Shown: positions 1 to 64,000, numbered from the stretch's first letter. The stretch is DNA of 64,000 nt from Macrostomum lignano (GCA_002269645.1 NIVC01000788.1:124001-188000), one strand, 5' to 3'. The notes: a model not told the origin generated them from the letters alone. Program-made: numbers and translations.

Positions 1-370
1 GCCTTGGCCGTCATATCATTTGTTATCCAATGGAGCACGACTGGAAGAATGGATGAGGGTGTAGGAGAGAAAGGTATGGAAGACAATTGAAGGTGTGGGT
101 AAGGGCAAGATTAAGGTAGAGAGAAGAGGGCGAATATTTAGGAAGAAAGGGGCATAGAAAGATTGAGAGCACATGTATTTGGGAGAGGAAGGGAGAGAAG
201 GAATAGTAGGATGGAAGAGGGGAGAGGGTCAGGGAGAAAGAATAAGAGAGAGGACAGTTAAATAGAGTAAAATAAAATGGGAGAGGAGCAGAGGTTATTG
301 GAGGTGGGAGATAGATAGAGGGTGTAATTGAGAGGAAGGAAGATGAAGATAAAGACAATAGAGGTGTGAA
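1..370. repeat. GA-rich low-complexity tract
   Basis: Purine-rich ggagag/gagaag runs; the overlapping ORF is compositional noise. Confidence 0.6.
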
Positions 371-1019
371 TTTAGAAAGATGAAAATTTTAGCTAATTTC
401 AAAATCAACAGATAGGAGTTGCACTGTATTAGGAATTTAGCCCAATGGAATTGGGAATGATTAGAATATTGAATAGATAGTAACACACCAAAGGTAGGGT
501 GACGCTCATCTGTTTGCACTAAACTTACGCTAACAATATTACCCTGAACATTTATCACTAAGAATTCATGCTCAATGGTGGTTACTTTTCTGCAGTATTC
601 TGACGCATTAACTTTTAGGCTTAAACATATTGGGGTTGTGCTATGAGTATCCGAATGTGTATGTACCATGCAGAAGTAACTGTATTTTAATATTCTAAAA
701 AAAGGGACTTTAGTTAAATATTTGGACCCGAAATAAGTGAAAATGAATATGCATATTTTTAAATCCATCGGAACACTACACAGTTGTTTGATAACTCATG
801 AAATGCATGAGGATACGAAAATGCAAATATACAAGCATAATGCACTCCAAACAAACAAGAACTCACAATCGTTCTTCTCCAAACAACTAAGGTGCAAAAA
901 TGGAGCCAAGCTACTTTTATGACATCGCTTTGGCAGGCCGACAGTTGTCAAGTCTGCTCCCTTTGGTCAACCTCTTTGCCGCACAACTGGAAGCAAGATA
1001 ACACTTGGATGGCTACCTA

Positions 1020-1420
1020 ACAAAGAGGCAGCTGATGGCACCAATGATGTAGAGCCCAATGAGATAGTGGCCGATGGCACCAACAATGGAGGGCCTGATG
1101 AGGCAGCAGCCGATGGCACTGACGATGGAGGGCCCGATGAGGCAGCGGCTAATGACACTGACAATGGAGGGCCCGATGAGACAGCGGCCGATGGCACCAA
1201 TGATGTAGGACCCGATGAGGCAGCAGCTAATAGCACCAACAATGGAGGAGCCAATGAGGCAGCAGCTGATGGCACCAACGATGGAGGGCCTGAGGAGGCA
1301 GCGGCCAATGGCAGCGATAATGGAGGGCCCAATGAGGCAGCAGCCAATGACACTGACAATGGTGGGCCCAATATCGATGAGGCGGCGGCTGAGGGTGCTA
1401 CCATTGGAGGGCCTGAGACA
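1020..1420. repeat. 39-bp degenerate tandem repeat inside the MULE C-terminal region
   Basis: About 9 units of gatggcaccaacgatggagggcccgatgaggcagcagct-like sequence; reads AAASSGPPSLVPS on the minus strand. Confidence 0.85.
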
Positions 1421-3429
1421 GAGGCTGATAGAAGTGATGACAGGCAGCCTGATGAAGCAGCAGCTGCAGGCCCCACGAGTGGGGGACTTGATGAAGATGT
1501 GATGACTAGGTGGAAGTAATTCAGTTCCAACAGTATGCTATCGAAGCTATTGATAGATGGGTGAAAATCACCAGAGTTGGCCTTAAAATGTTGCTCAGAA
1601 CCAGATGTGGTGCTATGTGCTGCAGGAATTATTGTCAGGGCAGCATGCTTGTCATCCTCCTATGTGTGCAGAAGTTGCCTAAGTAGGTTCATTCTTTGTT
1701 CAAAGTCATGCATTCCAGAATTTGCAGTTGCAGCAGCCAGCTTCTGAGTCACTACTTGTGCCTTCCTAAACTTTTCTCTACCATCAAGCATACCACGGGT
1801 TGCAGTATTTTCTGACGATACCACACTGGCTTGAAGTGAGTGGTTTGGGGTTGCCAGAAAAGCACGGTGACACAATGTATAAAAACTTCTTGTCTAGCGT
1901 CTGGCACACAGATTCGTGTCGAATGTTGGTAGGCTGGAGTTCACTCGAAAAGTCAGGATATGCTGACATGGAAGCTTCATAGACGTAAAGAATGGACAGG
2001 AGCACTCTTTGGCGGTGGCATCAGAGACACTGGCGCCTGCAGTACTCCAATCTAGCTAGTACTTAAGGTAGCGAAAAGCAAATGGTGTCAGAAGCCTTGA
2101 GTACTGCTCCTCAATGCTGCCTGGCACAAATGGGTTTGACAGGCACTTTTGAATCAGTTGTATGGCTCAACGGTCCTGTTCCAAACAAAGGGATCTTATT
2201 GCTATTCTTAGTGACGCCAGGCATGTTGCAAGGGTCAAATTCTTCTACAGCATAGACCTCTTTTTCTGATTAATTGACTCAAGTCTGTTATTCGTTTAAT
2301 TTCCAAGTGACATCTCCTTCCTCATCAGATTTCGCACCCATTGGTGGTGGATGTTGTGCCAATTGTCTATGAAATATTGCACTACCAACTGAGGCACAGT
2401 GGAAACAAAAGTGGCATAAAGTTCTCCATAGCTAGACTCGGATTCAGTGTACACCATCTCAAGAATTCAAAGCCACTCTTCGGAACTAATGGCAAACCTC
2501 TGAGTTGTGATCTCACAACAAAAGTTTTGTAGTGTGTGATAGCTGCAGATCTGAATTTTAGCTTTAGGAAAGGCAGCTCCAAACACATCTCTCTCAACAA
2601 AATCTTTATCAGCCATTATGACCTTTACATCTGTCCACAATGGGTTGTCCTATTTGATTTTGTCTATAACTTCGATGGCCTGTTTTGTCTCAGCTTCCAA
2701 AAGCCACGCAGCAGCTATTTCTGTCTCGCCATTTCTGTCCTCGACAGCAAGAATGTAAAGTGCAAAGCCAAGGTTGTTTATTCCATGTTGCATCCACAAA
2801 TAGTATTTCAGGAAAGCACTGCATGACATTCTTCATTTCTGCATCCTGAAACAATATGCCTGACAATATGTCATCTTCACCTATGAAGACGTGCACTGAT
2901 GTCCTTTCCTCTGAGGACATGTCTGTGAGAATCTTGTTTATGTCACCATGAGAGTCAGTAGCCTTTTTTGAGAGCCTGTGTAGGTCTTTCAGAAGGATCT
3001 TCTTGCCTGTCTCTGCTTCAATGCTTCAATCTTCAAAGCTTCAATGCTCGAATTGCAGCCTGCTCTTATGTATCACTGAGCCGTCTCTCCTAGGCCAAAT
3101 GCTTGAAGACCATCTTTAATTTGGGGAAAATGAAAGGAAAGAAATTAAATGCAGCAATTGCAAACCACTGCATTGCTACAAATGAAGTGATGCTAGTCAG
3201 CTGCTTGGCCAATGGACATATAATTGAGGTGTTGTAGGGCTCAGTAGGTTTGAATGAGTAGTAGTGTTAGTAGTAGTCTTAGCAGTGTTTATTAAGTGTT
3301 TTCCCCAGATTTGGCAAAGTTAGTAAAAGTTAATGAAAATTTAAAAAGAAGTCAATAAAATGATTAAAAAATAATATGTAATGATTCAACATCAAAATTA
3401 TACCATTTTCACTCTAGTCTCAAGAAAAC

Positions 3430-4525
3430 TTCAATCAATTTGGAGCCATCTCCTGATGCTGGATTCGAGTCGAATCTTGGCTCTAACAATAGACAAAAAA
3501 ATTCCAGCAAGTAATTTGGAAACAAAACTTCAATCAAGTTGGTTCCAATGGAGGAATCTAGCATGCTAACGAGTGCATCAATGGCTGAAACATGAGTGCA
3601 CGTAGTGCACGAGGGTTTTTGCCATAGACGCACAAGTCAAAGTGCTAGATTCCCATTCTTATTTGATTCAACATGTGTGGCTAAAGTAGACAAGGGTGGA
3701 GCTGGTTGTGTGGAGTTAGACTTGAACCATAGACAAAATATGTGCAAGCTAGTCTGAACATTCTTGCACAATTGAAAGATTATGCTTGTAGTCTATGGCT
3801 GTTATGCTAAATATAGAAACATTGCGCATTACATTCTTGTACGATTGACATTCCTGCACAGAGTGCACGTGCAAATTCAAAGTGCTTTTACCATAGACAC
3901 TTGCATTTCTGCACGCATATGGCAACTTCCAAAGCATTTTTGCACGCTGGATCAAATAAGAATGTTCTAGGCTTGTTGTTTTGCTTTTGATTCTCCCCTC
4001 TTCCTTCCACCATTTCATTCCCCCTCTGTACCTCTCTCTACCCCTCGACTCTGTTCCCATCTTCTATCATGTTTTTTCCTTCAGTATCTCCTTTTACCAG
4101 TTGCTTGAGGTTTTGCCATAGACAGCAATAAGTGTACAGAGGAGGAAAGCCTTAAAGTCCTCTGATCTCCAAACTTCCCCAGCCAAGAATTTCCACAGTT
4201 TGTGTAAGATGTTGATTCATCTCCCATGGCAAACCAAGGACTGTACTCTGTGGTACCAATAAAATTGTGACAGACATTGACCTTTGTCTTGAAAATAAAC
4301 AATTTCCTGTTTCTACTATCTGTTTATTTGAATGTTCGATTTTTTATTTGCTTGTCACATTTAAAGCACAATTTAATACATACCTGACTTATCTGACTAG
4401 TGGTTGTTACAAATCAACTTGATTGAAGTTTTTTTCTAAATTGTTTGTGGGATTTTTTGTCTATGGTTAGAGCCAAGATTTGACTCAAATCTTAGCATTG
4501 GGAGATGGAACCAAATTGATTTCCC
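3430..4525. mobile_element. ~1.1-kb fold-back/MITE-like element with ~110-bp imperfect terminal inverted repeats
   Basis: 3430-3545 (caatttggagccatctcc...aatcttggctctaac...cttcaatcaagtt) is the reverse complement of 4412-4525; internal recurrent ccatagac motif. Confidence 0.65.
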
Positions 4526-7500
4526 CAACTAGAGGGGAAATGTATTGTTAGAATTTAGTAAGGTTACTTCCCTGAATTAAGAGATGGGAATGCCATTTGA
4601 CATGCATTCCTTTATGGAAGCCCAACATCATTATTAATAAAGTCTGATGGGTTTTGTTAGAATGATTGAATAAGAGACATACACTGCATCTTTACAGGTG
4701 GGATATATGTTTCTAAGCTAGAATGCTTAAAGTAGAAAATTGTTACTTCTTGGTTGAAGCCATTTCAGCTAAAACCACAAGTCAGAGCAAACCCACAACT
4801 GTCTAGCTTAAGGTATGCCCTATTACTCAACTTAGTATACTTATTTAGCCAAATAAAATTATTGAAAATTAATAAAGTACCTGCAAAGTATATGAAATTC
4901 ACAACTATGTCACTACCAAAGATTTCAGTAATAATACTAAATACTCTAAAATATTTAACTAGCAACAATCAGATTGTGCTTTATAATTTTTTTTTATTGC
5001 TATGTACCAAGTTTAAAGAAAATATAGTTTTTGCAATCTCTATTACATATTAAGTTACTTCCCTTCCAACTTCAATTTTCATTGTAGCATACTTGTATCA
5101 TGTTGCACTTACATATACAAATTGCCTTCATACATATTTTAAAGGCCTCCAATACATTTTTATCAGGGTTATATGATTAGTAGTTAGATTAGTCATAATA
5201 GACAATCAAATCAATAGCCTACACTAGACCCAGTCATGTCATCTGGCCATTATGAGATACATACTACTAAGATCAATTTGACCCTTCCTCTATTGCTCAG
5301 TGAGTTGTTGAATATATGGATAAATCATGCAGCCTTCCAACAGTGAGCCTTTCATTTCAGATTGAGTGAGAACACTCCATAAGGGCATGAGGCATAGGAA
5401 ACTCCCAGTCTAGTGCCAGCATTTACATATATGAGCATATAAAGCCATTCCTATATTTACTATGGTTTGTTTTGCAGTAAGAGCCATAGACCTCCCATCA
5501 ACCTATGCCATTATATAGCCCTCTATCTAAGCAAGCAAGACAAAAAAATATGCATAAAAAACTATACAAATCAGAATACAAACTCACTTCATTGACATCA
5601 TGGCAGTGATCCAGACTAAGGCTCTTAATTTCAAGGAATTTTCCACAGTCAGTGACTAGCACAGATATGTGCTTTGCATCCTTGTCGCAATGTTCTACAA
5701 GATAAGTTTTGGAGAAAATGGATATGTACTCATATGTCAACTTGTAAAATATAAATCCCACTTAGCTGGCCACCAGGGAGGTGGGGGTGGAGAAAGGATT
5801 TTCTTCAAATGGGTTGATTTGAAATTTGCTGACACCAGTGTAGTGGGGCAGATTCCACGTTTGAATTGCTGCCAATGTTGAGTTCGCACGAGTAAAGCCG
5901 GAAAATTTGTGCAGACAAATCACAACATAATCTTTCTCCTTTTACTCTGACAGCCAGGTTCTCAAGTCTGGGGGGAGGGTAGTTGTAATCGTAGCAGAGC
6001 AGTCGTGTAACGGCGCGGTTGTTCAAAGCAATGAAACACTGGAGGTTTAGACACTGTAAATCTATGTGTCGATTTGCTGAGCTGGTTACTTTCAGTAGGG
6101 TAGAGCTGCCACTGCCGTAATTTACATATTACGGAATGGATAAGTCCCTGAGCTTTCTTTGAGCTAAGAAAACTTGGTTATTTTATGCCCCACAGGCAAA
6201 AGACTCAAGATAGGCTATGGCTTAATGTCAACAAATTTATGTATTATTAAATGGGTTGGATTCTTATTCTTTATTAGTTCTGGTTGAGCAGGATAATAAC
6301 TGAATTAATAGAGAATGACAAGGATGATTTTGGCATGCCGCGGTGCGACGACTAATTAAAATAAGCAATCAAACTATACGCAACTATTTAAAGTAAAGTA
6401 GAAGGAGTATTCAAAATAGAAAGGTAAACAGATAGGCAAACTAAGCTAAAAACTTTAAACCTAAACCAAGTAAGACAAAGTTAAAAAAAGGTTACACAAA
6501 TTCACACAACAATTTATTTATAAGTAAAGTAGGCAAAGTCTGCTGCTAGACCAGGATAAGGAAAAGCACATAACGCATCTGGTCCAGTAGCTGCAAAATG
6601 AGAAAAAAGCAAATAATTAAATGGAGGGACACAATTGAACAAGCAAAGGGAGCAAAATTCACGTGAAAGGAGACTAAAAGATCCCATAGCGGGAAGAGGC
6701 GCGTGATAAAATTATGAAACTTTTGTCCCAACGCGGGAGAGTAAAATTACAGGTTGGGAAACATGCACTTAATGTAAAAAGCAATAATTTCAAATGTTAA
6801 TAAATTGACAGTTAATAAATAAATATTACAATGGCTGCCACCTGCCACAAAACCAAGTTTAACTTTTCTAAGAAATTAAAAGTAAAACAAAAATAGTTAA
6901 AATGAACTAGTTCTATACAGTTTAGTAAAAAATTTCAGTTTTAACACAATATTAAAATTTTGCAAGCTTTTAAAATTGGTTCTAATTTGTAATTTTTTTT
7001 GCGTTTTTTGTATGCAATAAAAAGTTCATTGGCGTACATTGGCATGCATGAGCTACAGAAGCAATTTTTGTTCTGGCATACAGCAGTATATGATCCTGAC
7101 CATGTCTGTCAAATAGAATATTCATTTTCATATATTTTCAAAATTGTACCAAGTTTGCTTGAAAATATAAGGTCAAAAGGATTTGTTTTTTAGCAAATGA
7201 GCTAAAAATGCTTGCATATTAGGTGTAGGTAACTTCCTATAGTTCATTTCAAGTGAATATTTTCTTTAAAAATATGTATATCTGTATGTATGTATATATG
7301 TATGTATATATGTATAATTTATATATACATGTACAAACATTTTAAAATGGCTGTATCTTTTTGAATAGAAAGAATGGCCACCCTAGTTCTTTTTGCTACT
7401 TATTTCTAGTGACAAAATGAAACTTTAAGGCAAGGCAGGATGAATATAAATAACTCTTGCCACAGTATACATGCTTAACAAAAATTGTCAAAATACATGT

Positions 7501-8959
7501 AGTTCTCTATATAAGACAAAAAATCAAGAATTTTCAAAGCTTAAAAGAATTGCTAATCAGTTTCTTTTATAAAATCATAGCAAAATAGGCCACATACTTT
7601 GGCCTAATGGCATATCCTGATAGCCTTTGCCATATTGGAGTTATTAAGTATAATTGACATAGCTATATATACAAATGTATTACAAAGATAGGAAAAATGT
7701 ATATTAAGAGACTATACATTCCGTAAATCAGTTATATATGCATTGTTTTGAAAAGAAGATAGCTGGATATATGATATACTTTATACTTGCACATTTTACC
7801 AATCCTTATATAGTTGCTAGATCTGGTAAATTTAGAGCATGGTTGAATGAAAGTACATAGAAGAGGTTCAAAAAATGGATATAGTAAGAAGAGGTATACC
7901 TATTAATATCTATTGTGGGTCTTTTATCGATGGTATGATGTTTGTTGAGGTAAAATTTAATGAATATGTAATAAATTCATAGGTTATTTATGTTTTAGGT
8001 GGCTTCTATCTATTATTGGTATATATATTGAAGTGTCTGTTGGTCTCTCGGGGTTGTCTCGAGGTGGCCGGGTAGGTCTTTGAATCCCACCGCTGCCACC
8101 AGTGAAGTGCAGTTGTTGTTGTTGGTTTCTTATTTGTCTCAGGTGGCCTAGCCATAGGTCTTGGAATCCCACCGCTGCCACCAATGAAGTACTTGGTTCC
8201 AGCTACTTCCCTGTCAGTCACGTGAGCTGCCTACTTTGAGCTCTTGGTAGACACTCACAGGAAGCCTTCTAGCAATTCTTAGTAGCGTTGGTAGTGTTGC
8301 CACCAGCTCGCTCGGATCTTGTCCTTCGATGAGGGAGACTCTGGGCTGAGCAAAATAAACAAGACACGAGAACTCAGCACGCCGTGCAGATTTGACAGTT
8401 CGTACCAGTGCACACCTCGTCAGCGGTCCTGCCGGGCTCAAGTGCGGGGATGAGGAACTGTGCTAGTTTCTGTTGTTAGTTCGGTTGGGATTTAGCGCAC
8501 TCGAGGACACAGAGTCGCAGATGGATCAGAAATCAGATAGGTTGGCTAAGGCCTAGCGCAAGCTGCGCTGGACTTCCAAGAGAGCAGTTATTAGAAGGGT
8601 TAATGCACAGGTAAACGAGAGGTTTCGCAGAGGGTTGCCAAACAGAGGCACGAGAGGCCCGTACTTATAGGGTAGCGGATCGATTTCACCATACCGTGCA
8701 ACACCCCATTGCGCCAGAGTGCGCAAGGCCGCTCTCACTGCCCCCAATCTGGCGTGATTCAGTTCTATTTTTAGAAACAGGCGCGGAACCCTCAATTTGA
8801 GAGGCAAGGACGCCATTCCTAATTTAGAGCCTGACACCCGAGATTGCACAAGGCAGCGCAAGAAAAGGACAGAGCGCCGGGGCACGTGATCCGCTTCCGT
8901 ACGGCCAGACAGAGAGTACAGCCAGAACTGGCTGGACTCGAGCCAAGAGAACGCAGCCA

Positions 8960-9240
8960 CACAAAAAGGGGGGGGGGGAAGGAGACAGACAAAGAATGAA
9001 ACAAGGACAGGCTGAGCGGAGAAGCTCAGACGCTGGGAACGCAAACGAACCGGAAAAAGGGGGAACAAAAGGGAGCGCAGGCAGACAAAGGAAAACGAGG
9101 GAGGGAGAGGGAGAGAGAGGAGCGGGAGAGGGAGAGAGAGAGAGAGAGAGAGGGAGGGAGAGCTGCGGCCAGCGGCAGCCAACAGCTCAGGAGGGCGCAG
9201 GGCACAACTGACAAAGGGGGCACCTAACACTAAACTAGTG
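8960..9240. repeat. GC-rich dispersed module, copy 1 (most diverged)
   Basis: Shares gcagccaac..agc and gggcgcagggcacaactg motifs with 15470-15845. Confidence 0.35.
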
Positions 9241-9589
9241 CTCACTTCAATATAATATATACTTCCATACATAAAAAATGAAGGTAAAAAATGGCTTCTG
9301 CTAAAAGGCTGCTGGAAAACAGACCCTAGCAAAGCTATCTTAGCAAGCAATCTCTGGTATTGTTCTAATTTACTTTACAAACTATATAACTTATTATTAA
9401 TGAAGGAAGTTATAGTACAACTGTTGTGTTATTAGCACTGTTACTAGTAAGGTAGCCTACATATACATTATTGTTGGAACAATACATCTTAGACTTAAAG
9501 TAGTTAAATTCAGTGTCAGATTTAGGGTCATGATGCAAAGGGTACACCTTCCCAGCGATTTTGCTTTCCTCACTTTCTCTGGGTAGTAC

Positions 9590-12500
9590 ATTATAATATA
9601 CATGGAAGTCATTGTCTAAGTAGTCATTGTAAAGGTTGTAGGTAAAAACCTCATTTGGGCCAGTCTCATTGAAGGTGACCTCGAAGTTCAATGAGAGGAC
9701 ATCATGGCTGGCACATGGCAGTCGACGTTGAATGTAGCTCTCCTCCCATTGCTCAGAACCATCGGCATAGCCGTTCGAATCACATTTCAATGCGTCAACA
9801 CTCGAGGACTGGTAAATTCTGGAGCAATGGTACCTGCCTGGGTTGGGCCTCAGTTTGGCATTTGACTTGCGCTCGGAATCGGAGGTCGAGTCGTGACGCC
9901 GCTTTGTACTTGCATGGGTACCTGCACGTCCGCGACCACATGCACGCCCACGCGCATGCTCACGTCCCCGCCCAGCTCCTCGTCCTACTACATGTCCACC
10001 TTCGCTGGTGCCCTGAGCCTGAGCTCCATCGTCTGTGCTGCCTCTACCTCGGCCACGACCACGCCTCGTCCCACGCCCACGCAATCCGGCAGCTACAGAT
10101 GCTGCTACAGACGAGGCTGTTTGCGCAGGCTCCAGCTTCTTTGCGATGGCTGCCTTAACACGGTCAGCACGCTCGTTTGCAGATCGCACCGATACAGCCT
10201 GCGCGTCATCCTCCTTGGCTGTGGCAGCTACCTTTTCCTCTGCAGGTGGACCAGGAATGCTTGCAGGTTGTCGGTGAGGAGCTGCACTGAACTTTTGCGC
10301 GCCAGAATCTGTGAGGTTCAGGCAGCCTGCCATGTCCTTGGGTATCGTTGGCTCTGTTTGTGGAAGGTGTTAGTAGGGAATGCGCATTCAGTGATGACAA
10401 TTAATCCTAAGAGTGGGATATGCATGGGCACAGACAGTAATAAATATATACTCATCTCTTTGTGCAGTCGCAGTTGGGAGAGCAAGGCTGGCTCATGCAG
10501 CCGGTCAGGCAGGTCCTGAAGCCTGCTGTGCATCTCGGCCACCGTGAGCCACAGGCCACCGTAGTCCTGCACCGCGTTGATCAGGTCGCGGAGGGAACTC
10601 TCCCTAGCAATCTTTCTGCGTTGATCCTGAGCGATTCGAGCCTGCTGCTGGTGCTGCTGTGCAGCTCGAACAGCCCTGACATCCGCCTTGGCCTGCATCT
10701 CCACCTTCTTCGCGATGTGCCGTGCTCGCAACAGCATTGCGTCCTGCTCTTCCAGTGACTTGGCAAAGCCACTCGCTCGTTCCATTCTGGTTATAGAGCA
10801 CGAACGTCTCGCGAGTCAGGGGCCGCATGTTGGCTTCGACCTTACAGTGCTGTCCAGTACTGCGAAGGACACCTTTCATGCGCATTGTCCTTGGAAGCAG
10901 CGGCAGCCAAACGAGAATTGTCATCTGGCAGATTGCGAAGTGCACCATCCGGCCGGTGATCAACCACCTCAGGGGGAGGAGGACCAACATGTGAGCCGCA
11001 GAAACCTGTACAAATGGTGGAGAGGATGGGTAGTAGTAGGTCAAAGTTTTCTCTTTCATTCAGTGGCACCCAGTTGGTTGTAATGTTCTTGTGGTTGCCT
11101 CACCTGCAGAGCCTGGGCAAGGTCATTGTCCAGCTCCTAGGTGTCGGAGGTGAGGGTTGCCCACATGACTTTGGCATCCTGTGGCTCCAGTACGGCATTG
11201 TCCACTGAGGGAATGGCCCACTGAGGTCCTCTGGGAAGCGGATAGTCTCCATGGAGACCACCTCCTTGAGCCACTCACACAATTGCTCATAGCGGCTGTT
11301 CATATCTATGAGGCTGACTTTTGACCTCGGGCTCCAGAGAAGCAACCACAGGGGCCGGATGACCAGGAAGTCGAGGACACCCAACGCGCGACAGCAAGTA
11401 AGGAGGACGTTGGACGCCAAGTTCTGCACGGCTACTAGGAGTCGATTGCTGCACGGATGCTGTTAAGCAACTCTCGCTGGGCAAACACGTGGCCGCCGTT
11501 GGGAAAGATGACGTACGCACGGTTGCCTTTGAAGTCCTCTATCTCGAAGGTCTTTGCGCCGCGCGACTGCAAATAAAACCTCAAAAGGAACGGCGACGCC
11601 ACTGCTCGTTCCCCAGGCGATGGAAGGCCTTGCTGACCGTTCTGATTAGCCGCTGACTGCCTGTTTAAAAGGAATAAAGGTGAAGTATTGCGCAAACTTT
11701 TGCTACAAATTGCCTTTTGCTACAAATTACCTGACTCTGTCTTGGCGATTTTATACCCCGGGACAGCTGCTGCACCAAGCGGCGCGGCGGATACGCAGCG
11801 TTCCCAGTCGCCCAGGCCTTTCTCCACCGCAGCAGCCAGGTTAACGATGACGTGCATGCCACAGAACAGTGCGGTCACCTCCAGATGAGCCAGACCGTCC
11901 TGGGACGTCAACGTCTCGCGCATCTCTTTAAACAGCTGCAACAGGCATTTGTTCACGACGTGGCGGTCCGTCATTAGGAAGTTCGCCCGCACGAAAACGC
12001 TGCGCTTCATTTCCCGCCGAGCCTGTTCATCGTCTCGCACCGGCTTGACGATGTCGCAAAATGCATCCTATGCATCCAAGTGTCCGTCTCGCGGGCGTAC
12101 ATCAGCGCCGTGCCGCCCTCGACCTGTCGGAGCGTAAGTACGACCTGGCCGTCACCAGTGTCGGCCTGTGTGTGTGTAAAAGGAAAACGGTTTGTACGTA
12201 CTATTTTTTGTGTTCAGTGTGTTCTGGAACATGTACTGTATAATTATAAAGTTGAATCTAGACGCGGGGTGCGGAGCGGGGGAATGCTGGCTGGGGCCAG
12301 GCTTGAGCACAATATATACCACTTGAACAGGGTAGAGGGGCAGACATCGTGAGAGAGAGACGCAAACAAAAGAAACGACCTCTCAGCCAATCAGCGTGCC
12401 CGCCGAGCAGATCTGACTGAGGGGGGGGTAGAGCGAAAAGCACTAACTCACAGGCCCAGCTAATCAGAGGCCGCCGAGGATAGTAGAGAGAAAAAAAAAC

Positions 12501-13300
12501 ACAAGCCCAGTAAATCAATAGCCGCCGCGGGGGAAGACTCAAGCCGGGCCGGGCGACCCCCAACCAGCCAGGACTGGTCCGGGGATGGCCGCCTAGGGCG
12601 CACGCAAGAAAGAACTCAAACGACCAAGTGCAAGAGCACTCAACAGGCCAGACACCACACAACTTACGCGACTGTTCGAAGTAGCCAGCATTTCGTGCGG
12701 CTCGCGCAGTTCGGCATGCACCGAGGCATTTCTGCGCTCAGCAGCAGCTTCCCCTCGAGCAGCCTGGCGGCGTTTCTTGGCCAGCTTGGCCTCACGCATC
12801 TCCACCAGTTGCCGGCTTTTGCTGTTCATTTGCTGCCGAACTACGTGCAGTCGATCTTGCAGGCGCCGGACACGCTGCAACCACACCTTCCGCTGTGGAC
12901 GCTTGGCCAGCTCATTGTGCGGCTTTCTTACAGTCGCCTCGGACCGTTCCAGCTGGGCCCGAAGATCGTGTACAGCTTCTCGAAGGCCTGCATCGGCGCA
13001 TCGCTCCTCTTCAGGGGACCGGGCAGCAGCAGTACGAGTGGCTGAGGAAGTTCGGGTTGGCGTGTTAGTAGACGGCTGTGGCACATACGCAGCAGGTACT
13101 GGTACCACTGCAGGAAAGACGAACTCTTGTCCATGTAGATGCCCAGGCACTCTGCTTGCCAGCAGCTTCCTCGCGCACCTTCGACCTCTCCAGATATCGC
13201 GCCTTTGCCTTCACTTTTGTTGCTGCTCGGAACAAGTTATTCAGCACATCTGCTTCAGTGTCAGCAGGCAGACTAACAGTCTGCCAAGGCTTTCCGCACG
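9590..13300 (-). mobile_element. Decayed hAT-fold DDE transposase gene (family unassigned), with introns, frameshifts and an insertion
   Basis: Coiled-coil N-terminal part (12660-13300); LRQVEGGTA; FLMTDRH (~11960-11980); FCGMHVIVNLA (CxxH, ~11840-11866); FKGNRAYVIF (~11500-11535); CRALGVLDFLVIRPLW; DNAHER/FAVLD..R.KPN (~10830-10890); YGGLW..ALLSQLR; RG-rich linker; terminal domain ending NLYNDYLDNDFHV. Confidence 0.7.
12250..12662. repeat. GC-rich dispersed module, copy 2, inserted into the hAT-fold transposase
   Basis: Interrupts the transposase reading; shares cagccaatca..cccgcc, aagccgg.ccgg.cg..ccaaccagcc and aagtgcaa motifs in the same order as 15470-15845. Confidence 0.5.
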
Positions 13301-14776
13301 TCGGAACTGGGTAGCTTAGCCTTGATGGGTGTCTCCAGGGTGGCAACCATCAGAACATTGGTAACTGGCTCAGTCATTGCTACTGCTGACACTGAATTTG
13401 TTTTATTGAATAAGCTAAAGCTAATTTAAAAGATAGACAGAAAACGATTGCACTGAAAAGTGGTTATAGTGAACTATTAAATTAATCAAATGATGCAGGC
13501 AAGCTGTAAATAAAGGTAGAGTCAATTGCTGAATTGGGGCATGGCCTTTTCAAACATGAAAGTACATGATTTAGTAAATACTACTTAGTAAAGCGCAAAT
13601 CCATTTGTCAAATAGACTACAAAAAAGCTTTTGAATGACTTCAACAAAAAGATAATACATTAAGATTGACAGGAGCTACATAGATTTTTAGACAGACAAT
13701 GATAGATTTTTAATTGGATGATTTTTAATTGACATCCAGAATGGTACTTTGGAGGACCCATTTTCAAAGAACAAATGGTCAGCCAATTGCATACTACTTA
13801 CAATAGGAAGTCAAAAGTCTTACTAATTATAGTATACAAGAATTACTTTGATATGAAAGTAATATGCTCGTTCAAATAAGGTAAATGGAAAATATACCAT
13901 GACAAAGCCAAAGAATGGTACTCTAGCAAATTTTTTCTTTACTTTTTTTGTCCTAATCCCTATATATCTGTACAAGTATATATAGAACAGTATATGTGTG
14001 CAAAAATATCTAAAAATATGGTGGTAACAAAAATATACAAAATAATACCTAAACACAAAAATTGGTTATGAAATAAAAAAGTTACAGACATTTTGCTGCA
14101 TATAACATGTTATTTGCTCAGAAATGACAGTTTTTAGTGTATTTGAGATATGAAAAAGCACCATTTTTGAGATGAAAAACTTACTTGCTTATTACTTGCT
14201 CAATTTTCAAAAGTTTGGTATCATTTCACTTATGCTATCCAAGGCTACAACATGGCATGGTTAAAAAAGGATTAAAAAAATTCTCACTGGACACCCTAAC
14301 CTTGTTTTATGATAATTTAAATAATAGAAATAGGCCTGCATGTAAATAATTCTGAACCAAAGGTAAAGTGGTTTTAGTGTATCATGTTGTCTTGTTGACT
14401 TTTAAACTATTTGCATATAATATTGCAACAGTATACTTTGACCACTATATGACAGCTTCCAATTCAACTCTGTTCATTGTCTACAAAGATCTGTGGATAA
14501 AGACATGAATTAGTATATTAGCTATTATAGTCCTAGCCTTACCCCTTACCTTTAGCTTTGGTTTATGATCATTTAATGGTAGAAATACTTGTAAATGATT
14601 GTAAACTAAAGGTAATATGTATCCACATAGAGTTAGCACTACAGTAGGCTTATGTAATAAAAAATTATGGGCCCTTTGTCCTTATATGATTTTTTATTTG
14701 TAAATAACAATAGCTATATAATCAGTTGCTGTAGAATATTTAGGATAGTTGTTCCAGTCTAAAACAAATCACTAGT

Positions 14777-15048
14777 CATACCTGCGCAACTGCTAGCTGA
14801 CCTGGCCGATCTGGTCACCATAAATTATGGTAGACCAGAGGTAAGTCACAAAAATGCCAACTTTAAAGAATACAAATGTATTACTAATTAGATGAAAGGC
14901 ATTTAGCCCTAATAAGACAGTCATAGTTACTTCTGTCGTTTACCCAAAATTGCATTAATTTTTGCTTTAGGTTTCTTTAGGTAAGTCACATTTTGGTCAA
15001 AAAGTAAGTCGCATGGCCAGTGTGAATCAGGGGGGTTGCGCATGTATG
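14777..15048. mobile_element. 272-bp hAT-type MITE
   Basis: TIRs catacctgcgcaac / gttgcgcatgtatg; exact 8-bp TSD tcactagt at 14769-14776 and 15049-15056. Confidence 0.9.
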
Positions 15049-15469
15049 TCACTAGTTTTCTCTAGTACTTAGCCTAATACTTCTAAAAATATACACTATT
15101 ATAATAAATATATTTCTTTATCTTTTTCTAAACTATGCAGAAAATAGTCTTTTGGCTTCAATTCATCTTTGCTAATCATTCCCAGCTTTTCCTCCAGGCC
15201 CTTTAGTAGCTACTTATAAAAGTCACACTTTTTCCTTCATTTTTGATTTTTGGAAAGAGGGGTTTATTGTCAAGCTTAAATATACTAGCATGGAACTTAC
15301 ATACACCACTTGAACACAATATTCTGCTTTGCTGCAAAGTTCCATTTATAGTATCTGCAACAAGCATTCAGATCTGTTGTAATTTGTGTCGTAACCTGGG
15401 TCGGTTTGAGTGCCCAGTCACGAGTACAATATAGGTTATATGTAATATAACAGGGGCACCTCTGTCTGG

Positions 15470-15845
15470 CTTGCAATCTCGGAGCGCAACAAAAACAACA
15501 AAGGGCGTGGGCAAAACCCAGAGTCACGCAATAAATACCAACCAAACCCTGGGAGCCCACAAAACGAGCAAACTACAAAAAAGAGACTGGCCGCGCCTTC
15601 CAGCCAATCAAAACCCCGCCAAGGGGGGGGGCCGCACCCGCGCCAAAGCCGGCCCGGCCGCAGCCAACCAGCCCAGAGCATGGGGCAGGGGCACAGCTGG
15701 GGAGGGGCACAGCTGGGGAGGGGCACGCGCAAAGCCCTGCCGCCGGCCAGACCCTGCCACGCCCGCCAACCCCCCTAAGCCAGCCCCAAAGTGCAACGCG
15801 CCCTTCCAACCGACAAGGGCGCATGCATTAAACGACAAACCCACA
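15470..15845. repeat. GC-rich dispersed module, copy 3
   Basis: Collinear motif similarity to 12250-12662; GC-rich island in AT-rich flanks. Confidence 0.5.
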
Positions 15846-16077
15846 GAAATATATGAAAGAATATTTAGTTTTTATTTTTTTGTTTTTTTGCTTCCAAAAT
15901 TATAAAAACTTACTTTGTATTACTGAAGTGAAGCACTGCTTAGAATACTTGAGTATAACAAGATTTGAGCTAGCTAAATCAATGTTACACATACTTGACT
16001 AATAGAAATTAAATCTGAAGTGTCTACTAGCAAAACTATATAATATACCTAAGGTGTTCACTTGTTTTCTCTTTTAG

Positions 16078-16122
16078 ATTGCTGGAATCAATGGACCAAC
16101 CTATGAAGAGTTCTTCAAAGAG
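16078..16122 (+). CDS. EPS15: EPS15-like, first recognisable coding exon (IAGINGPTYEEFFKE); start-codon exon not located
   Basis: ttttag acceptor, gtatg donor, phase 0/0; matches the start of EH domain 1. Confidence 0.75.
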
Positions 16123-16384
16123 GTATGAATGATTAATTCCCACATTTTCCATATTGATTAGGCTTTGTTTGGGGCAAATTATTTTATTGAATAGAGTTAA
16201 GTTGAAAGACATTCAATATCATTTCTATTAGAATGAATATTCCTTCTGATTTATGTTAGGCACAAATGTTTGAACTTGTTGGTATGTAGGACACGGGCAT
16301 TATTTGTTTGGATGAGATGAGAGATGAGAAAAGAAAGCTGAGAAGAGTACAAACCTTGAACAGGCCGATTGCTACTGTGGTGTG

Positions 16385-16643
16385 CATACATGCGCAACCC
16401 CCTGATTTACACTGGCCATGCGACTTACTTTTTGACCAAAAGTGCGACTTACCTAAGAAAAAACTGGGAAGAAAATTAACACAATTTTGGGTAAACGGCA
16501 GGAGTAACTATGACTGTCTTGTTAAACCTAAATGCCTCGTCATCAAATTAGTACGACGTGTCTTTGGGTTCGCATTTTAGCGACTTACCCCTGGTCCACC
16601 ACAATTTACGGTGGCCAAATCGGCCAGCAGTTGCGCATGTATG
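16385..16643. mobile_element. 259-bp hAT-type MITE of the same family as 14777-15048, opposite orientation, inside an EPS15 intron
   Basis: TIRs catacatgcgcaac / gttgcgcatgtatg; exact 8-bp TSD gtggtgtg at 16377-16384 and 16644-16651; body is the reverse complement of the first copy. Confidence 0.9.
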
Positions 16644-16790
16644 GTGGTGTGTCAAAGGATCCGAGGGCCAGATAAAGGGGCTTTGCAAGTCGGGAGTTTT
16701 TTGCCGACCCCTTTTAATAATTAGCTCGTAAGTACATAGAAAGTGACAGAAGTGTACAGTAGCCAATGATATTCACCGCATCGGCTGCAG

Positions 16791-17507
16791 CTCAGCACAG
16801 ATGGCAGCGGCTGCGTCTCCGCCCAGGCTGCGGCCGCTTTTCTCAAGCGCTCCGGCCTGTCCGATTCGCTGCTATCAAAAATCTGGGAGGTGGCCGACTT
16901 TGAGAAGCGCGGCCTGCTTGATAAGCAGGGCTTTTTCATTGCACTGAAGCTTATCGCACTGGTGCAGGCTGGCAAGGAGCCGCTGGTTGGCAACCTTACT
17001 GTGCCCGTGTCTAGCCCAGCCATCAAGCCCGCCACCCCTCAGCCGGCCGCTTCTGTTGCGTCCGCTGTCGTTGATCGCACCGCCGCCGTCTCATCCGCTC
17101 CAGACGCAATTGTAGCGGCTGGGTCTCCAGCCAAAGTGCCAGTCTCTGTTATAGCCGCAGCTTCTTCGTCATCGTTAAGCTTGTCATCGACAACATCGAC
17201 AACTGCTGTCGTGTCTGTTGCCGGCAGCGGTGGCGGCGGCTTCAGCGAGCAGCTGATTCAGCAGGCTGACGCCGCATTCGCTAGCCTTGGCCCCGAGGCC
17301 GGGGATCGCCTCCCGGGAGCCAAGGTGAAGCCCTATCTGCTGCAGTCCGGCCTGCCTACCGCCACCCTCGTCTCCATCTGGGACGCCAGCGACGAGGACC
17401 GGGACGGCTGCTTGACGCGGCAGGAGTTTCGCAAAGCGTTCGCTCTTGTGCGCCAGGCTGTTGGCAGAGCTCTGGCTGCTAGGACTGCCGCTCAAGTGAT
17501 GGCGGAG
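16791..17507 (+). CDS. EPS15: EPS15-like exon: EH1, Ala/Ser linker, EH2
   Basis: LSTDGSGCVSAQAAAAFLKRSGLSDSLLSKIWEVAD..GLLDKQGFFIALKLI and SGLPTATLVSIWDASDEDRDGCLTRQEF; cag acceptor, gtgagt donor. Confidence 0.9.
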
Positions 17508-17599
17508 GTGAGTGACAGGTGGGAATGCCGGACTCGCTGAGGAACTGTTTCTGGACTTATTCCCCAGCTTAAGGATCTGGGAGCTTGAGAGCTTTAATG

Positions 17600-18260
17600 T
17601 CTGCTGAGGAACTGGGGGTTATGGGGAATGCTGAACAACTGGGGGTTGCGGGGAATGCTGAATGACTTGGGGTTGCGGGGAATGCTGAATGACTTGGGGT
17701 TGCGGGGAATGCTGAATGACTTGGGGTTGCGGGGAATGCTGAATGACTTGGGATTGCGGGGAATGCTGAATGACTTGGGGTTGCGGGGAATGCTGAATGA
17801 CTTGGGGTTGCGGGGAATGCTGAATGACTTGGGGTTGCGGGGAATGCTGAATGACTGGGGGTTGCGGGGAATGCTGAATGACTGGGGGTTGCGATGATTC
17901 TGACTAACTGGGGGTAGCGGGGAATTCTGAATGAAGGTGGCGGGCAATGCTGAGGAACTGGGGATTGCGGGGAATGCTGAATGACTGGGGGGTTGCGGGG
18001 AATGCTGAATGACTGGGGGTTGCGGGGAATGCTGAATGACTGGGGATTGCGGGGAATGCTGAATGACTGGGGGGTTGCGGGGAATGCTGAATGACTGGGG
18101 GATTGCGGGGAATGCTGAATGACTGGGGGGTTGCGGGGAATGCTGAATGACTGGGGGGTTGCGGGGAATGCTGAGGAAGTGGGGGTTGCAGGGAATGCTG
18201 AGGAACGGGGGGTTGTGGGGAATTCTGAATAACTCGGGGTAGCGGGGAACGCTGAGTAAC
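17600..18260. repeat. 27-bp minisatellite in an EPS15 intron
   Basis: (gaatgctgaatgacttggggttgcggg)n. Confidence 0.95.
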
Positions 18261-18350
18261 TGGGGTTTGGGACATTGTTTGCTCAGAATACTTTATCCTA
18301 CAACACAACCGAGTTCAGAGTGTTAAACTGAAATTGCCAAACAACCGCAG

Positions 18351-19709
18351 ATTGACACGGACAAAGACGGTATCGTGTCCGGCCAGGATGTCCGGCAGCT
18401 GTTTCTGCAGACCGGACTAGAGCCGGCCACCCTGGCCAGAATCTGGGACCAGGCGGACACTGGGCGCAGCGGCCGGCTCACTGCCGAGCAGTTTGGCTAC
18501 GCCTGGCGCATGGTGCAGGCCGAGATGGCCAGCGCTGACGCATCCGGTGGACTGGCTGCCGCTTCAGTCGGTGTCACGCCGTCCGCGTCGATTCCATCGG
18601 TGCCGCAGCTCTCTGACGGCATTCTAGCGGAGGCTGGCCGAGTTCAACAGCGTCGCCAACAGGCTGAGGCCGACTGCACCCGTCTGGAGGCCGAGCTGCG
18701 GGCCCGCCGAGCCGAACTGCAGCTGCAGCAGCGGGAGGCGGATCACCTGGCCTCCGCCTGTCTGCAATTGGAGCAGCAGAAGTGCGAGGCCCAGCGCCGA
18801 GTCGAAGAGGTCGAGGAGCGCGAACGCAAACTGGCCGGCAGCGTTGACGAGTGCGAGCAGCGCCGGTCCGAGGAGGCCGCCCAGTTGGAGGCGCTCAAGG
18901 CGCGCCTAGCGCAGGACCAGGCCGGGGTTCGTGGTGCCGCCCAGGAGACGGAGCGGCTGCGCAAGGAGCTGACCTCGCTGACGCAGGAGGAGGCCCGGCT
19001 ATCCGACTCTGCCCAGGGTGCCAAGAGCCGCTTAGCCGGTTTGGAGCGCGAGCTGGAAGCGGAGAACCGGCGCCTGGAGCAGGAGGCGGCTACGCTTAGC
19101 GCGCTGCAGCAACAGCTGGCGGACCTGGAGGCCGGCCGGCTGGCGCCAGACGATGTTGAAGCCGCCCCCGCTGCCGCCGCTCCCAGCGCCATTGCCGCCC
19201 CTGCCGCTAGCGACCCGTTCGCTGGAGGCGCAGCTGTGGACGATCCGTTCGGCGGTGGCGCCGACCCGTTCCAGGATGCCGCTGTTGGTGGCAGCGGCGA
19301 AGGCGGCGCCGATTTCTTTGCCGACGATCCGTTCTCGGTGAAGCCGCAGTCCGGGGCGGCGCCGGTTGCCAGTCAGGACGATCCGTTCCGCTTTGACGCG
19401 GCCTTCGGTGGCCCGTCAGATTTCGCTGACGCATTTGGTGGAGGCGGCGGAGCTGCCGCGGCCTCGGCGCCGCCAGCCAACGACCCGTTCGGCGGCGGCG
19501 AAGGCGGCGGTTTCTCCTGGCACATTGGCGACCCGTTCGCGCCTCCGAAGTCGTCTGGCCAGCAGATGCCGCCCGCGCTCAGCGAGCAGGAGCAGGTGGT
19601 CTGGGCGACGGCGGAGAGCGAGCGAGTTGCTAAGCAACAGATGAGTCTCCAGCAGCGAGAAGAAGAAGAGATGCAGCGGGCGTTGCGGTTAAGCATGCAC
19701 GAGCAATAA
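18351..19709 (+). CDS. EPS15: EPS15-like last exon: EH3, coiled coil, DPF repeats, UIMs
   Basis: IDTDKDGIVSGQDVRQLFLQTGL..LARIWDQAD; heptad region; multiple DPF motifs; EEEEMQRALRLSM (UIM); TAA stop. Confidence 0.92.
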   Translation: MDTDKDGIVSGQDVRQLFLQTGLEPATLARIWDQADTGRSGRLTAEQFGYAWRMVQAEMASADASGGLAAASVGVTPSASIPSVPQLSDGILAEAGRVQQRRQQAEADCTRLEAELRARRAELQLQQREADHLASACLQLEQQKCEAQRRVEEVEERERKLAGSVDECEQRRSEEAAQLEALKARLAQDQAGVRGAAQETERLRKELTSLTQEEARLSDSAQGAKSRLAGLERELEAENRRLEQEAATLSALQQQLADLEAGRLAPDDVEAAPAAAAPSAIAAPAASDPFAGGAAVDDPFGGGADPFQDAAVGGSGEGGADFFADDPFSVKPQSGAAPVASQDDPFRFDAAFGGPSDFADAFGGGGGAAAASAPPANDPFGGGEGGGFSWHIGDPFAPPKSSGQQMPPALSEQEQVVWATAESERVAKQQMSLQQREEEEMQRALRLSMHEQ

Positions 19710-21890
19710 TAGGCCTCTGCGGAGCAATTGCTATTAGTTATATTTACTCTGCTGATCCGGTATTCAGAGTTTGTATTCTAGTTCATTTCATATTGAAGGT
19801 TAACAATTAGAACTATTATTGATGGGGTTCGCTCCATTTGATAATTATTTTATAAAACGTACATTACTAACGTGAATGTACGAATTCACCTACGATTGAT
19901 CGAATAATTTATTGCTGTATTCACTGGAAATTTAGTTTAATGAAATGCTATTGAATGATCAATACGTGTTTTTTCGCCAATTTAATACTCGTAATTTTCC
20001 TATTGGCATGTAGGCAATTTCATAAATCTGCTTTGAACTGGCTTGCAAACTCATTTTGTTGATTGATTTATAGCTCCAAGAACAATCGTTTACCTGTGTA
20101 TGTTTGCAATACATGCAGTTGATTACTCGTTAATAAATAAATTATTGCTGCTAAATTTTCTGAATTGTTTATGCCACAGAATCCAATGATTTCCTGCAGG
20201 GTTTTTTCTAGAGAATTTGTCTTTTTGGTTCGTATAAATTGTTTATTTGTTAACAAGACTGTAATTAGTTGGAAAAGTGTAACTGCACAGCCCCGGAGCT
20301 TTGATGTGCAGCAGCACGCAAGCATCATCCAGATGCCGCGACCACCTGGACACCATTTGTAGTTTTAGTTGATGAAGAAGGATCGGTCATGGCTCTTTAA
20401 GATTGTGCCCTCTGATAGAGAAATACGTAGTTGAACCCAATGCGGGTCTACAAGGGTAGCTGGACTTCACCCAGAACCAGTTCGACTTGCGCCAACCAGG
20501 TGTGATCTCGGCAAAAGATATGTTGGTCACTTTGCTCTGCTGTAAGTCGCTCTGCGCCAGCCCCTTTGTCGCACGGACACGCGGTATACTTGCATCTGTT
20601 TGGCTCTTGTGGTGGGAATTAGCTTGAAGTCTCAAACGTCTGACAGATGCCTCACAACCACAGCCGTAGTTGGGCTCGTGAACTACATGTAGGTTGCTAT
20701 TCACCCTGAACTTGTCCTGGCATTTTTCAATCCACTTATCTCTTTTGTAAGTCACCTGGCTACTGCGTACACAGTTGTACGCGATGGCATTGTTACGATG
20801 GCCAGGATGCTCTGTTTGAGAGAATCGTTTGCTCCATAGATGTCTGGTGGCTTTTTACTTGCCTGGCGGTTGCTCTTGTTAGAACACAAACCCACGATTT
20901 TCCAGTTATTTAGTCGCTTTTATTTCTGAAATTGGTAGGAAAATTTATAATTCAACACAATAAACAGTTTTTTTAATACTCGAGTTTCATTCTCTATAGA
21001 CTAGAAGCTATATCGTTCTGAGCGCTAACTAGTGTCACGTCGACAGGAAAGGCCATATACGAGTACAACTGATGTTTGAGGTTTTTTATAATATCTGCTG
21101 CACAGCATTCGCAAATTAGCGGCGACCTTGCCGGTCTTGATCCAGCCTGTATATGCAAGCAAGAACTACTTAAGTAGTCCTTGTATGCAAGTCTGAAAAT
21201 TCGAGCTGGGATTGGAGTCCCTATTAAATGAGGACGATTATATCCGCTTGAGTTAGTTTGCAAAAATAGCAAAGACATTTATTTATATTATGTATTTAAC
21301 TATTTTGTAACTTATTTGGATAGGTATGTTGAATCAGACTTTGCGGACTTCAAAATTGCACAGAGGAACTCAGAGCAAAAACTTTTCGGGTTTAATTGGC
21401 GAGAGAAAAATTAGCATTGAAAATATTGCGTCAAGGAATATTGAACAGGGGAAGGCGCAGCAGCAGCAGAAGGCTCTGTCGCGGGCGTATTTGATTTCTA
21501 AAATATCGTTAAGAACATTTTTCTATCTCCCAGTCCCAGAAGACCGGCCCAGGCTTGCCAAGAATCAAAACTTCAGGCCTGAGTGGTAAAAAATCGATAA
21601 TATTGATCGCACAAATCATTGATTTATTATCAGAGGATGTCAGACTGTCACTGACTTTTGCAGGGGGGAGATGAGAGAGACCGTTACAACAGCAAAATCT
21701 GGTGAGTCTGCGACAATCGAGTGCTCAGGGATTATAAACAAGCGATATTATGAGTTCGAATCGATAATACTGGGGAATAAACACAGACAGACAGACACGT
21801 TCCATGGCCGTCAGCAGCAGCTGCCGCCATCAAGGTGAACGATAGAATTAATCGTTAGAAAATCCTAAGAACACCGTCACCAGTTAGTCA

Positions 21891-22061
21891 TTAGCACTGA
21901 TTCACTGTGCCATTGATCTTCGGGCAGTACTTGTGAACCTCGCTGTTCAAGAAGCGCTTCCTCTCCGATGTCTTGTTGAATGAGTTCAACAGGAAGCTGG
22001 TGACCTTCAGGAACAGATGCTTCTGAGCGCCGCGCATGCTGTGATCCTCATCTGGATACGT
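21891..22061 (-). CDS. DPP4/DPP10-like S9B peptidase, last exon (catalytic His: TYPDEDHSM)
   Basis: cag acceptor; TYPDEDHSMRGAQKHLFLKVTSFL...NQC*. Confidence 0.9.
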   Translation of the reverse strand, partial: TYPDEDHSMRGAQKHLFLKVTSFLLNSFNKTSERKRFLNSEVHKYCPKINGTVNQC

Positions 22062-22235
22062 CTGCAATCGTTTTCAGGGAATGTGCTAACGTTGCTACTA
22101 GTAGTAGGACATTGAGGAAAACTTTTTAAAATAGTGAAATGTGGCTTATGTAACAGTTTAAAAATTATAGCCATCGTATACCTATAGATATTTCCTGTGT
22201 CCCCTACAATACCATTGGTTCAAAAGTCTCCTTAC

Positions 22236-22309
22236 CGCGAATTCAAAATTCACTTTCTGCTCAACCAGCACTTTGACGAATTGGGCGCTGTTTTGATAGT
22301 GCACATTGT
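22236..22309 (-). CDS. DPP exon (D)NVHYQNSAQFVKVLVEQKVNFEFA (completes the DDNVH catalytic-Asp motif)
   Basis: ttgcag acceptor, gtaagg donor; phases match neighbours. Confidence 0.9.
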
Positions 22310-22371
22310 CTGCAAGAGGAAAGAGCGATGATAGAAAAGTGTATTGCATGAAGACTGGTGCGTAAGCGAGT

Positions 22372-22840
22372 GTTGCATCAGTGAGTGCTGCATCAGTGAG
22401 TGTTGCATCAGTGAGTGTTGCATCAGTGAGTGTTGCATCAGTGAGTGCTGCATCAGTGAGTGTTGCATCAGTGAGTGCTGCATCAGTGAGTGTTGCATCA
22501 GTGAGTGTTGCATCAGTGAGTGCTGCATCAGTGAGTGTTGCATCAGTGAGTGTTGCATCAGTGAGTGCTGCATCAGAGTATTTCATCAGAGCGTTGTATC
22601 AGTGAGTGTTATATCAGAGTGTTGCACCAGTGAGTGCTGCATCAAAGTGTTATATCAGCGTGTTGCATCAGAGTGTTGTGTCACAGAGTTGCATAAGAGT
22701 GTTGTATCAGTGAGTGTTGCATCAGAGTGTTGCATCAGAGTGTTGCATCAGAGTGTTGTGTCACAGAGTTGCATAAGAGTGTTGTATCAGTGAGTGTTGC
22801 ATCAGAGTGTTGCATCAGCGTGTTGCATCAGCGTGTTGCA
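22372..22840. repeat. 15-bp minisatellite (intronic)
   Basis: (cagtgagtgttgcat)n decaying 3'. Confidence 0.95.
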
Positions 22841-22886
22841 TCAAAGTGTTGCCTGAGTACTTATCGATTAGTATTGCATGACTCAC

Positions 22887-22959
22887 CATCTCCTGTGCCG
22901 TGGGCCAGCAGCAGGTCTTTGTTCCAGAAATTTGGTGCCAGTCGCGAAACGTTCGTTCG
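22887..22959 (-). CDS. DPP exon RTNVSRLAPNFWNKDLLLAHGTGD
   Basis: LLxHGTxD motif, gtgagt donor. Confidence 0.88.
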
Positions 22960-23054
22960 CTTATAAAAATGTTGAGGTTTTTTATTAAACAATACACGTA
23001 TAATTCTTACGTTACTGCAAAAAAATTTCATAAGTCTTCATCCATTCCACAAAC

Positions 23055-23116
23055 CTTGTAATTTTCAGATGTTTCATCTGACTTCACTCCCAGGTATCTC
23101 TCTGTGTAGCCGGTGT
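23055..23116 (-). CDS. DPP exon (N)TGYTERYLGVKSDETSENYK
   Basis: YTERYxG motif; cag / gtttgt sites. Confidence 0.9.
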
Positions 23117-23529
23117 CTGAGGGGTTATAAATCAGCAAATTTGTTTTATTTTGAAAGTTTCTCAAGTCACCTGTAATAAAAGTGAAGCTTATTTAAAATT
23201 TTTTTTCTGAGTAGCTCGTAAAATCATTCCTAGTTCTCCTATCCCGCCTAGGGTCGTAGGTCAGCTTCGATCTGCCTGGAGCAAATCTTGTTAAAAAATT
23301 CCTGCCAACTCAAGAATGATGAAGAGGCCTCGGTTGAAAACGGAATTTACTTCTACTTGAGATGGCCAAGACGGGAGCCGGGCACATTTGAGGCTGAGCT
23401 GCGGCCGGAGAGGCCACTCCCGCGTCTAGGAGAGCCCTCTGCTTGCATGAGGTGAGCCAAGAGTCTTCGCGTCGGCGAGCTGAATGTATTGGCGCGCGAA
23501 TGTACACCTAATTGGGTTCGTGTCCTACA

Positions 23530-23705
23530 AAAGTGCAGGGGCAGAGTAAGGCTCCGACTCTCGCGCAAAAGTCACTGGGTTCGACTCCGTGCGTGGTCAC
23601 ATTAACTATGGGATAGCGATTGTCGCTATGATTTGCTCGCTGGCTGTGGGTCCCAAAAGCCGCTTGCAAACTAGCAAGCCTACATAAAGAGTAAAAGTGC
23701 TTTTT
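23530..23705 (+). mobile_element. Degenerate tRNA-derived SINE fragment
   Basis: B-box gggttcgactcc preceded by a remnant head resembling the 44460-44660 SINE; T-run downstream. Confidence 0.4.
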
Positions 23706-24167
23706 TTGTTATTTCTGTTTTAACAGAAAAATTGTAGATCAGAACGACGTTAAAAAAACTAGGAATCTATACCTCGTAAACCTGTAAGTGACTTCATTCA
23801 GCAGCGAGGACACCCAAGGAGTTGCAGCTGCGGTTGAGTCGGTGCTCAAATTTCAACACGATTCTCCCGCCTCGCTGCTCGGATTTCTGAGTCTACGCGG
23901 ATCCCACTATGGTTAGCGTCTCATTTCTGGGCCCAGGCCGGCGGCTATCGCCCTTAGCAGAATACCATATTTGCAATGCAAATTTCTGCATAATGTCAGC
24001 ACTGTTCCAGTTGGGGGGCATTGTTTCACTCGGATCTGGGGCAGGAACCACAGCCAGATTTGAATAATACTGCAAAGTCTCCTGGTGCCGATGCTAGTAA
24101 ATGCCCATATTTAACTGACAATGATGTCAGGATGATCCAGATATCAGGAGTGGCACATATTGACAAC

Positions 24168-25448
24168 TGTGCTCATGATTAACCACTGACACCTGTGCTC
24201 ATTCATGATTAATCACTGACAACTGTGCTCATTCATGATTAACCACTGACACCTGTGCTCATTCATGATTAACCCACTGACACCTGTGCTCATTCATGAT
24301 TAACCACTGGAAACTGTGCTCATTCATGATTAACCACTGGAAACTGTGCTCATGATTAACCCCCTGACACCTGTGCTCATTCATGATTAACCACTGACAC
24401 CTGTGCTCATTCATGATTAACCCACTGACACCTGTGCTCATTCATGATTAACCACTGACACCTGTGCTCATTCATGATTAACCACTGACACCTGTGCTCA
24501 TTCATGATTAACCACTGACACCTGTGCTCATTCATGATTAACCACTGACACCTGTGCTCATTCATGATTAACCACTGACACCTGTGCTCATTCATGATTA
24601 ACCACTGACACCTGTGCTCATTCATGATTAACCACTGACACCTGTGCTCATTCATGATTAACCACTGACACCTGTGCTCATTCATGATTAACCACTGACA
24701 CCTGTGCTCATTCATGATTAACCACTGACACCTGTGCTCATTCATGATTAACCACTGACACCTGTGCTCATTCATGATTAACCACTGGAAACTGTGCTCA
24801 TTCATGATTAACCACTGGAAACTGTGCTCATGATTAACCCCCTGACAACTGTGCTCATTCATGATTAACCACTGACACCTGTGCTCATTCATGATTAACC
24901 CACTGACACCTGTGCTCATTCATGATTAACCACTGACACCTGTGCTCATTCATGATTAACCACTGACACCTGTGCTCATTCATGATTAACCACTGACACC
25001 TGTGCTCATTCATGATTAACCACTGACACCTGTGCTCATTCATGATTAACCACTGACACCTGTGCTCATTCATGATTAACCACTGACACCTGTGCTCATT
25101 CATGATTAACCACTGACACCTGTGCTCATTCATGATTAACCACTGACACCTGTGCTCATTCATGATTAACCACTGACACCTGTGCTCATTCATGATTAAC
25201 CACTGACACCTGTGCTCATTCATGATTAACCACTGACACCTGTGCTCATTCATGATTAACCACTGACACCTGTGCTCATTCATGATTAACCACTGGAAAC
25301 TGTGCTCATTCATGATTAACCCACTGACACCTGTGCTCATTCATGATTAACCACTGACAACTGTGCTCATGATTATTCACTGACAACTGTGCTCATGATT
25401 ATTCACTGACAACTGTGCTCATGATTATTCACTGACAACTGTGCTCAT
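24168..25448. repeat. 30-bp minisatellite (intronic)
   Basis: (aaccactgacacctgtgctcattcatgatt)n, highly homogeneous. Confidence 0.97.
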
Positions 25449-25483
25449 AATCACAGCAGACAGCGCAGCAATCAGGCACGCAC

Positions 25484-25845
25484 TGTAATAGTAGAAGTCG
25501 GTCACTGGCGCAACCGCCACGGCAGTGGAGAAGTAAGAGTTGTTCGCATTCGACTCGTGGCCCATCATGTGCAGAGCCATGAAGCCACCGTAGGACCAGC
25601 CGAACACAGCGATGCAGGACTTGTTCACGTACTGCAGCTCGCGGAGGCTGGCCAGCGAGTCCATCTGATCTTCCAGCTCAACGTTGGCGAAGTTATTCTT
25701 GATGGAGAACAGAAAGTCGGAGCCGCGGTTACCGGTGCCCCGGCCGTCAATGCTGGCCGACATGATGTACAAGCTGCTGGCCAGGTAGTGCTGCCAGCCA
25801 AACTCGAACTTTCGAGTCACCATCTGAGAGAATGGGCCACCGTAC
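25484..25845 (-). CDS. DPP exon carrying the nucleophile motif GWSYGG
   Basis: YGGPFSQMV..IDGRGTGNRG..QMD..IAVFGWSYGGFMAL..AVAPVTDFYYY. Confidence 0.95.
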
Positions 25846-25889
25846 CTGCGGACGGAGGAGAATTACCAGCTGCAGTGGATGGCTCAGGA

Positions 25890-26828
25890 GCTTCGAAAAG
25901 GTCCAGTGGCTAATTGCCCCATACCTTCGAGGAAGTCCAGTAGATAATTGCCCCATACCTTCGAGGAAGTCCAGTAGATAACTGCCCCATACCTTCGAGG
26001 AAGTCCAGTAGATAATTGCCCCATACCTTCGAGGAAGTCCAGTAGCTAATTGCCCCATACCTTCGAAGAGGTCCAGTAGCTAATTGCCCCATACCTTCGA
26101 AGAGGTCCAGTAGCTAATTGCCCCATACCTTCGAAGAGGTCCAGTAGCTAATTGCCCCTATACCTTCGAGGAAGTCTAGTAGCTAATTGCCCCATACCTT
26201 CGAAGAGGTCCAGTAGCTAATTGCCCCATACCTTCGAAAAGGTCCAGTAGCTAATTGCCCCATACCTTCGAGGAAGTCCAGTAGCTAATTGCCCCATACC
26301 TTCGAAGAGGTCCAGTAGCTAATTGCCCCATACCTTCGAAGAGGTCCAGTAGCTAATTGCCCCATACCTTCGAAGAGGTCCAGTAGCTAATTGCCCCTAT
26401 ACCTTCGAGGAAGTCTAGTAGCTAATTGCCCCATACCTTCGAAGAGGTCCAGTAGCTAATTGCCCCATACCTTCGAAAAGGTCCAGTAGCTAATTGCCCC
26501 ATACCTTCGAAGAGGTCCAGTAGCTAATTGCCCCATACCTTCGAAGAGGTCCAGTAGCTAATTGCCCCATACCTTCGAGGAAGTCCAGTAGCTAATTGCC
26601 CCATACCTTCGAAAAGGTCCAGTAGCTAATTGCCCCATACCTTCGAAGAGGTCCAGTAGCTAATTGCCCCATACCTTCGAAGAGGTCCAGTAGCTAATTG
26701 ATCCATACCTTCGAGGAAGTCCAGTAGCTAATTGCCCCATACCTTCGAAGAGGTCCAGTAGCTAATTGCCCCTATACCTTCGAAGAGGTCCAGTAGCTAA
26801 TTGCCCCTATACCTTCGAAGAGGTCCAG
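25890..26828. repeat. 34-bp minisatellite (intronic)
   Basis: (gtccagtagctaattgccccataccttcgaagag)n. Confidence 0.95.
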
Positions 26829-26882
26829 CAGCTCGTTCCTAATAGAAAAAGCTAAAGAAGGCACATCCAATTGTACACTTAC

Positions 26883-27099
26883 ACCTTGAGCACCAGCGGG
26901 TACTGGCTGATGTGCGACTCATTCAGCTGATACGGCAGCACAAGCTTGGCGTTCACCTCCAACGGGTCGGCCCGCGACATCTTCGTGGTCTTTTCGCGCA
27001 GTTTAATTTTCCTAAACACAATGCGAGGCATATTTTTGCCAACAAGGCCCGCCTTGAACTCGTCGTTTGTCTCGACCGACATGACTGCTTTGTAGCCGC
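26883..27099 (-). CDS. DPP exon GYKAVMSVETND..MP..KLVLP..YPLVLKV
   Basis: Matches the region preceding YGGP in S9B enzymes; gtaagt donor, phase 2. Confidence 0.88.
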
Positions 27100-27334
27100 C
27101 TGATAGTTGAGGTGTTGAGGGAAAAAAGCCTTCAGTTACCATGTTGCTACTGGGATTCTGTCACTTCAAAGAGAAGAAGATCACAGAGAGTTCGATGATA
27201 TTCTCTGGGCTTTTGGTACAAAGCTAATGTCTGACCGCTTTTGTGACTTTACCTTCAACAGCATGGTAGTTAACGGCATCGTTAACCATGTCATATTCAC
27301 CTCGTGCACTCTGCCGTGAAAGATCCTTTATCCC

Positions 27335-28128
27335 CAGTGTTACATCTGCTCTCTCTAGTGTTACATCTGCTCTCTCTAGTGTTACATCTGCTCTCTCTCT
27401 AGTGTTACATCTGCTCTCTCTAGTGTTACATCTGCTCTCTCTCTCTAGTGTTACATCTGCTCTCTCTAGTGTTACATCTGCTCTCTCTAGTGTTACATCT
27501 GCTCTCTCTAGTGTTACATCTGCTCTCTCTAGTGTTACATCTGCTCTCTCTAGTGTTACATCTGCTCTCTCTAGTGTTACATCTGCTCTCTCTAGTGTTA
27601 CATCTGCATGCTCTCTCTAGTGTTACATCTGCTCTCTCTAGTGTTACATCTGCTCTCTCTAGTGTTACATCTGCTCTCTCTAGTGTTACATCTGCTCTCT
27701 CTAGTGTTACATCTGCTCTCTCTAGTGTTACATCTGCTCTCTCTAGTGTTACATCTGCTCTCTCTAGTGTTACATCTGCTCTCTCTAGTGTTACATCTGC
27801 TCTCTCTAGTGTTACATCTGCTCTCTCTAGTGTTACATCTGCTCTCTCTAGTGTTACATCTGCTCTCTCTAGTGTTACATCTGCTCTCTCTAGTGTTACA
27901 TCTGCTCTCTCTAGTGTTACATCTGCTCTCTCTAGTGTTACATCTGCTCTCTCTAGTGTTACATCTGCTCTCTCTAGTGTTACATCTGCTCTCTCTAGTG
28001 TTACATCTGCTCTCTCTAGTGTTACATCTGCTCTCTCTAGTGTTACATCTGCTCTCTCTAGTGTTACATCTGCTCTCTCTAGTGTTACATCTGCTCTCTC
28101 TAGTGTTACATCTGCTCTCTCTAGTGTG
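27335..28128. repeat. 21-bp minisatellite (intronic)
   Basis: (ctctctagtgttacatctgct)n. Confidence 0.97.
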
Positions 28129-28304
28129 TTACTTATCTTAACTCATCTCATCTAATATCTCATATCTTATCTTATTTCAGCCGAGATAAGATGTAACAAA
28201 TGGCCTCTCATCAAATACTTTCAAACCTAGCCCATTCTATACACCTCATCTTCTTTGCCTACATGCAAAATCGATGTGCCATCAAGTAAGGCTAAGCTGC
28301 TTAC

Positions 28305-28468
28305 CTGGGTAAGAGTTTTTGAAAACGGCATAGGTATATGGGTCCGGCCCGAGGCACTCCAGCAGAAAGTAGGCGCTTGAGATGCTGTAGGAGGCCCTGT
28401 TGTACAGGCAGTTCTTCAGCGGGCAGGTGATGCAGTAGGCAGGTGAGCTGCCCTCCACTGCCGCTATC
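28305..28468 (-). CDS. DPP exon IAAVEGSSPAYCITCPLKNCLYNRASYS..YFLLECLGP
   Basis: CxTC..C..AS.S..Y.L.C.GP motif; gtaagc donor. Confidence 0.9.
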
Positions 28469-28779
28469 CTGCAAAGGTGAATCAACCAAAGAAACGATGT
28501 TATAGTTTATTAAAAGAGAACAGTTCCTTCATTCAAAGCATTGTATTGACTGGCAGGTTGGAGAGAGCTGAAAATTCGGGATAATCAATATTAACTTTTA
28601 CTAACTGCAGCTCTGCAACTATTTATCGATGAGCTATTTTCAGCGCTAAGAAAGTTCTTAACCTTATCTATTCCACTTGGGCCATAGACAACAAAAACTT
28701 ATTTATTTAGAGTTTTATTGCGCCAAAGGCAAATGAATTTTGTCATTTGTCGCCGCACTTGCGCATTCGCATCGCGAAT

Positions 28780-30890
28780 CTCCTTCTCCGGAACTTCTTC
28801 AATGCCTTCCTTTAACCTCGATAAGTGGCGCTCACACGAAGAGCTGTTTGCAGCTCTAGATTCCATTAGCTTTCCGAGCATGGTCTGCAATAAGCCAAAT
28901 CTCCTGCAGCACCAAAGGCAGGCCCTCCAGAGCCTCGCAACAACCGCAGTATTGTCATCAAACCTGCCGATAAGGGCAGCAATATGGTCATCTTGGACCG
29001 AGCAGACTACATAAAGGAAGCTAACAGTCAATTTTCTAACACTCTAAAAGATAAGAAAACAATCACAGGCCACCAGTACTCTCAGTTGATTCCACCAGCG
29101 GACCCGAGGGATAGGATTTTCTATCTACTCCCTAAGATCCACAAGGATCCGGAGTCCTGACCGATTCCCAGGCTCCTTCCCGGGAGACCGATTGTATCTG
29201 ACTGCAATTCGGAGAGCTATATGAGCGCTAAATTCATCGACCTGTTTCTGCAACCGATCGCAAAGAAGCAAGACTCCTTCATCCGCGACACTGATCATTT
29301 TCAAGCTGTCACCAATGATTTGACGTTCGACAAAGAGGAGAATGTTTTCTTAGTGACAATGGATGTCGAATCCTTGTACACTAATATCCCAACTGACAAA
29401 GGGATAAATGCCGTGAGTGATGCCTTCCAAAAATTTCCTCAACTTTCAAGGCCGGACCAACATCTGTTGGCCCTCCTGGACATCAACCTGAACCAAAATG
29501 ACTTTTTTTCGACAACAAGCGGTACCTGCAGATCAAGGGCACCAGCATGGGGAAATCTTTTGCACCGTCATATGCCAATAATTCCATGTCGGACTGGGAA
29601 TCCAAAGCCCTGCGAACCGCACCTTTTGCTCCGTGTCTGTACAAACGGTACATCGACGACATCTTTATGGTCTTCGTTGGCACAGAGTCCCAGCTGACAG
29701 AGCTGCACAGACACCTGGATGGTTCCGACAGCAACATTCGTCTCACGATGCAGTACAGCCGTGAGAAAATTAATTTCCTGGACTGCTGCGTCTCTATGAC
29801 TGAGGAGGGTGACAGGAAGAGGCTGACCTGCTCCATCTATTTCAAGCCAACGGACTCTCGACAAATGCTGAACCCAAATTCTTTTCATCCAAGCACACAT
29901 TCAGGGGTATCCTAAAATCCCAGTTTCTTCGCTACGCACGTCGCTGCACTTTCAAAGAAGACTTTGACCAGGCCAGCAGCAGTTTGATGGGCATTCTGAA
30001 GCAACAAGGACATTCGGTTCGGTCCATTCGGGATGCAAAGAAATCGGCTCTCATACAGCTGGGATTCTACACTGACTGCCAGTGGGAATTCGGCTTCCAA
30101 AACTGCGGCAACCCGACCTGCCATTCGTGCTGTGAGCATGGCTATTTTGCTCAAGTTTGCCCGGGCTCCAAAGCCACTAAAATGGTCTTTAGAATCTGCC
30201 CAAAAATCCGATGTGACTCGAGAAGCGCGGTCTATGCTATTCTGTGCAAAGCATGCAACTACCGTTGGGTCTATATCGGCGAGACTGGTGGTGCTCTAAA
30301 AGTCAGACTGTTGGCCCACCTGAGTGACATTAGACTTAACACAGATACCCCAGTTTCGAGACATTTCTGCTCAGTAGGTCACAGTCTTCAGGACTTCCGT
30401 GGCATGGGACTGTGGAACCTCAGTCCTGATTGTGAGACCACTACACAAGGAGCTCAGCGAAGGCGCCGGGACATGGAGCAGAAGCTCATCTCTCTGCTGG
30501 GCATTCTAACCCCGACAGGCCTGAACACGGTTGACACTACCAAAAATGCTTGCATTCCCATTGTGATGCTAACACAAGATCACGCTCTCTAAAGGACATT
30601 CTCTGTCCCTCCAAACTACCTACCCTAACCAATAGCACGCCGTAACTCCTTTCCAGATGATTGAAGTGTACATGCGCTCAACGTGCCGACCTTTTACTCA
30701 TCACTGACGCCTCTCTTATAAACTAATGAATACTTGATCCACCCGTTTTTATTACCAATAATTTGATTTCACTTTGCTCGTTTATCAAAAAAATATATTT
30801 GACCCAGAAGAAGGCCACGTTCTGGCCGAAATATTGATCATTTTCTAGTTTAAGTGTGAAGTAGCTTCCACTGTGTGTGTCGTTTGCTTT
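28780..30890 (+). mobile_element. Penelope-like element (RT plus C-terminal GIY-YIG, Neptune-like), 5'-truncated and frameshifted, antisense in a DPP intron
   Basis: IVIKPADKG, FYLLPKIHK, GRPIVS, MDVESLYTNIP, GTSMG..FAPSYAN, YIDDIF (29649-29666), FLD, CGNPTCHSC, VYAILC..VYIGET (~30230-30286), GLNT. Confidence 0.93.
30800..30840 (+). ncRNA. Minimal type-I hammerhead ribozyme motif in the PLE 3' terminal region (core variant)
   Basis: tgacc-CAGAAGA-a-ggcc(acgttct)ggcc-GAAA-tat-t-gatca: stem II perfect, stem I 4/5 paired, palindromic ATAT in place of stem III; U4 appears mutated to A. Confidence 0.7.
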
Positions 30891-30907
30891 ACGTCTATCT
30901 ATCTTTC

Positions 30908-31856
<949 letters not shown>

Positions 31857-32202
31857 TATCAGTCAGTCTATATCTATCTATCTATCTAGGCTTTTAGACT
31901 ATTACGCATTAAAAATTCTTTAATATCCGGCAGCCGTCATCTTTGCGAAGGTATTATAAACTACAGCCATAAAAACTGCACTAGATATGGAACCAGCCTA
32001 AGCTCTTGCTAGACACCAAAGTCCCATTGTGTTGCCAACCTAGAAAGCCCATAATCTGCCTCGCGGATGTGACAGCCGCGCATAAATATTTGGAAAAGCA
32101 AAAACTGCAGACAGACGTGACTTTTGATTGGAATTTCTTTTTTTTACCCAATGTTTTGCTTTTCTTGCTGCAAATTCTTTGCCTCGCGACATGCGATTGT
32201 TG

Positions 32203-32305
32203 TCAGTCAGTCAGTCAGTGAGTCAGTCAGTCAGTCAGTCAGTCAGTCAGTCAGTCAGTCAGTGAGTCAGTCAGTCAGTCAGTCAGTCAGTCAGTCAGTC
32301 AGTCA

Positions 32306-32356
<51 letters not shown>

Positions 32357-33320
32357 AGTCAGTCAGTCAGTCAGTCAGTCAGTGAGTCAGTCAGTCAGTC
32401 AGTCAGTCAGTCAGTCAGTCAGTCAGTGAGTCAGTCAGTCAGTCAGTCAGTCAGTCAGTCAGTCAGTCAGTCAGTCAGTCAGTCAGTCAGTCAGTCAGTC
32501 AGTCAGTCAGTCAGTCAGTCAGTCAGTCAGTCAGTCAGTCAGTCAGTCAGTCAGTCAGTCAGTCAGTCAGTCAGTCAGTCAGTCAGTCAGTCAGTCAGTC
32601 AGTCAGTCAGTCAGTCAGTCAGTCAGTCAGTCAGTCAGTCAGTCAGTCAGTCAGTCAGTCAGTCAGTCAGTCAGTCAGTCAGTCAGTCAGTCAGTCAGTC
32701 AGTCAGTCAGTCAGTCAGTCAGTCAGTCAGTCAGTCAGTCAGTCAGTCAGTCAGTCAGTCAGTCAGTCAGTCAGTCAGTCAGTCAGTCAGTCAGTCAGTC
32801 AGTCAGTCAGTCAGTCAGTCAGTCAGTCAGTCAGTCAGTCAGTCAGTCAGTCAGTCAGTCAGTCAGTCAGTCAGTCAGTCAGTCAGTCAGTCAGTCAGTC
32901 AGTCAGTCAGTCAGTCAGTCAGTCAGTCAGTCAGTCAGTCAGTCAGTCAGTCAGTCAGTCAGTCAGTCAGTCAGTCAGTCAGTCAGTCAGTCAGTCAGTC
33001 AGTCAGTCAGTCAGTCAGTCAGTCAGTCAGTCAGTCAGTCAGTCAGTCAGTCAGTCAGTCAGTCAGTCAGTCAGTCAGTCAGTCAGTCAGTCAGTCAGTC
33101 AGTCAGTCAGTCAGTCAGTCAGTCAGTCAGTCAGTCAGTCAGTCAGTCAGTCAGTCAGTCAGTCAGTCAGTCAGTCAGTCAGTCAGTCAGTCAGTCAGTC
33201 AGTCAGTCAGTCAGTCAGTCAGTCAGTCAGTCAGTCAGTCAGTCAGTCAGTCAGTCAGTCAGTCAGTCAGTCAGTCAGTCAGTCAGTCAGTCAGTCAGTC
33301 AGTCAGTCAGTCAGTCAGTC
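32203..33320. repeat. (CAGT)n microsatellite
   Basis: ~1.1 kb, nearly perfect. Confidence 0.98.
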
Positions 33321-33324
33321 CCAC

Positions 33325-33479
33325 CTGTGCAAGTGCATCATGGTGGCATCCTGCACGTCATCAGTGGCGCCACGGCAGGACAGGAAGTGCAGATGCTGGG
33401 CGGCGGCATCGTGGTGCAGAATGTCGGCCACATCGTAGCTGGCCGGGCTGACCCAGCTGACCTGGTTGCTGCCGCCGAG
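33325..33479 (-). CDS. DPP exon LGGSNQVSWVSPASYDVADILHHD..HFLS..HLHR
   Basis: Equivalent to the W/Y.V..IL..D....YF..HLY propeller segment; GT-AG sites. Confidence 0.85.
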
Positions 33480-34029
33480 CTGCGGGCAGGGCGGGAGCAG
33501 AAAAATTGCAGGCATCCAGGGAACTGAGAAAGTGCCAAAGGCCGCCTCCCCCCCACTTCCCCAGGGGCGGTGCCGTCGAGTCCCGAACGGAAGCCGCTGG
33601 TTTTCCGTTCCGTGTTTCAGCGAGCCCGAGGAGCCCATGGGAATTTCCAGTTTGAAGCAGCCCAAGGAGCAGCGGGTGGGGAGGCAAAACTGAAAAGCCA
33701 AGCGCCGTGATTTTGGAACGCAGGAGGACCTGCGCAAAAGTGGAAAAGCACTACAAAGTGCGCAGTGGATTCTTGGCCACGTGTTTTCCAGCGGCTGGTA
33801 CACGGCCCGCTTCGAGTGCAAATCAGTTGTTACAGCTTAGAAAGGCTACCGTGGATATTCGGGAATGCTTTGCCGGTATAGTATTGGCTACCTGATTTTT
33901 TCGAACTTCAGGCTCAATGACTGCCGTTTAGATCAGGTACCGTTTTTTAACTTGGGCAATTGCTTCAAGGGCGACATTTTAATTTCTGCATCTGTCTGGC
34001 GGAATTCAGTGATTAAATTTGTGCCCTCC

Positions 34030-35115
34030 CCAATTTGGCGAATTTCCTAACTTGGCGCCCCTCCTCAAGTTGGCGCCTCCTCAAGTTGGCACCCCTCCTC
34101 AAAGTGGCGCCACTCGCAATTTGGCGCCATCCCCAATTTGGCGCCATCCCCAATTTGGCGCCATCCCCAATTTGGCGCCATCCCCGATTTGGCGCCATCC
34201 CAAATTTGGCACCATTACCAATTTGTCGCCGTTCTCAATTTGGCGCCATCCTTAATTTGGCGCTATCCCCAATTTGGCGCCATCCCCAATTTGGTGCCAT
34301 CCCCAATTTGGTGCCATCCCCGATTTGGTGCCATCCCCAATTTGGTGCCATCCCCGATTTGGCGCAATCCCCAATTTGGCGCCATCCCAAATTTGGCGCC
34401 ATCCCCAATTTGGCGCCATCCCCGATTTGGCGCCATCCCAAATTTGGCACCATTACCAATTTGTCGCCGTTCTCAATTTGGCGGTATCCCCAATTTGGCG
34501 CCATCCCCAATTTGGCGCCATCCCCAATTTGGTGCCATCCCCAATTTGGTGCCAGCCCCGATTTGGCGCCATCCCCAATTTGGCGCCATCCTTAATTTGG
34601 CACCATCCCCAATTTGGCGCCATCCCCGATTTGGCGCCATCCCCGATTTGGCGCCATCCCCAATTTGGCGCCATCCCCGATTTGGCGCCATCCCAAATTT
34701 GGCACCATTACCAATTTGTCGCCGTTCTCAATTTGGCGGTATCCCCAATTTGGTGCCATCCCAGATTTGGCGCCATCCCAAATTTGGCGCCATCCCAAAT
34801 TTGGCGCCATCCCCAATTTGGCGCCATCCCCGATTTGACGCCATCCCCGATTTGGCGCCATCCCCAATTTGGCGCCATCCCCGATTTGGCGCCATCCCCA
34901 ATTTGGCGCCATCCCCGATTTGGCGCCATCCCCGATTTGGCGCCATCCCCGATTTGGCGCCATCCCCGATTTGGCGCCATCCCCGATTTGGCGCCATCCC
35001 CGATTTGGCGCCATCCCCAATTTGGCGCCATCCCCGATTTGGCGCCATCCCCAATTTGGCACCATTACCAATTTGTCGCCGTTCTCAATTTGGCGCCATC
35101 CTCAGTTTGGCGCCT
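34030..35115. repeat. 17-bp minisatellite (intronic)
   Basis: (tttggcgccatccccaa)n with recurring higher-order variants. Confidence 0.97.
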
Positions 35116-35177
35116 TTCCCAGAGGCCCTTCATTGTTCATTAAAAAAGCCAACAGCTCCGAGCGCTGGGCAACTCAC

Positions 35178-35315
35178 TCTGAGCGCGGCAATTCTCCGAT
35201 AGCCAGAATTGTGCAGCACGATGAACAGCCGCTCGGAGGCCGGGTCCATCAGCGGCTCCGAGGCCTTCTGCTTGTTGAAGTCCATCCAGCCGTTGCGCTG
35301 AATGTGCCGAAAAAA
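35178..35315 (-). CDS. DPP exon FFRHIQRNGWMD..YRRIAALR
   Basis: GW motif; ggcag acceptor, gtgagt donor, phase 0/0. Confidence 0.85.
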
Positions 35316-35444
35316 CTGCCAAGATGGAGGGGAAGTTGCGAAACTTTTAAAGGCCGATTCTACGTTAATGCGAGATTTACGTTTATTTAGTATGGATTTA
35401 CAAGGCATTCGGGACTGAAAATTTCATCATGCAGCTTCGATCAG

Positions 35445-35690
35445 CTTGTTTATCCTGTCAGTCACATTGTTTATCCTGTCAGTCAGCTTGTTTATCCTGT
35501 CAGTCAGCTTGTTTATCCTGTCAGTTAGCTTGTTTATCCTGTCAGTCAGCTTGTTTATCCTGTCAGTCAGCTTGTTTATCCTGTCAGTTATCTTGTTTAT
35601 CCTGTCAGTCAGCTTGTTTATCCTGTCAGTCAGCTTGTTTATCCTGTCAGTCACATTGTTTATCCTGTCAGTTATCTTGTTAATCCTCAG
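35445..35690. repeat. 21-bp minisatellite
   Basis: (tgtttatcctgtcagtcagct)n. Confidence 0.93.
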
Positions 35691-36184
35691 TCACCTTTTG
35701 TTTTCATGAAATCGGTAAATTTTTTTTATAAAACAGTGGGTTCATAGCTTGCAAATATTGTTTATACCAATAACTCTTTGGTCTGCCAGTCATCCGCCCT
35801 GTTTTGCCCAGTGCCAGGCCGCCTGCTCCAGTTTCAAAGCTTCTCACTCGCTGCAAGAGACTCAAAAACACACACGGAAGTCTTTGCCTGATTTCTTGTC
35901 ATCCGATTCCCCAGAGACGGTCTGTGCGGTTAGAAGGGTACGGATCGATTCCAGCTCGGCTTTCGAACGCCTTTTGGATTAATTTCCTGTCCAGGGGTAT
36001 TTAAATTCCTATTTGCGGAAGGATTATCTGAGGATTAAAAGCTGGGACTGGGTTTGATTTTTTGTTTCTCTTCCGTCTCAATACTTTTATTCCCGCCGTT
36101 TGGATTCCTCCTTAACCTTAGATTTTATATCCCTTTCGAAAACGGTAATTAGTATAGAAACTCTCTCAGGTATGAAAATCTCGT

Positions 36185-37075
36185 TTAAATGGGAATTCCC
36201 TCCGATTCCGATCTCTCAGTTCGATGGGAATTCCCTCTGATTGGGACCGCTAAGTTAGATGGGAATTCCCTCCGATTGGGATATCTAAGTTAGATGGGAA
36301 TTCCCTCCGATTGGGATATCTAAGTTAGATGGGAATTCCCTCCGATTGGGATATCTAAGTTAGATGGGAATTCCCTCCGATTGGGATATCTAAGTTAGAT
36401 GGGAATTCCCTCTGATTGGGACCGCTAAGTTAGATGGGAATTTCCTCTGATTGGGACCTCTAAGTTAGATGGGAATTCCCTCAGATTGGGACCTCTAAGT
36501 TAGATGGGAATTCCCTCCAATTGGAACCGCTAAGTTAGATGGGAATTCCCTCCGATTGAAACCGCTAAGTTAGATGGGAATTCCCTCCGATTGGGACCTC
36601 TAAGTTAGATGGGAATTCCCTCCGATTGGAACCTTTCATTTCGATGGGAATTCCCTCCGATTGGAACCTCTCATTTCGATGGGAATTCCCTCCGATTAGG
36701 ACCTCTAAGTTAGATGGGAATTCCCTCAGATTGGAGTCTCTCATTTCGATGGGAATTCCCTCAGATAGGAATCTCTCATTTCGATGGGAATTCCCTCAGA
36801 TTGGAGTCTCTCATTTCGATGGGAATTCCCTCAGATAGGAATCTCTCATTTCGATGGGAATTCCCTCAGATTGGAATCTCTCATTTCGATGGGAATTCCC
36901 TCAGATTGGAGTCTCTCATTTCGATGGGAATTCCCTCAGATAGGAATCTCTCATTTCGATGGGAATTCCCTCAGATTGGAGTCTCTCATTTCGATGGGAA
37001 TTCCCTCAGATAGGAATCTCTCATTTCGATGGGAATTCCCTCAGATAGGAATCTCTCATTTCGATGGGAATTCTC
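36185..37075. repeat. 35-bp minisatellite, two sub-types, each unit containing the palindrome GGGAATTCCC
   Basis: (gatgggaattccctcagattggaatctctcatttc)n and taagtta-type units. Confidence 0.96.
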
Positions 37076-37156
37076 TTTTCTCGGGGAATCTTCAACTAAA
37101 TAAGAGTTCAGCAGCCGCAAAGGTTGTGAATTGGTTCAAGTCCACCGCAGGCTCAC

Positions 37157-37551
37157 CAATCGGCAGGTTGCGGTAGCAGAGGCGGTGCCCAGATCGCAGA
37201 CTCCCAGAAAGCCCCTGTCCTGGTTGCGGTTCACCCAGCCAACGATGAGGTGCGTTGAGTTGAACCAGCGCACCAGGGTCACGTAGTGCTCTTGTGGCAC
37301 CGCCATCGGCTTCGACAGCTCGATTGTCCGCCGGCTGGCGATGTCGTAAACTCGCAGCGACACTTCCGTCAGCGGCGTTCTGGATCCGGCCTTCGGGTAG
37401 GGCACGCCGCGCTGCTGGATGTACATGTTGGTGGGGCTGCCGTACCAGGGCATGCGGTAGGCCTGCACGGCCGAGTCGTTGAACACCAAGTAGGCGATGC
37501 GCTCGTCGCCGGGGGACACCCAGAACGCGTCGCTGCTTTCCAGGATCTCCT
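37157..37551 (-). CDS. DPP exon (E)EILESSDAFWVSP..IAYLVFND..YPKAG..W.NR.Q
   Basis: Hallmark EE, WxSP, YPKAG and NRxQ motifs of the DPP4 family. Confidence 0.95.
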
Positions 37552-37582
37552 CTGCGTTCATTGAGGCAATGAGTGCGCGGTT

Positions 37583-37848
37583 TAGATTAGATCTGATTAG
37601 ATCAGATAAGATTAGATAGATTAGATTAAATTAGATTAGACTGTATTAGATCAGCTCAGATTAGATTAGATCAGATAAGATCAGATTAGATCAGATTAGA
37701 TTAGATTAGATTCGATCAGATTATATTAGATCAGATTAGATCAGATCAGCTCAGATTAGATCAGATTATATTAGATCAGATTAGATTAGATAAGATCAGA
37801 TTAGATTAGATAAGACCAGATTAGATCAGATTAGATTAGATTAGATCA
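37583..37848. repeat. (GATTA/GATCA)n pentamer repeat
   Basis: Direct inspection. Confidence 0.93.
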
Positions 37849-38019
37849 AAGGAAGACTGATAACGTTTTTTAAACAATCACTTATTTTAGTCGCAAAAAC
37901 CTTTAAAAACAATTAATTAGACAAGAGTTGGTACTTCAAATTCTGGCTTTATTTCCTATGAGATTTATCTAGAAGGCTCGAATACTTCCTCAACAAAAAT
38001 TATGAATCAGTGCCTGCAC

Positions 38020-38143
38020 CTTCATAAACCCAGTTGCAAGTGCCAACTGTGATGGCCGGGTCCAGCGGGCTGTTGGTGATCTTGACTGCCGGCTCCTCGA
38101 ACGGCTTTTCTGAGTAGTAAATATTGTTATCGAATACGAACGC
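38020..38143 (-). CDS. DPP exon AFVFDNNIYY..ITVGTCNWVYE
   Basis: FV..NNIYY and G..(D/N)WVYEE motifs. Confidence 0.93.
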
Positions 38144-38182
38144 CTGCGGGTTGGGATTAGAGTTGAGTACAAATTAACGGTA

Positions 38183-38775
38183 GGGACTGGCATCTGAGGG
38201 ACTGGCATCTGAGGGCCTGGCATCTGAGGGACTGGCATCTGAGGGACTGGCATCTGAGGGCCTGGCATCTGAGGGACTGGCATCTGAGGAACTGGCATCT
38301 GAGGGACTGGCATCTGAGGGCCTGGCATCTGAGGGACTGGCATCTGAGGGACTGGCATCTGAGGGACTGGCATCTGAGCTACTGGCATCTGAAGGACTGG
38401 CATCTGAGGGACTGGCATCTTGAGGGACTGGCATCTGAGGGACTGGCATCTGAGGGACTGGCATCTGAGGGACTGGCATCTGAGCTACTGGAATCTGAGG
38501 GCCTAGCATCTGAGGGACTGGCTTCTGAGCTACTGGCATCTGAGGGACTGGCATCTTGAGGGACTGGCACCTGAGGGACTGGCATCTGAGGGACTGGCAC
38601 CTGAGGGACTGGCATCTGAGGGACTGGCATCTTGAGGGACTGGCATCTGAAGGACTGGCATCTGAGGGACTGGCATCTGAAGGACTGGCATCTGAGGGAC
38701 TGGCATCTGAGGGACTGGCATCTGAGGGACTGGCAGCGGAGGGACTGGCAGCGGAGGGACTGAAGGGACTGGCAC
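38183..38775. repeat. 15-bp minisatellite
   Basis: (gggactggcatctga)n. Confidence 0.95.
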
Positions 38776-38899
38776 CAGAGGAGGGAGTGTGAGTCAGTGT
38801 ATTTGAAAAGCAGTTTTGTCACGCAGGCCACACAGATTCAATCAAAAATAGAGCTCTGTGAACAGCATCTACCGGTGGCTCAAGACTCAATCTGCTTAC

Positions 38900-38996
38900 C
38901 ACAAAGGCGCCGTCGGAGCCCCACTGCACGGCGCGAAGCCTGGCTGGATTAACTTCGCAATTCCCCTCCGGGCAGAGGCTCTTCTCTGTAATTCGC
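38900..38996 (-). CDS. DPP exon RITEKSLCPEG..LRAVQWGSDGAFV
   Basis: Phase 2 entry, gtaagc donor; L...W motif. Confidence 0.8.
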
Positions 38997-39199
38997 CTGC
39001 GGCGGGGGAGAGATTAAGAACTAAGCCTATAGCTTTGATAATTCGCCTCGTTGAGGCTTCTGGCACGTAGCGTTTGACCAAACAGAGAAATTTTAATCCA
39101 ACTGTTTTGCCCGCCAATGGCTTCATCAGCTCAATTAGATTTTCGGAAAGCATAGGCAAGCTGTCGGTCAAGCTCAAGGTCACGTTACAGACCACTTAC

Positions 39200-39261
39200 T
39201 GTCCTGGCGCTTTTGGCAGTGCGACCAGTTTGTAGAATGCGCTCGAGGAGTGCCGGTAAAT
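39200..39261 (-). CDS. DPP exon IYRHSSSAFYKLVALPKAPG
   Basis: IYRHS..A.Y motif; GT-AG sites. Confidence 0.85.
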
Positions 39262-39324
39262 CTGCAGCGATTTTTTTAGCAGAATTGTGTTGCTAGGAGT
39301 TCGTTGAACGCCTCTAAACACTCA

Positions 39325-39700
39325 GACCACTGACACTTTTAACCCTCCACTGTCACTTTTAACCCTTCACTGACACTTTTAACCCTCCACTGACACTTTT
39401 AACCCTCCACTGTCACTTTTAACCCTTCACTGACACTTTTAACCCTCCACTGTCACTTTTAACCCTCCACTGTCACTTTTAACCCTTCACTGACACTTTT
39501 AACCCTCCACTGTCACTTTTAACCCTCCACTGTCACTTTTAACCCTCCACTGACACTTTTAACCGTCCACTGACACTTTTAACCGTCCACTGACACTTTT
39601 AACCGTCCACTGGCACTTTTAACCGTCCACTGGCACCTCTAACCCTCCACTGGCACCTCTAACCCTCCACTGGCACCTCTAACCCTCCACTGGAACCTCA
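39325..39700. repeat. 20-bp minisatellite
   Basis: (cactgacacttttaaccctc)n. Confidence 0.95.
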
Positions 39701-39759
39701 AGCCCCTTCACGGGCATCTTTAAACCTCCAATCAAGTGCTGATAGTTAAAAGCCATTAC

Positions 39760-39828
39760 CTTTTCAGGACTACTTTGAATAAGCAGAGTTTGACAATCTC
39801 TCGAGGCGACAAAATGTCCAATGCTGCC
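39760..39828 (-). CDS. DPP exon GSIGHFVASRDCQTLLIQSSPEK
   Basis: Equivalent to the F.VS.D.Q..LL segment; phase 0/0. Confidence 0.8.
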
Positions 39829-39918
39829 CTACAATGAATGGGGCAGGAGAGAAGTTGAAAAATGTATGCGCGTTGCCGATCGATAGAGTATAATACACAT
39901 CGCATCGTTGATGGCTAC

Positions 39919-40043
39919 CTCGCTAAACTGGTCCTTCGACAGTAGCCTGGAAACGGACACAGTGTCATTGTTCTGGTCGAAGCTGGCCTGCATAATGTCG
40001 CCAGAGCTGGCGTTCAGGTACACCAGAACGTCTGCAGTAGCGC
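39919..40043 (-). CDS. DPP exon ATADVLVYLNASSGDIMQ..LLSKDQFSE
   Basis: cccag acceptor, phase 1/0, open frame. Confidence 0.8.
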
Positions 40044-40074
40044 CTGGGAAAAGGTGAAAATCAAGTGTTAATCT

Positions 40075-42320
40075 TTCAGCCCCACCTCACTCCAACTCTT
40101 ACCCTATCTGTATTAGTCTCTGATGTTTCCTGCCCCTCCAAGTCGCAACCCTCCCCAAAGTTTAGTATGTCAGCCACCTCACTCCCAACTCTAGCCCTAT
40201 CTGCATTGTGATTGGCTGGCAAAAGTTTCTGTGATGCTTCATACTCCTCCAAGTCGCAACCATCCCTAAAGTTTAGTATGGCAGCCATCCCCACCTATTC
40301 ACTCTTCAAAGATTTACCTTGTTAATTGGCTGGTAAAAATGGCCTACAGCATGTTCACAATCAATAGGGTCTTCTATCATTTATTACCTCTTTTGCTACA
40401 GCTGAGCCATTGGTAACGCAGCTGCCGCATCTTCCTCATCATTGACATCGCTTCGGTAAAGGTAATGGGTTCACCCAGATGGAGTTCGTCCGTTCCTTGA
40501 AAGTTGTCAATTTTTTGGCGAGTTAAACTTTGCTTGCAATGCATGAATTATCCCTAGAAAAACAGTTTCGTGCAAAATTTTAATGATCTAAAATTAATTA
40601 TCCAAGTAATAAGTTAGATTTATGTACTAGCATAGCAGGCTATAGGATTCTTTACTTGATTATTCAAGTTCTATTATCATTGGAGCAGACTCGTACTTGT
40701 AGTTATGCGATTATTGACGAAAAAGTTCCATATCGAATTTCAAGTAATGCAAGTAAGTATGGTGGAAACTATCAATGGCTATTTTTATTGGTAATCTGGC
40801 TTTAAAACATCCCTGATACACACTATAAACCCTATTGTATCCGTTTCGATTGTCTGGCGCAAGTTTCCTTCCCCAAGCTCTCTCTCTCACTCCACACCCA
40901 TTCACTTCCCGTTCCCCATTTTAGCCACCTCACTCCCTGTCCTTCACCGACCATCTTGATTGGCTGGCGCAAGTTTTCTGCCCCCAACCCCTCTTTCTCA
41001 CTCCACACCCATTCAACCCCCATTTTAGCCCATCACTCCCTGTCCTTCACCGACCATCTTGATTGGCTGGTGCAAGTTTCCTGCCCCAACCCCTCTCCCT
41101 CACTCCACACCCGCATTCAGCCGTCAATACTTTATCCTCCTCAGTCTGCCTTCTAAATGCCTTTTAATTCATTCCTCCACCTGTTTGACAATTTAGCAAA
41201 TTCCCTACTAATACTAATACGCAAACAGTAGTTGCGTACTGTATCTGTATGCGAGCTATTTTACAAACGGTGTGTGAACAAATACAGTACAGTACACAGT
41301 AAATCGCATTGTAAAAAAGCGGGGATAAAATACTGACTGACTACTTGTTGAGACGCACATAGAACATGAACAACAGGAAAAAACTGTGCGCCGAGTTCGA
41401 AAAACTCGTGTCCTGTGCACGTTTAACCATCAGAAATATGCACGTAAGCAAACGGAGTTATGGGAACATATTAGTTATCGTCCTAAGCAACGACCGCGTC
41501 CCAACCACGGCATAATCTTCCAGGCAGCAATATTGTTTGCTGCAGGTGTTTCCTACCCGTGTCCTGTCGGCTAAACCCACGGGGCAGGATAGCGAACCCA
41601 TTATAAATATTCAAAAGTCCACTAGCTGCGGCTATGCAGAAAAGCAGAAAACTTCTTTCTGATTCCTATTTTGGTTCGAATGTGCCGTTTTGTTTGGCCT
41701 TTGACGAAAGCAGAAAAAATCACATGACTTCGTATCCAGCGTTTTCTGAAACTATTATCTTAGTCTTTTCTAGCTTCAAAGCTATGCAGCAACAACCGAT
41801 AAAGTTTGTTTCAAGAATAAAAAACGATTTATTCGATTCAGTCAACAACTGATTGAAAGAATTATTGAATCTGATAAAAAACGACTGGAATCAAACCGCA
41901 TTCCGTGTCAACATTTATTCTGGTTTAGTTGGTTGACAAATATTTACATGTGTGGACTAGGGAACCATTCTTTCCTGCCCCTTAATCGCCGCTAATTGGC
42001 TGGCTTGAAGGTTCATTCAAATCATTTTACTCAATTTCCTTCCTAACCGTCTGGTTCTGCCCCACCCCATCTCCCCAACCCTGCTCCTCAATCACCGCTT
42101 ATTGGCTGGCTATAAGGCTCATTCCTTTCACTGACAATTCTTCCTAACCCACGCCTCTCTCGTTCTGTCCCACCCATCTCTCCTACCCTGCCCCTCAATC
42201 ACCGCTGATTGGCTGGCTATAAAGCTCATTAATTTTACTGACTATTCTTCCTAGCACACGCCGTCTCGTTCTGCCCCACCCCATCTCTCCAACCCTACCC
42301 CTGAATCACCGCTGATTGGC
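40075..42320. repeat. Three clusters (40075-40300, 40860-41110, 41990-42320) of degenerate ~60-100-bp C-rich repeats with gattggctg
   Basis: Repeated cccacc..ctc..gattggctgg units. Confidence 0.6.
40388..40495 (-). CDS. DPP exon TDELHLGEPITFTEAM..YQWLS (donor at 40388 or 40400)
   Basis: P.TF.E and W.S motifs following the TM exon; phase 1/1. Confidence 0.7.
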
Positions 42321-44121
42321 TGTCAAAAATCAGCATTGAGTTAAACTTTCACTTAATCACACGTCGCATTGAGACAAACTGTATCAACGTGTATTAACTT
42401 TTAGATAAACAACCATTTTTTTCTATCTGGGGTTTTTATATCACAACAGAGGAAGGGGACACTCAACTTCTATCGGTTTAAAGCCAATAGTGACGGTGGA
42501 ATCTCGATTACTGTGGGGTTTTACTTGACATACGAGTAGATATAGTATGCATCTAGGCAAAATGAGCTCAGTCTACTGCGCTGTGGAAGCACGCCGTTCA
42601 CCAATATGATGGGGGGGATTAAAGACGAGCTTATAACAAGCTGAGCTAGCTATTCGTTACGGGATTACTCGATAGGATCATTGCTGATCGAGCAAAAGCA
42701 ACGGAAACGAGTTTTCACGAGAACACTGGTTGTTGCTGGTCTTCTTACCAAACAAATCTGTTCCAACAGGGGATTAAACAAGGTATTAGAGTATGAGCAA
42801 GTGTGACCAAAGTTCTTGTTCAATAGAAAAACACATCTAGGGGAAAGCAATTTAATTAATACCAAATTACTGGCAGGTAGTTTTATCAATTCACGAAAAA
42901 ATGCTGCTTTAAAAAAGCAAAATAAAATCTAGTTCTACCCAGACACACAAAACTGAATTGATTGCTCCCATCATAAATTCATCATTCTTAATCCCAATTT
43001 TCGGTTGTCGAATGCTTAACGACCAGCGCAACCCGACTCCTTACTAACCCACGCAGCACCGGCAGGCTTATCGCTGATCCTCTCGTATTCCATTCCCCCA
43101 CTGAGTCACAATGAAAGCGGATTTCGCTACGGGAGAAGAGGCTTAAAGGTCCAATGGGAAGGGGAAGCGGGTGAGAGGAGAGATCAGCTTCCTCCCCGAG
43201 GTCCCCGGACCTGCGGCTTATACACAGGCAAATCTATAATTCACAGAAGTCGCTGCTCGAGGAAGCGGGAGAGAGGTGGAGCGGCACGCCGTCTCGCATC
43301 GATTACCCGGAGACCAGCTCCCCCAAGGCACGGCATGCTATTCGAATTATTAGGTATAACCTTTTACTTTATGCAGCTTTCTCTCAGCCATAGCACCTAG
43401 CAACCAATTTAATGCAGAATAAGTGTCCGGCTCTGCTTTCTACATCTTGAGCTTTTTGAGAGAAAAATGTATCCGCCTCCATCTAGTCCAGCCTACGTGC
43501 GGGACGAGATGGAGTTGCAATTTGTAGCCAGCCGGTGGCTGCGGGTTGCCGGCCCCACACAGGTGACAATTCACCTTCGCGGCTAAAAGAATAGGGGAAA
43601 GAGGAATTAGAGTAGTAAGTAAGGGGAGGGGGCTGGGAGCATGGGAAGCAGTGAGAGAGTGAAAGAGATCCCGTTGCGGCACTGGGATAAGCGACAGGTG
43701 CGCTGCAGCTGGCGTCGCACTTCAGAGGTCGTTTACTTCTTTACTCCTTTCTCTTCCCTTATGGCTTTCCTCTCCCACCTTTCAGCTCTATCCTGGAGGC
43801 AATTTCACATTCTACAAGGATAAAGGTAGTAAGCGAAAGGATATCATCACATCCGCATTTCGGGCATGCTGATTAGTCTGCTGCTGATCCATCTGTCTCA
43901 GAATATCAGGAGGCTTTGCTGCACTACCTGAGTGAGTCACTCAAGCAGCCTTGCTATGGCAGCTTATTAGGTGCATGAGAACTATTAGCTGCAGGGAAAA
44001 TCTGGGATAAATCTCCTCTATTCCCATTAGAGATGGACTGAGGATTCCTCTGTCTCACCCAGTTTTTTCGATACTTGACTTGAAGAATTTCTGTTAAATA
44101 TTTATCCACTCAATCATACAG

Positions 44122-44460
44122 TCACTCGGTCACTCAGTCACTCAGTCACTCAGTCAGTCGATCACTCAGTCACTCAGTCACTCAGTCACTCAGTCACTCG
44201 GTCACTCAGTCACTCGATCACTCAGTCACTCAGTCACTCAGCCACTCAGTCACTCAGTCACTCAGTCACTCGGTCACTCAGTCACTCGATCACTCAGTCA
44301 CTCAGTCACTCAGCCACTCAGTCACTCAGTCAGTCGATCACTCAGTCAGTCGGTCACTCAGTCACTCAGTCAGTCAGTCACTCAGTCAGTCAGTCACTCA
44401 GTCACTCAGTCAGTTGATCACTCAGTCACTCGGTCACTCAGTCACTCCGTCACTCGGTCA
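44122..44460. repeat. (CACTCAGT)n octamer array at a SINE tail
   Basis: Direct inspection; contiguous with the SINE 3' end. Confidence 0.92.
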
Positions 44461-44660
44461 CACATTTACTCAGTCTAATCGTCAGGCATGTGCACTCTCT
44501 GCGCCTTGGGGGCTGGCCCTCATGGGTGTGTGACTCGCAAGACAACATTCCGACCATTTTTTCTTGCACAAGCCCCAAATAAATTTTGGCCGCGCAGGGA
44601 ATCGAACCAGGGGCCGCGGCCCGAGAGTCAGGCGCCTTTACCGCTGAGCTGCCCCCCCCA
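44460..44660 (-). mobile_element. tRNA-derived SINE
   Basis: Minus strand: gggggcagctcagcggtaaaggcg (A box)...ggttcgattccc (B box), then a unique body and a repeat tail; no tRNA 3' acceptor stem. Confidence 0.75.
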
Positions 44661-45084
44661 CATGCACTCACAGCTGCGCAAATTGGTTTAATGTAGGCTA
44701 AAAGTAAAAGAACGCGCAATGTTTTATGAGTGCAACCTCTTTAGTTGGCTGGCAGTGCGTGGCGCCATTCACTCCTGCGGGGCAACGCACTGAAGCCAAC
44801 TAAATCTGCTGGCACTTTTCCTATTCTTATAATAGTACAATCTTTATTGCCCAGAGAGAGTATTGGGATTCACCTTTTCTGGGATCTGTGGCCGGATTAC
44901 GCTCAATGAAGGTTGGTTTAATCAGCGAGTAACGAGGACAATGAGAAAGGCAAACTGAAGATGCTGGCATACAGGGGTTACAGGGGAGATGGAAGCAGCA
45001 CATGAGGGTAAGAAACTGCCAGGTGAGAGTGGTGAAATTGAGTGTAAATGAGGGGAGAAGAAATTGGAAGGCAGAGATTTTGGA

Positions 45085-45365
45085 CTGGAGGGAAAAGAGA
45101 GGGAGAGGGGAAGGGGAGAGGGAGAGAGGAGAGAGAAGGAGAGGTGAGAGAAGAAGAGGGGAGAGAAGAGGGGAGAGAAGAAGAGGGGAGAGAAGAGGGG
45201 AGAGAAGAAGAGGGGAGAGAAGAGGGGAGAGAAGAAGAGGGGAGAGAAGGAGAGGTGAGAGAAGAAGAGGGGAGAGAAGAGGGGAGAGAAGAAGAGGGGA
45301 GAGAAGAGGTGAGAGAAGGAGAGGGGAGAGAAGGAGAGGGGAGAGAAGGAGAGGGGGAGCGGGGA
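45085..45365. repeat. GA-rich degenerate repeat
   Basis: gaggggagagaagaa units. Confidence 0.85.
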
Positions 45366-45926
45366 GCTGGTGAAAGAGTAATCCTTGCCCCAGTATCGAG
45401 GCTTCCAGACTAAAAGAACGCCGTCATCGGGAAACTGTGATGAAGCCATGAAAGGCATTGATCGATACGAAGACAATTGGGTCATTTAGCGCTAAAACTA
45501 TCCTTATTTTGCCAATAGGGTTTGTAGCAAAAACAGGCCCTTTCAGCTATGCTTTTTGCGCAGCATTTGCCATTAGTGCCACGTCCTTTGCGTTAGACGA
45601 AGTGTGAATCATTTGAGTGCATAGTCCGCAGATACTTCAGGCCGGTGGGTAAGCTTAACATAAAAATGCAACAGAGCGAATTTAGGCGTCGGGTGAAAAC
45701 ATGTAAGACATCGTAAGTACGAGCTTGCTGTTGTCGCAAGATTTACAAACCAGTCTATGAAACGAAAACGTGTAACTTGTAACACCTATGAAGCATCCCC
45801 CAGGAAGCGACACTGAAAATTCAAGAGCTGTACTCGCGCATGCCAGAGACTGGAGGAAAAACAGATAAATAAATAGAGAGAAGCGGAAAAGCGCAGATTA
45901 AATCTGCAGCGAAGCACGCAACTCAC

Positions 45927-46041
45927 TCGGCGTTAACCACAAAATTGCTGCTCCGATCAGGGCCAGAATGGAGACGATCACCACCACGGCTATGACGACG
46001 CCTCTGAGATTCTTCTGCGCCGGCGCATTGCCAACCAGCTC
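45927..46041 (-). CDS. DPP shared exon 2: type II transmembrane anchor ELVGNAPAQKNLRGVVIAVVVIVSILALIGAAILWLTP
   Basis: tcctcag acceptor, phase 0 entry, gtgagt donor; resembles DPP10 [23 protein letters not shown]. Confidence 0.92.
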
Positions 46042-46069
46042 CTGAGGATTTTGGAATGTGGGTATAACA

Positions 46070-46368
46070 ATAATTGATTACACATGCCTTAGTGACCAGA
46101 TGTGCAACCGACAGCTCAGCCGCAGCTATTGCGCGGCGCATCTGAAGGCTGCGTACGGCTGCTCAGTCCAAGGACTGGGGGGTCGCCGCACACACCCTCA
46201 ATTATCCCAGCTAATGCTGGCACCCATTTTACAGCTGGGTGAACTGAAGCAATGCAGAGTTAAGTGTCTTGCTCAAGGACACAGATTGTTCCGTGTGGGT
46301 CGAGAATCGAACCCGCAACCTTTTAGTCGTGAGCCCGACGCTCTAACCACCACTGGGCTACAACCCCC
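46070..46368 (-). mobile_element. tRNA-derived CORE-type SINE
   Basis: Head gggggttgtagcccagtggtggttagagcg..ggttcgattc; central tgtgtccttgagcaagacacttaac..cttcagtt..ctgtaaaatggg (46223-46283) resembles the MIR CORE. Confidence 0.8.
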
Positions 46369-46954
46369 TTCTTTTGCGTAAAAGTATACAAAGATTGTCT
46401 GCGACCGCTGTCTATGGCAAAGCTTCCTTAAAAAAGGTTTTTAGGCTACTCTTCTAAGCTGATGTCAAATTGTCTCAGTTAAAGAAATGTGATAAGATTT
46501 AATGTACAGTGAAAAGTGAAAAGTTGCAAACAAAAACAATTTTGAATTCTGTAGAGAGACACCAGCTGGCCTGGATACAAGCGAAGTATTTTGAGGCAAT
46601 AGACTGACTGTACAATCAATTGGGAAGACCGAACCAGTTGCTCTCTCCGGCCAGAGATCAAAGGAGCCGAACAGCCCTCCCAACCCCGGATGAGCAAATA
46701 CAATAATCAAGAAAGCGCAGGCAAGCATAAAATGCTTATTGTTGCTACGCAGAAAGGGGTGAAGGAAATTGATTTGCTTTATTGCTGTAGAACGCAATAA
46801 GAGCAGCCAAAATATTCTCGCTTGCTGTCAGATTGCTAGCGGCCTCAAATTGTGCGACCGTCTTCTAGTTTAGCGTCTGGATTGCAGGTCTGACTGTGCT
46901 GCACGGGCCAGCAAATGTGACTTGGTTAATAGATATCTACACTGATTAACCTCA

Positions 46955-47428
46955 GGTAGGTAGGTAGGTGGGTAGATAGATAGATAGGTATGTAGATAGG
47001 TGTAGGTAGGTATGTAGGTAGATAGGTAGGTAGGTAGGTAGGTAGATAGGTAGGTAGATAGGTAGGTAGGAAGGTAGGTAGGTAGGTAGGTAGATAGATG
47101 GGTAGGTAGGTAGGTAGGTAGGTAGATAGGTGTAGGTAGGTAGGTAGGTAGGTAGGTAGGTAGATAGGTAGGTAGATAGGTAGGTAGGAAGGTAGGTAGG
47201 TAGGTAGATAGATGGGTAGGTAGGTAGATAGGTAGGTAGGTAGGTAGGTAGGAAGGTAGGTAGGTAGGTAGATAGATGGGTAGGTAGGTAGATAGGTAGG
47301 TAGGTAGGTAGGTAGGTAGGTAGGTAGGTAGGTAGGTAGGTAGGTAGGTAGGTAGGTAGGTAGGTAGGTAGATAGGTAGGTAGATAGGTAGGTAGGAAGG
47401 TAGGTAGGTAGGTAGATAGATAGGTAGG
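46955..47428. repeat. (GGTA)n microsatellite
   Basis: Direct inspection. Confidence 0.96.
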
Positions 47429-47686
47429 TACGTAGTTAAATATTATCTAAGTTCTTTTATATACATATGCACAGGTACAAAGTTGTTTGAGTGCCCACTT
47501 TGATATTCGAGATCTTTAGCACACCCAAACTCGCTCATTGAAGCAAATTGTTACTATTTATCAATCAAGGTACGTACACGTGCCTGGAAAGTATATGATC
47601 TGGTACTGGTAGACAGGCAGATATATTCATTTGAGTAAGCAGGGTAGCTACAGGTAGACAATTAGAACCATTCGTATCGAACTCAC

Positions 47687-47725
47687 TTCGTTGAGCGGCA
47701 CCGCCTGTTGCTTTGCCGCGTCCAT
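47687..47725 (-). CDS. DPP alternative first exon F: MDAAKQQAVPLNE
   Basis: ATG, 39 nt, gaa|gtgagt donor, phase 0. Confidence 0.7.
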
Positions 47726-48094
47726 AGCAACTGAAGCCGGTACTGTTAAAGTTAGCTTAGTTCAATGCCTAGCAGTGCTGTTGCTAGACAAGGATATGGG
47801 TCTTTTATGACAGCTCCGGTGTTCAACCGTTTATCAGCGGCCGCTCAGGAACAGCCGATAGACCCCCGCACAGCGTCTGAAAGACTTGGGTTCCCCTTGG
47901 AAGCGACAGCTCTGTGACTGGCCAGGCCCGAGCAGTCGCTTGCCTGTGGCCCGTCTCCTCCAGCCAGTCAGCGTTTAGCAGGTTATACAGAGCCTGCCAG
48001 CAGCCAGTGTGCTAAGGAAGAGAGGGGAGCCCTTGAACGCTAGGTCTTCAATTCCTAGGCTGTATGTTCTGTTCCACACTGTCTGCGGGACTGT

Positions 48095-48426
48095 CAGCAC
48101 TGAGTTCCCTTCTGTCTGTCTGTCAGTAGATGCGCTGAGTTCCCTTCTATCTGTCTGTCAGTAGATGCGCTGAATTCCCTTCTGTCTGTCTGTCTGTCTG
48201 TCTGTCAGTAGATGCGCTGAGTTCCTTTCTGTCTGTCTGTCTGTCTGTCTGTCAGTAGATGCACTGAGTTCCCTTCTGTCTGTCTGTCAGTAGATGCGCT
48301 GAGTTCCCTTCTATCTGTCTGTCAGTAGATGCGCTGAGTTCCCTTCTATCTGTCTGTCAGTAGATGCGCTGAATTCCCTTCTGTCTGTCTGTCTGTCTGT
48401 CTGTCAGTAGATGCGCTGAGTTCCTT

Positions 48427-48460
<34 letters not shown>

Positions 48461-48691
48461 AGTAGATGCACTGAGTTCCCTTCTGTATGTCTGTCAGTAG
48501 ATGCACTGAATTCCCTTCTGTCTGTCTGTCAGTAGATGCGCTGAGTTCCCTTCTGTCTGTTTGTCAGTAGATGCACTGAATTCCCTTCTGTCTGTCTGTC
48601 AGTAGATGCGCTGAGTTCCCTTCTGTCTGTCTGTCAGTAGATGCGCTGAGTTCCCTTCTGTCTGTCTGTCAGTAGATGCGCTGAGTTCCCT

Positions 48692-48785
<94 letters not shown>

Positions 48786-48805
48786 AGTAGATGCGCTGAG
48801 TTCTG
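48095..48805. repeat. ~35-bp minisatellite with an embedded variable (CTGT)n
   Basis: (ctgagttcccttctgtctgtctgtcagtagatgcg)n. Confidence 0.93.
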
Positions 48806-51389
48806 TCCGTCAGAAAGCAACGCTACCTTTTCTAATGTGTACAAGCTAATCTGTATGCATTGAAACTCAATCTAATAGTGATTGAAGACCATTATAGTTT
48901 AACAATTCACGTTATAATTTAATTTGCTTTCAATTCTTCGAGAGCAAAGTCGACAATCTCTGTTCAGCTGATGTCTGCACCTGCTGCTTGCACTCAGCCT
49001 TTGAGCGCATTAAAATATTGATCACACAGGAGTATTCAAACAGCATTATCTGCAACGCACAAAAATATGAAATGCATGAAAAAATAGGTTTGGATAAAAA
49101 TTTTAATTTCTTTAACTGCCCAAGTCAGTGTTGCAAGGAAGTAAAAAATTCAGCAGGCAGACGAGCAAACGAAAGTGAAGCAGTCAGTCAAGCTTCATAT
49201 TGTGCCCCATCTTTTTCTAGTTCCTTTCATTCTCAACCCAAGAATCTTTGAGTCAAAGAAGCCTCCCGCAGTGCACGCCATGTGCAGTTGGCAACAAGCC
49301 GCACGGAGGGTCAAACAGTCTGGTCCCGTTCCTTCCGCTGCCATTTTTGTTCGCCTCCGGGCAGCAGCTCTCCCTATCACGGCCTATTTAGACTTCGCTG
49401 TGAAGCCGCCATCCCAGCCCTCGCAGCCTCTCCTATCCCAAGCTTGCAGCTTCATCAGCTCTTAGCCTAGGGCTGAAATCGATAATTCGTCCTCCCCCTT
49501 TTCTTCTCTTCCTCATCCTGGCGTCTCTTGGCTTAAATAAAGAGAGATTCAGCTGAGACGGCTGCCAGCGTCTGTCTATTTCTCTGTCTCCCTTTTAAAA
49601 AGAAGAAGCAAGAGTTGCTTTGACTTTCTGACGGGTAGGAAATTGCCCTCTGAGCAATGCGCTAGCCAATTTAAGATAGCTTTCCGAGTCAAAGTCTCGT
49701 TGCAAACGAAAATTTGGATTCTAAATAAAATATGCTGGAAAAAAATCATTATGCCATGAAATAATCGGAATGCACTACTGATAATCAGTAGATTGGTTTT
49801 TTTCTATCCACGAACCAATTCGTTTCATCGAAAATTGTTGGAATGATGGATTTTATGCTCATATTTTTAAATCTTGCAATGTCAGAGTCAAAAGGGTTGA
49901 ATATCATCGAAAAAAATTTCAATTAAAACTAAATTTTAATATAGTTCAATTAATTTTTTTGAACTTTACTGTTACAGCTATATACAAAAAAGATGCTAAT
50001 TTTGCTACTGATTTTTTTACTATTTTACTTAATGTTATCATCACTGTCAATACACTCTAAATATCATTATTGATATCATGTTTTATTGTAAAAATAATTT
50101 TTTAGTTTAGTGTCATTGTACTTGGAAGAGTCACCCCTGAAATAATTTTATTTATCATAGAAACGGACTGGTTGAGATGCTACTAGAAGTAAGCTATGAT
50201 GGTAAGTAGCAGGGTTTTTTAACAAAAAGGAAACATTTGACAAATAAATTCAGACTGTCTTTTTCTGGTAAAAAAACTTTTTCGCACTCGACAAGAAATA
50301 GTTTTTGGAGTTCTTGGGCAATTGCCAAGTGCTAATTGCAGCGAGCTGCTGGGACCTCAGCTGTTGCTCCCCAAGCCCTACCGGTTTGCAAGTTGAGCTG
50401 CAATATTTCGAATTCGTCAGGGAAGGCGCGCATTCAATCGACTCCCGGGAAGCAAAATATTCGCGGCAATTCCCAGGAAAATTAATGGAATTGCGCGTCA
50501 AAGTTACGCGAAGTTTCCACTAGCCAGAATTGTTGCGTGAAATTGTGTTTTAATTCTCTTGGGAATTATTTTTAGATATAATCAGCTCAGTTGACAGAAA
50601 TGGACAGAATAGAAAACTATAGAGAGGGAGCTTATTAAAGTATGGGCGGACTGAAAAACAGAAGTAACTAAATTATTTTTATTTTTATTGCAGTGAATTA
50701 CAATGAATATCATAAATTCCATTATGAACGACTTGAGTTTTAATTTGTAAGTGATTTTTGCGTTTAATTTTGAAGTAAAGCTTTTAAAAGTGAATATATA
50801 ATTTATAGGTTACTTATTTTTGTTAATATTAAAAAACATAATATTTATGTAATACGCTCGTAATTTATTGGAATGGAATTTATTATTAAAAATCAAAACT
50901 AGGTCTTCCAAGTAGCTAGAGGCCTGACTCTTCCTCAAGTTTTCATCTGTTTCACAGTCACGCAAAAAACTTGTAAGCAGTATAGCAAAAACCGTTGTGT
51001 TTAGCTAGTAATTTTAATTCCTTAGCATACAGGAGCGTATAATTTACCTATGCATTACACAGTTATGCATGAAACACTTGACAAACTTACTTTTTATTAA
51101 AGCACACTAGTGCCATATTAAATTGTATTTAATTTAACGGTATTTTTAACTGCACTTTTAACGTACTTCTACTGTAAAATATTGTCAACGAAATGTCTAC
51201 CCTACTTTTTATTTCTGAATCATTTTTAAAACACTAAAACACAATTAAACAATTTTAATTTTTAATTTTAAACAACACCAATTTTTTTGTTGAAAATTTT
51301 AACACAACAGTCGATTGAAAGTACAAAGCTGGCATGGCGCTAAAGCCTAAAAAGTCTTGGCCCCGCGCCTCTCGCGCGTCCAGCCTCAC

Positions 51390-51422
51390 ATCTCCCTGCC
51401 GATGACAGTCGAGGCCATCCAT
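51390..51422 (-). CDS. DPP alternative first exon E: MDGLDCHRQGD
   Basis: ATG, 33 nt, gat|gtgagg donor, phase 0, in a GC-rich island. Confidence 0.5.
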
Positions 51423-51975
51423 TATTCATTGCCACCTTGGCCTGCTGGACCGCCATGCCAGCTGCTGAGAGCCGCGCGTGGGATAATTCCCAGCCAATAA
51501 CTCCCCTTAAGTGCTCCGCCTCCATTGATTGCCTCCTGCCGCAGCCCAGCTAATAAATCTAAATAATTTTGAGAGCTGGACTGGGGAGGCAATCGCTTGG
51601 CATTGGGGCGAAATTTGCAATTTTTCGCACTTGGGAATCCAATTTTTTTAGCTGATCGTCCAGTTTGGAAATTTTAGGAGAAAGGATGAAGCGAGGCCGC
51701 TGGTGGCATTTTTAGTGGGGGGGGGGGGCTAGCGGCTAAGCGGCATCGAATTTCCCAGACAGCTGGGCCGCTTCACGCCAATTTTGTCCATTTCCGAAGC
51801 TTTCATTCTCTCACTGTCCCGGCCTCTGTGCGGCAAAACAGCGGCATTGGAGTCCGTTCGGGATCCACAAGCAGAAGGGATAGATTGCCGAAGCGTGCAG
51901 TTGGGGACACCGGATATTGTCTGCGCTCTTTGTCGTTATTTAGCCGAGTTTTCCACTGTCCACCCAGCATGCGAC

Positions 51976-52025
<50 letters not shown>

Positions 52026-52625
52026 TTCTCTCTCTCTCTCTCTTTCTCTCTTTCTCTCTCTCTCTCAAACTAACTTTGTATTTAGTTTTAGTTTTAGTTA
52101 TTTTTGTAACAGTTTCTCAACTACAGTTTTATTGCAGTTTATTTTTTAGCTCCCCAAATTTTACTTGGCAGTGATGAGGAGATTTGAGAGTCATATTTTC
52201 TTAGAACCAAAACTGGGCCCTTAGATTACTTGAGTTGCGCGCAGTCCACCCATAACAGGTCGCAAAACCCTAGCCCAGTTGTCCGGTCTAGGTCTTGGGC
52301 TTCCTCTTCTGCCTCTCTTCTTAAATCTCTCTCCTCTCTCCTCTCTCATTTCTCCTCTCCCTCCGCTCTCATCTCTCATCTCTCATCTCTCATCTCTCCT
52401 CTCATCTCTCTCATTTCTCCTCTCCCTCCGCTCTCATCTCTCCTCTCATCTCTCCTCTCATCTCTCCTCTCATCTCTCCTCTCATCTCTCTCATCTCTCC
52501 TCTCTTCTCTCCCGTCTGTCCTTGCTTCTTTCTCATCTCTCCTCTCTTATCTTTCTCATCTCTCCTCTCCCTCCTATCTCTTCTCTCTCATCTCTTTTCT
52601 CTCCCTCTCCTCTAGTCTCTTTTCT
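51976..52625. repeat. (CT)n and CT-rich degenerate tracts (51976-52066, 52325-52625)
   Basis: Direct inspection. Confidence 0.85.
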
Positions 52626-52825
52626 TTCTCATCTATTCTTCGCATTCTCAAAAACGGGGCGCTGCTTCGTCTACTTTTTAACAGCTTATATAGCTGTTCT
52701 AACTGTTACAGGGTGCAGCCGAGTGCAGTACAATAAATATATCATATTTTTACTCCTCAACATATCAATTTAGCACTATCTAGGCAAAGCATTAACATAC
52801 AGGATAGCCTAAGAAAGGCCCCTAC

Positions 52826-52867
52826 CTCATCCGCGTCCAAGTCGTCATTGTACTCGGACTCGCTCAT
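52826..52867 (-). CDS. DPP alternative first coding exon D: MSESEYNDDLDADE
   Basis: ATG, 42 nt, gag|gtagg donor, phase 0; acidic N-terminus. Confidence 0.7.
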
Positions 52868-54313
52868 CTCGCCAGTGGCAGCAGGGGTGGCTGCAACTGT
52901 CGGGATCTGGGGCTGGGATCTGTGGGGAAGCGAGCCCGCTCAGTGTCAACCGCAGATGGCAGCCGGTCCAACTGTGCCCAACTGTCCAGGCATGCGGGAT
53001 GCCACAATAAAGAGGGGGATTTCCTTAGGAAATTGAGTCGGCAAAGTTGAGGCGAAAAGAGAGAGAGGACGGAGGCCTCGGGAAGCTGCTAGAAGTAAAA
53101 GAGAAGCCCTCACTCTTGTTGCTATGCCAGTCTGACCGGCTCTTATCCTACCAGACCTCGCCTGCCAGCGCTCGCTCCCCCTTTCCTCGCCCGCTCTCTT
53201 CCTCCTAATTCTGGTTGGACAACAAATGCAAAAGCAGCAACTAGGGCTGATCCCTCTTCTGTTGCTGTTGCAAAATTGAACCCCAACAGCTCTCCGACTT
53301 TTGCCGCCGCAGAAAAAGGTTGGAAGAAGATTTTCTGGTTGATGACAGCATTTTTTGCTGAGCTCTAAACTGCGGTTTTTCTCCAGCGATGCTTCGTACT
53401 ATTCCTGTCTTTATTTATCATCAGTTTATTTCTTGCTTGCCAACAGACCTCCGTGCGGGACACCCACAGCTCCTTCCTCTGTGTTCTTTACCCAGAAAAG
53501 CCTTCAAACTTTGCCTTGAGAGAGATCGCGCGCGCCAGTGAAGCCGGCAGCTACTAGTATTAACGACTCCTTCGCGTAGTAAGGGGAAAACTAGATGATT
53601 TGAAGGAGAAAATGGGATAAAAATAGGCAGAGAAGGGGGAGGGCGAGGGCGAGGGCGAGGGCAACAAACCGGAAGAAGGCAGGGCCAGAGGATCAGTGCA
53701 AAGCTGGGCGGCCTGGAGAGGGTTGTGGGGGATTATTTGACGGGAGGAGGAACTGAGGTGGAGGCGAAGACGGAGAAGGAACCGCTGAGCAGTGCTAGAA
53801 GTGAGGCTGAACAGAGGCCAAGAGAGAGAGGGAGACAAGGACAGGAGAATTTCTGGCGAAAGAAAGGATCCGCATAGGAGCGAGTTATTGAGAAGAGAAT
53901 TGAGCAGGTACAAGGCACTGAGGCTTGAACTATAGCTGCAGAGAGCGCACTAGAGGCCGCGCTTGGATCACCACATCTTGGACCTCTTGGTGGCAAGTTA
54001 GTTGATAGTATTATTAAGCTATACTTAATCTACTTATAGCTTCGGTTCGCATCGAGACTAGGCCTGCCCACTACATAACGTGACTGATAGACAAAGGCCA
54101 ACCCGGATGTCAGTGGCATGCGCAATCAAACAGAGCAGTGAACCTTTCACTTTGTTAGGGCTTCACATTTTACCTGTGCATTTAAGTTGAGCCATGAACA
54201 GCTGAAGCGGAAGGCCGCTTGCAGCAGCTGGATGGGCGGCAGTTTTCAGAAACGCCTTCGACAACATCTCGTCCCACAGCCAGCTTGAATGAATATGGAA
54301 TGGAATGAATAAA

Positions 54314-54375
54314 GGGAATCGAACCAGGGGTCGTGGCGCAAGAGTCGCTCCGTCCCCTTGCGTTCTCCTGCTTTG
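54314..54375 (-). mobile_element. Degenerate SINE head related to 44460-44660
   Basis: gggaatcgaaccagggg.cg.ggc...gagagtc is shared. Confidence 0.5.
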
Positions 54376-55194
54376 GTCAATCCGAGATAGAAATTCTAAC
54401 GCACACTGAGCTACATCTCGCCCACTTAGGCCTGCCGCTAACACGTGACCGATGGACAAAGGTATCTGGAGCGCATTATAAAACGAACGGCCCCCTTGAA
54501 GGACTGCTCAAGGCTGCTTTCACCCTCGCCCTCAAATTCTTTAGGTTTGCGGATTTCTGGCCCATACAGCTGATGCACTTTAGATCCCTCAGCGGCTTCC
54601 ATTCTGCCGAGACAGTTTGGCGGCAGATATCAGAATTTAAGAAAGGGAAAGGATTACCGAAAGATGGGCTGAAAGACTGACAGAGCTTTTTTCTCTGAGG
54701 GCCTTCATTCTATCCGCTTTCTTTCCTAACCCCTCTCTTCTCTCCCCGCTCCTCTCCCCATCTCTGAATAATCCCGTCCCTGCCCCAGTTGGCCCAAAAT
54801 GCATGACTATAAGTGGTGGTTCTGTTCAACCAGGTGATTGATCAGTTCCTGTCCGCCCCGAGACAAGTGTATTTGGCCTCGAGGCTGAGGAGCAGACTGT
54901 TGGAGAAGACGGCCTGCAGACCTGCTCCCACTTGTCTCTGTTTGTCTCTGCACCCCCTTCTGCCCCGATCTCATGCTGCAGCCACATATGCGAGCTGATA
55001 GAACTTATCAGCTGATGTGCGATAGCTCCCCGGTGAACGAGTGATCAAGCTGCTACTGCAGGGAATTCGGATACGATGCTTAGCGAACTACTCACAGTAA
55101 GCTATTGGAGTGTCATCTGACTGAGCTTGAATTTACTACGAACTGCGCTGCGATACAAGACCAAAAAGAAAAATAAGGCTACCCAAGTACCACC

Positions 55195-55666
<472 letters not shown>

Positions 55667-55676
55667 CGCGCCTCAC

Positions 55677-55817
55677 CTCCAGCCTGTCAAATGTCTGATC
55701 AACCGTCTCTGTCCTCAGCAGCTGCTGATGAGTAGTCCGTCCTCCGCCACCGCCGCCGCCGCCGCCGCTGCCGCGGTTGCCCCCTGAAGGCATGGCGCCC
55801 GATCTGCTGGCCAGCAT
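55677..55817 (-). CDS. DPP alternative first exon C: MLASRSGAMP..poly-G..LLRTETVDQTFDRLE
   Basis: ATG, 141 nt, gag|gtgagg donor, phase 0; paralogous to exon B. Confidence 0.75.
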
Positions 55818-56384
55818 TTCGCTCACAATGCGGACCTAAGGCTATACTTGCTTTCTAAATCGCTTCTGCCTTTCTAAAGCGCGTTTTCTCTCAGCGCTCT
55901 TTAAGCTGCTCCAAGAAATGACTTGCCGCTGCGATACATTTATATTCACTCAGAAAGCATTCTCACAGTGGAGAACAGACGGCCCCAAAAGCAAGAGAGT
56001 CGCGCACGTCACTGCCAAGTCAGGTTCACTCAGGAAATTCATTCTCTTTGTGGCAGCTCGGGACAACTGTGCTTTCACAATGGCCTTGGAGCACGCTCTC
56101 GCTCACCCTCCCTCCCCCACCGTCTCTGTGCCCCTCAGTCTGTTGCATATTCCTGTCCAGTAGCCAAATTATTCTGTTGGAGATTTCAGCGTTTCCGTAA
56201 ATAGAAAAAGCAAACTTGATTTGAGGAAAAGCGCTTGACCTTAGGCCTGACATCAGCGCGAGAAAAACACAATCTTATTTTGCAGTTACCTCAGAATTAT
56301 CGAAAATCTAAACATTATAAAACGAGTGACAGTCTTAAAATTCCATATCCGCATGGAGTGGCAGAAAAAAATCGCTATTGGAGG

Positions 56385-56585
56385 GTGTGACAGATTCTTA
56401 CAATCCATTGAAATGGTGTGACAGACCTTTACAATCTCCTGGATTGGTGTGACAGATCCTTACAATCCCTTGGAATGGTGTGACAGATCCTTACAATCCC
56501 ATAGATAGGAGTGACAGAATTCTTACGGTCAGATAGAATGGAGTGACAGAATTCTTACGGTCAAATAGAATGGAGTGACGGATTT
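56385..56585. repeat. ~31-bp short minisatellite
   Basis: About 6 units of gtgtgacaga..cttacaatcc..gaatg. Confidence 0.8.
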
Positions 56586-57654
56586 TAGAATCAAACGTGC
56601 GAGCTTATGTGTTATATCTTCACTGAAAAGATATAACAAAATGTTAGGAAAAAAATCCCAATTCTCCACACCGCGTGTATGTTCTAAAAAATGAAAACTC
56701 CAGCTAAAAAAAGTTCTCGGAATTCTGTACTGCTAGTTACAGTAGAAAACCTGGGAATAGGGCTTTTCTAAGAAAAAGAAACGCTCGTTGACGGCTCTAA
56801 TGAGCTGCTGGTGTTGACTTAGGCGCGATGGAATGTGAAGTGTTTGGGCAGAGAATTTCCCGTTAACTAGCTAATTTATTTGTTAGCTAAAGCTCTCATT
56901 TGACAAGGTCAAAAAAACGCTCATTAATAGGCCATATCTAGTAGCCAGGGGCAGAAATTTGTGTCTTTTTTGTCTAAATTCCCTCCATTAGCTGCCACCA
57001 GCCCTAATCCCTTTGGATTAAACATCGATGCAAAATAATCGAAAGACATTGAGAGAAAAATTCTAAGAAGAGATAAACAGACAGGCAGACAGGCGGTTGA
57101 CTACATGTAGAGGGAATTACTTGTCTCAATTTGCATGCTAATCCCGCCTCGATGCATTCAGTGTGGATGGCAGCTCTTGACAGTGGCAGAGATGCGTAGA
57201 CAGTCACAGTTGCAGGACTGAGAGCAGAGGCGGCTGCAGTGCAGTTTCTGAGGCTAAGAAACAGTTAAAAGTGCAATTTGAGCGCAAGAAAGAATCGCAA
57301 TTCAGCAAATCCCAATCCTTATTGCCTTCACTATCTTTATTTAAGCATTCAAGTTGGGCCAAGTTTTCTCGATTGATTTCCAAGCTCTCACTCTTACTAT
57401 ATAGTGGTAGGTATCAAAGGTTTTTTTAAGCAGGATTGAGTTGAATCAAATTCTGACGGAAAAGTCGCATTCGGCACTTTATCAAGCGGGAGTTGGCTGG
57501 GCTGGCCCACCACTGCCTCCAGGGAGCTTGTGGGGGAGGGCAACAGTCCCCTCCAGAGGGAGCTGCGGACCCTCTTCGAGTGCTAAATATGCTGAGCAAT
57601 AGTTTGCCTGAGCAGGGAGCAGCTCCATTGGGATTCTTTTGGGGCCTCTCTTCT

Positions 57655-58085
57655 CCACCTCTTCTCTCTCCTCTTTCCTCTCTCCTCTCTCCTCTCTCCT
57701 CTCTCCTCTCTCCTCTCTCCTCTCTCCTCTCTCCTCTCTCCTCTCTCCTCTCTCCTCTCTCCTCTCTCCTCTCTCCTCTCTCCTCTCTCCTCTCTCCTCT
57801 CTCCTCTCTCCTCTCCCCTCTCTCCCTCTCCTCTCTCTCTTCTCTCCTCTCTCCTCTCTCCTCTCTCCTCTCTCCTCTCTCCTCTCTCCTCTCTCCTCTC
57901 TCCTCTCTCCTCTCCCCCTCTCTCCCTCTCCTCTCTCTCCTCTCTCCCTCTCCTCTCTCTCCTCTCTCCTCTCTCCTCTCCCCCTCTCTCCCTCTCCTCT
58001 CTCTCTTCTCTCCTCTCTCCTCTCTCCTCTCTCCTCTCCCCCTCTCTCCCTCTCCTCTCTCTCTTCTCTCTTCTCTCCTCTTTCG
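57655..58085. repeat. (CTCTCCT)n repeat
   Basis: Direct inspection. Confidence 0.92.
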
Positions 58086-59130
58086 TCTCCCATCGTTTTT
58101 TTCTATCCTACCTTATTCTTATATCTCTCACCCTCCTTTCTCTCCTTCTATCATAAATGCTTTCCATATTTTTTATATTCAATGGCAGCATCAAACCACA
58201 AGCAAAATTTAGTATAACTCATTCAGATCTCATGCAGTTCGCATGAGCACAGCTGAGCCTCTGATCATCCGCAGGCCATGACAAACTTTTCTGAGATGAA
58301 CAAGCTAAGCATGGAACTTTTATCCAGATTCCAGGTCGCTTCCCACTGCCACTCGTATCCTCCCCAACCGATTTCCTTCTCAATCCATTCCGGGGCCTCA
58401 GTTGTCCAATGAATATTTTATTTTCATCGCGCACGCTGCACTCAGCCGAGCAAGTGGAGGCGCCGTGCCGGATCTTCGGCTATCTCTCCCGTCTCTTCAC
58501 CTCCCCACCCTGCTTGCGGAGTTTTATGCGATGCATCCGCGGGACAGGCCGACCCGCCTCTTCCCTATGCCAGCTGCGCGGAACAGCCCGCGCATTCTGC
58601 AATGCGTTCTGGGATCGGCTTGATAGAGTTAAAAGCAGAAAATGTCTGCCCAAATCAGTGCCTAATTTATTGGTTTTCCATTGCTGTTGCATTGACTCTC
58701 AGGAGTTACTAAACATGAAACTTAAAATAGCCGCTGAAGTTTTATGATAGCGCAGCCACAGGGAACCAGCATTCCGGAATTTTTTTACTTTGGGCGCTGG
58801 CCGGGGAGGGAAACAGAATCTAGCTGCGTTAGCACTTCGAGATTTTTAAACTTTGGGCACTGATTTTTTCAGAGATTTTTTTTGTTCAAAAAGTTATGGG
58901 GCTTCTCTGAATTGGGTCTTTTGCAACATTTTTTCGATTGGCATTTCTTATATTTTTTATTGACACCAGGCTCGTTAACTAGACTCGAACCCAGGACCTT
59001 CTTGGTGCTTAATAATAGCTTTATTCGTTGGATTGCTAGTCGACTTGTGTTAAATCCACCTGGGCACTAATCCGACTCGAACCCAGGACCTTCTTGGCGC
59101 TTAGTCTCTATTGGCGGCTCCTGTTCTCAC

Positions 59131-59304
59131 CTCCATATTCTCGAACACGGTGTCAACGTTCTCCGTGCGCCTGTTGAACCGCCCCTTCAGCAGGGCACCG
59201 CCACCGCCGCCGCCGCCATCACCGACGTGATCGTCGCCTCCCCCGCCGCCACCACCGCCGCCGCCACCGCCTCTGCCGCCGACCGTGACGCGAGCGGCGA
59301 ACAT
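59131..59304 (-). CDS. DPP alternative first exon B: MFAARV..poly-G..FNRRTENVDTVFENME
   Basis: ATG, 174 nt, gag|gtgaga donor, phase 0. Confidence 0.75.
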
Positions 59305-59631
59305 GACTTTTATCAGCTATTTATTAATTTATAAGAAACTCAACGCGACTGAAACACGTCGACTGTGTCGATAGCCCCAGCGATTTAGAAGGCTAAGCTT
59401 ACATATACAGTAATAATATGCAACCAATGGGGCCAACCTTAGCCAACCACAGCTAGCCATGGTGGATTTGGACTGGAGCTCGCCTTCCACCCTCCACTTT
59501 GCGGCCTCTCTCGGTGTGAGCAGAGCGGCTTTGAATTTGTCAGCAATGGAGTTGTTGAACTCTGTCCAATTGCGGAGTGGTGGCATTATGCTGACAGTAA
59601 TTTCAGATAATTCTTACTTTTGTTAATATGA

Positions 59632-60288
59632 CAATTCTCACGATTGCACTGTCTAGTTCTCAAGGTTGCATTGTCTGTTTCTCACGGTTGCACTGTCTGT
59701 TTCTCACGGTTGCATTGTCTGTTTCTCACGGTTGCATTGTCTGCTTCTCACGGTTGCACTGTCTGTTTCTCACGGTTGCATTATCTGTTTCTCACGGTTG
59801 CATTGTCTGTTTCTCACAGTTGCATTATCTGTTTCTCACGGTTGCACTGTCTGTTTCTCACGGTTGCATTGTCTGTTTCTCAAGATTGCATTGTCTAGTT
59901 CTCAAGGTTGCATTGTCTGCTTCTCACGGTTGCATTATCTGTTTCTAACGGTTGCATTATCTGTTTCTCACGGTTGCATTATCTGTTTCTCACGGTTGCA
60001 TTATCTGTTTCTCACGGTTGCATTGTCCGTTTCTCACGGTTGCATTGTCTGTTTCTCATGGTTGCATTGTCTGTTTCTCACGATTGCATTGTTTGTTTCT
60101 CACGGTTGCATTGTCTGTTTCTCACGGTTGCATAGTCTGTTTCTCATGGTTGCATTGTCCGTTTCTCACGATTGCATTATCTGTTTCTCACGGTTACATT
60201 GTCTGTTTCTCACGGTTGCATAGTCTGTTTCTCACGGTTACATTGTCTGTTTCTCACGGTTGCATAGTCTGTTTCTCATGGTTGCACA
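59632..60288. repeat. 22-bp minisatellite
   Basis: (tctcacggttgcattgtctgtt)n. Confidence 0.95.
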
Positions 60289-61204
60289 GCACAGTCTGGT
60301 TCTTACGTTCATATCACCTTCTTATAATTTTCCTGTCTACTTCTTGCAATAATACTAGCTATTTTTCAATACTACCTACTTCTCACGATTTATCCTGTCA
60401 CTATTCTATTGTCTACCGGTAATCTACACTAACGCAATGCTCTTCCCAGAAAAATTCAATGAGCTAATGCTCATAAATCTTACCTAGCCAGCTGTCAAGT
60501 GTCGGTACTGAACTGAGGTCTGCAGAAATCCCCGAGAGCCCAAGCTACCAGGAGCAGAAGCAGCATGCGGTGCCTTCTTTGTCTAACCATGGCTTGATTT
60601 ATTAATGCACTGCTAGGGTTGGCAGTCAGGCCATTGCAGCCGTGTACCACCCTCAAACTCAAAAAGCAATATTGTTGTCTCTATTGTTGTTGCACCGCGG
60701 ACAGAGCGGGGAGATGGTGCACAGCAGAAGAAGCGAGTGGCGGAATTCCTCTTTGAAGTTGTTTTCTTTTAAGTGACTCAATTTTGGGTTGAATTTTATT
60801 AGCTAAATTGTTTTCAAGAGGTCCTCAGTTCGAGTCTCAGCTCTTGGAAAAAATTTCTGAAACCCAGAACCCATGCACTGGGTGCAATATACATGGCCTG
60901 AGTGAATTCAAAGCTTTCATCTTAATTAAGTTCTGTATTCATCGTGGTGCGCTTGCGTATAAAGTCTGTTAGCTGCTACTAATAGTAAGACGAACAGTCG
61001 AAAAAAACTGTCGAAAAAATTCTGAACAAGTCAAGCAATAAAATGTCGACTAGATTGAATTTCAAGCTACTGATAGTAGCGTGGTTTGCTTATCAAAGTT
61101 TGATTTTTTGGGAAGCTTAGCGGTGAGATTCTCTTCAGGATGCACGCGCAGCCTCATCAAGAATCGAGCCCGGGTCCTCTAGTTCAAGAGAGTGACGCTC
61201 ACGA

Positions 61205-61495
61205 CCCCTGCCTTCCTGCGACCCCCCTGCGACCCCCCTGCGACCCCCCTGCGACCCTCCTGCGACCCCCTGCGACCCCCTGCGACCCTCCTGCGACCCC
61301 CCTGCGACCCCCTGCGACCCTCCTGTGACCCCCTGCGACCCCCTGCGACCCCTCTGCGACCCCTCTGTGACCCCTCTGCGACCCCTCTGTGACCCCTCTG
61401 CGACCCCCTGCGACCCCCTGCGACCCCTCTGCGACCCCTCTGCGACCCCCTGCGACCCCTCTGCGACCCCTCTGCGACCCCCCTGCGACCCCCTA
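61205..61495. repeat. ~10-11-bp repeat (gcgaccccct)n
   Basis: Direct inspection. Confidence 0.92.
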
Positions 61496-61616
61496 CAAGT
61501 CAAAAAGTAAGAAAATTCTAGTTAAAAAACTCAGTCTTCGCTACGTTTACTACTACACAACATATCGGCTGCCGAACGTTCTCTCTCTCTCTCTCTCTCT
61601 ACCATCTCAGCCTCAC

Positions 61617-61898
61617 CGCCTGCAGCTGCGCCAGCCTGGCCGCCTCCTCATCCCGCCTGCTCGTCCCGCCGGCCGCCGCTTTTTGGCCGCCGCAAGTCGC
61701 CGCCAGCTCCGCCTTGGCCTCAGCGGCCGCTGCAGCAACGGCGCCTTCGCCGCCTCTGTTGCTGTTGCCTTGGCGACTGGCGGTGGCGGCTTGGCCGGCC
61801 TGCCGCCGACGAAACAGCCGCCGCCAGTGGCTGTCCGGGTCTTCGGCGATGACATCGTCGGCGTAGTCTTCGAACAGCGGGTCCGGAGGCGCCGACAT
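61617..61898 (-). CDS. DPP alternative first exon A: MSAPPDPLFEDYADDVI..RLAQLQA (94 aa)
   Basis: ATG, 282 nt, gcg|gtgagg donor, phase 0, GC-rich coding style like other host exons. Confidence 0.65.
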
Positions 61899-62337
61899 GC
61901 CCGCTCAACTCAACTCAAGCAGAGATGCTGCTCAGGTGCGCTAGCAGTGTGCTCAGCTGTCTCCTCTCCCGCTGCTCCTCCCGCCCCTCCCAAAAGCTCT
62001 GGCAGCTGCTTTTGTTTTTTCTTATTTTCGAAAAAAGCAGACGAGAGCAGAGAGAAAATGAAACATCGCCTTTGCTTTGAGGGGCGGCTCGAGGAGGCTT
62101 GGGAATGGGTGGGATTTTTGAGGATCATTTTTTCTCTCTCAGTCTCTTCCCTTTCTGCGCCCCCTGTCGCTTCTGACGGCTACGCAGTGAAGGCCATCGG
62201 CGTTTCCCTGCCGCGTCTTCCGGTAATTACAGCGTCTGCAGCCTCCTCCGCCCAGATGAAGCTCAAAACTGCTCCCATTCTAAATGTGGGAATGCTGCAG
62301 TAATTCCTGATTATTAGACCCGATTTCCAGGCTGAGC

Positions 62338-63650
62338 ACATGAGACTGAGACACATGAGACTGAGACACATGAGACTGAGACACATGAGACTGAGACACA
62401 TGAGACTGAGACACATGAGACTGAGACACATAAGACACATGAGACTGAGACAAATGAGACTGAGACACATGAGACTGAGACAAATGAGACTGAGACAAAT
62501 GAGACTGAGACACATGAGACTGAGACAAATGAGACTGAGACACATGAGACTGAGACAAATGAGACTGAGACACATGAGACTGAGACAAATGAGACTGAGA
62601 CACATGAGACTGAGACACATGAGACTGAGACAAATGAGACTGAGACACATGAGACTGAGACACATGAGACTGAGACACATGAGACTGAGACACATGAGAC
62701 TGAGACACATGAGACTGAGACACATGAGACTGAGACACATGAGACTGAGACACATGAGACACATGAGACACTTGAGACTGAGACACATGAGACTGAGACA
62801 CATGAGACTGAGACACATAAGACACATGAGACTGAGACAAATGAGACTGAGACACATGAGACTGAGACAAATGAGACTGAGACACATGAGACTGAGACAC
62901 ACACATGAGACTGAGACACATGAGACTGAGACACATGAGACTGAGACACATAAGACACATGAGACTGAGACAAATGAGACTGAGACACATGAGACTGAGA
63001 CAAATGAGACTGAGACACATGAGACTGAGACAAATGAGACTGAGACACATGAGACTGAGACACACGAGACACATGAGACACATGAGACTGAGACACACGA
63101 GACACATGAGACACATGAGACTGAGACACACGAGACACATGAGACACATGAGACTGAGACACATGAGACACATGAGACACTTGAGACTGAGACACATGAG
63201 ACACATGAGACACATGAGACTGAGACAAATGAGACTGAGACACACGAGACACATGAGACACATGAGACTGAGACACATGAGACACATGAGACACATGAGA
63301 CTGAGACACATGAGACACATGAGACACATGAGACTGAGACAAATGAGACTGAGACAAATGAGACTGAGACACACGAGACACATGAGACACATGAGACTGA
63401 GACACATGAGACACATGAGACACATGAGACTGAGACACATGAGACACATGAGACACATGAGACTAAGACAAATGAGACTGAGACACACGAGACACATGAG
63501 ACACATGAGACTGAGACACATGAGACACATGAGACACATGAGACACATGAGACTGAGACACATGAGACACATGAGACACATGAGACTGAGACAAATGAGA
63601 CTGAGACACACGAGACACATGAGACACAAGAGACTGAGACACATGAGACT
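62338..63650. repeat. Composite 15/9-bp minisatellite
   Basis: (catgagactgagaca)n with catgagaca subunits. Confidence 0.97.
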
Positions 63651-63884
63651 GAAGATCTGTGGACTCTCCAATTCGAGAAATCCGTATTGAATTCCTAATT
63701 TTAGTCCCCCTGAAATGCTAGCTGTTTCAGCTGCGAAGCATATGCTAGTTAGTAAAAATGTATCAAAAAATTGTAAATCTGCTTCAGGCAAAACAGGCAA
63801 TCAGAAAGCAAAAGACGAAGAGCATTAATCAACTGCTTCCTTTCTTTCACTTCAAAGGCTTTTATATGCTCTTTATATAAATTT

Positions 63885-64000
63885 CAGATGATAATCAGAT
63901 TGCAGATAATCAGATTACAGATAATCAGATTACAGATAAGCAGATTGCAGATAATCAGATTGCAGATAATCAGATTACAGATAATCAGATTGCAGATAAT
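63885..64000. repeat. 15-bp repeat (gattgcagataatca)n running off the window
   Basis: Direct inspection. Confidence 0.9.

Follow-up and report, generated by a model that had tools for sequence, protein, structure and literature searches.

First-exon variants of vertebrate DPP6 and DPP10 are DPP6a/K/L/D/S and DPP10a-d. In both genes alternative first exons, several of them with an ATG of their own, are joined to a common exon 2, giving rise to short and unrelated cytoplasmic tails (PMC3973911), as an initial sequence-only reading of the locus described here had stated for vertebrates. The catalytic serine is replaced by Asp in DPP6 and by Gly in DPP10, and DPP10 of Drosophila is both an auxiliary subunit of Kv4 and an active peptidase (Shiina et al. 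2016; PMC4873792).

The window analysed here, a stretch of 64,000 nucleotides, is identical in sequence to contig NIVC01000788.1 of the Macrostomum lignano assembly GCA_002269645.1, and gene copy L003 matches it with 100% identity. Within the window, 18 canonical GT-AG exons on the minus strand, including 52867-52826 and 46041-45927, reproduce the public protein PAA76838.1 (BOX15_Mlig002127g4, 850 aa) exactly, with phase 0 at 46041. The identity of the gene and the junction from exon E to 46041 are established. The region under study is the 5' module of BOX15_Mlig002127g4, a gene for a type II membrane dipeptidyl peptidase of the DPP6/DPP10 type. Its fixed elements are the following, a slash marking an exon boundary here and below:

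21891..40495, minus strand: downstream part of the gene (exact exon table, Pfam matches)
25845-25484, minus strand: catalytic exon with GWSYGG, within the downstream part
45927..46041, minus strand: common exon 2 (TM exon), 115 nt, phase-0 start (exact CDS, DPP6 alignment)
52826..52867, minus strand: exon E, annotated conserved first coding exon (MSESEYNDDLDADE), 42 nt, donor GAG/GTAGGG (public CDS)

The 850-aa product displays a type II layout, in which a short cytoplasmic tail and one transmembrane (TM) helix are followed by a DPPIV_N beta-propeller (Pfam, 2.3e-63) and a Peptidase_S9 alpha/beta-hydrolase (5.5e-42). A DPP4/DPP10-like protein had been proposed from the sequence; by Pfam and bit scores it is DPP6/DPP10-like and nearer to DPP10 and DPP6 than to DPP4, the propeller exon scoring 70.9 bits with DPP10, 63.6-64.8 with DPP6, at most 51.8 with DPP4 and 45 with FAP. 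The top non-flatworm matches of the paralogue are likewise DPP6 and DPP10. Moreover, the Ser-Asp-His triad is intact (GWSYGG, together with GTGDDNVH and YPDEDHS), and the protein does not show the loss of the catalytic serine that is the 'inactive' hallmark of vertebrate DPP6/DPP10. Since the serine is kept, matching the active DPP10 of the fly, the gene is of the DPP6/10 type in its ancestral, probably active form.

Exon 2 is preceded by cctcag and begins GAG CTG GTT GGC (ELVG). It encodes ELVGNAPAQKNLRG followed by the transmembrane helix, and both together align to the juxtamembrane stretch and TM helix of human DPP6 (E = 6e-6); in a comparison of the juxtamembrane region with the PDB, DPP6 chains alone were matched among DPP-family entries. 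Immediately before the helix, 34 homologues carry the motif ELVGxxPxQRNW(K/R)G, which takes the form ELVGxxPxQKNxRG in flatworm exon 2. In gene copy L002 the exon differs at two positions, both synonymous, whereas 300 nt of flanking sequence hold 16; the gene copies are 0-5% diverged and too alike for strong selection tests. Position 46041 coincides with the point at which human DPP6 isoforms in the PDB split (NVM/ versus EED/ELVGS), and RefSeq isoforms of a tick, a nemertean, a bivalve and a crinoid diverge at the same /ELVG boundary. Sequence, exact CDS and conserved isoform split agree on 46041-45927 as the shared TM exon that the sequence-only reading had placed here in phase 0, and they support a predicted start of the common part of all products at 46041.

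Upstream of this boundary, six main first-exon segments and three weaker ones had been proposed, and all ten coordinates given for the array proved correct, on the minus strand. The six main segments (282, 174, 141, 42, 33 and 39 nt) each start with ATG, are open, have a length that is a multiple of three and run into GTGAG or GTAGG. The last codon is for Glu in four of them, for Asp in another and for Ala in the sixth; a final Glu is no independent evidence, because the donor consensus itself reads GAG/GT in this phase. Apart from exon E, the elements that enter the argument are:

47687..47725, minus strand: exon F, probable alternative first coding exon (MDAAKQQAVPLNE), 39 nt, donor GAA/GTGAGT (codon usage, paralogue likeness)
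52868..52919, minus strand: acceptor cluster and open in-frame extension before the ATG of E (CAG acceptors)
55677..55817, minus strand: exon D, candidate alternative first coding exon, 47 aa, 141 nt, poly-Gly, tail LRTETVDQTFDRLE, donor GAG/GTGAGG (codon usage, paralogy with C)
59131..59304, minus strand: exon C, candidate alternative first coding exon, 58 aa, 174 nt, poly-Gly, tail RRTENVDTVFENME, donor GAG/GTGAGA (codon usage, paralogy with D)
59440..59586, minus strand: ORF B, an exon in the model A0A1I8I163 (weak codon score, 0.23)
61617..61898, minus strand: exon A, candidate alternative first coding exon, 94 aa, 282 nt, donor GCG/GTGAGG (codon usage, copy comparison)

The bare pattern, defined as an ATG, an open frame and a phase-0 GTRAG donor over at least 30 nt, occurs 9 times on the minus strand of 46042-62000, compared with 4.7 +/- 2.1 in block-wise dinucleotide shuffles (P about 0.05), and once on the plus strand of the same interval. 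It barely exceeds the shuffles, and a signal above chance appears only once coding quality is taken into account. Codon log-odds reach at least 0.5 bit per codon in five of the ten upstream candidates (A, C, D, E and F) and in none of 49 chance candidates from elsewhere in the window, the best of which scores 0.47, while the remaining five upstream candidates score at most 0; these values partly reflect GC content and Gly/Ala richness. The proposal of six first exons thus stands in part: 52867-52826 is real, joined to 46041 in the public CDS, and A, C, D and F bear coding signatures, but 51422-51390 resembles chance. This segment (51390..51422, minus strand, MDGLDCHRQGD, 33 nt) has codon log-odds of -0.01, a mediocre donor score of 6.8 and no homologue, is probably a chance occurrence, and gave an uninformative gene-copy comparison. 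The three weaker candidates have the coordinates and phase proposed for them, but their codon usage is chance-like, and they were judged to be chance: 58132..58167 (minus strand, -0.3, adjoining a CTCTCCT tandem repeat), 56107..56148 (minus strand, -0.43) and 51815..51847 (minus strand, -0.07, with an upstream extension that enters a (CT)n repeat). The 46-62 kb region is dense in tandem repeats and in long ORFs on both strands, and self-comparison of these 16 kb returned tandem repeats only.

For the three distal exons, codon usage, the C/D paralogy and the comparison of gene copies provide coding signatures that mark A, C and D as candidate coding exons. Exon A scores 0.78 per codon, with weak frame discrimination over the first 33 codons; an in-frame TGA lies 9 nt before its ATG, and no in-frame acceptor was found upstream of the ATG. 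In gene copy L001 its reading frame is intact, with one in-frame 3-nt insertion and five synonymous and five non-synonymous changes, and the flanks carry indels of 7, 11, 5 and 10 nt. Exon C scores 0.83 overall and 0.74 in its non-Gly tail, in a frame-specific manner; the corresponding values for D are 0.58 and only 0.03, and the tail of D is unchanged in copies L001 and L002. Anchored at their ends, the tails of C and D reach a similarity score of 37, where unrelated pairs attain 21 at most; the codons differ at four of the seven conserved residues, and DNA similarity is undetectable in the flanks of the two exons. By these comparisons C and D are an old tandem duplicate pair with a conserved tail. 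A cross-phylum search for homologues of the A, C and D tails detected no counterparts outside Macrostomum.

The two proximal exons resemble N-termini found elsewhere. Exon E (0.51 bit per codon) forms the start of PAA76838.1, PAA89369.1 and PAA74979.1, which represent three gene copies, and short acidic, Tyr-containing N-termini of its kind are found in mollusc, tick, mite and insect orthologues. Exon F precedes the TM exon by 1.6 kb, in the interval that separates E from exon 2, and scores 0.66 per codon, compared with -1.1 for the ten codons before its ATG; in copy L001 it has two differences, both synonymous, next to 13 in 300 nt of flank. E and F match different N-termini among paralogue models, which are ML2 gene predictions and not cDNAs: E matches P0042 (MSETAECQNDVGDLDAEE/ELVGS, P = 0.03) and F matches P0004 (MDTRKHTQLPD/ELVGS, 69 of 20000 shuffles, P = 0.0035), each over about a dozen residues. 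The similarity of 47725-47687 to an alternative N-terminus of the paralogue strengthens its proposed role, and F is a probable alternative first coding exon.

The arrangement upstream of E can be read in several ways. The CAG acceptors before E define exon starts at 52919 (phase 1), 52912 (phase 0) and 52906 (phase 0), and stretch 52868-52919 could serve as a cis acceptor for upstream exons, as a spliced-leader (SL) acceptor, or both. It is conceivable, if rather doubtful, that A, C and D splice to 52912/52906 instead of 46041, in which case the shared part would begin with IPTVAATPAATGEMSESEYNDDLDADE, and starts in the D-E interval would use the same acceptors for SL trans-splicing and be translated from the ATG of E. 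These acceptors equal the real acceptors of the gene in quality, the first strong acceptor past a donor is normally used, and the extension is open and coding-like (+0.5 per codon). In the UniProt model A0A1I8I163 (P0002), the junction of D to E' at 52906 is the sole well-formed upstream one. Moreover, trans-splicing affects about 30% of M. lignano genes, and the sequence TTGCAG/ at 52890 agrees with the acceptor motif published for it (PMC8629364). However, the isoforms of other species split at /ELVG and not further upstream, and the single difference between gene copies within the extension is non-synonymous. A constitutive chain, in which A, C', D' and E' follow one another as symmetric phase 0-0 internal exons of one long first part with a single tail of about 250 aa and the internal ATGs are incidental, is highly improbable. 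It is found in A0A1I8I163, the only public model with A, C and D, which strings these exons and E together, contrary to the sequence-only reading. In addition, a phase-0 AG lies a few codons before the ATG in each of the exons C, D, E and F, the path A-C'-D'-E'-TM is open in the window, and the pre-ATG codons of D (+0.8) and E (+0.5) are coding-like. However, compared with this assembly the model is frameshifted at two internal points, and its exon B was rejected, as the paths A-B-C and B-C both run into stop codons and leave no in-frame join; for these reasons P0002 looks like an ab initio prediction from an assembly rich in indels and is judged unreliable. The TAG/ 'acceptors' of C' (59316) and D' (55835) are weak, because TAG is just an in-frame stop codon and the pyrimidine tract is poor (content 0.47 and 0.35, compared with a mean of 0.67 and CAG in 14 of 17 for the real acceptors), and the codons before the ATG are non-coding-like in F and in C (-0.55 over four codons). 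A chained transcript would also carry a longer ORF than the Mlig_3_7 CDS, which begins at E in three copies, and every multi-isoform orthologue splits directly at /ELVG.

At the opposite extreme, E would be the sole real 5' coding exon, and A, C, D and F would be GC-rich, ORF-like sequence of low complexity in a repeat-laden promoter or intron region, either not translated or not transcribed at all, or parts of non-coding transcripts. The Mlig_3_7 annotation, whose public record gives just the CDS range, agrees with this inasmuch as each of its three gene copies has the E start only and the 10 kb upstream contain no called gene; the bare pattern is near chance, tandem repeats crowd the region and long ORFs occur in both orientations, poly-Gly and poly-Ala inflate the codon scores, and the A, C and D tails are without cross-phylum homologues. 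Nevertheless, such a reading is unlikely. Conservation of the C and D tails with synonymous changes between dissimilar flanks is hard to explain without translation, five of ten upstream candidates lie above all 49 chance candidates, the only indel of A between copies is in frame, F matches the N-terminus of a paralogue, and several N-termini are the rule in this gene family.

The reading preferred here, to which a probability of about 0.55 is assigned, is the known architecture in which alternative 5' exons give different cytoplasmic tails, so that the sequence-only reading is borne out in part. Exon 2, with ELVGxxPxQKNxRG and the TM helix, would be the first part common to all products, and the five phase-0 ATG exons upstream of it (A, C, D, E and F) look coding. 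E is the ancient, conserved and annotated start, and A, C and D would be lineage-specific exons upstream of it, which may reach 46041 directly or via the phase-0 acceptors 52912/52906. A, C, D and F would be transcribed and used as alternative starts, alternative transcription start combined with alternative 5' exon use being the most likely mechanism. The promoter choice and cell-type-specific tails put forward in the sequence-only reading are putative. One ectodomain would accordingly be equipped with varied cytoplasmic tails of about 13, 14, 47, 58 or 94 aa before ELVG.

Compared with vertebrate DPP6 and DPP10, the protein layout is the same and the common part opens at the same residue. 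However, the flatworm protein keeps the serine of GWSYGG, which is exchanged for Asp in DPP6 and for Gly in DPP10, its tails have no homology to the vertebrate exon 1 variants, and the array covers 16 kb, in contrast to a vertebrate span of hundreds of kb; multiple starts are used in vertebrates, whereas in the flatworm the use of starts other than E is predicted from sequence. In UGT1A and the protocadherins each variable exon is large and paralogous to the others, and whole domains are encoded by these exons. The flatworm locus resembles UGT1A and the clustered protocadherins in that several 5' exons with ATG and donor might join one common downstream exon, but the analogy drawn earlier was overstated, as paralogy is confined to C and D, with A, E and F related to neither, and the variable parts are tails of 13-94 aa. 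Drosophila DPP10 is likewise DPP6/10-like; its TM-proximal region is conserved and its catalytic serine is intact. Closest in design are the 'inactive dipeptidyl peptidase 10'-like genes of Ixodes scapularis (X1-X7), Tubulanus polymorphus (X1-X4), Dreissena polymorpha (X1-X3) and Anneissia japonica (X1-X3), with two to four N-termini per gene (four each in Ixodes and Tubulanus) and a split at /ELV[GS]. Their tails include short, acidic and Tyr-containing ones (MTDPYPIYDDE), like exon E, and a Gly-rich one in Tubulanus; these sets are annotated mRNA models, whereas the M. lignano annotation holds the E isoform only. If the preferred reading is true, the flatworm locus would be a further case of a layout that vertebrates are known to have and that annotations of other invertebrates show.

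The gene product is encoded on the minus strand by 18 exons separated by canonical GT-AG introns, the translation of which is exactly PAA76838.1 (BOX15_Mlig002127g4, 850 aa). This protein and two further 850-aa copies were retrieved by an exhaustive HMMER search, using as query one of two M. lignano UniRef gene models that are about 100% identical to the window exons. PAA76838.1 was the basis of the exon table; human DPP4 and DPP10 sequences served as tblastn guides only. Because the product contains the Pfam domains DPPIV_N and Peptidase_S9, retains the motifs GWSYGG, GTGDDNVH and YPDEDHS, and is closer in sequence to DPP10/DPP6 than to DPP4/FAP, it is, judged by its sequence, a catalytically intact protein of the DPP6/10 type, like fly DPP10 (PMC4873792).

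Exons and candidate first exons of the gene in window positions (exons 1, 2 and 18 from the PAA76838.1 exon table)
61898-61617, minus strand: exon A
59586-59440, minus strand: ORF B, an exon in UniProt model A0A1I8I163
59304-59131, minus strand: exon C
58167-58132, 56148-56107 and 51847-51815, minus strand: three weaker candidates
55817-55677, minus strand: exon D
52867-52826, minus strand: exon E, exon 1 of PAA76838.1
51422-51390, minus strand: further proposed first exon
47725-47687, minus strand: exon F
46041-45927, minus strand: exon 2 (TM exon)
22061-21894, minus strand: exon 18, then TAA

In the PDB, the TM exon matches full-length human DPP6 chains at E = 6e-6. These include two DPP6 isoforms that part exactly before ELVG, where the flatworm exon boundary also lies, and in DPP6 and DPP10 alternative first exons are known to place variable cytoplasmic N-termini on a common core (review PMC3973911). 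The motif ELV[GSA]...RNW[KR]G was found in 34 retrieved homologues behind 1-129 unrelated N-terminal residues, and the isoforms of single RefSeq genes part exactly at the ELVG point.

N-termini preceding ELVG among RefSeq isoforms
Ixodes scapularis: 4, one a bare "M"
Tubulanus polymorphus (nemertean): 4
Dreissena: 2 or 3
Anneissia (crinoid): 2

Since homologues and RefSeq isoforms diverge at the same point, the architecture proposed in the sequence-only reading, alternative N-termini joined at ELVG, is the family norm and is seen in the public annotation of other invertebrates. In the I. scapularis isoforms X4, X6 and X7 (P0169, P0171, P0172) a single Met stands directly ahead of ELVSS; a tail-less form is therefore annotated in this protein family.

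Assembly Mlig_3_7 (GCA_002269645.1) carries the whole locus in three near-identical copies with mosaic divergence (0-12%): L003 (NIVC01000788.1) is 100% identical to the window over all compared parts, and L001 (NIVC01000152.1) and L002 (NIVC01000910.1) are near-identical duplicates. In L002 the gene is about 8 kb longer and a 4.5-kb insertion lies upstream of exon D, shifting A, B and C past the fetched flank, so that the comparison with L002 leaves these three out. Hidden polyploidy is known for M. lignano, and the three copies fit with it. Downstream of all three gene copies lies a convergent gene (11891-19709, plus strand; last exon ORF 18375-19709) whose product, some 718 aa long, is an EH-domain/UIM protein; its end is separated from the DPP stop codon by about 2.2 kb. 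The 5′ region is extremely dense in tandem repeats (55228-55666, 46954-47435, 59635-60286, 62332-63652, 57659-58089 and 48097-48803), which generate many long spurious ORFs on both strands; (ACT)~147 begins 11 nt past the donor of exon D, and others include (AGGT)~121, a 22-mer x30, a 15-mer x86, (CTCTCCT)~60 and a 35/207-nt array. Three overlapping ORFs of 158, 122 and 202 aa within DPP intron 11 (29221-30592, plus strand) gave no Pfam match; by eye they resemble the decayed remains of a retroelement, some stretches being reminiscent of reverse transcriptase and of GIY-YIG. Rfam yielded no match anywhere in the window, and no mention of the Mlig gene identifiers was found in the searchable literature.

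At least six first exons had been proposed to feed the acceptor at 46041, with coordinates that proved correct throughout. Taken as a bare pattern, the array stands out only slightly: the gene strand of 46042-62000 has nine phase-0 segments of the ATG-open-GTRAG type, against 4.7 +/- 2.1 in dinucleotide-preserving shuffles (P about 0.05), and the opposite strand has one. Nor does the terminal Glu of the segments serve as independent evidence, as it is simply the donor consensus GAG/GT read in phase 0. A codon-usage log-odds score, trained on exons 2-18 of the gene with its introns as background, separates the ten upstream candidates with an acceptable donor into two groups. Exons A, C, D, E and F reach 0.78, 0.83, 0.58, 0.51 and 0.66 bit per codon, respectively, and the other five, including 51422-51390 and the three weaker candidates, score 0 or below; the 49 chance candidates from the rest of the window (both strands) all stay below 0.5 bit per codon. 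The observation is confirmed and its interpretation partly supported: E is real and conserved, F is probable and A, C and D are probably coding, whereas 51422-51390, for which neither codon usage nor a homologue gives any support, is at chance level, as are the three weaker candidates.

In each of the three gene copies, translation is annotated to start in exon E. A paralogue model begins with an E-like N-terminus, MSETAECQNDVGDLDAEE directly before ELVGS (P = 0.03), and mollusc, tick, mite and insect orthologues begin with short acidic, Tyr-containing tails. Such an N-terminus precedes ELVG repeatedly, in tick, mite, wasp, mosquito, clam and flatworm (M..DPYPIYDDE, MADDNLYDDE, MTEADNYDD, MGSEYDDFED and, in the flatworm at 52826-52867, MSESEYNDDLDADE; P0018, P0035, P0021, P0029, P0159). 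The similarities of A to E and of E to Mactra or Ixodes were not significant against composition-preserving shuffles (P = 0.1-0.5), and the acidic tails appear to share a character, for which homology is not claimed. That they recur points to an ancient conserved variant or to a motif for sorting or phosphorylation. Exon F resembles the other modelled N-terminus of the same paralogue, MDTRKHTQLPD joined to ELVGS, with 69 of 20000 shuffles as good. Compared with L001 it shows two differences, both synonymous, against 13 in 300 nt of flank, and the ten codons preceding its ATG are strongly non-coding in appearance. A protein search with the paralogue model P0004 found no contig-placed Mlig_3_7 copy of the paralogue, whose locus is represented by models A0A1I8FKN5 and A0A1I8F1Q0.

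Directly before the donor, the tails of C and D have R-T-E-x-V-D-x-x-F-x-x-x-E in common. BLASTP of C against D was not significant after composition correction (E = 1.0); an anchored-tail empirical null was used in its place, by which the pair scores 37 and unrelated pairs in the window at most 21. Different codons are used at four of the seven conserved residues, third positions are conserved least and no DNA similarity was found in the flanks, which is the signature of an old exon duplication held by protein-level selection. The reading frame of A is intact between diverged copies, with a single 3-nt insertion versus neighbouring indels of 5-11 nt. The tails of A, C and D have no counterpart among 45 other N-termini, and Pfam found no match in A or C. 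Word-indexed searches (body exon; all candidate N-termini concatenated) returned no transcript-derived protein for A, C, D or F, only the ML2 models P0001 and P0002, and neither these nor two window ORFs had an exact match in the contig collection. A 72-codon ORF (61910-62128, minus strand; MILKNPTHSQ...) stops 12 nt ahead of the ATG of A and would be a uORF if transcription begins further upstream.

The best explanation, to which we assign a probability of about 0.55, is alternative 5′ exon use, which would put alternative cytoplasmic tails on one ectodomain; our estimates for the different readings overlap and need not sum to one. A phase-0 AG sits a few codons upstream of the ATG in C, D, E and F, and with C, D and E extended to it (C′, D′, E′) a constitutive chain A-C′-D′-E′-TM is an open frame in the window sequence. 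UniProt A0A1I8I163 (P0002) does string A, B, C, D and E together, the arrangement which the sequence-only reading had itself named as contrary to its array. However, such a chain is improbable. Against this assembly P0002 shows two internal frameshifts, B has no in-frame join, and the "acceptors" of C′ and D′ are the nearest in-frame TAG stop with a pyrimidine content of 0.47 and 0.35, compared with a mean of 0.67 for the 17 real acceptors of the gene, 14 of which have CAG. Moreover, the codons before the ATG of C and F look non-coding, and a chained transcript would yield a longer annotated ORF than the E-start one. For these reasons the chained model appears unreliable. Its reading frame shifts inside A (61739) and C (59256) on the minus strand, and with the unjoinable B included it looks like an annotation artefact from an indel-rich assembly; a different copy is represented by the likewise garbled model A0A1I8FB56 (P0001).

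A sub-case of alternative 5′ exon use, differing solely in the acceptor taken by A, C and D, is a less strained possibility, albeit still an unlikely one. The acceptor cluster 52919/52912/52906 upstream of E equals real acceptors in strength and is followed by an open, coding-like extension, so that E′, and not 46041, may be where A, C and D are joined. That E is the sole real 5′ coding exon, consistent with Mlig_3_7 annotating the E start only, is slightly more doubtful again.

Trans-splicing affects some 30% of M. lignano genes, and the sequence of the spliced leader, CGGTCTCTTACTGCGAAGACTCAATTTATTGCATG, ends in ATG (PMC8629364). The region upstream of E may also be a spliced-leader acceptor. 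C, E and F each have the trans-splice acceptor motif [TC]TNCAG in the 60 nt preceding them, but so does one candidate that looks non-coding, and with 0.14 expected per site the motif was rejected as too weak. The acceptors that matter in the 5′ module (46041, 52906/52912) are all phase 0, so that a leader ending in AUG would supply an in-frame start codon at either. Addition at 46041 would yield M+ELVGN..., tail-less like the annotated Ixodes isoforms, and addition at 52906/52912 would yield M+IPTVAATPAATGEMSESEY.... That promoter choice and trans-splicing jointly diversify the tail, with the leader's initiator codon as one arm of the isoform switch beside cis-spliced A/C/D/E/F isoforms, is highly speculative; if true, an initiator codon from the leader would help to switch between N-terminal isoforms of a peptidase or ion-channel auxiliary subunit.

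If several of the exons are used, flatworms would share the DPP6/DPP10 design, in which one ectodomain receives exchangeable cytoplasmic tails and the switch point is the residue preceding ELVG. Combined with the isoform sets of tick, nemertean, bivalve and crinoid, this would place the origin of the design in early bilaterians, earlier than the point at which the vertebrate proteins lost peptidase activity. With transgenesis and RNAi available in it, M. lignano would be a tractable system for tail roles, e.g. in Kv4/Shal gating, trafficking or cell-type targeting. Of the public annotations, Mlig_3_7 is incomplete (E start only) and A0A1I8I163 wrong (chained and frameshifted), and isoform-aware re-annotation would mend the gene models. 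The main value is evolutionary, a probable flatworm tail switch on a presumably still-active peptidase, and practical, for the re-annotation. The M. lignano gene is a further member of a known architecture, that of vertebrate DPP6/DPP10, and not a new kind of system.
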